Positions 1 to 32,000 of a stretch of DNA of 32,000 nucleotides are shown here, piece after piece. A model generated the notes under the pieces. It was not told the DNA's origin, made no database searches, and worked only from the letters and a program-made list of their open reading frames with translations. Both the position numbers and the translations under genes were made by a program. How positions within the stretch are numbered: the stretch's first letter is position 1; each line of letters begins with the position of its first letter. Origin of the DNA: Candidatus Kuenenia stuttgartensis. Lineage in GTDB: Bacteria > Planctomycetota > Brocadiia > Brocadiales > Brocadiaceae. The stretch is from positions 900,001-932,000 of the forward strand of contig NZ_LT934425.1 in assembly GCF_900232105.1 (NCBI RefSeq), read 5' to 3'.

Positions 1-1
1 T

Positions 2-562
2 CAGAAAAGAGAATTGTACAATACAAGAAAGGAAGAAAAAAGCAGCCAAGCTGCTTTATTTATCTTTCTGAATCGCACTTGCTTTAACGGGCTATACAGA
101 GTAAACAGTAAGAATTTATTCAATGTACCGATGGGTAGTTATAAAAAACCTACTATCTGTGATGGTAAAAACATTTTATCTGTAAGTAATCTTTTGCAAA
201 AAGTTGAAATCCTTTGTGGTGACTACGAAGCGACATTAGATAAAGCGACAAACAATTCATTCTTCTATTTCGATCCACCGTACAAACCATTAAGCGAAAC
301 ATCAAGTTTTAACTCATACGCAAAAGACGAATTCAATGATGAAGAACAAATAAGACTGAAAAACTTTTGTTCTAAATTAAATGTACTTGGTCATCAATGG
401 ATTTTGAGCAATTCTGATGTTAAAGGAAAAAATTCTGCTGATAATTTTTTTGATGATTTGTATAGTGATTTTACGATTTTAAGAGTTGATGCCAGAAGAA
501 GTATTAATGCTAATCCTGAAAAAAGAGGTTCCTTAAAAGAATTATTAATTACAAACCAATAA
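2..562 (+). CDS. Dam-family (D12 class) N6-adenine DNA methyltransferase, C-terminal part; the 5' end lies outside the window
   Basis: The reading frame is open back to nt 2. Motifs LFIFLNRTCFNGLYRVN..FNVPMG and the catalytic FYFDPPY are typical of Dam / DpnM / M.MboIA enzymes. The gene sits 8 nt upstream of a DpnII-like endonuclease gene. Confidence 0.85.
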   Translation, partial: QKRELYNTRKEEKSSQAALFIFLNRTCFNGLYRVNSKNLFNVPMGSYKKPTICDGKNILSVSNLLQKVEILCGDYEATLDKATNNSFFYFDPPYKPLSETSSFNSYAKDEFNDEEQIRLKNFCSKLNVLGHQWILSNSDVKGKNSADNFFDDLYSDFTILRVDARRSINANPEKRGSLKELLITNQ

Positions 563-570
563 AATACAGA

Positions 571-1410
571 ATGTCTGAACAATTTAAACTATTCTTATCA
601 CTACTAAGTGAAACAAATGCAACCCTTGATTATTTTACTGATTTCAAAAAAATAACTTCAAACATCAATAAAATTTCAATAAAGCTGCATCAACTAAACT
701 ACCTTATCGGTAAAAAGGATTTAAAACAAGCTGTTAATGAACTTTATGAGGAAAATAAAGGTGTTTTTCAAGTACTTGATGTATTAATCGCAGTTAGAAA
801 AAAAGACAAAAAGAAAGTCATTAATAATGAAGGTAAAATCGTTCTTCTCGAAACCTATTTTGAATCTGCTGAGAAGATACTTGAATATATTAAAGACACT
901 GGCTTAGCTGAAGTTTTTAAAAACTGTAAAATCGCGAACCTTGTCGATTATGTTTTTGGTATTGAAGTCGGTTTAGATACAAATGCAAGAAAAAATAGAG
1001 GCGGTGATAAGATGGAAAAAGCAGTTGCTTTGATTTTCGATAACGCAAAGATTTTCCATAAAAAGCAGGTCAACATTACTGATTTTCCTGAAATTCTAAG
1101 TTTAGGTGAAGATTTAAAATGTTTTGATTTTGCAATAAAAACCAAGAGAAAAACATATTTGATCGAAGCGAATTTTTACAATAGTACAGGTTCTAAACTT
1201 AATGAAACAGCAAGGTCATATTCTGATGTTGCATCCAAAATTAATCAATGCAATAATTTTGAATTTGTTTGGATCACCGACGGTCAGGTTTGGCGTTCAG
1301 CCGCAAACAAGCTACAAGAAGCATTCAGTGTCATTCCAAGTATGTATAATCTTGCTACACTTCATTTATTCATTGAAAAACTGAACAAAGAAAAAACTGT
1401 TTCTTTTTAA
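571..1410 (+). CDS. Type II restriction endonuclease, DpnII/MboI family (predicted GATC specificity)
   Basis: The 279-aa product has blocks I recognise from R.DpnII: NLVDYVFGIEVGLDTNARKNRGGDKMEKAV, FDFAIKT..YLIEANFYNSTGSKLNETARSY and FVWITDGQVW. It follows a Dam-like methyltransferase. Confidence 0.8.
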   Translation: MSEQFKLFLSLLSETNATLDYFTDFKKITSNINKISIKLHQLNYLIGKKDLKQAVNELYEENKGVFQVLDVLIAVRKKDKKKVINNEGKIVLLETYFESAEKILEYIKDTGLAEVFKNCKIANLVDYVFGIEVGLDTNARKNRGGDKMEKAVALIFDNAKIFHKKQVNITDFPEILSLGEDLKCFDFAIKTKRKTYLIEANFYNSTGSKLNETARSYSDVASKINQCNNFEFVWITDGQVWRSAANKLQEAFSVIPSMYNLATLHLFIEKLNKEKTVSF

Positions 1411-1412
1411 GT

Positions 1413-1571
1413 ATGGTATGTTCACATTTCAAATCCGAAGATAAAAACTTATATTTACTTCATGGAGATACAATGGTTCTCTTGTCTTAATTTGAACATA
1501 AATTTGATATGGCTTTTACATGTCCACCATATTTTATATCTAACAACGGACTTTTCAATTCAAAGTGGTAA
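1413..1571 (+). pseudogene. Remnant of a second GATC methyltransferase (DpnA / M.MboIC-like N-terminus), with an in-frame stop and a truncated end
   Basis: My own translation gives MVCSHFKSEDKNLYLLHGDTMVLLS*FEHKFDMAFTCPPYFISNNGLFNSKW*. It starts 3 nt after the endonuclease stop. It matches the N-terminal layout of beta-class N6/N4 methyltransferases (..L.HGD....L......DMIF.DPPYF.SNGG). There is a TAA at 1488-1490 and no downstream SAM-binding half. Confidence 0.6.
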
Positions 1572-1619
1572 AATCGTGAGCGTAAATAAAGGTTAATTGG
1601 ATAAATCAGGTGGCTTCGA

Positions 1620-3245
1620 ATGATTCAAAAAACATCGAAAAATCCAAGTTTGATAACAGAATTTTGTACCCTTTGTAACTCTGAGGTAAAGCATGCATTA
1701 TCTTCTCATTTTAAAGAATCTCACAGCATAAAGTTGCTTGAAGAATCTATTCTAACTGATGTTGACAACGGTATGCCGGAAGTAGAAATTGGAAGAAAAT
1801 ATGGAATCACCTTCCGCTATTTAGAAAAACTTATAACACAAAGCAAGGGTATTAATGTTGGTTTTATTAAGCATAAAAAAATAAAGACTTTTGAGCCAAA
1901 AGATTTTAGCGAAGAAACCACAACAGTTTGGAGTTTTAAAAGCAGGGGTAATTGGGCAACACACAGTGGAGAGTACAGGGGCAACTGGTCTCCTTACATT
2001 CCACGTAATGTAATTCTTAAATATTCAAAACCAGGAGAAACTGTCCTGGACTTCTTTTGCGGAGTTGGTACTACTGCAATAGAAACAAAATTGTTGGGTA
2101 GAAAATGTATTGCCATTGATATTAATGATACGGCTATAGCTTTAGCGAAAAAAAATGTTGATTTTAAAGTTCCGGTAATAGAACCACTTTTCCAGCATAG
2201 CCAGCACAGCCAATATAAAATATATGAACCAGAATTGTTTGTGGGAGATGCGCGGAATCTATCATTTTTGAAAAATAATTCTATCGATCTCATTTGTGCC
2301 CATCCTCCTTATGCAAATATTATTCATTATACAGATTCCAAAGAGGGTGATTTATCCAGTCTTGATACGGAACTTTTTTTGAAAGAAATGGATAAAGTTG
2401 CTAAAGAAAGTTATAGAGTATTAAAACCAGGCAGGCAATGTGCTATTCTTATTGGAGATACGAGGAAGAAAAAGCATGTGATACCACTAGGGTTTAACCT
2501 TATAAATGTCTTTTTGAATGCAGGGTTTAAAATTAAAGAACTAGTAATAAAGCGCCAGCATAATTGCAAAACAACTGGTTTTTGGTATACAAACAGTATT
2601 AAGTTTAACTTTCTTTTATTAGCTCACGAATACCTGCCTATTTTTGAAAAACCTATTATAGAAGCAGATGAAGTTAAAGAAGATTATGTTGAATATGGTT
2701 TTTTAAGACACTATCAAAAAAAACCGAAGCTTGAGAAAAAACTGGAGGAACTTGAAACTTCAACGGTTTGGATATTTGCAGAGGATAATTTTGAAAAATT
2801 ATTAAATAAAAATGTTATTGACAGATATACAAGAGAAGATGGATATAAAGTAATTGATATTGGGTTAGATTCTGCGAAAACATCGCTTCTTTCTCATCAA
2901 AGAAAGAAAAATCTATTATTTGTCAAGTCCTCCTGTTTGGATAAAAAAGAATATTCCGGTTCCGACATCACTTTGTATCTAAAACAATTAAAAGATGTTT
3001 TGCAAAATGAATTGCCGTATATAAACGAAGGTGGACATTTTGTTGTCCAGACAAAAGACGTAAGAATTGGTAAATTTGTAGAACCTTTGGCAAAGTATAC
3101 TGTTGATTCAGTGAAATTTACAGAATTTGTCATTAAAGAAATTATTGTTGTTACCACCGAAAACCGAAAAATTGTTCAAAAAGAAAATATGTCAGATTTA
3201 CATACCTCGCACCAGTATTTACTAGTTTACAAAAAGAAAGATTAG
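1620..3245 (+). CDS. SAM-dependent DNA methyltransferase (amino-MTase type) with an N-terminal Cys/His plus HTH-like region and a degenerate repeat of its own core in the C-terminal half
   Basis: Motif I is VLDFFCGVGTTAIETKLLGRKCIAIDIN, followed by GDARNL and a motif IV-like LICAHPPYANII. The N-terminus has CTLCNSEVKHALSSHFKESH and then an HTH-like EIGRKYGITFRYLEKLI. An AGGTGG SD lies 6 nt before the ATG. Confidence 0.75.
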   Translation: MIQKTSKNPSLITEFCTLCNSEVKHALSSHFKESHSIKLLEESILTDVDNGMPEVEIGRKYGITFRYLEKLITQSKGINVGFIKHKKIKTFEPKDFSEETTTVWSFKSRGNWATHSGEYRGNWSPYIPRNVILKYSKPGETVLDFFCGVGTTAIETKLLGRKCIAIDINDTAIALAKKNVDFKVPVIEPLFQHSQHSQYKIYEPELFVGDARNLSFLKNNSIDLICAHPPYANIIHYTDSKEGDLSSLDTELFLKEMDKVAKESYRVLKPGRQCAILIGDTRKKKHVIPLGFNLINVFLNAGFKIKELVIKRQHNCKTTGFWYTNSIKFNFLLLAHEYLPIFEKPIIEADEVKEDYVEYGFLRHYQKKPKLEKKLEELETSTVWIFAEDNFEKLLNKNVIDRYTREDGYKVIDIGLDSAKTSLLSHQRKKNLLFVKSSCLDKKEYSGSDITLYLKQLKDVLQNELPYINEGGHFVVQTKDVRIGKFVEPLAKYTVDSVKFTEFVIKEIIVVTTENRKIVQKENMSDLHTSHQYLLVYKKKD

Positions 3246-3250
3246 CTGCT

Positions 3251-3697
3251 ATGGAATACTTAGAAAAATTTATGTCATTTAATAAGGATGGTAAGAAGGT
3301 CCTCCCTTTGAAGGTATTTGAAATAAATGGTGGTTTTATTGTAGGTGTATATCAAGGTTTAATAAGTAAATACGATATTCTCATTAAATACAGACAAAAT
3401 GTAAGAGATCCGTGGACCAGAATCAGAACACCAAAACATATTCACTGGACAGCAGATATATTAATAAAGCTTTATGCTGATAGGGAAAAAACCCAGGAAT
3501 TTCTCGATTTCTTAATTAATGTTTGGAATCAAACGAAACCATTCAAAAACAATGAGGAACGAGAAAAATTTTTAAGTATAGAAAATTTATTATATGTTAA
3601 TCAAAAAGAGATTTGCAGATTAGCACAGATAAAAAACTTCCTTAATTTTCTCCTATCTGCGGATTATTTATTTTCATCCTCCTTTGAAATAATTTAA
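3251..3697 (+). CDS. Hypothetical protein (148 aa), apparently translationally coupled to the upstream methyltransferase
   Basis: The ATG is 5 nt after the MTase stop, and the gene shares the AT-rich composition of the island. I recognise no family motif. The C-terminal tail is low-complexity, so the 3' end may be degraded. Confidence 0.4.
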   Translation: MEYLEKFMSFNKDGKKVLPLKVFEINGGFIVGVYQGLISKYDILIKYRQNVRDPWTRIRTPKHIHWTADILIKLYADREKTQEFLDFLINVWNQTKPFKNNEEREKFLSIENLLYVNQKEICRLAQIKNFLNFLLSADYLFSSSFEII

Positions 3698-3850
3698 GTA
3701 TAGCTTATTTCAATAAGAGAAATTCCATTTCCGTCTGAAGCAAAACAATGGATGTTTCATTCCACTTTTTCTAAGTCTCTCGATCAAGTTAAATCAATAT
3801 CTAACTTTTAACTCTTGCAAGCTAACCCATTCTGATGCGAAATTTACAAT

Positions 3851-5200
3851 ATGAATACTTTCAGCACATTTTTTAAAGCCTTATTAAACAACTCAAATAT
3901 ATCCTTATCACGGGATTTATATATCGATGAAATAAAATATATTATTTCTAAAATAAACGAATATTTTTACACAAATTATAAGGGTATTGGAGATACAAAT
4001 ATTTTAGATGTTGAGTTTGAATATTTCTCCGAATTTCATAAATTCTGGGAGAAATATCATAAGCAGATACTAAATCCACAGATTGATGATAGTCAATGTT
4101 CGAATGTTGCAGAAGTGTTACACGATATTTTTACCAAATATGGAAGGACGCTTTTTTATGAATTATATAGCACGTGTTCTCTAACACCTGAAAAAATTTG
4201 TAAAATACGGTATTTTTCTGCCAATCAGGATTTTAGAGGTTCAAGAAAATTTGAAGATTTATTTAAACGGTATAAAGACGACCCAAGTATTTTTGATACA
4301 AATAACATTAATCAAAACCCAGAAGATTTCTTAAGAAATATTGGAATAACAAGCCTTTCGCAAAATGATAAACGAGTCAAATATGCAATTACAGCTTCTA
4401 AACTCTTAATTGACAATAGAATTGAACCTTATGAACTGTTGTCATTTTGCCAGAATGATATAGAAAAGGTAAGAACCCTTTTGATAAACAATCGGGGTTC
4501 TGGTTTTGGTAATAAAAAGACGGACATGTTCTTAAGGGATATGGTTGTCTTAGGAGTTTGGAAGAATCCAAAAAATTTTGATAAAATTGATGTTGCGAGT
4601 GACATAAATACTGTAAAAGTTGCCCTAAGAAGCAGAATTTTAAAAACCGATATTGTTTTAATAAGCAGCTTTCTGGATGTTTTTTGCTATCAATACACCC
4701 TCATTGACAATATGAATGCATTGGCATGGCGGAGAGTTTGGGAAATATGGAATAACAAATATCCAAAAGAGTGCATCGCTAGCCCCAGCCTGATTGATTA
4801 TTTCATTTACAGGATTATAGGGAAAGAATTCTGCAAAGAATCATTATGCATTTTTAAATGCGAAACAGAAAATCATACTTTTAAATGGCATTCAGGGAGG
4901 AATAAGACCTGCCAAATATGCTTCAGAAATAAAGTAAAAAGTAAGGCTCATGTAATAAATAAGGTATTGCCATGCACAGATAATGAAGGCTATTTAGTAA
5001 TTGAAAATTCTGGTTTTGTTTCTGGCAATAATTCCTTACTTCCGAATCTAAAAGAATGCCCTTTTGAAATTGTCTGTAAGCCTAAAACCGATATTTTTAA
5101 AAAGCTTAATCCGCCTACATCTATCAGCATTTTTGGTCAGACTGGATGGGATAAGGCTAGAACAAGAGTTGGTGAAGGCGGTGGTGGAATAATGTCGTAA
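3851..5200 (+). CDS. HhH-GPD-superfamily DNA glycosylase-like protein with a C-terminal Cys cluster
   Basis: There is a helix-hairpin-helix-like LLINNRGSGFGNKKTDMFLRDMVVLG (compare GIGxKxAxxFLRN of archaeal Ogg and GVGRKTANVVL of Nth). About 25 residues later comes IDVASDINTVKVALRSRIL (compare VDTHVFRVxxR). The Cys-rich tail is CKESLCIFKCETENHTFKWHSGRNKTCQIC. The function is inferred from motifs only. Confidence 0.45.
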   Translation: MNTFSTFFKALLNNSNISLSRDLYIDEIKYIISKINEYFYTNYKGIGDTNILDVEFEYFSEFHKFWEKYHKQILNPQIDDSQCSNVAEVLHDIFTKYGRTLFYELYSTCSLTPEKICKIRYFSANQDFRGSRKFEDLFKRYKDDPSIFDTNNINQNPEDFLRNIGITSLSQNDKRVKYAITASKLLIDNRIEPYELLSFCQNDIEKVRTLLINNRGSGFGNKKTDMFLRDMVVLGVWKNPKNFDKIDVASDINTVKVALRSRILKTDIVLISSFLDVFCYQYTLIDNMNALAWRRVWEIWNNKYPKECIASPSLIDYFIYRIIGKEFCKESLCIFKCETENHTFKWHSGRNKTCQICFRNKVKSKAHVINKVLPCTDNEGYLVIENSGFVSGNNSLLPNLKECPFEIVCKPKTDIFKKLNPPTSISIFGQTGWDKARTRVGEGGGGIMS

Positions 5201-5330
5201 GCAGTTGTATAAAAATATATTCATTCATAAATACACACATAGGTCACAGCCTTTCATTAATCCCCTAAACCCGAGAAAGAGATAATTTTTTTATTTTTAA
5301 CGTATTCGCTCAGTTAAATACTTCTATAGG

Positions 5331-5358
5331 TTGCCAGTAATATACTTACCGTTATAAT
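5331..5358 (+). promoter_or_regulatory. Sigma70-like promoter (TTGCCA-16 nt-TATAAT) upstream of the HU/IHF gene
   Basis: TTGCCA is at 5331-5336 and TATAAT at 5353-5358. Caveat: the -10 box abuts the AAGGAG SD, so the 5' UTR would be extremely short. Confidence 0.4.
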
Positions 5359-5372
5359 TAAGGAGATATGTA

Positions 5373-5684
5373 ATGCAAACAACGACAAAAAGGGATCTGT
5401 GCGAAAAGATTGCCAGGAAAACAGACAACACGCATATGGTGGTAAAAAAGACAATTCAAATGTTTTTGGATGAAATTATAGGGGAGCTTTCACAGGGTAA
5501 TCGCATTGAATTGCGCGACTTCGGCGTCTTTGAAATTCGCCAGCGTGCGGCACGCAAGGCAAGAAACCCAAGAACCGGAGAAGTTGCTTTTGTACCGTCA
5601 AAAAATGTCGTTGTGTTCAAGGTTGGAAAACTCATGCGGGAAAAAGTTGGCAACTCACCACAAACACAACCCCCACCGCAATAA
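5373..5684 (+). CDS. HU/IHF-family DNA-binding protein (IHF-like)
   Basis: The arm motif is GNRIELRDFGVFEIRQRAARKARNPRTGEVAFVPSKNVVVFKVGK. A strong SD, TAAGGAG, lies 7 nt before the ATG. Confidence 0.85.
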   Translation: MQTTTKRDLCEKIARKTDNTHMVVKKTIQMFLDEIIGELSQGNRIELRDFGVFEIRQRAARKARNPRTGEVAFVPSKNVVVFKVGKLMREKVGNSPQTQPPPQ

Positions 5685-5700
5685 ATGTATTGGAGTTTCC

Positions 5701-6168
5701 ATGTTTAAACAAACACAAGTAAAAGAAGCGGGTATCATAAAACGTATTAACGGCAACAGAACGACCATCGAATTACTAAAACAAACAGCGGAGAACTGTA
5801 AGAGTTGCAGTGGTTGTGCAGAGGTAAAAGGTAGTTCGCAATATTTGGAAGTTGAAACAGTTCCCGGCACAAAGGAAGGGCAATTGGTAGTTACGCAAAA
5901 AACAATCCATTCACCTTACAAAAGTATAATACTCGTGTTTGTATTTCCATTAATTAGTTTACTAGTGGGTAGTTACGTAGGGCAAAATTACAACTTTTTT
6001 GGTATAACATCAAAAGACATAAGAATTATAGTTTGTGGATTTATTTTTTTTATATCTTCATTGGTTATAGCAGCTATTTACGACAAAATGTCAAAAAGTA
6101 AAACAACCACACCTCAAAAAATCATTCCTTATAATCTCCACAATAGCTACGACACCATTTTTAAATAG
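5701..6168 (+). CDS. RseC/MucC-family membrane protein (SoxR-reducing system RseC-like)
   Basis: The N-terminal domain has G.I..I.....TIEL......C.SCSGC, followed by two hydrophobic helices. I chose the ATG at 5701 (GGAG 6 nt upstream). The listed 5506 start overlaps the HU/IHF gene. Confidence 0.7.
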   Translation: MFKQTQVKEAGIIKRINGNRTTIELLKQTAENCKSCSGCAEVKGSSQYLEVETVPGTKEGQLVVTQKTIHSPYKSIILVFVFPLISLLVGSYVGQNYNFFGITSKDIRIIVCGFIFFISSLVIAAIYDKMSKSKTTTPQKIIPYNLHNSYDTIFK

Positions 6169-6316
6169 ATTCCACTCCTTATGTTTAAATTTAAAAGGAG
6201 AAGGATATTTGATTGAAGCATTAGTTGTTGCATGTCTCTAATTATTTAAGACTTAGTTCTTATTTTGATTAATGTTGTTTTTGTATGTGGTAATGCTTTC
6301 TCAGCAACCAAAAAGA

Positions 6317-6362
6317 GACCGGTTGCAAAAGAACTTCCACATCGTTCCTTTTGCAACCGGTC
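6317..6362. terminator. Bidirectional rho-independent terminator between convergent genes
   Basis: A perfect 15-bp stem pairs gaccggttgcaaaag (6317-6331) with cttttgcaaccggtc (6348-6362). It is flanked by an A-run on the left and tttttt on the right. Confidence 0.8.
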
Positions 6363-6596
6363 TTTTTTATCGTCAAGATGTTCACAAAATGTGAATTTTA
6401 TACAGGGTGGCACTGACACAAACTATGTTTATCCGTTACGAACGACAGTGAAAGAATCGTAAGTCTTTTTAGAACAATAGATTGTTTCGGGCCCCCCCTC
6501 ACAAAGGTATTTATTTTTACATATACATTTCACCGAAACTTTATACGAGCGTTCCTGCTGTACACAAATGGCATAGGAAAAAAGCACAGTAACCCA

Positions 6597-9500
6597 TTAC
6601 ATGCCTTTTGCTACCGTTATGCCCTTTGTTGCTACAAATGATTTTATGCTTACCAGATCATGATCATCGCGGGCGATGATAGTAATCACGTTTGGACCTT
6701 CTTTTAACGAATGTTTTGTATCAATCTTCAATGACGATTGTTGTCTTGGGCTTACATGTTTGTTTGATTTGAAAAAGATTTTATCATTGTTTATCAGTAC
6801 ATAAGCATGTTTTACGTGGGTATCGTCTTTTACAAGTGCAGAAATGGATAATTCTTCCTCGCCAAATAAAATGTTTGGCACGCCATCCAGAGAAATGGTG
6901 GGGGGGATTCGCTGTATAAACATTTCGAGTTCGTCGGATGATTTTCCGGCATCATTATTTACCGCAGTTACGTCCTTTGCAGAAACCCATCCGTATCTAT
7001 TATTAGGAAGTTCCGCCCTGTACCAATCAGCGTTGCTGACGTCAGACTTGAGAATTGTGCCCTCGTTCATCATTGATAAAACAGGGGTGTCAAATGACAT
7101 TCCACCATACAGTGGAATATGGTTTTTGTTTATCTTCAAAAGTTTGGAACTGGCCGTCAGCTTTTGGGGGACACCGGCAACCACGGAGAATTTTAATGTA
7201 TTACTTAAAAAAGCGCCGAAGATAGAGTCGGAAATAATAATATCCACATTAAATTCATTAGAAGCAATTGTTTCTTTGACGTTAAAAGTTAATTCCGCCT
7301 CCTTGATTTCTCCCGGATTTAATTGACCAATTTCAACCCTGCCTTTTTCTACAAACACCTCTTTGTCACTCAAATTTCTGAGGGTAACAACCGTTTTTTC
7401 GGAAATCCCATTTCCCATGTTTTTTACCATGACAAGGAGATTAATATTTTCGCCTTTGTTTATTAATCCATCACCGTTATTTTTGCCTGAAGAGTTTGTT
7501 GCCTGATCTAAAATCTGATAAGAAAAGGCAAAAAGCGGCTGAGGCAATGCCTCTATTGCCACAGTTAAATTAAGATCTGCCGGGTTGTTTTTATTTAACT
7601 CTTCAAATTTAATAGTAATTTCATCTTCCCGATCAAGTGAATTTTTTGGTATTTCTATCGTTTTGGTGTACGTCTTTTTACTTCCTTTGCCTATTTTACC
7701 AAAAATAAATTCATGTTTATCGTACAGACCGTTTTTGCTGGAAGAAATTCCGCGCAATTGATAGAGAGGTTTATCCCCCGTGTTTTCAATAGTTACCGTA
7801 AGCGTAATTTTTTCTCCGGCCTTTACCCGTTTATTAATGGGGTTTGTTAAAAAAGTAACATTTGTTGCGGATGCCCCTTCATTTATCCCTTCAGACCAGT
7901 CAATACTCAAGCTATCAAGCGCCTGTGCTATTTTCTTTTCTTCCTCTTCGGAAATTGCGTCAATTACTGAAAGAGAATTTTGCAGAAAACCTTCCTCTTT
8001 TTTCCATGTAGAAGTGTTTGCCAGTAATTTTCTGGCGAAGACAATATGGAAATCTTTATCAAAATCAGGCAGTTTGTAAGGGTCTTCGTCTTCCGCAGGT
8101 TCCACCTCCGCCTCTTTCCCGGCAACCGCGTCCTCTTTTTTTTCCTTTATTTCATGGAAGTACTTAAGGGTAGCAAAGGGAAATGCATCTTTGTGGTGGT
8201 CGTCCAAATGTTTTTTCAGATCTTCTTCCCTGATTGCCGTGATGCCATGAAAAAGATTGATGTTGTCCTTTTCTACGGTCACCGGAACAAGCTGTATGTC
8301 CGGTGTAATGCCAAAAGATTGAATGTCGGTAAAAAGAGGGGTAAGATATTTTGCGATGGTTAATTTTAGCGCCGAACCGTCCATTAACTCTATAAGCTGC
8401 TGGACAGACCCCTTGCCAAATGTTCTGTCTCCGACGATTATCGCACGGTTATTTTCCTTTAGAGCGCCGGCAACAATTTCAGCCCCTGAGGCGCTTCCTG
8501 CATCGACAAGCACCACTATGGGGTACAGTTCCTCGTCAGTATCCGTTTTTTTTGCATCGATCACTTCTCTGGGATGGCCTCCAGGCCCAACGGTAACAAC
8601 AATAGAGCCACTTTCCAGAAATTTGTCAGACACCTTGATTGCCTGGTCTAACAAACCACCCGAATTGTTCCGCAAATCGAGAATGAGTCCTTTCATTTTA
8701 TCATTGTTTTTGTTTAATTGTTTTAACTGCTCATTAAGGCGCTGAGAGGTATCATCCTGAAAATTCCTGATTCTTACATAGCCATAACCTCCTTCAATAG
8801 ATGCGGATTCTACCGTAGGAATTACTATTATTTCCCGTTTGAGGGCAAAAAGTTTTGTCTCTACTGCTTTATGTTTTAAAATGGAAAGTGTGACGGTTGA
8901 ACCCTGATCACCACGCAGTTTCCCAACAGATTCGGTAAGGTCCATATCTACGGTCGATTCTCCATCAATTTCCACAATTTTATCTCCTGCCTTTATTCCT
9001 GCCACTGCAGCAGGGGTTCCTTCAATGGGAGAAATTACCGTCAGAACGCCATCTCTTATTCCTACCACCATGCCGAGTCCTCCGAACTTGCCGGTAGTGC
9101 CAATCTTAAATTCGGTAAATTGTTTTGGCGGTAAGATAATGGAATGCGGGTCAAGCTGCGTCAACATGCCGTTGATTGCCGTATATTCCACATCGCTGGC
9201 GGTAAGTGATGCGTTCTCTTCCCGATGCTTATTGATAAAATCCAGGGCATCCTGCAGCACTTTGAAAACATCCTTGGACCGGTGAACTTCTGACAAATCA
9301 AATGTCTTTGAAACAGTGTCAACCGTAACGGTGTTTATCTTCTTCTCCTCAGAGTAGTCTACCAAGACTTCAGGTATGACTCTTTCCTGCCAATCAAGAG
9401 CTCCCTTAACCATTTCAACATTATCAATACGGTCAGGGTCAACATACAGGCGGTTAATATAGGAAAGTACAATTCCGGGAAGGCGAAATTTATATTCAGT

Positions 9501-9638
9501 ATCTTCTTTTACTGACAGATTTTCAAAATGGGGTTCCAGACCAAATGTTTTATTGAAAACAACAAAAAAACCGGAAATGGAAGATATAGAAATTATAATT
9601 ATTATTAACACATACTTAAACGGATGCTTTAATCTCAT
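6597..9638 (-). CDS. S41-family C-terminal processing (tail-specific) peptidase with a PDZ domain and a long C-terminal extension containing an SH3b-like segment
   Basis: The PDZ domain reads [41 protein letters not shown]. The S41 core has [13 protein letters not shown] and [39 protein letters not shown]. The SH3b-like segment is [21 protein letters not shown]. I prefer the ATG at 9638 (AAAGGAAA upstream) over the TTG at 9659. Confidence 0.9.
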   Translation of the reverse strand: [1013 protein letters not shown]

Positions 9639-10135
9639 GAATATTTCCTTTTTGATCAAAAAATCAAAGTAACTTTACACAATGTAACTAAACCCTTACT
9701 CAAAAATATAAAGATACGCCGTAAACTGTTGAATAGCAATGATTCGCTCATTAAAAAGGCGAGTAATACGGCAAGAGACCATGCATAACAATTACGATAA
9801 ATGTAGTATCGATTTCATTTTTTGTAAAAGTCCAATACATAACATAATTTTAATGCATTGTGGGAGCTAATCCATGAATTGCCGCCACATAAGGCCAAAA
9901 TAGTGTTTTCCGGTGGTCGATCTCCTTGAAAAACAAAACTCTCACTAACTGGCACTACTGTACACAAGTAGCAATTTGAGTATAGAGAGAAGGAACAGAT
10001 TTATCAAGGAAATTTGCCTTGCCCAGTGATTATGAAAAAAGCATTTGATAATTATAGGAAGAACAGATAAAATGCTACGCTTGTCATAAATTTAGCTTCA
10101 TTCATAGAGTTTTTAGAAAATTTAAGAGGGAAATA

Positions 10136-11884
10136 ATGGTATCCACTTCCTGGCTACAAAAGAATAAAAAAATCGTTTATATCATAATGATATTTGCCGT
10201 TTCTGTTTGGGGCATAAGCTTTTCCGCGATGGAATTAATTCCCAAAAAACCTATCGCCAAAGTATTGGGAAGGAAGATTACACAGGATGAGTTTACCGAA
10301 ATGGCAATCAGGTGGCAGAGGTTGTTTTTCCCTCAAACGCAGGAATCAATTATCCCTATAGTCTGGAAGCAGTTTCTGATGGTTGAAAAGGCAAATCAAA
10401 TGGGATTAATGATAACAAGCCCTGAAGTTGAAGACGGTTTACGGAGAATTGCTTTTCAGGTTTTCGGGCAAACTCCTGAGCTTGAAAAAAGAAGACTAAT
10501 GCAGTTTCTGTGTAATACTTTTAAACTTACTCCGGATCAAATACAACGTACTATCAGGGAAGCCCTGCTGGTTGAAAAGCTGGAATCTCTGTTGCGTTCA
10601 TCCACAAAAGTAACAAGTGAGGAACTTTGGTACCGGTTTTCTCTGGAAAACGAGCAGGTAAAGTTAAAAATCATGGCATTAAAGGCGAGTGATTTTGCCG
10701 ATACCGTTCAGGTAAATGAAGAAGAGCTAATAGCGTTTTATAATAAATACAAGAACAAAGAATATGATGCACACAGTGGAACTCCAGGCTACATGCTTCC
10801 TGAAATGGTAAAGATTGAATGCCTTATTGCTAAATTTGACGATATGCAGGCGCTTGTTGATGTTACGAAGGAAGATATAAAGAAGTATTATGAGGATAAT
10901 AAGGAAACGCAATATAAAATCGATCCCGCAGAAATAACAACCGAAGAATCTTCTGTTCCTGAGGATAAAACGGAGACAATGTCAGAAGGCGACACAAAGG
11001 AAAAGGACCTTAGCCACGTTTACAAATCGTATGATGCGGTAAAGGATGAAATTCGGAAAATACTTGCAGGACAAATGGCAAGGGAAAAAGCATCAGAGGT
11101 GATACATAAGGTGGATGAGGAAATTTACGCAACAATAGACAAGGAAGACCGCCCGAATTTCAGCGATCTTGCCGTAAAATATAAATTAACCCGCACCATT
11201 CCTGCCGGAAAAGAATCGAAGCGCGAGTTTCTTGCAGAAAGCGATTTGTGGGAAATCTTCCCGGGGTCTGATAAGATTTCGAAGGTTGCTTTTGACAGGG
11301 AAAAATTTGAACCATCTATGCCGCTGGAGTTTGTTGAGGGGTTTGTTATTTTTCAGGTAATCGATAAGAAATATCCCGCTCCTGCCCCATTTGAGGAGAT
11401 CAAAAATAAAGTTTTACGGGACATTACAATAGAAAAGGGATTGCAAAAATCGATAGAAATCGCAGAAAAATACACAAGTGGTTCCAATTCAGCCACTGCG
11501 TTTGAAGATATTGTAAAATTAATTGCTGGTGAGTATAGTCAAAAAGATTTTCTGGTATGTGAAACTGATTACATCAAGCGTCCTATGAAACTTTTTGACA
11601 GGGATTCGCGATATATAGAGGCGCTTGATGCAGACCGCCCTAACCTCACAAATAAGGCCTTTGAATTAAAACCGGGCGAAGTGGCCTTTGCTGTAGAAAC
11701 TCTTGATGAAAAGGCGTGTTACATAATAAGTGTAATAGAGAGAAAACCTGCCGATACCGCTCTTTTTGAAAAAACCAGGGAAAACGTCATGAAAAGGTTT
11801 TTGTACGAAAAACAGGAGGCCTTTTTGACCGCATGGAAAGCCGACATGAACAAACAGATGGAAATTTACACAAAATTTCAATAG
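10136..11884 (+). CDS. PpiD/SurA-like periplasmic chaperone (membrane-anchored, with a degenerate parvulin-like domain)
   Basis: It has an N-terminal TM anchor (IVYIIMIFAVSVWGISF), a SurA-N-like helical region and a long acidic linker. The size and architecture fit PpiD. An AGAGGGA SD is present. Confidence 0.6.
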   Translation: MVSTSWLQKNKKIVYIIMIFAVSVWGISFSAMELIPKKPIAKVLGRKITQDEFTEMAIRWQRLFFPQTQESIIPIVWKQFLMVEKANQMGLMITSPEVEDGLRRIAFQVFGQTPELEKRRLMQFLCNTFKLTPDQIQRTIREALLVEKLESLLRSSTKVTSEELWYRFSLENEQVKLKIMALKASDFADTVQVNEEELIAFYNKYKNKEYDAHSGTPGYMLPEMVKIECLIAKFDDMQALVDVTKEDIKKYYEDNKETQYKIDPAEITTEESSVPEDKTETMSEGDTKEKDLSHVYKSYDAVKDEIRKILAGQMAREKASEVIHKVDEEIYATIDKEDRPNFSDLAVKYKLTRTIPAGKESKREFLAESDLWEIFPGSDKISKVAFDREKFEPSMPLEFVEGFVIFQVIDKKYPAPAPFEEIKNKVLRDITIEKGLQKSIEIAEKYTSGSNSATAFEDIVKLIAGEYSQKDFLVCETDYIKRPMKLFDRDSRYIEALDADRPNLTNKAFELKPGEVAFAVETLDEKACYIISVIERKPADTALFEKTRENVMKRFLYEKQEAFLTAWKADMNKQMEIYTKFQ

Positions 11885-12216
11885 AAACGTACTTGTGGCA
11901 AAAATCCTGTTTGTGATGAAACCTTCATAATCTCTGGCCACAAAAGGAGGAGAAGATATCTCCTTTGCGGTCATTCTGGACATATTCACTTCGTTTAGAG
12001 TAACTCCGCCGGGCGTCTTTCAAGATTCCCCAATACAGTCTGGAGTAGCGAATAAATTCCAATTTCTTACCTTGTTACTACGTAAATGGTACTGCTTTAA
12101 ATAACAAAAATTTGGGGGATATGACGATAGCTGATGGACATCCTTGTTTTTTTTAGTCCCTTCATCTCTCGTCCGTCGTTTTCCATGTGTTATGGCATAT
12201 ATTGGGGGAGCTATCA

Positions 12217-13173
12217 TTGGAAAAGATTTACCGTATAAGCGAATTTAAAGGAAAAATTCATAATCCGGTAGTTACACTTGGTGTTTTTGACGGCGTACAT
12301 CGTGGACATCAGAAAATTATTGAATACACAAAAAGTTTAGCCTCTAAAAAGAGCGGAGACTCTGTCATTATCACCTTTGACGTACACCCAAGAGTTCTTT
12401 TGGAAAACAAAACCCCTTTTTTCATCACTTCCCTGTCGCATCGTTTGGTATTGTTTGAAAGGCTGGGTGTTGATTATACGTTAATATTGCCATTTAACGA
12501 TTCCCTTGCACAAACAAACGCAAAAGATTTTATAGAAAACATACTCGTAAAAGAGTTAGATTCAAAATGCATAGTGCTTGGTTTTAATTGCCATTTTGGA
12601 AAGAATAGAAGCGGGAATATCAAACTCGTAAAGGAATTGGCGGGCAAATACCATTATGAAGCACACGAATGCCCACCGGAAACCTATAAGGGGCAGGTTA
12701 TCAGCAGCACTGTTATCCGTAAAGCCATTCAGGAAGGCGCATTAGAGAAGGCGGAAGCCATGCTTGGAAGGCCTGTCTCTGTTTTAGGCACTGTCGTAAG
12801 AAAATCCGGCAGAGGCGTAACTATGGGATATCCCACCGCAAATCTGGATTTGCACCACGAAATCAGGCCACCACAAGGCGTATACGCCACAAAGGTATGC
12901 TGGAAGGAAAGGGAATATCTGGCATTGACCAATATCGGCTCCAGGCCTACTTTTTTCAAAGAGTCCTTATCAAGCGAAGACGAAACCATGGAGATAGAGA
13001 CACACATACTGGATTTTCACGAATCAATTTACGGAAAAAACCTTGAAGTGCAGTTTCTCTTCAGGATCAGAGACGAAATACCCTTCGGTTCCATTGAAGC
13101 ATTAAAACAGCAAATAGAAAAAGATAAAGAAATGTTGTTGAAAAAGATGCTCTCTGGAGCCTTGACGAAATAG
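12217..13173 (+). CDS. ribF: Bifunctional riboflavin kinase / FMN adenylyltransferase
   Basis: Motifs are VVTLGVFDGVHRGHQKII, the riboflavin-kinase part GYPTANL, and a THILDF..DIYG-like block. The start is uncertain: I favour the TTG at 12217 (GGGGGAG 6 nt upstream), while the ORF track starts at the GTG at 12187. Confidence 0.85.
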   Translation: MEKIYRISEFKGKIHNPVVTLGVFDGVHRGHQKIIEYTKSLASKKSGDSVIITFDVHPRVLLENKTPFFITSLSHRLVLFERLGVDYTLILPFNDSLAQTNAKDFIENILVKELDSKCIVLGFNCHFGKNRSGNIKLVKELAGKYHYEAHECPPETYKGQVISSTVIRKAIQEGALEKAEAMLGRPVSVLGTVVRKSGRGVTMGYPTANLDLHHEIRPPQGVYATKVCWKEREYLALTNIGSRPTFFKESLSSEDETMEIETHILDFHESIYGKNLEVQFLFRIRDEIPFGSIEALKQQIEKDKEMLLKKMLSGALTK

Positions 13174-13454
13174 CCATATTCAAATATGTCGCTCCTAGAA
13201 ATTTTCCCAAGAACAACTTGGCGCGGCCTTTGGCCGCAACCAAATTCAAAATACGAATATCGAAATACGAAACAAATTCAAATGACAAAAAACCCAATGC
13301 TCCAAACTTTACGTAATCCTCATCTAATCAATGCCTTACGGTTATGCATTTTGAAAAACGAGCATAAAAAACAAGAAGTTGATGGATAGTAGTACAAAGA
13401 ATAGCAAAAGAGATTGGTGTACCGTGGTAGGCATTTAAGAAAAAAATTAGCTGA

Positions 13455-13606
13455 AGGAGATTTGTTATACGTAAAAATTTTACTATTGATATAGAGAAAG
13501 ACGGAAAGTTTTATATTGCCCAATGCAGAGAACACTCAAATTGTTTTACTCAAGGCAAGACCACAGCAGAAGCTAACCGTAATATAGTAAAAAGCATTTA
13601 TTTTTA
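13455..13606 (+). pseudogene. HicB-like / UPF0150-type antitoxin gene, 5' fragment, interrupted by the IS630-family element
   Basis: My own translation gives ..KNFTIDIEKDGKFYIAQCREHSNCFTQGKTTAEANRNIVKSIYFY. This fits the HicB N-terminal pattern (..E.D.GY.A.VP.LPGC.TQG.T.EEA..N..EAI). There is no canonical start codon in frame, although a GAAGGAG lies just upstream. Confidence 0.5.
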
Positions 13607-14708
13607 TAAAAATCTGTTTTTTTCTTGCATTTGAATTGTTTCTAGAGTATTAAATTCTGCATGAATCCATTTCTCAGTGAAAAAACCCGAATAGAATTTA
13701 AAAAAGCACATAAGAAAGAGCCTCATAGACGTCATGCCGACCGAATCAAAGCTATACTTCTTCTTGATTCAGGATGGAGTTATGAAGAAGTAGCAGAGGC
13801 GCTCTTGTTAGACGATCAAACAATCAGGAATTACGAAAAACTATACAAAGATAAAGGTTTTGACGGGCTTTTATCTGACAATTATATTGGCTGTGTGCCA
13901 AAACTCACCTGCGAACAAGAAGAACAATTAAAAGATCATATCAGGAAAAACAACTATAGCGCGGCAAAAGAAATTGTTGAATATGTAAAACAGACATTCA
14001 ATAAAATCTATACACCCGAAGGAATGGTACATACCCTCGATAGATTAGGCTTTACTTACAAGAAAACTACAATAGTTCCAGGCAAAGCAAACCCTGAAAA
14101 ACAAAAAGAATTTGTCGAAAAATACAAACAACTCAAAGAAGAGAAAGCCCCCGGAGATAAGATACTTTTTATGGATGGAGTTCATCCACAGCACAATTCT
14201 ACGTCTGCATATTGCTGGATAGAGAAAGGCAAAAAGAAGGAAATACCCTCTAATACCGGCAGGAAAAGAATAAATTTAAACGGTGCTATTGACATAGAAA
14301 CCTTTGAAGTAACAATCCGGGAAGATGAAAGCATCAATGCTCAATCAACAATAAAGCTTTTCCATGAAATAGAGTCAAGGTATGCTCAAGCCGGTACTAT
14401 TTACATAATCTCTGATAATGCTAAATATTACAGGTCTAAGTTGGTCAAAGAATACCTTGCAAATTCGAGAATAAAGATCAAATTTCTCCCTTCCTATTCA
14501 CCCAATTTAAATCTCATTGAAAGATTATGGAAATTCTTTCGCAAAAAAATATTGTATAACAAGTATTATGATACTTATGAGAAGTTTAAAAACAAATGTT
14601 TAAGTTTTTTCAAAAATATTAACGAGTATACAGATGAATTGTCTACTCTTTTAACTGAAAATTTTCAAATTATTGGCGAGCAAATTTCGAAAACCTGATT
14701 TGTTTGAC
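13607..14708 (+). mobile_element. IS630-family (Tc1/mariner-like) insertion sequence, about 1.1 kb; the boundaries are approximate
   Basis: It contains the transposase gene. The boundaries come from TA dinucleotides at 13605-06 and 14709-10. Removing the element at those sites rejoins the two HicB-like fragments in frame. The terminal inverted repeats are only imperfectly visible (aaatctgttttt versus aaaacctgattt). Confidence 0.6.
13661..14698 (+). CDS. IS630-family DDE transposase
   Basis: The N-terminal HTH is ILLLDSGWSYEEVAEALLLDDQTIRNY. The DDE-type blocks are FMDGVHPQHN, IISDNAKYYRS and LPSYSPNLNLIERLWKFFRKK. Confidence 0.9.
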   Translation: MNPFLSEKTRIEFKKAHKKEPHRRHADRIKAILLLDSGWSYEEVAEALLLDDQTIRNYEKLYKDKGFDGLLSDNYIGCVPKLTCEQEEQLKDHIRKNNYSAAKEIVEYVKQTFNKIYTPEGMVHTLDRLGFTYKKTTIVPGKANPEKQKEFVEKYKQLKEEKAPGDKILFMDGVHPQHNSTSAYCWIEKGKKKEIPSNTGRKRINLNGAIDIETFEVTIREDESINAQSTIKLFHEIESRYAQAGTIYIISDNAKYYRSKLVKEYLANSRIKIKFLPSYSPNLNLIERLWKFFRKKILYNKYYDTYEKFKNKCLSFFKNINEYTDELSTLLTENFQIIGEQISKT

Positions 14709-14768
14709 TATATAAAAGAAGTAATAGGGCTTATCCTTGAAGTAAAAACTTATCAATATACACTATGA
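14709..14768 (+). pseudogene. HicB-like gene, 3' fragment downstream of the IS
   Basis: The translation is (Y)IKEVIGLILEVKTYQYTL*. It is in frame with the 5' fragment once 13607-14710 is removed. Confidence 0.4.
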
Positions 14769-15005
14769 TGGTGCGAAAAGAGTTAAATATTGACAAAAAA
14801 GGACTACTTATACCCTGCAATCAAACACGGATGAGCACTGCTAATCACAGATAGAACAAATAGTTATGCTTAGATGGTATTTCACCAAAAAGGTGATTTA
14901 TTGTTTATACTTAACTCTTTGAAAGATCGGTGCAAATCTTACTGTCCGAATGCCTTTTTTAACTGGTGTAAAAATACGGACAAATCCTTTTTCCCTTCCA
15001 TATCC

Positions 15006-16376
15006 ATGAAAGAACCAAAATCCCTTTTTCTCTCCGAAGACTCACTTGGTATTGTTACTGATTTTTATCAGCTTACTATGGCTGCCGGATATTTTGAACA
15101 CGGCATGCATGATATTGCCACGTTTGAATTTTATATTCGCCACCTGCCGGAAAATCGCAGTTACATAATTACCGCAGGACTAGAACAGGTGCTTCACTAC
15201 CTAACCCATATCCGGTTTTCACCTGAAGCTATCCGGTTTATCAGGAAACAACCGGCTTTCAGTCATGTAGGTGATGCATTTTTTGCATATTTGAAAAAAT
15301 TTGCCTTTAGCGGCGATGTATTTGCCGTTCCTGAAGGGACGATTGTATTTGCGGAAGAACCTATACTTAGGGTAACAGCCCCCATAATTGAGGCGCAAAT
15401 TGTCGAAACATATCTGCTTTCCACCATTAATTTTCAGAGTTCCATTGCAACAAAGGCGTCGAGAGTCGTCTATGCTTCCCGAGGGCGTGATGTTATTGAT
15501 TTTGGAACACGCCGCGCCCATGGTCCGCAGGCAGGCATCCTTGCAGCCCGCGCTTGTTTTATCGGAGGATGTAAAAGCACCTCTAACGTTTTTGCAGCAT
15601 ATGAGCTGGATATTCCCCCTGCCGGTACAATTGCCCACTCATGGGTAATGGTTTTTGAAAACGAAGCGGAGTCGTTTCGTAAATATCATGAGACATTTCC
15701 TGATGATACGGCGCTCCTTATTGATACCTATGACACACTCGTCGGGGCGAAACATGCCGCCGCTATAGGTGAAAAACTGAAAGGAGTACGTATCGATAGT
15801 GGAAACTTATTGGAACTAAGCAAAGAAGTAAGAAAAATATTGAATAGTCAAAGGATGCATCATGTTAAAATAATTGCAAGCGGCGATCTCAATGAGGAAC
15901 GTATTGACGACTTGCTAAGAAATGGGGCTCCTATTGATTCCTTTGGCGTGGGCACTGAAATGGTAACGTCAAAGGATGCGCCTGCATTGGGAGGAATTTA
16001 TAAACTGGTCGAACAGGAACATGACGGAAAGCCTGTCCCTAAAATGAAGTTCAGCAAAGATAAGCTTACTTATCCGTACAAAAAACAAGTCTACCGTCGT
16101 ACAGACAAAGATACTCATTTTGTTGAGGATATAATAGGGCTTGAAAATGAGCAGGGAGACGCCATTCCTCTTTTAATACAGGTGGTAAAGGGTGGCGAAA
16201 TATGTTATGCCCTGCCTGCTTTACAGGAGATTCAAAATAATGCACTGTGTAATATTGTCAAATTGCCGGAGCCATACAAACGTCTTAGAAATGCTGAAAC
16301 CTATCCTGTTAAAAAAAGTCAGGCATTAGAAGCAAAAAAACGAGAGGCAGAGCAACTCCTGAGAAGGAATAACTGA
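15006..16376 (+). CDS. pncB: Nicotinate phosphoribosyltransferase
   Basis: The N-terminal signature is DFYQLTMAAGYF, with a later GTRRAHG and a TIAHSW-type motif. I prefer the ATG at 15006 because the 44 codons upstream of it look non-homologous. Confidence 0.85.
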   Translation: MKEPKSLFLSEDSLGIVTDFYQLTMAAGYFEHGMHDIATFEFYIRHLPENRSYIITAGLEQVLHYLTHIRFSPEAIRFIRKQPAFSHVGDAFFAYLKKFAFSGDVFAVPEGTIVFAEEPILRVTAPIIEAQIVETYLLSTINFQSSIATKASRVVYASRGRDVIDFGTRRAHGPQAGILAARACFIGGCKSTSNVFAAYELDIPPAGTIAHSWVMVFENEAESFRKYHETFPDDTALLIDTYDTLVGAKHAAAIGEKLKGVRIDSGNLLELSKEVRKILNSQRMHHVKIIASGDLNEERIDDLLRNGAPIDSFGVGTEMVTSKDAPALGGIYKLVEQEHDGKPVPKMKFSKDKLTYPYKKQVYRRTDKDTHFVEDIIGLENEQGDAIPLLIQVVKGGEICYALPALQEIQNNALCNIVKLPEPYKRLRNAETYPVKKSQALEAKKREAEQLLRRNN

Positions 16377-16401
16377 AAAGAGGATCTTCAGGTGAAAAAA
16401 T

Positions 16402-18045
16402 ATGAAAGTAGCGCTGGCACAAATTAATACTGTCGTTGGTGACTTTGAAAACAATGTACGGAAAATATGTTCATTCATAGAACAGGCAAAAAGGAAACAT
16501 GCAGACCTTGTTGTTTTCCCCGAACTTGCAGTTACTGGTTATCCGCCGAAGGATTTTCTTGATATTCCTGCCTTTGTAGGCCACAATTTGAAGGCGTTAA
16601 GGGACATAACTCAACAGGTATCAGGTATTGCCGCTATTGTGGGATTCGTTGACAGAAACAGGCAATCATACGGCAAACTCGTCCATAATGCAGCCGCATT
16701 TATTCAAGACAGACAAATTGTGTCGGTGCACCACAAGTCGCTTCTCCCGACATACGATGTTTTTGACGAATCCCGCTATTTTGAATCTGCATGTTCCATC
16801 GCCCCAGTCCAGTTTAATAACTATACGCTTGGAATATCTATTTGTGAGGATATATGGAACGATGAAGAATTCTGGATGCGTCCACTTTATGAAACTGACC
16901 CCATTGAAAAGCTCATATCGAAGGGTGCGAATGTTATTATCAATATTTCCGCATCTCCTTTTACGGTTGAGAAGCACGAATCAATACGGCTGAGGATGCT
17001 TACGCATGATGCAAAGAAGTACAAAGTCCCTTTCATTTACGTAAATCAGATCGGAGGCAATGATGAACTTGTTTTTGATGGGAGCAGTGCTGTTATCAAT
17101 GCGCAAGGCAAGCGTATTGCTCAGGCAGCGGCATTCGGGGAAGATTTAATTGTCGTTGACCTTGAAAATACCGCAACACAGGTTGTCCCGCAGACCTTTA
17201 CTCCAATCGAAACAGTTCAAAAAGCACTTCTTCTTGGGCTTCGGGATTATGTCGTAAAATGTGGTTTTGAGAAGGTGATTATTGGGTTAAGCGGCGGTAT
17301 AGATTCCGCAGTAACCGCTGCCCTTGCCGTAGAAGCGCTGGGAAGCGAAAATGTAATGGGCATAATTATGCCATCTCAATTTTCTTCACAGGGCAGCGTT
17401 GATGATGCGGTGCAGCTTTCAAAAAATCTTGCCATTGACTACAGAATCTTTCCCATTAAAGATCTGTTTGATGGTTACCAAACGATCCTGCGTGAAGAAT
17501 TCAGGGGGCTGCCTTTCGATATAGCGGAAGAGAATTTACAGGCGCGAATCCGCGGAAATATTATCATGACCTTGTCTAATAAGTACGGGTATCTGGTGCT
17601 TTCTACGGGAAACAAATCTGAGATGGCGATAGGGTATTGTACATTGTACGGAGATATGAACGGGGGGCTTGCGCTCATTTCAGACGTGCCAAAAACGATG
17701 GTGTATGAATTGGCTAAATACATGAACCGGGAAAAGGAGATAATACCGCAGGAAACACTGTCCAAACCACCTTCGGCGGAATTAAGACCAAACCAGCTCG
17801 ATCAGGACAGCCTGCCTCCTTACGATATTCTCGATAGTATATTAAAGGCATACATTGAAGAAGCTAAATGTATAGAAGAAATTGTACGTATGGGGTTTGA
17901 TGAAACAACCGTACGTGACGTTATTCAAAAAGTAAACAGAAATGAATACAAAAGGCGTCAGGCTGCGCCGGGGATAAAAGTAACGTCAAAGGCATTCGGC
18001 TCCGGCAGACGCATGCCAATAGCACATAAATTTACCGGCGAGTAA
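16402..18045 (+). CDS. nadE: Glutamine-dependent NAD+ synthetase (N-terminal CN-hydrolase domain plus NAD synthetase domain)
   Basis: The nitrilase-like domain has KVALAQIN...VVFPELAVTGYPP...ISICEDIW. The PP-loop is GLSGGIDSAVTAALA. The C-terminus has the NRNEYKRRQ motif. Confidence 0.9.
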   Translation: MKVALAQINTVVGDFENNVRKICSFIEQAKRKHADLVVFPELAVTGYPPKDFLDIPAFVGHNLKALRDITQQVSGIAAIVGFVDRNRQSYGKLVHNAAAFIQDRQIVSVHHKSLLPTYDVFDESRYFESACSIAPVQFNNYTLGISICEDIWNDEEFWMRPLYETDPIEKLISKGANVIINISASPFTVEKHESIRLRMLTHDAKKYKVPFIYVNQIGGNDELVFDGSSAVINAQGKRIAQAAAFGEDLIVVDLENTATQVVPQTFTPIETVQKALLLGLRDYVVKCGFEKVIIGLSGGIDSAVTAALAVEALGSENVMGIIMPSQFSSQGSVDDAVQLSKNLAIDYRIFPIKDLFDGYQTILREEFRGLPFDIAEENLQARIRGNIIMTLSNKYGYLVLSTGNKSEMAIGYCTLYGDMNGGLALISDVPKTMVYELAKYMNREKEIIPQETLSKPPSAELRPNQLDQDSLPPYDILDSILKAYIEEAKCIEEIVRMGFDETTVRDVIQKVNRNEYKRRQAAPGIKVTSKAFGSGRRMPIAHKFTGE

Positions 18046-18058
18046 ATGGCCATTAATA

Positions 18059-18090
18059 ATGGGACACTTCCCATATTTCTTGCTTGATTT
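18059..18090 (+). terminator. Possible rho-independent terminator after nadE
   Basis: A 6-bp stem (atggga / tcccat) has a cact loop and is followed by the T-rich atttcttgcttgattt. The stem is short. Confidence 0.3.
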
Positions 18091-18141
18091 GTTGTGAAAA
18101 TAAGGGAAATGTCCCCACATTTACAGTTCCTTAGTTGAAGG

Positions 18142-18164
18142 GGTGTATTCCCGATTTTTTGTAA
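18142..18164 (+). repeat. Solo copy of the 23-nt terminal-repeat motif GGTGTATTCCCGATTTTTTGTAA
   Basis: The same motif forms the inverted termini of the elements at 18645-18787 and 22223-22405. Confidence 0.6.
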
Positions 18165-18235
18165 AAAAGAAAGCCGTTGACTGATATTTTACTTGTGCAA
18201 CAAATAAAAGTTGCCGAAGGCCTAATTAAAAGAAG

Positions 18236-18492
18236 GGTAACATTTTAGTTCTTTGAAAAATCCCAATAATCCCGAAGGGATGAAATGATTATAGAAATTA
18301 TGCGAAAAACCCGTAATTAACCCCGAAGGGGTGATATAATTTTATCTGTGTTGCCTTTCATAAAATACCTAACCGTGGCGATTATATCATCCCTTCGGGA
18401 TTAGGCGTGGTTTTACTGTGTTTTCTATAATCATATTACCCCTTTGGGGTTCTCCTTTTTTCCTGGAATTTTTCAAAAAACTAAAGTGTTAC
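18236..18492. repeat. Nested palindromic element of about 257 bp (REP/BIME-like or MITE-like)
   Basis: There are three concentric inverted-repeat pairs. The outer pair is 18236-18263 / 18465-18492, the middle pair 18269-18297 / 18421-18450, and the inner pair 18319-18340 / 18381-18402. Four units each contain a CCC(C)-GAA/TTT-GGG(G) mini-hairpin. Confidence 0.8.
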
Positions 18493-18569
18493 AAAGAAGG
18501 AGAAGTCGGGGGCAATACAGGAAGTTAAACTAAAATTGATCAGGAGATCGAAAAACTGGCTATTGTTTA

Positions 18570-18650
18570 AACAAAAATCATCTTTTATTTCAAAGACAAT
18601 GTTGTCACCTTCTTCAAAATGAAGTCTGTCTCTAAAAGATATAGGGAGCA
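18570..18650 (-). pseudogene. Possible AbrB/SpoVT-type antitoxin remnant, truncated at its 5' end by the adjacent repeat element
   Basis: The translation ..ISFRDRLHFEEGDNIVFEIKDD.. fits the AbrB-fold pattern (IP..iR..l.l..GD.v.fei.dd). The rest of the listed 83-aa ORF is translated repeat sequence. Confidence 0.25.
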
Positions 18651-18787
18651 TTCCCGTTTTTTTGTAACCGTTAATGATGGGGTCAGGACGAAACAACCCT
18701 GACAGGGTTTGAAACCCTGTCAGGGTTAACACTACTGCAACGTTTCATTAAAACATAGCGGAAGTTACAAAAAATCAGGAATGCACC
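18645..18787. repeat. MITE-like element of 143 bp with 23-nt terminal inverted repeats and two tandem 15-bp palindromes inside
   Basis: The left end is ggagcattcccgtttttttgtaa. The reverse complement of the right end is ggtgcattcctgattttttgtaa. Inside are aaccctgacagggtt (18695-18709) and aaccctgtcagggtt (18713-18727). Confidence 0.7.
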
Positions 18788-18824
18788 CAAAGATATAAGA
18801 GTTCCGGAGAATCTTAAGGCTTTA

Positions 18825-19358
18825 CTATTCAGTTGTGCCGTCTTTTAAAGTTACCATCTTTTCTATCATCATTGTAGCCGCGATAGAAAGCATAATTGCA
18901 CAGGCAAAAAAATAAATACCTATCTGCGCGTTGGCATCTGCGATATCCCTGGTCTTGATCAGTATGACGAGTATTGCTACGATGAAAACATCAAGCATAG
19001 ACCATTTTCCTAAAATACCTGACCAGTAAAGAAAACGTTTTCTCCCTTCCGGTTCTAATGGTACGAACCAAACAAAAAGTAGGCCAATAAGTTTTACACA
19101 GGGAAACATGATGGAAAAAAAGAAGATTATTACTGCCAGACCGATGTGGTTCGACTTCCATAATTCCCACACACCATCCCAAATAGAATACGTATTTGTG
19201 AAGAAAATTACTTTTGTCAGCTTGAGTGTTGGAAGGTTCAGCCCTGCAATGAGGAGTCCCAATGCTATCACTATCATCACGGGCATATCCCATCGATACG
19301 GCTTAATACTATAAATTGACTTTTTTTGCGGCATAATATAAGGGTGTACACTAAACAA
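18825..19358 (-). CDS. PqiA-family (paraquat-inducible protein A-like) integral membrane protein
   Basis: It has four hydrophobic segments and the characteristic KWSMLDVFIVAILVILIK, plus SIWDGVWELW....GLAVIIFFFSIMFPCVKL. The start is uncertain (TTG at 19358 or ATG at 19334). Confidence 0.7.
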   Translation of the reverse strand: MFSVHPYIMPQKKSIYSIKPYRWDMPVMIVIALGLLIAGLNLPTLKLTKVIFFTNTYSIWDGVWELWKSNHIGLAVIIFFFSIMFPCVKLIGLLFVWFVPLEPEGRKRFLYWSGILGKWSMLDVFIVAILVILIKTRDIADANAQIGIYFFACAIMLSIAATMMIEKMVTLKDGTTE

Positions 19359-19509
19359 TTAGTTCGTTTATTAACTCTTAGGCATCCTGTCTGCATTCAC
19401 TACTATACAGGCAGATGGTTGGTGCGGTTATAATGAACGTGTTGATTCGGGGTGGGAGAAATCGCTAATGCCGGGTTTATTAATATGTTTCTACTTGTCT
19501 TTAAAGACC

Positions 19510-19782
19510 TCAAATCCTTTCAGGTAGTCTTCCGTACTCTATTGGTGTTTCTATTCCGAGCTTGGCCAATACATCGATTGCTTCACTTATTGAAATATCA
19601 AGTTTTTTGGATAATCCCTCTTGCGAAAGCTTGCCTTCTTTGTAATATCTTACCATTAAAAATTCCCAACCGTATTCAAGAAGCTCTCTCGCTATTGTTG
19701 ATTTATCCTTATGTTCCTGCCTGGAAAGTTCTTCAATCCTCTCCAAATCTTTCTCTTTTAATCTCAGGCTTATTACTCCCAC
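19510..19782 (-). CDS. Antitoxin-like protein: ribbon-helix-helix (CopG-like) N-terminus fused to a UPF0175-like C-terminus
   Basis: The RHH pattern is ISLRLKEKDLERIEELSRQEHKDKSTIARELLEYG. The UPF0175-like part is YKEGKLSQEGLSKKLDISISEAIDVLAKLGI. The GTG start at 19782 has an AAAGGAGG SD 6 nt upstream. It overlaps the upstream ORF by 10 nt. Confidence 0.65.
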   Translation of the reverse strand: MGVISLRLKEKDLERIEELSRQEHKDKSTIARELLEYGWEFLMVRYYKEGKLSQEGLSKKLDISISEAIDVLAKLGIETPIEYGRLPERI

Positions 19783-20045
19783 CCGCTTCCTCCTTTCAGA
19801 CGATGAGTAGCGCCCTCAATCATTTTTTTGCTGTATCTGCCATAGACGGATAGTTTCTCAAGTTTTACCAATGCAATGGATTTATCCATTTTATTTTGAA
19901 AGAGGATATGGCCACATTTTGATTTGCGATTAAACCTATTTTTGAAATCACCGCTCCAGATGTAGCACCTTTTGTTCCTCATAGTCTCGTAAGGGGGAGG
20001 TTGCAGCGTTCCACTAATATTATCCCCTGTGTAGCAGAAATGCAT
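19773..20045 (-). CDS. Putative toxin partner, with weak RelE/ParE-superfamily resemblance
   Basis: It is a small basic protein overlapping the antitoxin start. The C-terminal pattern SGDFKNRFNRKSKCGHILFQNKMDKSIALVKLEKLSVYG loosely fits the RelE-type layout G....R.g.yRiif.i.d....i..i..R..vY. I prefer the ATG at 20045 because the listed N-terminal extension runs through a palindrome. Confidence 0.4.
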   Translation of the reverse strand: MHFCYTGDNISGTLQPPPYETMRNKRCYIWSGDFKNRFNRKSKCGHILFQNKMDKSIALVKLEKLSVYGRYSKKMIEGATHRLKGGSGWE

Positions 20046-20076
20046 TGGGTTCACTTCAGGGCTAAAGCCTCTTATT

Positions 20077-20110
20077 GTGTTAACCCCATGCCGAAGCATG
20101 GGGTTAACAC
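20077..20110 (-). terminator. Perfect 14-bp stem-loop immediately downstream of the 484-aa gene (no U-tract)
   Basis: The sequence is gtgttaaccccatg-ccgaag-catggggttaacac. It lies 20 nt after the stop at 20130. The lack of a T-run makes an intrinsic-terminator role uncertain. Confidence 0.35.
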
Positions 20111-20129
20111 CTCGTTATCAAAGATTCTC

Positions 20130-21572
20130 CTATTTCACAAGCACTACTTTCAACGTTGTTTTTAGATTATTGTACTTAAATTTCACCTTTGAGGTTCCTT
20201 TCTTCTTTTTTGCAGTAATGTTAAACGCGGCCTCACCGTAGGTTTCTCCTGCAATTGTCATTGTTTTACGTGGAGATGCGGATACCTTCTTTTTGCCATC
20301 TTTGTTTTTCTTCACCGTTGCTTTAACCTTCTCGCCTGATATTGGCAGACAACCTTCGGGGGTTATCAAATACACGGTAACTTCAGCCGTTTGCCCCTTT
20401 TTCAGCTCTATCTCTTCGGGAGAAACAACTATCGAGGTAACTTCACACTCCGATGGGATAGAAGTCTCCGTTGGGTTTGGAGTTGGGCTTGAGGCTGGAG
20501 GTGTTGGCGTAACAACCGTTGCTGCCGCCAATGTAAAGTCACGGACAGTGGTATCGCCTTCAACTATCGCCACGCCTGAAGCCGGCGCCTGAATATATCC
20601 TGCCGCAGAAGCAATAAACGTATAAATTCCATCCGATATATTCTCTAACTGGTAATACCCTGTTGTATCAGTAGTCGTTTTATAGATACCCGAAATGCTT
20701 GATACCGCAGCTCCATTGATACCTTCGCCCGTGTCTTTGTCAGTTACGAATCCGGCAAGTACACCCAATGTTTCACCAGGAAGCGTGGGAGTTGCAACAG
20801 TCACCGGTGTTGGTTCCGTTGTTGGCGTAGCAGTTGGAGTAGCAACAATCGCTGTTGAAGTTGGAGTCGGAGTTGAAGTACTGCCACCACCACCACTACC
20901 GCCGCCGCCACCTCCACCTCCACCTCCACCACCGCCACCGCCGGTTGCTGGGGTAGGAGTTGGGGTTGGTGTAGCTGCCGACAATTGGGACATCGTAAAT
21001 GTGTAGGTATAAACATAGTCTCCTTCAGTTGTTTCATCACCGTTTTCTTGTACTCCTGCCGCATAAAAAGTTACAGGATCATCTATTGTCGTAGAGGGCG
21101 CATTCCACAGTACCTGCCATAAGGGCTGACTGCCTCCTAAAATAGTTTGTGATATGTATTGGTCTGATTTAGAAGCCGATTCACCAACAACGGCGGTGAA
21201 AGTGCCAATGTAATTATTATTCGCATCTAACGCTGTCATATCAAAGCCGTGATTTGGAAAGGCGTCGGTATCGGAACCTTCAAAGGAGACCGTAATCTCA
21301 ACGCTTTCCCCCAGAGTATACGTTTCGGGGGCAGATATTGAAAATATGGCGCTTCCTGAATTCAGCTCAGTTCCAGTGTGACATTCAGAACACGCATCAC
21401 CATCACCATCACCATCGGCATCGGCATCAAGAGGGGAACCTGTATGGTCGTTCCACTCCTCCCCCAATGCCATCGTTGACTTGCAGATTTGTCCAAATAT
21501 AGGACTTACCATAATGCACAACACACAGCATGAAAGGATAAAATACATACACTGCATAAACTTGTTTCGCAT
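20130..21572 (-). CDS. Secreted multidomain protein: signal peptide, Asp/Gly-rich segment with a single CXXCH motif, T/P-rich and poly-Gly linkers, CarboxypepD_reg-like domain, and C-terminal Lys-rich Ig-like (Big_2-like) domain
   Basis: The hydrophobic N-terminus is FILSCCVLCIMVSPIFG, followed by DADADGDGDGDACSECHTG. The poly-Gly run is G15-S-G4. GFVTDKDTGEGINGAAV...GYYQLENISDGIYTFIASAAGY is typical of carboxypeptidase-regulatory-like domains. I prefer the ATG at 21572 (AAAGGAGG upstream) over the GTG at 21584, which abuts the SD. Confidence 0.75.
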   Translation of the reverse strand: MRNKFMQCMYFILSCCVLCIMVSPIFGQICKSTMALGEEWNDHTGSPLDADADGDGDGDACSECHTGTELNSGSAIFSISAPETYTLGESVEITVSFEGSDTDAFPNHGFDMTALDANNNYIGTFTAVVGESASKSDQYISQTILGGSQPLWQVLWNAPSTTIDDPVTFYAAGVQENGDETTEGDYVYTYTFTMSQLSAATPTPTPTPATGGGGGGGGGGGGGGGSGGGGSTSTPTPTSTAIVATPTATPTTEPTPVTVATPTLPGETLGVLAGFVTDKDTGEGINGAAVSSISGIYKTTTDTTGYYQLENISDGIYTFIASAAGYIQAPASGVAIVEGDTTVRDFTLAAATVVTPTPPASSPTPNPTETSIPSECEVTSIVVSPEEIELKKGQTAEVTVYLITPEGCLPISGEKVKATVKKNKDGKKKVSASPRKTMTIAGETYGEAAFNITAKKKKGTSKVKFKYNNLKTTLKVVLVK

Positions 21573-22222
21573 GGTTCGCTGCACCTCCTTTAAAAAATTG
21601 TAATAACTTCCCGGATAAAAACGGAAAGAGGGTTCTGTTGATTAAGCCTCCCATTACTCCCCTTTATGAAAAAACCGGCCTCTCCGACCTATTGATAATG
21701 CTGCATTTTATCTTTAACATTTTGGGAAACCGGAGTAGATCAATAGTGTCATAATATCCTCTTGTAATCGAATCCTTCTAAAACGCCTTTTTTTGCAACG
21801 CTCGTAATAAAGCAATCGCTTAGTTCTACTGAAAAATATGTCTACTGATGAACAACTATTGTGCCATTAACGGAATATTGTTTTTAAAATATCACAAGTC
21901 TTATTTTCAAAAGCAGTTATTAATAACATTGCCACCTATGTGATAAATGAATCAAAAAAACCTCCCGATATAACAAAACAAACACACGCAATATTTGCGC
22001 AAAATAAAACACGAGGTTTTCATTTGCTGTAACAGAGAGATTATCACCTCTTCGAAGCCTGCAAACACAGGTTTTTAGTTTATATAGCCTAACAAATTAG
22101 GTTTTCTAAACATAAAAACATTGCATGCGCATTGAACAAGGGATTGCAGTCCCTTGTTTAAATTCAATTTTCGAAACCTATACGCTTGTGGCGATACGCA
22201 GTATTTGCATGAAGCACGCCAA

Positions 22223-22405
22223 GGTGCATTTCCGATTTTTTGTAAAAAAGCTTATTATTTATGCAGGATGGGCCACTCGTCAGAAGTCAGAAGTCAGAAG
22301 TCCGCGAAAAACTCTGATCTCTGATCTCTGACCTCTGATCTCTGACTTCTATATTCTCTTTTCATCCTACTAAAATGACGGGTTACAAAAAATCGGGAAT
22401 ACTCC
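22223..22405. repeat. MITE-like element of 183 bp with 23-nt terminal inverted repeats that enclose two opposed heptad microsatellites
   Basis: The left end is ggtgcatttccgattttttgtaa. The reverse complement of the right end is ggagtattcccgattttttgtaa (20 of 23 identical). Inside, (tcagaag)x3 faces (tctgatc/tctgacc)x5. Confidence 0.75.
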
Positions 22406-22489
22406 CCGCGCCCCGCCAGCGGGGGGACATAGTTTGAATCCGGATCATTGCCCCTCTGCCCCCTCGCTGTTTCCCTTTTTTGGAAGCAC

Positions 22490-22518
22490 TTGAATTAACT
22501 ATTGTTTTGCATTAAAAT
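22490..22518 (+). promoter_or_regulatory. Sigma70-like promoter (TTGAAT-17 nt-TAAAAT) upstream of the PqqD-family gene
   Basis: TTGAAT is at 22490-22495 and TAAAAT at 22513-22518, 53 nt before the ATG at 22572. Confidence 0.4.
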
Positions 22519-22571
22519 AACGCCATTATTTTACTTCTTATAACCGCACCGATTAAAGTGAAGACAGAAAA

Positions 22572-22847
22572 ATGAATTTTTCAAAACCAAAGAAGAAACA
22601 GAAAGGTGTGATAATACAGGATATTGGCAAAGAAGTAGTCCTTCGTAATGTTGATGAAAAAACGATTCATGTACTCAATACTACGGCAAGGATTATATGG
22701 GAACTTTGCGATGGCGAGCATACCATCGGGGATATGGAACGTCAATTAAGAGAAACGTTTTCCATACCCGACGATACAAACATTTGCAACGATATAGTAA
22801 ATACGCTGACTGTCCTGGCAGAAAAAGGCATGTTGGAGGAATTATAA
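22572..22847 (+). CDS. PqqD-family peptide-binding protein (RiPP recognition element type)
   Basis: The 91-aa product has the canonical pattern: VVLRNVDEKTIHVLNTTARIIWELCDGEHTIGDMERQLRETFSIPDDTNICNDIVNTLTVLAEKGMLE (LN.ta..iW.l.DG..t..ei...l...y.....a..Dv..fl..L...g). Confidence 0.85.
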   Translation: MNFSKPKKKQKGVIIQDIGKEVVLRNVDEKTIHVLNTTARIIWELCDGEHTIGDMERQLRETFSIPDDTNICNDIVNTLTVLAEKGMLEEL

Positions 22848-22862
22848 AGAAAATACTATTTT

Positions 22863-22888
22863 GTAATACTTTAGTTTTTTGAAAATAT
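22863..22888 (+). repeat. Solo copy of the motif GTAAyAyTTTAG-N4-TTTGAAAA
   Basis: The sequence gtaatactttagttttttgaaaatat matches the outer arms of the 18236-18492 palindrome and the copy at 28384-28410. Confidence 0.55.
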
Positions 22889-23029
22889 TGAAATCCATAA
22901 ACATTTAATGTAGTAGCAAGGCACGCCTTGCCGCTACATGTGGCGGTTATAATATCCGCTTGTAATTAAATATGTTACAAAAACACTTGCCCGCAAGCAT
23001 GCATTTAAAAAACGAAAATTCCTATACTA

Positions 23030-23638
23030 TTAAATAAGGCGTCGATTTATAAAAATGCTCTTATTTTCTGGCGCTTTCCCTCTGCATAAAAAAAGAAATA
23101 TTACTTTACGGAACAGTAAAAAGAGAAAACGTGTGCCACGATTCACAATTGTTTTATTACAATCCTGTTTATTTCCTGTGAATATGTTTCTTTGAAATCC
23201 GCACAACGCGCGAACAACAGGGGTACTCCTTATGATCAACCATCCTGTTGATCTGCCTGCGAAAGTGTCAAGAGAGAGCATCTTTTCCCCTCGTTTAATA
23301 GCGGATACTTTGCCTATTATTTCACTATGGCTCACCACCGGATCGGCATGCGGCACATTGTCTCCCTTTGTAATGAAGGAAAAGCCCGTACCCTTTTCTG
23401 AGATAGTTAATACCCTGTGTACAATAAGCTTGTTCTCCGATCTGAAGGCTATAATATCGCCACGCCGTATCTGTGAATAGCCACACTCAACCAGGACATT
23501 GTCCCCTTCCCTTATGAGCGGATACATACTCCTGCCAACAATGGGGATAGTAAACATTTCATTGGTTTGATCCCATACATTGACGATAGCATGCAGCACT
23601 TCGCCTGAAATATTGTTATGATTTTCTTTTTGCATCAT
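23030..23638 (-). CDS. S26B-type (SipW/Sec11-like) signal peptidase I homologue
   Basis: The Ser box is VGRSMYPLIREGDNV, followed by RRGDIIAF. The His box is LIVHRV, and FITKGDNVPHADPV and IIGKV follow. The hydrophobic segment is at the C-terminus (FLFLLFRKVIFLFLC). Confidence 0.75.
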   Translation of the reverse strand: MMQKENHNNISGEVLHAIVNVWDQTNEMFTIPIVGRSMYPLIREGDNVLVECGYSQIRRGDIIAFRSENKLIVHRVLTISEKGTGFSFITKGDNVPHADPVVSHSEIIGKVSAIKRGEKMLSLDTFAGRSTGWLIIRSTPVVRALCGFQRNIFTGNKQDCNKTIVNRGTRFLFLLFRKVIFLFLCRGKAPENKSIFINRRLI

Positions 23639-23852
23639 ATTAGAATCTTATCAGGAATTTCTTTGCATTTTTTTGGCAACATATTTAATGATCCCTTCTG
23701 CAGTAGGCAATCTACAGTCGGCAGTCGGCAGTTGACTAATGACCTCAAGCCTGTATCCCCCTTTATTAAGGGGTGACTTTTGCGGCCGGTCGCTTAGCTT
23801 AATGACATTGGTTTGCAACCTGGGCCCCACGTTTATGCTGTTCCTGATTTTT

Positions 23853-23938
23853 GTAGAGGTGCATTGCATGCGTCTCTCTGTGGTGTCAACATTTTCTTTA
23901 CGCGCAGCAGTTTCCGGACGCATGCAATGCACCTCTAC
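23853..23938 (-). repeat. Perfect 22-bp inverted repeat (42-nt spacer) between the C25 peptidase stop and the S26 peptidase gene
   Basis: The arms are gtagaggtgcattgcatgcgtc (23853-23874) and gacgcatgcaatgcacctctac (23917-23938). The element starts 6 nt downstream of the C25 stop codon on the minus strand. Confidence 0.8.
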
Positions 23939-23943
23939 ATTTA

Positions 23944-26900
23944 TTACTTTATTTTTACCCTTATTTTTTCGGCAATATTATTCACACTGAATACCACAAC
24001 CGCCTTTCCCTTTTTCTTTGCGGTAATGACAAAAGATGCTTGTCCATCTACATCAGTTACAGCAGTTTTGTTTGCAATTTTTGCAATTTTCTTTCCCTTT
24101 TTTATGTTTGCCTTTATCTCAAAACCCTCCGTATTGCCATTGGTTTCGCATGTTATTGTTATGAGGACTTCCCCTTCTTCTCCTTTCTTAAGCACTAATT
24201 TTTTAGGTTCTGCTTCAATAGCACTTATTGTACATTCCTGTGGTAAAGGAGTAGGCGTAACGGGTATTCCGTCGTCAGCAACAACATGCAACCGTGTTGC
24301 TGGATCCCCAAACAACACAAAAGTCTCTACCAATTCACTCCAATAACTACTCTGGGAGTAAGCATCCAGTTTTGCTTCTGTGCTGATCTCGCCTAAACCA
24401 TATGAAGAACCGGTAAAGACCGATTCATAAAAAGAAAGCATAAGTAATCTGTGTCCCGATGTATAGCTCAGGGCGGTTGCCGCCCATACGGCGATTGCCC
24501 CTTTATCCTGTAATCTCTGAAATTCTTCAGCAACTGAAACCTGTGTGCTTTTCCCCGTAAAAAATCCGTTAAGGCAGTTTGCAACTGTGACAACCGGCAG
24601 TTTATACCAATTATCCAGCAACGCAATGTCATCTGTGGTATAAATAGACGTGCTTGCATTCAGTCCCCACATATTTACAGCCCCGTGTCCAGTGTAATTC
24701 ACCATAAAACAACCGTTATTTATATTCTGGGTTATATTAAATGCCACATCATCGTTTGCAGTATAATCGCCTACATAAACCCTTTTTGCGGTATAGTTAT
24801 CAGGTAATAGTTCAATGATTTCTTCCGAAAGACTTTCAAAAGAAGATTGATCGTCATCCGCTACGAGTAAGACGTTTTTTGCCCAATCTTCCTCGGACGG
24901 ATGCTGATCATAGAATATTACCTTATTAATAATGTCTTCCGCCTGTTCGATTGTTTGCGCACAGAGCCGTCCGATATGCATGTCAGGGAGGATATCATTG
25001 CCACTTACAAGTACAAACCAGTTATCCGAAGGCGTCTCTCCCAATTCGTCAGTTTCTATAATCTGGGAAGGGACGTAATTTATCGTGCCTGATGCTAAGT
25101 TATCGTTGTAATCCTGATACGCGTCTCCTATTAATACAACGTATGCAGGGGCGGGTTCCTGCCAATTGTTATACGTGTAAGACAGGAAATCCCGTATTGC
25201 CTGCGGGGAAAAAATACCGTCATTAAATTCATCATAAATATCGCCAACCTTCACCGTAACCACCCTTAAACCATCATCGATGCGATGGCTGGCCAATGCA
25301 AGCGCATTATCATAAAAATCTTCATGCGTGATAATAATATAGTCCGCTCCCTTATCGGATGATTTCCATGATGATGTTTCATCCTTTTCAATTGCAAAGG
25401 GAGTTTTATATTGCGCTAATGTCAATGCCAGAAATCTTGTATCAGATTGGGCAACCCCTTCGAATTGTAATGTATATCTTTTGTTGTCGTTTACAATATT
25501 TGTGTTAATTACGCGCACAACTGCGTTGTGGTCTGTAATGTCAAATGCCTCCATATCACTGCCGGTGAAGGAGGATACTTCAAATTGATAGACGCCTTCA
25601 GAAGGCGCACGGAAAAATAGCTCATCATTTTCTGCAACATACGTATCAAGGTAGTCTATCTCTGCCCAGTTGATCAGCAATTGATCAACCGAAGCCCCTG
25701 TATCACCCACGGTTTCTACCGTAATGGTATTTTTCCCATTGTTTAAATACTCATGGGATACGGTTGCTTCATGATTGAAGACTATTCGTCCATCCCAGTA
25801 TTGATCGTCTATCTCTTTGTCATTTATATATATCTTTGTATGGTGATCCGGGTCACTCTTGCTGACGTCTGTATATCCCTTTAATTGCACCCGTATAGCA
25901 GCGGTCTCTGGACCCGAAAGGATATTTTTTATATTCAGGGTAAGCTCTTTTGTTTGCGGTGCAGTCAGTTTGCCGCCCCAGAAATAATGATCCTGTCCTT
26001 CACCCTCCGGCATTGTTTGCCAGTAATATGTATTTTCTTCAACATGGATCGTTGCTGGAAAGTAATCAGGAACAATAGCGTTGCCCGAAGTGGCGCCGTC
26101 GTGGATATTCATACGGACGCCACTGGTAGCGCCGGCGGTTAGCCAGTAAACATTTTTATCGGTATAGATATCGGTATATTCTTCGCCATAAAAAACGATA
26201 GTATCCGAAGTATTAAATACACCATCCTCTTCACCTTCAATAAATATGGCAACGTCCTCTCCCTTATTTGTCATAGTCAAAGTGCGGGGATCTATTGCGT
26301 CCACATCAAATCCGGCATCGATAAGATCATTGTAAGTTAATGTATACATGCCTTCTTCTTTCACGGTTATTTTAAGCCTGGGGGAAACCTCAGCGCCGGA
26401 ACTGTCCATTTTTCTTTGAACGGGGGTACGGTATGAATTCTCCGCAATCACAGGGCGTTTTATATTGTGGTAATTTATGATTTTCTTTTTAAGAAGATTT
26501 TCAAAAAAAGGACTTGCCATTGAAGTTTTTTTTTCAGGAGAAAGGTGACCCTCTTTCCATGAAACACGGGCGACAATCTTTCGGTAAATGCGTACCTCGC
26601 CAGTGACGGGATTGAACTGAACAGGCGTGAAATGTACTTGTGCGACCGGTTGATCGCGCAGGTATCCTTTATTGCCCATTTTTACCGGTGTGTCTGGAAA
26701 GAAGGCGTTAGAGGTATATATATGCTGATTTTCAAAGAACGTCTGCTTTATACTGCCGGAGGGGAATGTATCCTGGTTTTCCCCTTCTATCCCGGATTTA
26801 GGGGCAGGATATATATTGTATCCCTGCAAGGTTTCGTATTGTGCATCTAAAATATCAAGAGAGACGCCATGAATGACCGGCAAACCAACCATTGTTCCGC

Positions 26901-27198
26901 ACTGTGGCAATTGTGGTTCCCCAGGCATGGCGCTTTGTATGGTGTCTTGTATACAAATACGCTGATATGTTTTTCCCTCATGTTGTAATGTTTCGGTATG
27001 AAAGCCGTCTATAGTAAATTCAAGTTCAATTGACCGGCTGTCTGATGGCAATAATGTAACAGAGGCGTTGCACAATCCTGTATACCACAGCATCAGGAAG
27101 GATAGTATGGCGACTAGAGGTGCAATGACCATGCACAGTGAATAATAAGAACGGTTGCGGCGTACGAAAAATATTTTTACTATCCATCTTCTTATCAT
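23944..27198 (-). CDS. Membrane-anchored C25-family (gingipain-like) cysteine peptidase with a C-terminal Lys-rich Ig-like domain
   Basis: The N-terminal TM anchor is MVIAPLVAILSFLMLWY. C25 hallmarks are ADYIIITHEDF...LASHR, IFSPQAIRDFL, YVVLIGDA, PSDNWF, DMHIGRL, the His box VNYTGHGAVNMWG and the Cys box VTVANCLNGFF. I prefer the ATG at 27198 (GGGGGAGAAAG upstream) over the listed TTG at 27213. Confidence 0.85.
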   Translation of the reverse strand: MIRRWIVKIFFVRRNRSYYSLCMVIAPLVAILSFLMLWYTGLCNASVTLLPSDSRSIELEFTIDGFHTETLQHEGKTYQRICIQDTIQSAMPGEPQLPQCGTMVGLPVIHGVSLDILDAQYETLQGYNIYPAPKSGIEGENQDTFPSGSIKQTFFENQHIYTSNAFFPDTPVKMGNKGYLRDQPVAQVHFTPVQFNPVTGEVRIYRKIVARVSWKEGHLSPEKKTSMASPFFENLLKKKIINYHNIKRPVIAENSYRTPVQRKMDSSGAEVSPRLKITVKEEGMYTLTYNDLIDAGFDVDAIDPRTLTMTNKGEDVAIFIEGEEDGVFNTSDTIVFYGEEYTDIYTDKNVYWLTAGATSGVRMNIHDGATSGNAIVPDYFPATIHVEENTYYWQTMPEGEGQDHYFWGGKLTAPQTKELTLNIKNILSGPETAAIRVQLKGYTDVSKSDPDHHTKIYINDKEIDDQYWDGRIVFNHEATVSHEYLNNGKNTITVETVGDTGASVDQLLINWAEIDYLDTYVAENDELFFRAPSEGVYQFEVSSFTGSDMEAFDITDHNAVVRVINTNIVNDNKRYTLQFEGVAQSDTRFLALTLAQYKTPFAIEKDETSSWKSSDKGADYIIITHEDFYDNALALASHRIDDGLRVVTVKVGDIYDEFNDGIFSPQAIRDFLSYTYNNWQEPAPAYVVLIGDAYQDYNDNLASGTINYVPSQIIETDELGETPSDNWFVLVSGNDILPDMHIGRLCAQTIEQAEDIINKVIFYDQHPSEEDWAKNVLLVADDDQSSFESLSEEIIELLPDNYTAKRVYVGDYTANDDVAFNITQNINNGCFMVNYTGHGAVNMWGLNASTSIYTTDDIALLDNWYKLPVVTVANCLNGFFTGKSTQVSVAEEFQRLQDKGAIAVWAATALSYTSGHRLLMLSFYESVFTGSSYGLGEISTEAKLDAYSQSSYWSELVETFVLFGDPATRLHVVADDGIPVTPTPLPQECTISAIEAEPKKLVLKKGEEGEVLITITCETNGNTEGFEIKANIKKGKKIAKIANKTAVTDVDGQASFVITAKKKGKAVVVFSVNNIAEKIRVKIK

Positions 27199-27216
27199 CT
27201 TTCTCCCCCTCAAGGA

Positions 27217-28359
27217 CTATGTACACACTTCGGCGCATACTATATCCGCCATATCTTGTAAGCGACCGGCAGTTAAGTGGTAGCATCGTGCTTTTGCGAT
27301 AATATTTGATAATTCCATGAACAATCGAATCGAACTGCCTTTAAATTCGTCCAGCAATATTTTTGATTTATAACTGCCCTGGTAATTCCCCAGAAGCGCA
27401 AGAGCTGCCTGGCTAACGGGTATGGGAAGAAGTCTTGCATTGCCGTTGAACGAAGCGTGTCCTTCTGTTCCCTTGAGGACGTCTAGCACAAGTATTTTGT
27501 GCATGGCGCATATTGTCTCTATTTTAGAAAGAATTTTATTTGCCTTGTCCGCACGTAGTATGAGTGCTGGAAAACTACCATTTACATCAACGTACATATT
27601 CCGTACCCCGGCAATGTTTTCTATGAGACGCAACACTTCATCATTCATTTTATCAACGAGAATGGTTAAGTCCTGTTCGTTGTTTTTCGTAATTCCCTTC
27701 TCATTCTGCAAAAAGAAAATATACTCAACGGGCACTTTCGTGCCAGAACTGCCCGGCAGTATTTGATCAATATCCAAAAGCAGTTTATCCAGCCATTCCT
27801 CTCCGCCGATAGTATTGTCCGGAAATCCAACCAATGATAACGTATCCTTTCGAACCCGCAGGCTTCGGGGAAACGGGTACACTAAATGGTCGTGTCTCCC
27901 CAGGGCAGCCATTTCATCAGAAAGAAATTTAAACCCTCTCTTCAGAAGTGTTAGTACTAAGGTAGTCTTGCCATACCCGCCATCTGCCACGATAAGCACG
28001 CCGTGGTTATCGAAGGAAACTACACCGGCATGTATTAAAAAATGGCTTTTTATGCGGGTAATAATTGACATGAGTATGCATTCATAAGCAAATCCGTCTA
28101 ATAATTTAGGATCATTAAGCGGCCATATCTCATCATTGCACATTAATACCGGCTTGCCAAAAATGTTGTCAGGATGTGTAATTAAAGAGAATTCTATCTG
28201 CGATGCAGGAAGAGAGGGAAATTCATTCTTCAGAAACCGACTATACATCTTTGTAAAAAGGTCAATAAATTCAATGGAATCAGATTTGATTGTTACCACC
28301 AAATCAAAGAAATAGAGCGTTACTTTGTTAAGAAGATACGGTTTTTGTAATAATCCCAT
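27217..28359 (-). CDS. HprK-related P-loop kinase (homologous to the HPr kinase/phosphorylase C-terminal domain)
   Basis: IHAGVVSFDNHGVLIVADGGYGKTTLVLTLLKRGFKFLSDEMAAL matches the HprK C-domain pattern (lHa..v...g.gvli.G.sG.GKSt.al.L...G..lvsDD). The stop is 18 nt before the C25 start. Confidence 0.8.
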   Translation of the reverse strand: MGLLQKPYLLNKVTLYFFDLVVTIKSDSIEFIDLFTKMYSRFLKNEFPSLPASQIEFSLITHPDNIFGKPVLMCNDEIWPLNDPKLLDGFAYECILMSIITRIKSHFLIHAGVVSFDNHGVLIVADGGYGKTTLVLTLLKRGFKFLSDEMAALGRHDHLVYPFPRSLRVRKDTLSLVGFPDNTIGGEEWLDKLLLDIDQILPGSSGTKVPVEYIFFLQNEKGITKNNEQDLTILVDKMNDEVLRLIENIAGVRNMYVDVNGSFPALILRADKANKILSKIETICAMHKILVLDVLKGTEGHASFNGNARLLPIPVSQAALALLGNYQGSYKSKILLDEFKGSSIRLFMELSNIIAKARCYHLTAGRLQDMADIVCAEVCT

Positions 28360-28383
28360 GGGGTATTTATATATTAAAAAAAA

Positions 28384-28410
28384 GGTAACACTTTAGAGTT
28401 TTGAAAAACC
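28384..28410 (+). repeat. Solo copy of the motif GGTAACACTTTAG-N4-TTTGAAAAA, 25 nt upstream of the kinase start
   Basis: The sequence ggtaacactttagagttttgaaaaacc has the same orientation as the copy at 22863-22888. The leftward flank (attaaaaaaaagg) also resembles the flank of the 18236 copy. Confidence 0.55.
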
Positions 28411-28705
28411 ATAAAAGCAAAATCATGCAGTTCAGCAGTCATTCAGCATACCCGCTCTTCAATTCCACCCCCTACACCCCCGCCAGCGGGGGACAGTTTA
28501 TGCAACTGCTCTTGTTCTCAAACTCCGGCATGGAAACGAGCGTTTTTAATTTTTCAAAAGACGAAATTGATACAAAAATATTGTATACTCAAGATGCTCA
28601 CAATTTGTGATTTGCCCCCCCGTGAGTAAGAAAGCCCCGTTCGTGAGAGCAATGCCTCTTCCAGATTTTCTAACGGGGTTTATAGACAATGTCGTACAAG
28701 TTCAA

Positions 28706-28730
28706 CACGGACAAACAAAGTTTGTCCGTG
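28706..28730 (-). terminator. Stem-loop (perfect 11-bp stem, 3-nt loop) between the small-peptide region and the kinase gene; a possible attenuator or terminator
   Basis: The sequence is cacggacaaac-aaa-gtttgtccgtg. On the minus strand it is followed by ttgaacttgt, only a weak T-tract. Confidence 0.45.
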
Positions 28731-28753
28731 CCACCCAGATATCAATTTAAAAT

Positions 28754-28819
28754 TCACATTTTATGCGCTTCTTGAGTATAACCATTCATGTAACCGGCAT
28801 GGGCAGTTACCAGGATGCC
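28754..28819 (-). other. Out-of-frame, start-less duplicate of the 3' end of the small ORF (GILVTAHAGYMNGYTQEAHKM*)
   Basis: The DNA ctggtaactgcccatgccggttacatgaatggttatact aligns with ttaggcgctgcccatactggttatgtaaatggcggcaat of the upstream ORF (about 24 of 39 identical). The fragment is in the +1 frame and bounded upstream by a TAG. Only non-canonical starts are available (ATC or CTG after an AGGTGG). Confidence 0.35.
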
Positions 28820-28835
28820 CTATCCACCTGCTGTG

Positions 28836-28967
28836 CTATCCAAGAATATTGCCGCCATTTACATAACCAGTATGGGCAGCGCCTAATTTCTCAAGCAGTT
28901 CTTCATCTGTATAAGTTTCAATCTTTGGCGGCTCATACGTCAACACGGGTCCATTTTGTACATTCAT
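28836..28967 (-). CDS. Small ORF of 43 aa, absent from the ORF track: candidate precursor peptide MNVQNGPVLTYEPPKIETYTDEELLEKLGAAHTGYVNGGNILG
   Basis: This is my own translation of the minus strand. The ATG at 28967 is preceded by AAGGAGG with a 6-nt spacer (gaaaggaggttgcacATG), and the stop is a TAG at 28838-28836. The peptide has an acidic helical leader-like half and a Gly/Asn-rich tail. The gene lies upstream of, and co-oriented with, the kinase and peptidase genes. The listed plus-strand ORF 28763-28996 is its antisense shadow. Confidence 0.6.
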   Translation of the reverse strand: MNVQNGPVLTYEPPKIETYTDEELLEKLGAAHTGYVNGGNILG

Positions 28968-29091
28968 GTGCAACCTCCTTTCAAAAATGTGTCTGATGTT
29001 CATGATTTAATGGTATCTTAACTTCTACACTTCCCAGAAGAGATAGCGCTCTCTCTGGAAAAAAACTATTCCTTACAATGTTTTCCACGTT

Positions 29092-29967
29092 TTACTCCGA
29101 CACTATTACCCGCACCTTAATTGGCCCATGCATGGTGCTCTTGCCATTTGTATCAATATCTTCCAATGTGTAAAAGTATCTGCCACTGCGATCAAGGATG
29201 TCTAAATAGCTGTAGCTTGCACCATAGACCGCATCGCCAGATGCTTCGATTAATTCATCATTAATTCTGGTGTACGGACCTCCCCTCTGCTTTGCGCGGT
29301 GAATGTTGAAGCCTGCGTTGTATATTTCAGTGACAGTTTCCCATTCCAGCATGATTTCTTCTTCAAATGCGGTAGCCGTAAAAGAGGTAAGCTCTACTGC
29401 GGTAGTTTCACAAAGAACCTCCAAATCTATCGCACTGTCATCAACTGCGGCAGTTTGTTTTTTGCCGTTTACAGATACCTGAGCATGTATATTTAAATTG
29501 TCATATGTACCTTCTGAAAGAGACACTGCAGCTTCCCATCCCTCAGCTTTTCCGCTGTTAAGTCCTATCCACGCAAAATCCGGTGGTGTGCCATCATTGT
29601 TATCATCACCATCAACAAGTTTGGTGGATTTCCCTGACTTTATAAAATTGTCATCCGGCGATGCCAACACTTTCCCAGTCACACCTAATACCAAAGCATA
29701 CAGAATTTCATTTGTACAATCATAACGAAGATAAAGCTTTGCATCGATGGAAGGATTTTTCTTATCAGATCTACCCGCTCTCCACATATTGGCAAAAAAA
29801 TCGCCGCTCCCATCTTCTGCCAGATTCCATTCACTTTCATCACCATCTACCGTCGCCGTGCCAAAAGCTGGCACTGGAGGACTCGCGGCAAAGGCCGATG
29901 AAATAAAACTATTATTCATTATTACACACACTATTAATGCAAATAATGTTATTCCTGCTTTAAACAT
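29092..29967 (-). CDS. Secreted protein of unknown function with a conserved-looking C-terminal beta-sandwich module
   Basis: I chose the ATG at 29967, which gives a classical signal peptide: MFKAGITLFALIVCVIMNNSFISSAFA|ASPP. The C-terminal module is VELTSFTATA..IMLEWETVTEIYNAGFNIHRA....GPYTRIN..LI.A......ASYSYLD......RYFYTLEDIDTNGKSTMHGP. Confidence 0.6.
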   Translation of the reverse strand: MFKAGITLFALIVCVIMNNSFISSAFAASPPVPAFGTATVDGDESEWNLAEDGSGDFFANMWRAGRSDKKNPSIDAKLYLRYDCTNEILYALVLGVTGKVLASPDDNFIKSGKSTKLVDGDDNNDGTPPDFAWIGLNSGKAEGWEAAVSLSEGTYDNLNIHAQVSVNGKKQTAAVDDSAIDLEVLCETTAVELTSFTATAFEEEIMLEWETVTEIYNAGFNIHRAKQRGGPYTRINDELIEASGDAVYGASYSYLDILDRSGRYFYTLEDIDTNGKSTMHGPIKVRVIVSE

Positions 29968-30502
29968 GTATTGTTTCCTTATAAATAATGTTATTGGGAT
30001 TAGCTCACAAAAAAGCTGTTTATTAAACTCCATGCGCTTGGCAAGGGTCTGCACGTTGTTGAAATAATCAATTGATATGCCAATATGATCTAATAATTTC
30101 AGATTTATTGTAATTAATTGCCTAACAATACTTTAGGAATAATATTTTTTTCAGATTATGGTAAACCTGTCAAACAACGAAAGGATAAACCATTGTATAT
30201 TTGTTTTTTTTGCAAAATTTGCAGAAAATCAAACACAGCTCGAAAGCATTGTGATTTGAGGGATTATACAGGCAAAGAGAAAATGTGAAAAATGAAGTCA
30301 CCTTTTTCATTGTATTGGGACGCAATATTTGCGTATAAATAGGGGGATTATTGGTGGAAAGGGCTTGGGTGGCGGAGGTGGTTGTTTTCTGTGACCGTTA
30401 CTTTTGTGGCATTGATAAAAGGTATGTATTTTAGATGTCTCAATTAAGCATCGGAGATGATACTGTTGGTTGTATTTTTACAAAAATCTCACTTCATAAA
30501 AA

Positions 30503-31834
30503 CTAAAAGGTCAATCCCAGGCCAAGAGATACCGCATTTTTCAATAAATCGCCGGAATCAAAAGTATTATCTCTGTTCGCATATGAATAATCAAACTCTG
30601 CAAACCACCATTTTTGAGGGCGATATTTAACATTTAAATGCACATGAAAACTGTCAACATCTTCAACCACACCCGACGTACCAGTCGATTCTGCAAATCT
30701 CATGTTCCAATAATACACATCAAGGTATCCATCAATACGGTCATGTTGGTTAATATATTTTATACCGACTTTTGTGTAAAAATAAGAATTATTATTTGCC
30801 TGCCGTTGTTCTTTCAGACTCCTCTCACCATAAATTTCAACCGATGAAACGGGATTAATGAGATAGCGATCTCCCAGCACAACATTCCATCCCTCAAAAT
30901 TTTCTATGTTACTATGCTTTTTATATTTTGAAGTTCTGTAGTTCGTATTTAAATATATTTCATTTTTCTGATTAATAGTCCAGGAAATGTTTAACGGTAT
31001 GTCGTTTTTATAATTATCTCTATTCTTAGAGGTCTCAGCATCATATCGTTGAATGGAGTAAACGAACCCCGAAGACACCTTAACAGGCAGTAAAGGATAA
31101 TTATATTCTATGATTGCGCCCAGAGTATCAAGATTATAGTCGTCACTCTTAAATTCGTCTTTTTGATAACTCACATCCTGGTTATTATAACGTATCAGAA
31201 AATCAACGTTAGGAAAGAAATCAGGAAAATCCATTTCAAAGGAAGCAATATTTGTGGTAAGGTCTCTTTTCCCAACGAAAACATTCGGCCCCTGATCTTC
31301 AAAAGGGATGTCCAGGTCATCAATATCGCCGAAGGACCTTCTTTGAAAACCAGGAGGAATCACATGTTTTCTAAACCGGTCACTGAAAACAAACGAAAAA
31401 TCATTTGCGAAATAAAATCCAAGCGAGCCTTCCCACGATTGATTCACGCGATCCCTTTCCTGTTCATGCTCGTAATCATAAATCTCTACATCATATTTGA
31501 AATGTGAAAGCAAGTAATCTGAAAAAGGTGCTGCAATCAATAATGATGGCCGATGCAAGGTATAAAGATCAGAAACCTCTTCCTCTGCCGCATCATATAC
31601 ATTGTCATCATATATTTCATTTACCTGATATGAGGGCTTTATACCGACAGGCCCAATATGAATATCGTTATATAACAACGAAAGCTCATCCATAATATTA
31701 AATTCTGATGCGGCAGAAAGCCCCTTCATTTCATAATTATCAACATCTATTTCCTCAGACATTCCACAAGGATATCGATATGCCGCAGAAAAAAAGACCA
31801 ATAATAGTATAAACCTAAAATATTTTACGCCCAA
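30503..31834 (-). CDS. Outer-membrane beta-barrel protein
   Basis: The TTG start at 31834 has an AAGGAG SD 5 nt upstream. It has a signal-like N-terminus, alternating aromatic/polar beta-strand patterns throughout, and a terminal ..VSLGLGLTF ending in Phe, the typical OMP C-terminal signature. Confidence 0.65.
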   Translation of the reverse strand: MGVKYFRFILLLVFFSAAYRYPCGMSEEIDVDNYEMKGLSAASEFNIMDELSLLYNDIHIGPVGIKPSYQVNEIYDDNVYDAAEEEVSDLYTLHRPSLLIAAPFSDYLLSHFKYDVEIYDYEHEQERDRVNQSWEGSLGFYFANDFSFVFSDRFRKHVIPPGFQRRSFGDIDDLDIPFEDQGPNVFVGKRDLTTNIASFEMDFPDFFPNVDFLIRYNNQDVSYQKDEFKSDDYNLDTLGAIIEYNYPLLPVKVSSGFVYSIQRYDAETSKNRDNYKNDIPLNISWTINQKNEIYLNTNYRTSKYKKHSNIENFEGWNVVLGDRYLINPVSSVEIYGERSLKEQRQANNNSYFYTKVGIKYINQHDRIDGYLDVYYWNMRFAESTGTSGVVEDVDSFHVHLNVKYRPQKWWFAEFDYSYANRDNTFDSGDLLKNAVSLGLGLTF

Positions 31835-32000
31835 AATATCTCCTTAGAGTATTACCTTGTAAAAACTTCTTTTTTTGTAAGTTTTTCTTCGTGCCGCACT
31901 AGTACATCGTTTCGTTAAAATGTGTACGTAAAAAAATATCATTGCGAGGAGTGGAGCGACGAAGCAATCTCTTGTTCCCAAAAGACTTAAGATTGTTTCG

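What the first reader, a model, noticed from the sequence alone, without database searches (positions are those of the whole stretch)
22572..28967. Candidate undescribed peptide-maturation system: small SD-driven ORF, HprK-like kinase, C25 peptidase, S26B peptidase and a PqqD-type recognition protein
The minus strand carries five elements in order:
- a 43-codon ORF with a textbook SD (28836-28967);
- an 11-bp stem-loop (28706-28730);
- an HprK-related P-loop kinase (27217-28359);
- a TM-anchored C25 cysteine peptidase, 18 nt downstream (23944-27198);
- a SipW-type S26B peptidase (23030-23638).

A 91-aa PqqD-family protein (22572-22847) converges on this operon.

Established knowledge: stand-alone PqqD-like proteins are leader-peptide-binding RiPP recognition elements in the PQQ, lasso-peptide and mycofactocin pathways. 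HprK-like kinases phosphorylate lasso precursor peptides in paeninodin-type clusters.

This window has no lasso cyclase or transglutaminase-like protease, no radical-SAM enzyme and no YcaO. Two unrelated peptidases take their place.

Inference: a kinase-modified, proteolytically matured peptide, or a peptide-guided protease system, of a type I cannot match to any described RiPP class. The upstream secreted protein (29092-29967) and OMP (30503-31834) are co-oriented and might belong to it.
Basis: partly seen in the sequence, partly recalled or inferred. Interest (0 to 1): 0.85.

Follow-up and report, generated by a model that had tools for sequence, protein, structure and literature searches.

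The report
Phosphopeptide gene cluster with surface-protein protease
This anammox bacterium carries a conserved gene set that most likely makes a small phosphorylated peptide, a kind first described in 2026 in Bacillota only; here it is joined to a gingipain/PorU-like protease and to secreted proteins that share one tail domain, a link nobody has described.

Summary
All six genes exist at the stated coordinates, and the 43-codon ORF is a real, conserved gene.

Across 93 non-redundant loci (Brocadiales, Chloroflexota, Desulfobacterota) the kinase is flanked by:
- a small precursor gene: 50 of 68 loci with at least 1 kb upstream;
- usually a PqqD-type recognition protein, an NTP_transf_5 enzyme and an ABC exporter.

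The precursors have a conserved leader, LPxYExPxVxTYTDEEILEELGPA[Q/H][A/T], followed by a hypervariable core (median 11 aa).

This gene set matches the Linear Polyphosphorylated Peptide (LPP) pathway of Popov et al. (Nat Commun, May 2026), which that paper says is restricted to Bacillota.

What looks new:
- the spread to other phyla;
- short cores in which Tyr is often the only hydroxyl residue;
- in about two thirds of loci, a PorU-like C25 peptidase plus secreted proteins that all end in one ~105-aa domain, each encoded directly upstream of a precursor gene;
- two natural fusions that join cargo, tail domain, membrane helix and precursor in one protein.

The chemistry of the product and the role of C25 are inferred, not shown.

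The parts
28836..28967 (-). Precursor peptide gene, 43 aa: MNVQNGPVLTYEPPKIETYTDEELLEKLGAAHT|GYVNGGNILG. The leader carries a YxxPx[I/V] RRE-binding motif. The predicted cleavage site is after A-x-[A/T]. The core is 10 aa and Tyr2 is its only hydroxyl residue.
   Evidence: SD AGGAGG, 6 nt spacing. (called as a 43-aa gene in other assemblies). (family of 126 representatives; -3 = Ala in 110/116; -1 = Ala/Thr in 109/116). (identical to KsCSTR_16760 of Ca. Kuenenia stuttgartiensis).
27217..28359 (-). HprK-like P-loop kinase (380 aa), the counterpart of LppK. Walker A is A-D-G-G-Y-G-K-T-T. H110 and D148 are conserved.
23944..27198 (-). C25 cysteine peptidase of PorU-like architecture. It has an N-terminal signal anchor, a Propeptide_C25 domain and a catalytic domain with the His (YTGHG) and Cys (ANCLNG) of gingipains. 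Its C-terminal domain resembles the C-terminus of the anammox S-layer protein Kustd1514. It is an accessory module, present in 24 of 34 related loci.
23030..23638 (-). Archaeal-type signal-peptidase-I-like (S26B, SipW-like) peptidase, the predicted leader peptidase and counterpart of LppS. The Ser37/His74/Asp93 boxes are conserved. It has no N-terminal TM segment; hydrophobic segments follow the catalytic domain.
   Evidence: Precedent for the function.
22572..22847 (+). Stand-alone PqqD-family RiPP recognition element, the counterpart of LppB. It is convergent here but co-directional and upstream in most other loci.
   Evidence: the best true PDB match is LppB (9x8z_B, E 0.009).
29092..29967 (-). 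Secreted cargo protein (291 aa): signal peptide plus two beta-sandwich domains. The last ~105 aa (about 29095-29415) are the conserved C-terminal domain shared by all cargo proteins of C25-containing loci.
28754..28819 (-). Relic of a second precursor gene. It has no leader and reads ..GILVTAHAGYMNGYTQEAHKM*, resembling the paralogous cores GYVNGYN of Ca. K. hertensis.
   Evidence: L013 paralogues.
28706..28730 (-). Stable stem-loop between the precursor and kinase genes. It may be a transcript-stabilising or attenuating element, but it is not conserved.

Best explanation
The locus is an LPP-type (linear phosphorylated peptide) RiPP pathway in Candidatus Kuenenia stuttgartiensis, extended by a surface-protein processing module.

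**Proposed steps**
1. The 43-aa precursor is bound through its Y-E-P-P-K-I motif by the stand-alone PqqD protein. (Inferred from homology and motif.)
2. The HprK-like kinase phosphorylates a hydroxyl residue at the start of the core, possibly several times. Here that can only be Tyr2. (Inferred by analogy with LppK, which polyphosphorylates core Ser3.)
3. The cytoplasm-facing signal-peptidase-I-like enzyme cuts after Ala-x-Thr/Ala and releases the 10-residue core GYVNGGNILG. (Inferred from the conserved A-x-[A/T] site and the LppS precedent.)
4. Related loci add an NTP_transf_5 enzyme and an ABC-2 exporter. This genome has neither in the locus.
5. In this subfamily the extracytoplasmic C25 peptidase most likely recognises the shared C-terminal domain of the co-encoded secreted proteins. 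How that step uses the peptide is unknown.

**Shown here:** gene content, conservation, motifs, catalytic residues, co-occurrence and fusions.
**Not shown:** any chemistry.
For: **Cassette conservation** (93 non-redundant loci)
- S26-type peptidase in 31/34 loci with enough downstream sequence.
- Precursor in 50/68, NTP_transf_5 in 23/34, ABC exporter in 14/34, PqqD in 15/22 loci with large context.

**Precursor family**
- Conserved leader and hypervariable core.
- Tandem precursor arrays of 3-4 genes (L050, L051).
- S/T/Y at core position +2 in 69/116 against an 18.8% background (p = 4e-22).

**Published LPP system** with the same parts and experimentally shown roles (PMC13381572)
- LppK polyphosphorylates core Ser3.
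- LppS (Ser/His/Asp) cuts after T-1 and needs LppB.
- Residues -3 to -1 matter for cleavage.

**Window proteins**
- The window peptidase passes the archaeal SPase I model, keeps S37/H74/D93 and lacks an N-terminal anchor.
- The window PqqD's best real PDB match is LppB.
- The kinase fold and P-loop are intact.

**C25 module**
- The catalytic His and Cys are conserved and the architecture is PorU-like.
- C25 and the cargo tail domain co-occur: 16 loci with both, 16 with neither, 7 and 4 discordant (Fisher p = 0.002).
- Cargo genes sit directly upstream of precursor genes, sometimes as repeated pairs.
- Two fusion proteins, P0234 and P0247, join cargo, tail domain, TM helix and precursor.
Against: - No direct sequence comparison with LppK, LppS or LppA was possible. 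Family membership rests on shared architecture, profile hits and one weak PDB match (E 0.009).
- The leader consensus differs from LppA's, and the YxxP motif lies about 7 residues further from the predicted cut site.
- LppK did not phosphorylate Thr or Tyr variants, yet Tyr is the only hydroxyl residue in this core.
- The window locus has no exporter and no NTP transferase.
- The kinase matches HprK profiles only below their curated cut-offs.
- 7 of 23 C25 loci show no tail-domain protein within the sequence held.
- The same tail domain also occurs in FCB-group proteins, just before a T9SS sorting domain. It is therefore not unique to this system.
Confidence: 0.72

Rival explanations
1. The cassette is mainly a surface-protein sorting system. 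C25 is a PorU-like sortase, the shared C-terminal domain is its sorting signal, and the S26-type enzyme is a dedicated signal peptidase for the cargo, as SipW is for TasA. The peptide, kinase and PqqD are regulatory or incidental.
For: - The C25 architecture is PorU-like.
- The cargo proteins have signal peptides and a common extreme C-terminal domain.
- The S26B enzyme belongs to the SipW/archaeal type.
Against: - The peptidase, kinase, PqqD and precursor persist together in at least 16 loci that lack both C25 and cargo.
- The peptidase lacks the N-terminal anchor that places normal signal peptidases outside the membrane.
- The precursor has a conserved A-x-[A/T] site.
- LppS is experimentally a leader peptidase.
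Confidence: 0.08
2. The matured, modified peptide is a direct partner of the C25 enzyme. It would act either as the amine acceptor onto which C25 transfers cargo after removing the tail domain (sortase-like transpeptidation, as PorU does onto A-LPS), or as an activator or guide of the protease.
For: - One-to-one adjacency of cargo and precursor genes, including repeated pairs (L013, L020, L024).
- Rosetta-stone fusions.
- Gly at core position +1 in 21/44 precursors of C25/cargo loci against 1/18 in C25-less loci (p = 0.0013).
- C25 and cargo are gained or lost together across the kinase tree.
Against: - There is no biochemical evidence of any kind.
- The window locus has no exporter to bring the peptide to the outer face.
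- In the fusions the peptide lies on the cytoplasmic side of the membrane helix.
- The Gly enrichment is not corrected for shared ancestry.
Confidence: 0.15
3. It is a degenerate or atypical lasso-peptide cluster of the paeninodin type that has lost its cyclase and B2 protease.
For: It shares parts with phosphorylated lasso clusters: a PqqD B1-like RRE, an HprK-like kinase, a nucleotidyltransferase, an exporter and a YxxPxL-type leader motif.
Against: - No Asn-synthase-like cyclase or transglutaminase-like protease appears among recurrent neighbours in 93 loci or in the Pfam-annotated loci.
- Cores are too short for a lasso and lack a conserved acidic residue at positions 7-9.
- The architecture is stably conserved across phyla.
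Confidence: 0.03

Closest known systems
Linear Polyphosphorylated Peptide (LPP) clusters of Bacillota: lppA-K-B-S-D-N of Paenibacillus alginolyticus (Popov et al., Nat Commun 2026, PMC13381572)
   Same: - A precursor with an N-terminal YxxPxV RRE-binding leader and a variable C-terminus.
- An HprK-like kinase.
- A discrete PqqD-type RRE.
- An archaeal-type, SipW-like signal peptidase I with a Ser/His/Asp triad as leader peptidase.
- Thr or a small residue at -1, and a hydroxyl residue at core position 2-3.
- NTP transferase and exporter in most related loci.
- No cyclase.
   Different: - Found in Planctomycetota (anammox), Chloroflexota and Desulfobacterota, whereas the paper calls LPPs restricted to Bacillota.
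- The leader consensus is LPxYExPxVxTYTDEEILEELGPAQ[A/T], not YxxPxVLxHQxIxFETxxS.
- Cores have a median of 11 aa, against 45 aa in LppA.
- The candidate phosphosite is often Tyr.
- The exporter is ABC-2/DrrA-like rather than MsbA-like, and is absent from this window.
- It carries an added C25 peptidase and cargo proteins, plus a subgroup with RRE-fused radical SAM enzymes.
Phosphorylated and phosphoglycosylated lasso peptides (paeninodin, pseudomycoidin)
   Same: An HprK-like kinase acts on the linear precursor. A nucleotidyltransferase is the second tailoring enzyme. There is a PqqD B1 protein and a [Y/W]xxPxL leader motif.
   Different: There is no macrolactam synthetase and no B2 cysteine protease. 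The phosphosite cannot be a C-terminal Ser, because C-termini here are variable and rarely Ser.
Type IX secretion attachment step: the PorU sortase and C-terminal-domain cargo
   Same: A C25-family peptidase whose region 280-977 matches the PorU model (E 3e-84). There are multiple secreted cargo proteins with unrelated passenger domains and one shared beta-sandwich domain at the extreme C-terminus.
   Different: - The score is below the PorU family cut-off.
- The cargo tail is not the Por_Secre_tail domain. In FCB-group proteins it sits just upstream of that domain.
- The host phyla are not known to have T9SS.
- The module is embedded in a RiPP cluster.
SynChlorMet (SCM) cassette and the HPr-rel-A system (NCBIfam/TIGRFAM definitions)
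   Same: An HprK-related P-loop protein is paired with a PqqD-family protein. Homologues of the window kinase carry weak PF27840 (ScmC) hits. A divergent subgroup of the family has RRE-fused radical SAM/SPASM enzymes.
   Different: The window kinase scores far below the HprK_rel_A cut-off (59 against 200 bits). The PqqD is below the ScmD cut-off. There is no radical SAM enzyme in this locus.

Membership tests
LPP (linear polyphosphorylated peptide) RiPP cluster | Archaeal-type (SipW-like) signal peptidase I with a Ser/His/Asp triad, encoded next to a discrete RRE | tested here: met
   TIGR02228 at 78.4 bits against a cut-off of 51.85. S37/H74/D93 boxes are conserved in 21 homologues. PqqD lies 183 nt away. 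Co-occurrence across loci.
LPP (linear polyphosphorylated peptide) RiPP cluster | HprK-like kinase in the cluster | tested here: met
   P-loop match to HprK. The AF2 model's best PDB matches are HprK/P. Walker A and the catalytic His/Asp are invariant.
LPP (linear polyphosphorylated peptide) RiPP cluster | Precursor with a conserved N-terminal leader containing YxxPx[V/L/I] and a variable C-terminus | tested here: met
   The rest of the leader consensus differs from the published LppA logo.
LPP (linear polyphosphorylated peptide) RiPP cluster | NTP transferase (LppN) and an MsbA-like exporter (LppD) in the core cluster | tested here: not met
   Neither is present in the window or within 10 kb in the identical genome contig. 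In related loci NTP_transf_5 occurs in 23/34 and an ABC-2-type (not MsbA-like) exporter in 14/34.
LPP (linear polyphosphorylated peptide) RiPP cluster | Sequence homology of the kinase, peptidase and RRE to LppK, LppS and LppB themselves | tested here: inconclusive
   Only LppB was reachable, through the PDB. It is the best true hit for the window PqqD, but weak (E 0.009).
LPP (linear polyphosphorylated peptide) RiPP cluster | Polyphosphorylation of a core residue and RRE-dependent leader cleavage | not testable with these tools
   Needs expression and mass spectrometry.
Lasso peptide cluster | Asn-synthetase-like macrolactam cyclase, a transglutaminase-like B2 protease, and a core with Asp/Glu at position 7-9 | tested here: not met
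   Neither enzyme appears in the annotated loci or among recurrent neighbours. No conserved acidic residue in the cores.
Type IX secretion PorU/CTD sorting | PorU-family sortase above the family threshold, and cargo ending in a Por_Secre_tail (T9SS type A/B) domain | tested here: not met
   T9SS_sortase scores 283 bits against a cut-off of 420. The cargo tail has no Pfam or NCBIfam hit, and in T9SS proteins it aligns to a domain that precedes Por_Secre_tail.
HPr-rel-A system / SCM cassette | Kinase and PqqD above the equivalog cut-offs; for SCM, also radical SAM/SPASM partners | tested here: not met
   HprK_rel_A scores 58.8 against 200. ScmD scores 28.7 against 100. There is no radical SAM gene in the window.

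The most novel reading that the evidence does not exclude
A RiPP pathway coupled to protein sorting. In Chloroflexota and anammox Planctomycetota, a PorU-like C25 transpeptidase would remove a shared C-terminal domain from Sec-exported cargo and join the cargo to a short phosphorylated, possibly glycosylated, peptide made by the LPP-type enzymes, or would otherwise depend on that peptide. This would be a T9SS-independent, peptide-mediated surface-anchoring system. A side claim is an HprK-like kinase that phosphorylates Tyr.
Probability: 0.15. Interest if true: 0.9.

Novelty: new variant of a known kind. Interest (0 to 1): 0.6.

Why it matters
- LPPs were described only months ago. Their final structure and function are unknown, and they were reported as confined to Bacillota. 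This locus shows the same logic in anammox bacteria, Chloroflexota and Desulfobacterota, with at least 126 precursor clusters.
- The variant offers a functional lead that the Bacillota systems lack: a tight genetic link, including natural fusions, to a PorU-like protease and its probable cargo.
- That link makes the question of what LPPs are for directly testable, by asking whether they take part in building the cell surface.
- The very short cores make product detection by mass spectrometry easier than with the 45-residue LppA core.
- If Tyr is the modified residue, the known chemistry of HprK-like peptide kinases would widen.

Tried and rejected
- **Macrolactam idea.** I considered a head-to-side-chain ring (N-terminus to Asp at positions 6-9) made by the P-loop enzyme. 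I rejected it because the acidic residue is not conserved and is Asn in this window.
- **T9SS sorting domain.** I asked whether the cargo tail is the T9SS sorting domain. It is not. In Ignavibacteria-type proteins it precedes Por_Secre_tail.
- **Regulatory RNA.** I looked for one in the 476-nt precursor-kinase spacer. Rfam gave nothing relevant. The hairpin is not conserved in L012, and the promoter and terminator scans were at background.
- **Genomic context of the fusion proteins.** Only short contigs without the cassette were found.
- **Cargo model.** Fold search gave only generic Ig/Fn3 matches.
- **Literature searches** on Pfam accessions, ScmC/SynChlorMet, anammox RiPPs, and C25/PorU outside Bacteroidota found nothing on this system.
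- **Word-indexed protein search** with the 43-aa peptide reached only 7 close relatives. The exhaustive profile search was needed.
Full report
**1. The observation**

- The short ORF begins at ATG 28967. AGGAGG lies 6 nt upstream.
- It encodes MNVQNGPVLTYEPPKIETYTDEELLEKLGAAHTGYVNGGNILG.
- The sequence is identical to the annotated hypothetical protein KsCSTR_16760 of Candidatus Kuenenia stuttgartiensis.
- The whole region is identical to a 369-kb contig of GCA_027493735.1.

Profile searches confirm the domains:
- PqqD (PF05402, E 2e-11).
- Propeptide_C25 plus Peptidase_C25 (E 1e-28 and 2e-96).

The kinase matches HprK models only over the P-loop segment and below curated cut-offs. Other evidence supports the assignment:
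- Walker A (G130 K131 T132 T133), H110 and D148 are invariant in 96 homologues.
- A confident AF2 model (pLDDT 86.8) finds HprK/P and PEPCK as its best PDB folds.

The 28706-28730 hairpin is stable (dG -20.6 kcal/mol, z -3.7). It has no T-tract and is absent from the shorter spacer of the nearest other Kuenenia species.

**2. Conservation**

Homologues of the kinase were collected as follows:
- the protein database (265 hits);
- 30 loci from species-representative genomes;
- 80 metagenome loci.

They come from Brocadiales, Anaerolineae, Caldilineae, Chloroflexaceae and Desulfobacterota. Home-built HMMs were run on all six-frame ORFs. Counts over the 93 non-redundant loci:

| Feature | Loci with it | Loci with enough sequence to judge |
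|---|---|---|
| S26-type peptidase | 31 | 34 (at least 5.5 kb downstream) |
| NTP_transf_5 | 23 | 34 |
| ABC-2 exporter | 14 | 34 |
| C25 peptidase | 24 | 34 |
| Small precursor gene | 50 | 68 (at least 1 kb upstream) |
| PqqD | 15 | 22 (large context) |

No Asn-synthase-like cyclase or transglutaminase-like protease recurs (Pfam-annotated loci).

**3. The precursor family**

An exhaustive profile search of 1.84 billion representatives found 126 hits at E <= 1e-3, nearly all of 35-100 aa. Their features:
- A conserved leader, LPxYExPxVxTYTDEEILEELGPA[Q/H][A/T].
- A hypervariable tail rich in Gly, Pro, Ser and Tyr, with a median length of 11 aa.
- Position -3 is Ala in 110/116, and -1 is Ala or Thr in 109/116. 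This is a signal-peptidase-I-type A-x-A site.
- Position +2 is Tyr, Ser or Thr in 69/116, against an 18.8% background (p = 4e-22).
- Some loci carry 3-4 tandem precursor genes (L050, L051).

**4. What it is**

A literature search found Popov et al., Nat Commun, 20 May 2026 (PMC13381572). That paper defines Linear Polyphosphorylated Peptides by this same set:
- precursor LppA with a YxxPxV leader;
- HprK-like LppK;
- discrete RRE LppB;
- SipW-like signal peptidase I LppS;
- exporter LppD;
- NTP transferase LppN.

The paper shows experimentally that:
- LppK places several phosphates on core Ser3;
- LppS (S29/H68/D93) cuts after T-1 and needs LppB;
- residues -3 to -1 matter for cleavage.

It states that SpI-like peptidases were new to RiPP pathways, that LPPs are restricted to Bacillota, and that their function is unknown.

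The window proteins fit this scheme:
- The peptidase keeps S37/H74/D93, has a conserved N-terminal helix and lacks an N-terminal membrane anchor. Its catalytic domain should therefore face the cytoplasm.
- The best true PDB match of the window PqqD is LppB (9x8z_B, E 0.009). That is better than PqqD itself or a paeninodin-type B1.

I therefore read the core of the finding as an LPP-type pathway outside Bacillota. The steps (RRE binding, phosphorylation near the core N-terminus, cleavage after A-H-T) are inferred by analogy and motif. They are not demonstrated.

**5. What differs**

- The leader consensus is different, and the YxxP motif lies about 7 residues further from the cut site.
- The core here has Tyr2 as its only hydroxyl residue, whereas LppK did not accept Tyr or Thr variants.
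- This window has no NTP transferase and no exporter. Exporters in related loci are DrrA/ABC-2 type.

The largest difference is the C25 module.
- The window C25 protein keeps the gingipain catalytic His (YTGHG) and Cys (ANCLNG), and it aligns to PorU (6za2) and to the PorU family model.
- Every large secreted protein encoded directly upstream of a precursor gene in C25 loci ends in the same ~105-aa domain..SFTA..WETATEIDNAGFNLYR..YYYKLEDVD..HGP... This includes the window's 291-aa protein at 29092-29967.
- That domain has no Pfam or NCBIfam model. It is predicted to be a beta-sandwich.
- Loci carry up to five such cargo genes, sometimes as repeated cargo-precursor pairs (L013, L020, L024).
- C25 and the tail domain co-occur: 16 loci with both, 16 with neither, 7 with C25 only and 4 with the tail domain only (Fisher p = 0.002). 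Three of those last four are contigs cut off soon after the kinase.
- On a kinase tree, loci with and without C25 are interleaved. The module has therefore been gained or lost repeatedly, and as a unit.
- Two proteins, P0234 and P0247, fuse signal peptide, passenger, tail domain, a TM helix with a basic stop-transfer, and a complete precursor (leader plus core) in one chain. This is Rosetta-stone evidence of a functional link. It also places the precursor part on the cytoplasmic side.
- Precursors of C25/cargo loci start their core with Gly in 21/44 cases, against 1/18 in C25-less loci (p = 0.0013, not corrected for phylogeny).

**6. Limits**

- The tail domain is not the T9SS sorting domain. 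In FCB-group proteins it lies just upstream of Por_Secre_tail.
- The C25 protein is below the PorU family cut-off.
- Nothing shows what C25 cuts, or whether the peptide reaches it.
- The published paper does not mention C25, Chloroflexota or Planctomycetota, and no other paper on this combination was found. The searched library is incomplete, however.

**7. Verdict**

- It is out of date in calling the type unmatched to any described RiPP class.
- It is wrong to treat the two peptidases as equivalent.

The finding is a new variant of a recently described kind. Its genuinely unexplained part is the coupling to a PorU-like protease and tail-domain cargo. The OMP at 30503-31834 and the 484-aa protein at 20130-21584 are neighbours only within Kuenenia and are not part of the conserved system.

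Noticed in passing
window 28754-28819 (-): Directly after the precursor stop codon lies a leaderless relic of a second precursor (..VTAHAGYMNGYTQEAHKM*). A similar relic is present in L012. It resembles the intact paralogous cores of Ca. K. hertensis, which suggests turnover or recombination of core cassettes.
   Followed up: partly
window 23852-23874 / 23917-23939: A perfect 23-nt inverted repeat with a 42-nt spacer sits just downstream of the C25 stop codon, in the 305-nt gap before the peptidase gene. It gave spurious microRNA-like Rfam hits. It could be a terminator, a stabiliser or a small inserted element.
   Followed up: no
L106 7600-11128; also L101-L103, L107, L113, L115, L119, L124, L126, L081: A divergent branch of the kinase family (about 30% identity) pairs the kinase with an RRE-fused radical SAM/SPASM enzyme and RDD-family membrane proteins. 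Its precursors have the same leader but Cys-rich cores (CTSTPCPVSP). This is an SCM-cassette-like hybrid, and the two cargo-precursor fusion proteins carry this core type.
   Followed up: partly
window 20130-21584 (-) and 23944-24260 (-): [quoted passage not shown] It may be an anammox-specific surface-anchoring domain.
   Followed up: no
L009 2043-3098 and homologues in L027, L028, L031, L037, L055, L074, L081, L090: In Chloroflexota loci a ~350-aa protein with only weak SdrD_B/CarboxypepD_reg-like hits recurs next to the PqqD gene. It is not present in the window.
   Followed up: no
P0338, P0346 and related FCB-group proteins: The cargo tail domain of this system also occurs as the penultimate domain of many T9SS cargo proteins, immediately before Por_Secre_tail. 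No Pfam or NCBIfam model covers it.
   Followed up: partly
window 571-3245 (+), 6597-9659 (-), 13661-14698 (+): Unrelated neighbours: a DpnII-type restriction-modification pair, a 1020-aa S41 peptidase with PDZ and CARDB domains, and a DDE_3 transposase.
   Followed up: no

Follow-up and report, generated by a model that had tools for sequence, protein, structure and literature searches.

KsCSTR_16760 of Candidatus Kuenenia, the probable precursor of an LPP-like RiPP, and the core remnant downstream of it

The locus

The window analysed here is a stretch of 32,000 nucleotides from the genome of the anammox bacterium Candidatus Kuenenia stuttgartensis (NZ_LT934425.1, positions 900,001 to 932,000), and the positions given below are counted from its first letter. 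On its minus strand a short reading frame, KsCSTR_16760, extends from an ATG at 28967-28965 to a TAG at 28838-28836 and has as its product MNVQNGPVLTYEPPKIETYTDEELLEKLGAAHTGYVNGGNILG. Its neighbours include genes for a PqqD-family RiPP recognition element (RRE), an S26 signal-peptidase homologue, a PorU-like C25 peptidase, an HprK-related kinase and a secreted protein with an FN3-like tail (Table 1).

Table 1. Features of the locus, with positions in the window
Feature	Position	Strand	Remarks
PqqD-family RRE, 91 aa	22572..22847	+	PF05402 E = 2e-11; WP_099324213.1
Archaeal-type (SipW/Sec11-like) S26 signal-peptidase homologue	23030..23638	-	Putative catalytic S37/H74/D99; proposed leader peptidase
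PorU-like C25 cysteine peptidase, 1089 aa	23944..27213	-	Peptidase_C25 E = 2e-96, plus Propeptide_C25; accessory module, not in all related loci
HprK-related kinase, 380 aa	27217..28359	-	P-loop GGYGKTT; Pfam Hpr_kinase_C E = 3e-5, sub-threshold
Strong stem-loop 3' of the remnant	28706..28731	-	About 11-13 bp, 3-nt loop, T-run absent
Leaderless +1-frame core remnant	28754..28819	-	GILVTAHAGYMNGYTQEAHKM then stop; sixteen nt past the stop of KsCSTR_16760
Precursor peptide gene KsCSTR_16760	28836..28967	-	43 aa plus stop; family conservation and codon-level purifying selection
Predicted core (H32-G43)	28839..28874	-	HTGYVNGGNILG; from family core patterns
Predicted leader M1-A31	28875..28967	-	Cleavage position predicted
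G29-A30-A31	28883-28875	-	G29 and A31 invariant in 24-25 genes
Acidic stretch TDEELLEKL	within predicted leader M1-A31	-	Read from the sequence
Putative RRE-binding motif Y11-E-P-P14-K-I16	28937-28920	-	Within predicted leader; Y11 and P14 invariant
Shine-Dalgarno AAGGAGG	28974..28980	-	6 nt 5' of ATG; read directly from the sequence; also kept in L001 and L017
Secreted 320-aa protein	29092..30054	-	Last ~100 residues (29095-29439) FN3-like; gene end 124 nt upstream of peptide gene

An in-frame ATG further upstream would give a peptide of 55 aa, but that ATG has no Shine-Dalgarno sequence and the homologues begin some 8-10 residues N-terminal of the Tyr of the YxxP motif; the longer form is disfavoured on both grounds. 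What a preliminary description of this DNA had reported directly from the letters on the reading frame, its Shine-Dalgarno sequence, the leader motif and a second segment downstream all holds, on the minus strand. The frame was ‘unlisted’ only in the reading-frame track used for that description, NCBI having annotated it as hypothetical protein KsCSTR_16760. Its leader is acidic (six D/E, two K) and lacks a hydrophobic stretch.

Beyond the remnant the transcript could fold into a stem-loop of -21 kcal/mol (z = -3.7; equalled in 0 of 200 shuffles), which might act as a terminator or attenuator or stabilise the 3' end of the peptide mRNA. A promoter and terminator scan of the minus strand gave nothing convincing and overlooked this hairpin because it lacks a T-run; in the alignment, locus L001 has at the same place a different hairpin that is followed by one. 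An Rfam search of 28200-29300 returned a chance-level match only.

The peptide family and selection on its leader

A search for homologous short reading frames, which the preliminary description had advocated, uncovered a large family without a name, of 858 clusters at 90% identity (E <= 1) and 411 representatives at 50% (E <= 0.001), and showed its members recurring at related loci beside PqqD, an HprK-like kinase and S26. All are short, unnamed peptides with the common leader YExPxVxTYTDEEILEELGxA and a short, variable core, so that the precursor signature is this leader followed by [QH][TA]x[YST]. The association of peptide, PqqD-type RRE, HprK-like kinase and S26 extends over Brocadiales, Chloroflexota and one deltaproteobacterium, and minimal loci (PqqD-peptide-kinase-S26) occur without C25 peptidase or any of the FN3-tailed proteins, considered below as its cargo.

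Throughout the family Y11 and P14 do not vary, and in the 24-25 locus-derived genes Y11, P14, T18, L28, G29 and A31 are all invariant. Behind each of these invariant residues stand 2-5 synonymous codons (25 distinct genes), which argues that selection acts on the protein; the codon-level comparison, also proposed earlier, thus points to purifying selection. ‘Long’ members in which a further core follows in frame (P0036-P0038 and the like) were examined as possible two-core precursors; in P0036 at least, that core is an artefact of gene calling, a TAG having been translated as Gln.

The cores begin with Q (74%) or H (18%), followed by T or A, and have a median length of 12 aa. At position +4, 75% of them have S, T or Y (n=249), and the first S/T/Y beyond +2 falls at +3 to +6 in 97% of the 249; the commonest candidate hydroxyl residue is Tyr. 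The Kuenenia core has no acidic residue. In the KsCSTR_16760 family the leader-core junction is placed 20 residues from the motif Tyr. Cleavage after the invariant T18 (I-E-T|Y-T-D, to be compared with F-E-T|xxS of the linear polyphosphorylated peptides, LPPs, introduced below) was considered and judged unlikely, T18 being only two residues past the putatively RRE-bound I16; the LPP cleavage site is 10 residues past the Val equivalent to I16 (PMC13381572). A double-glycine leader of the C39 bacteriocin type was rejected, the peptide having LGxA and not GG and no C39 transporter having been seen, as was a Sec signal peptide, since the leader lacks the combination of a positively charged n-region and a hydrophobic h-region.

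Recognition element, kinase and S26 peptidase

The closest characterized system is the LPP pathway of Paenibacillus alginolyticus (genes lppA-K-B-S-D-N; Popov et al., Nat Commun 2026, PMC13381572). Among RREs in the PDB the best match of the window PqqD protein is LppB (9X8Z; BLASTP E = 1e-7). In the LppB crystal structure N33 and D70 hold the YxxP motif by its Pro kink and its Tyr hydroxyl (PMC13381572); N36 and D74 correspond to them in the window protein and are kept in the orthologues that span those positions. Nearly all loci that are complete enough encode a discrete PqqD-type RRE. With Y11 and P14 invariant, PqqD nearly always in the locus and the LppB-type Asn and Asp kept, the earlier suggestion that the leader motif Y-x-x-P-x-[LI] is what the PqqD protein recognises gains considerable weight.

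That the S26 protein might be the leader peptidase had been offered as speculation, for which a precedent from experiment now exists. This is LppS, a SipW-like peptidase that removes the leaders of LPPs in an RRE-dependent manner (PMC13381572). The window protein, which scores 78 bits and above cut-off against TIGR02228, is detectably homologous to it (BLASTP E = 9e-16; 120 aa at 24% identity), and in the alignment its S37/H74/D99 pair with S29/H68/D93 of LppS; this triad is conserved among the loci, and G29 and A31 would stand, invariant, at -3 and -1 of the G-A-A|H site named in the preliminary description. As in LppS there is no N-terminal membrane anchor and the N-terminal helix is amphipathic. 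The very S26 protein of the window, WP_099324214.1, together with its PqqD protein, is in the supplementary table of LppS homologues, where it belongs to SSN cluster 6 with a co-localised RRE and its precursor is entered as ‘ND’ (PMC13381572). The kinase is syntenic in 14 of 14 loci.

A proposed LPP-like pathway

From the synteny, the S26/LppS and PqqD/LppB homologies, the core pattern and the family conservation we consider it likely, with good though not complete confidence, that KsCSTR_16760 is the precursor (A peptide) of a RiPP made by an LPP-like pathway. The peptide would be translated from the ATG at 28967, as read from the sequence, and the PqqD-type element would bind the leader strand Y11-x-x-P14-x-I16, to judge from its LppB-type Asn and Asp and the invariance of the motif. 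The HprK-like kinase may then phosphorylate a hydroxyl residue just past the junction, most likely Tyr35 (+4) or Thr33, by analogy with LppK, which polyphosphorylates Ser+3 of LPPs (PMC13381572). The cytoplasmic SipW-like S26 peptidase, to which the recognition element would present the substrate, is predicted to cut after G29-x-A31 or two residues later after A31-x-T33, and the product would be a peptide of ~10-12 residues within HTGYVNGGNILG. Against this reading are that modification, cleavage site and product are all predictions for Kuenenia, that the kinase falls well short of the cut-off of every curated HprK-related family, and that the model gives no role to the C25 peptidase and the FN3-tailed proteins; the differences from LPPs in leader motif, junction, hydroxyl residue, RRE class and gene content, set out below, also count against it.

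The downstream core segment

The preliminary description had seen in the second segment a tandem precursor array in which one copy has decayed. A 25-nt stretch, CTGCCCATACTGGTTATGTAAATGG in the gene (28879-28855), does recur in the remnant as CTGCCCATGCCGGTTACATGAATGG (28806-28782) with 20 of 25 positions identical, a score reached by 0 of 2000 shuffles; the offset is 73 nt and the remnant is in the +1 frame. The peptide that the remnant would encode includes VTAHAGYMNGYTQEAHKM. Sequence reading places a TAG before it (28822-28820) and finds neither ATG, GTG nor TTG. The remnant is confined to three Kuenenia genomes of the K. stuttgartiensis clade and absent from all other loci. Across the three, one copy contains a stop and near-invariant core residues are altered (H to R and Y to C in L017, T to A in the window); 9 of 39 sites vary (23%), as compared with 2 of 63 in the leader segment Y11-A31, and directly past the remnant the alignment of loci breaks into indels. 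Restricted to the one clade, devoid of start and leader and with key residues lost, the segment is, as far as its sequence goes, a non-functional leftover of partial tandem duplication situated in the 3' untranslated region upstream of the strong hairpin. The decay of one copy thus stands, but what was duplicated is a core fragment alone, with no trace of a second leader, and not a precursor in tandem array.

Might the second segment nevertheless be functional, through a non-canonical start or recoding, or as a silent cassette that recombines into the expressed gene? An AGGTGG is present just 5' of it, it has been retained in three genomes with the preceding TAG being TAT in two of them so that the frame is open, its version in L001, AHTGYVNGYNVF, resembles real cores of K. 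hertensis, and another lineage has independently duplicated part of a core. Such a function is nonetheless very improbable. Leaderless, the product could not enter an RRE-dependent pathway, for which reason the non-canonical initiation at ATC or CTG envisaged earlier is unsupported, and an ATG, GTG or TTG start is lacking. Nor does a read-through or frameshift fusion commend itself, since to reach the segment from the reading frame two TAG codons must be passed and a +1 shift made. The substitutions at near-invariant core residues, the variability, the adjacent indels and the absence from all other loci tell in the same direction. The A-H-A before G of the remnant, once pointed to as a signal-peptidase-I site, is given no weight.

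C25 peptidase, FN3-tailed proteins and alternative readings

The secreted 320-aa protein had zero matches in Pfam and NCBIfam searches; its AF2 model (pLDDT 85) was matched by Foldseek to FN3 folds, which suggests an FN3-like tail. A search of a word-indexed protein database with this tail gave 6 matches only, from which a small alignment was built. In the roughly 20 loci examined for pairing, the peptide gene is 60-450 nt 3' of an FN3-tailed gene in 15 of 16 cases where C25 is present, as against 0 of 10 peptide genes in C25-less loci, from which the FN3-like domain is absent altogether. PorU and GPI transamidase (clan CD) are transpeptidases with an amine acceptor, and removal of a leader would free an N-terminus.

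Could the matured peptide then be a partner in protein sorting, as acceptor, anchor or cofactor, with the PorU-like C25 peptidase processing FN3-tailed proteins and joining or pairing them with the peptide encoded downstream? The C25-dependent pairing just given favours this, as do the resemblance of C25 to the PorU sortase (283 bits against NF033707), the diversity of cargo N-terminal domains (Ice_binding, IgGFc_binding, Big_1, Beta_helix and that of the 320-aa protein of the window) in front of a common tail, and an orphan pair of cargo and peptide genes elsewhere in the Kuenenia genome, apart from the enzymes. All of this support is contextual. The idea remains unlikely, since the minimal loci manage without C25 or cargo, L006 and L009 contain several FN3-tailed genes that no peptide gene follows, C25 has an N-terminal signal or anchor whereas kinase and anchorless S26 look cytoplasmic and the Kuenenia cluster has no exporter, C25 falls short of the 420 bits set as cut-off for PorU, and the tail is a generic FN3 fold and not a T9SS C-terminal domain. 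No precedent was found for a link of C25 with a RiPP-type peptide, and T9SS genes other than C25 were not seen. A more specific and rather speculative version, to which we give a low probability, has an LPP-like pathway coupled to a C25 transpeptidase in anammox bacteria and some Anaerolineae: each FN3-tailed protein would be encoded with its own precursor peptide, which after leader removal, and possibly phosphorylated on Tyr or Ser, would serve as acceptor or anchor at the cell surface. In that event a ribosomal peptide would be no free natural product but a stoichiometric tag for sorting.

Two further alternatives dispense with an LPP-like pathway. One takes KsCSTR_16760 for a small protein or signalling peptide that stays unmodified, for instance Sec-exported and cut by a housekeeping signal peptidase, with the enzyme genes as mere neighbours; G-x-A does fit the -3/-1 rule of type I signal peptidases and S26 does exceed the cut-off of the generic archaeal-type model, but the acidic leader without hydrophobic core, the LppS-like anchorless S26 with its amphipathic helix and a four-gene association kept across three phyla make it hard to credit. 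The other, a lasso-peptide precursor whose leader is removed by a B2 protease and whose core is cyclised to a lariat, is the reading that the ‘lasso-like’ label of the preliminary description invited. The YxxPx[LI] motif with a discrete PqqD-type B1 is indeed common to lasso systems, and HprK-like kinases are known tailoring enzymes of lasso peptides of the paeninodin type (PMC13381572). As far as the leader is concerned the label is apt; the lasso system as such is not there. Neither an asparagine-synthetase-like cyclase nor a transglutaminase-like B2 was found among the scanned reading frames of the window or the called genes of the annotated neighbourhoods L018-L020, 0 of 249 cores combine G/A/S/C at 1 with D/E at 7-9 if cut after GxA (18 of 249 if cut two residues later), and the Kuenenia core is without an acidic residue. 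The lasso reading has next to no probability left and is effectively refuted already, and the LPP-like pathway is the reading that we retain.

What the LPP-like reading offers

On the LPP-like reading KsCSTR_16760 is the missing precursor for the signal peptidase/RRE gene pairs of Brocadiales, of which the LPP paper has no more than a table row, left unstudied (SSN cluster 6, precursor ‘ND’). The logic of RRE, HprK-like kinase and SipW-like peptidase would not be confined to Bacillota and would serve a large peptide family with hundreds of metagenome clusters, for whose further members the signature YExPxVxTYTDEEILEELGxA then [QH][TA]x[YST] is usable in genome mining. It yields predictions of a Tyr/Ser/Thr phosphosite and of a G-x-A or A-x-T cleavage site. 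A further and unexpected observation is that in anammox bacteria, organisms with a poorly understood cell-surface biology, the system is genetically coupled to a C25 peptidase and to surface proteins with an FN3-like tail.

Comparison with known systems

A literature search on the Kuenenia locus tags, or on anammox together with PqqD, lasso or HPr kinase, found nothing relevant. With paeninodin-type lasso peptides the locus has in common a [Y/W]xxPx[L/V/I] leader, a discrete PqqD-type B1 and an HprK-like kinase, there acting on the precursor; it differs in that lasso cyclase and B2 cysteine protease were not found, the cores would be unable to form the macrolactam and the candidate leader peptidase is a serine enzyme, S26. 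HPr-rel-A (TIGR04352 kinase A with TIGR04353 PqqD) and SynChlorMet (ScmC/ScmD) likewise combine an HprK-like P-loop protein with PqqD and provide the best NCBIfam matches of the kinase, but the TIGR04352 match is sub-threshold (58.8 bits, E = 4.5e-16, cut-off 200), that to ScmC has E = 0.075, TIGR04353 does not match the window PqqD, and the radical-SAM partners are absent. With PorU of T9SS the likeness is that a C25-family peptidase adjoins secreted proteins with a common C-terminal beta-sandwich; apart from the sub-threshold C25 score, the difference is that the shared domain is FN3-like, without Pfam or NCBIfam match, and in P0127 precedes a true T9SS tail.

The LPP pathway is closer, and yet the Kuenenia system is not strictly LPP: the motif past YxxPxV differs, and NTP-transferase and MsbA-like exporter (LppD) are absent from the reading frames of the window and from the extra flanks of L001. 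Past YxxPxV the family leader reads TYTDEEILEELGxA and that of LPPs LxHQxIxFET, within YxxPxVLxHQxIxFETxxS, so that YxxPx[VI] is the only shared part. LPPs have been called restricted to Bacillota (PMC13381572), whereas the hosts of Kuenenia-type loci are Planctomycetota, Chloroflexota and a deltaproteobacterium. The candidate residue is mostly Tyr at +4 and not Ser at +3, and LppK did not act when Ser was replaced by Tyr or Thr (PMC13381572). Kuenenia-type cores are much shorter, the Tyr is separated from the junction by 5 residues more than the 15 of LPPs (Popov et al.), the Kuenenia cluster adds a C25 peptidase and FN3-tailed secreted proteins, and in the tables of PMC13381572 the window RRE is classed as ‘RRE others’ with an LPP RRE count of 0 and the window S26 is in SSN cluster 6, not cluster 1.

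There are shared features as well. In both systems a discrete PqqD-type RRE is combined with an HprK-like kinase and a signal peptidase I of the archaeal (SipW-like) type, and the precursor is short, with an N-terminal YxxPxV, a conserved leader and a variable C-terminus. The S26 and PqqD proteins of the window are detectable homologues of LppS and LppB in which the catalytic and putative leader-binding residues are kept, and the +4 pattern of the Kuenenia-type cores parallels Ser+3 of LPPs in placing a conserved hydroxyl residue just after the junction. Sister loci add to the likeness, carrying NTP_transf_5 of the LppN type (L012, L014 and L020) and ABC exporters (ABC-2, in L011 and L014).

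The peptide gene and its family

On re-reading the sequence, the ORF, its Shine-Dalgarno element, the +1-frame segment that follows and the DNA repeat joining the two were all as the preliminary description had them, so the observation is confirmed. The ORF is on the minus strand of this Candidatus Kuenenia stuttgartiensis window, and its product is identical to an NCBI hypothetical protein, KsCSTR_16760.

Features of the peptide locus and readings of the remnant
Feature	Position	Strand	Remarks
Peptide ORF	ATG 28967 to TAG 28838-28836	minus	product MNVQNGPVLTYEPPKIETYTDEELLEKLGAAHTGYVNGGNILG
Ribosome-binding site AAGGAGG	28980-28974	minus	6 nt 5' of peptide ATG
Second segment (remnant, window)	28819-28754	minus	+1 frame, 16 nt after ORF stop; GILVTAHAGYMNGYTQEAHKM, stop, with GG, stop ahead of it
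Remnant, L001			GGYGILATAHTGYVNGYNVF, stop
Remnant, L017			GGYGILVTARAGCVNGYYETNF...
Stem-loop, strong	28731-28706	minus	3' of second segment; -21 kcal/mol, z = -3.7
Secreted 320-aa protein	29092-30054	minus	upstream of peptide gene
FN3-like domain of 320-aa protein	29095-29439	minus	
HprK-related kinase	27217-28359	minus	downstream of peptide gene, same strand
C25 cysteine peptidase, PorU type	23944-27213	minus	downstream of peptide gene
S26 signal-peptidase homologue, archaeal-type	23030-23638	minus	downstream of peptide gene
PqqD-family protein	22572-22847		convergent to kinase, C25 and S26 genes

Kinase homologues were collected at 14 loci, in Brocadiales, Anaerolineae and other Chloroflexota and one deltaproteobacterium, and in nearly all of them a small ORF with the same leader lies 5' of the kinase gene. 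A profile built from 24 peptides matched 858 protein clusters, and an exhaustive HMMER scan with a 106-member profile gave 411 representatives at 50% identity. Members are all short, the named ones are 'hypothetical', no listed member has a Pfam domain, and NCBIfam release 20 holds no model for this family or for LppA, the precursor of the linear polyphosphorylated peptides (LPPs). The consensus is (K)LPxYExPxVxTYTDEEILEELGxA, then Q/H, then T/A, then a variable tail, the core having a median length of 12 aa. With the Kuenenia peptide numbered M1 to G43, Y11, P14, T18, L28, G29 and A31 are invariant and each is encoded by 2-5 synonymous codons among 25 distinct genes; this codon-level comparison, which had been proposed as a check, demonstrates selection at the protein level. 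Sequence and comparison show the peptide to be a translated, selected product with a conserved RRE-binding motif, and the synteny of the peptide, PqqD, kinase and S26 genes is likewise conserved.

Other residents of the window can be recorded here. A 484-aa protein at 20130-21584 (-) has matches to Kustd1514, an S-layer glycoprotein family of anammox bacteria, and to a choice-of-anchor V domain. The C-terminal end of the Kustd1514 model is also matched by the last ~100 residues of the C25 peptidase (23944-24300 (-)). In a DpnII-type restriction-modification module at 14-3245 (+), a DpnII endonuclease and an N6/N4 DNA methylase accompany a D12-class adenine methyltransferase, which the window edge truncates. 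An IS630-like transposase (DDE_3 + HTH; 13661-14698 (+)) has a riboflavin kinase/FAD synthetase gene on one side and NAD salvage genes on the other. A tail-specific, PDZ-containing S41 peptidase of 1020 aa with a CARDB-like region occupies 6597-9659 (-); the presence of an S41/PDZ peptidase close to a family peptide in another locus, L022, is probably coincidental.

A relic of a duplicated core

The second segment has a TAG immediately before it, no start codon and no leader. Its 25-nt DNA repeat (28879-28855 versus 28806-28782, offset 73 nt) is identical at 20 of 25 positions, a score reached by none of 2000 shuffles. The segment is confined to the K. stuttgartiensis clade, and its version in L001, one of two other Kuenenia genomes carrying it, resembles genuine K. 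hertensis cores (HTGYVNGYNLLS); an older 3' end was probably displaced out of frame by partial tandem duplication. The earlier reading of a decayed copy stands: leader and start are lacking, residues near-invariant in real cores are mutated (H to R, Y to C, T to A), and variation among the three genomes affects 9 of its 39 sites, compared with 6/36 in the live core and 2/63 across Y11-A31. Directly 3' of the remnant the alignment breaks up into indels. The second segment is a 3'-UTR relic.

On a groundwater metagenome contig (L021; ENA ERZ1292631, 380-500) the 3' 21 nt of a core (AAGGGCGATAGCGCCTTTTAG) recur ~60 nt downstream with 18/21 identical. This partial duplication arose independently of the one in Kuenenia, which suggests that events of this kind recur as these cores evolve. 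A database protein with two apparent cores, P0036, was rejected as a gene-calling artefact in which TAG is read as Gln, the real gene ending ...GDSAF (checked on L021); the long products P0037, P0038, P0052, P0061 and P0130 look like P0036, the protein that the TAG check covered.

Proposed maturation

The leader would extend from M1 to A31, with the S26 peptidase cutting after the invariant G29-x-A31, a site that fits the -3/-1 small-residue rule. Alternatively the cut may fall after A31-x-(T/A)33, with Thr at -1 as in LPPs. The kinase would phosphorylate the hydroxyl residue next after the junction. Counting H32 as core +1, S/T/Y stands at +4 in 75% of 249 cores, and the first S/T/Y past +2 falls at +3 to +6 in 97% of them. 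Candidate phosphosites in Kuenenia are Tyr35 or Thr33.

C25 peptidases and FN3-tailed proteins

The loci are of two architectures. A minimal type (e.g. L004, L007, L011-L014, L019) has PqqD, peptide, kinase and S26 genes, NTP_transf_5 and an ABC exporter being optional. In the C25 type (window, L001, L002, L005, L006, L008-L010, L018, L020) a secreted-protein gene with a shared C-terminal domain lies 60-450 nt upstream of 15/16 peptide genes; such pairing is seen for 0/10 peptide genes of the minimal type, from which the domain is entirely absent. One minimal-type cluster, in a deltaproteobacterial MAG (L014, 9965-14813), looks degraded or badly assembled, with its kinase split across three frames, an S26 homologue without the catalytic Ser motif and NTP_transf_5 in two pieces, yet it retains two complete precursor genes whose cores are rich in Cys.

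The shared domain, of ~100 aa, is predicted to fold like FN3 (pLDDT 85); no Pfam or NCBIfam model for it was found, nor any family match for the 320-aa protein. It is the common tail of otherwise unrelated secreted proteins (window, L002, L005, L006, L008-L010, L015, L018, L020) whose N-terminal parts are as diverse as Ice_binding, IgGFc_binding, Big_1 and Beta_helix, and in one distant protein this same domain precedes a genuine T9SS tail. In K. stuttgartiensis a second family member, P0080 (MEEKKLPVYELPKVVSYTDDELLEKLGTAHTGYVKCDNIL), lies downstream of an Ice_binding protein with this tail (L015/L016, 6659-8123), at a long distance from every kinase, PqqD and S26 gene, and so is taken as half of an orphan pair that would rely on the window enzymes in trans. 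The coupling of C25 peptidase, FN3-like tail and peptide, for which the LPP model has no place, is the reason for considering the peptide a partner in a PorU-like sorting reaction, to which we assign a low probability.

Relation to linear polyphosphorylated peptides and other classes

A lasso peptide, the flavour given to an otherwise essentially right preliminary interpretation, is rejected outright: 0/249 cores are compatible. The window ORFs include neither a lasso cyclase nor a B2 protease. The HPr-rel-A and SynChlorMet families were also set aside, with scores far under the cut-offs.

LPPs were described in Bacillota, to which the main text restricts them (Popov et al., Nat Commun 2026, PMC13381572). 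A YxxPxV... leader is bound by the discrete RRE LppB, whose N33 and D70 hold the Pro kink and Tyr hydroxyl of YxxP; the HprK-like kinase LppK polyphosphorylates Ser+3, accepting Ser only, and the SipW-like signal peptidase LppS cleaves the precursor, LppB being required (PMC13381572). The same triad of RRE, HprK-like kinase and SipW-like peptidase is present in the Kuenenia cluster. The window S26 protein matches LppS at E = 9e-16, the catalytic S29/H68/D93 of LppS aligning to S37/H74/D99 of the window protein, and the orthologues of the latter keep the triad and an amphipathic, non-membrane N-terminal helix, except in L014, where Ser is lost. LppB (9X8Z) is the best PDB RRE match of the window PqqD protein (BLASTP E = 1e-7), in which N33/D70 correspond to N36/D74, conserved among orthologues covering these positions. 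The partner proteins retain their catalytic and leader-binding residues. The exact window proteins, WP_099324214.1 (S26) and WP_099324213.1 (PqqD), are listed in Supplementary Data 1 of PMC13381572 as an LppS homologue and co-localised RRE (SSN cluster 6, RRE class 'others', precursor 'ND'): the published work caught the enzymes and missed the peptide.

There are also differences. The motif after YxxPxV is not that of LPPs, the central leader residues bear no relation to the LPP motif, the LPP junction is five residues closer to YxxP, Tyr predominates at the candidate site whereas LPPs are phosphorylated at Ser+3, and the window RRE lies outside the LPP clade in the authors' own classification (PMC13381572). 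Neither an NTP-transferase nor an MsbA-type pump is in the window; NTP_transf_5 (LppN type) is present in sister loci L012, L014 and L020, and ABC exporters in L011 and L014. The window peptide is the precursor, not assigned before, in an LPP-like pathway found outside Bacillota, and is accompanied by a decaying partial duplicate, and the Kuenenia system, which works like the LPP pathway but is not LPP sensu stricto, is best filed as a separate variant.
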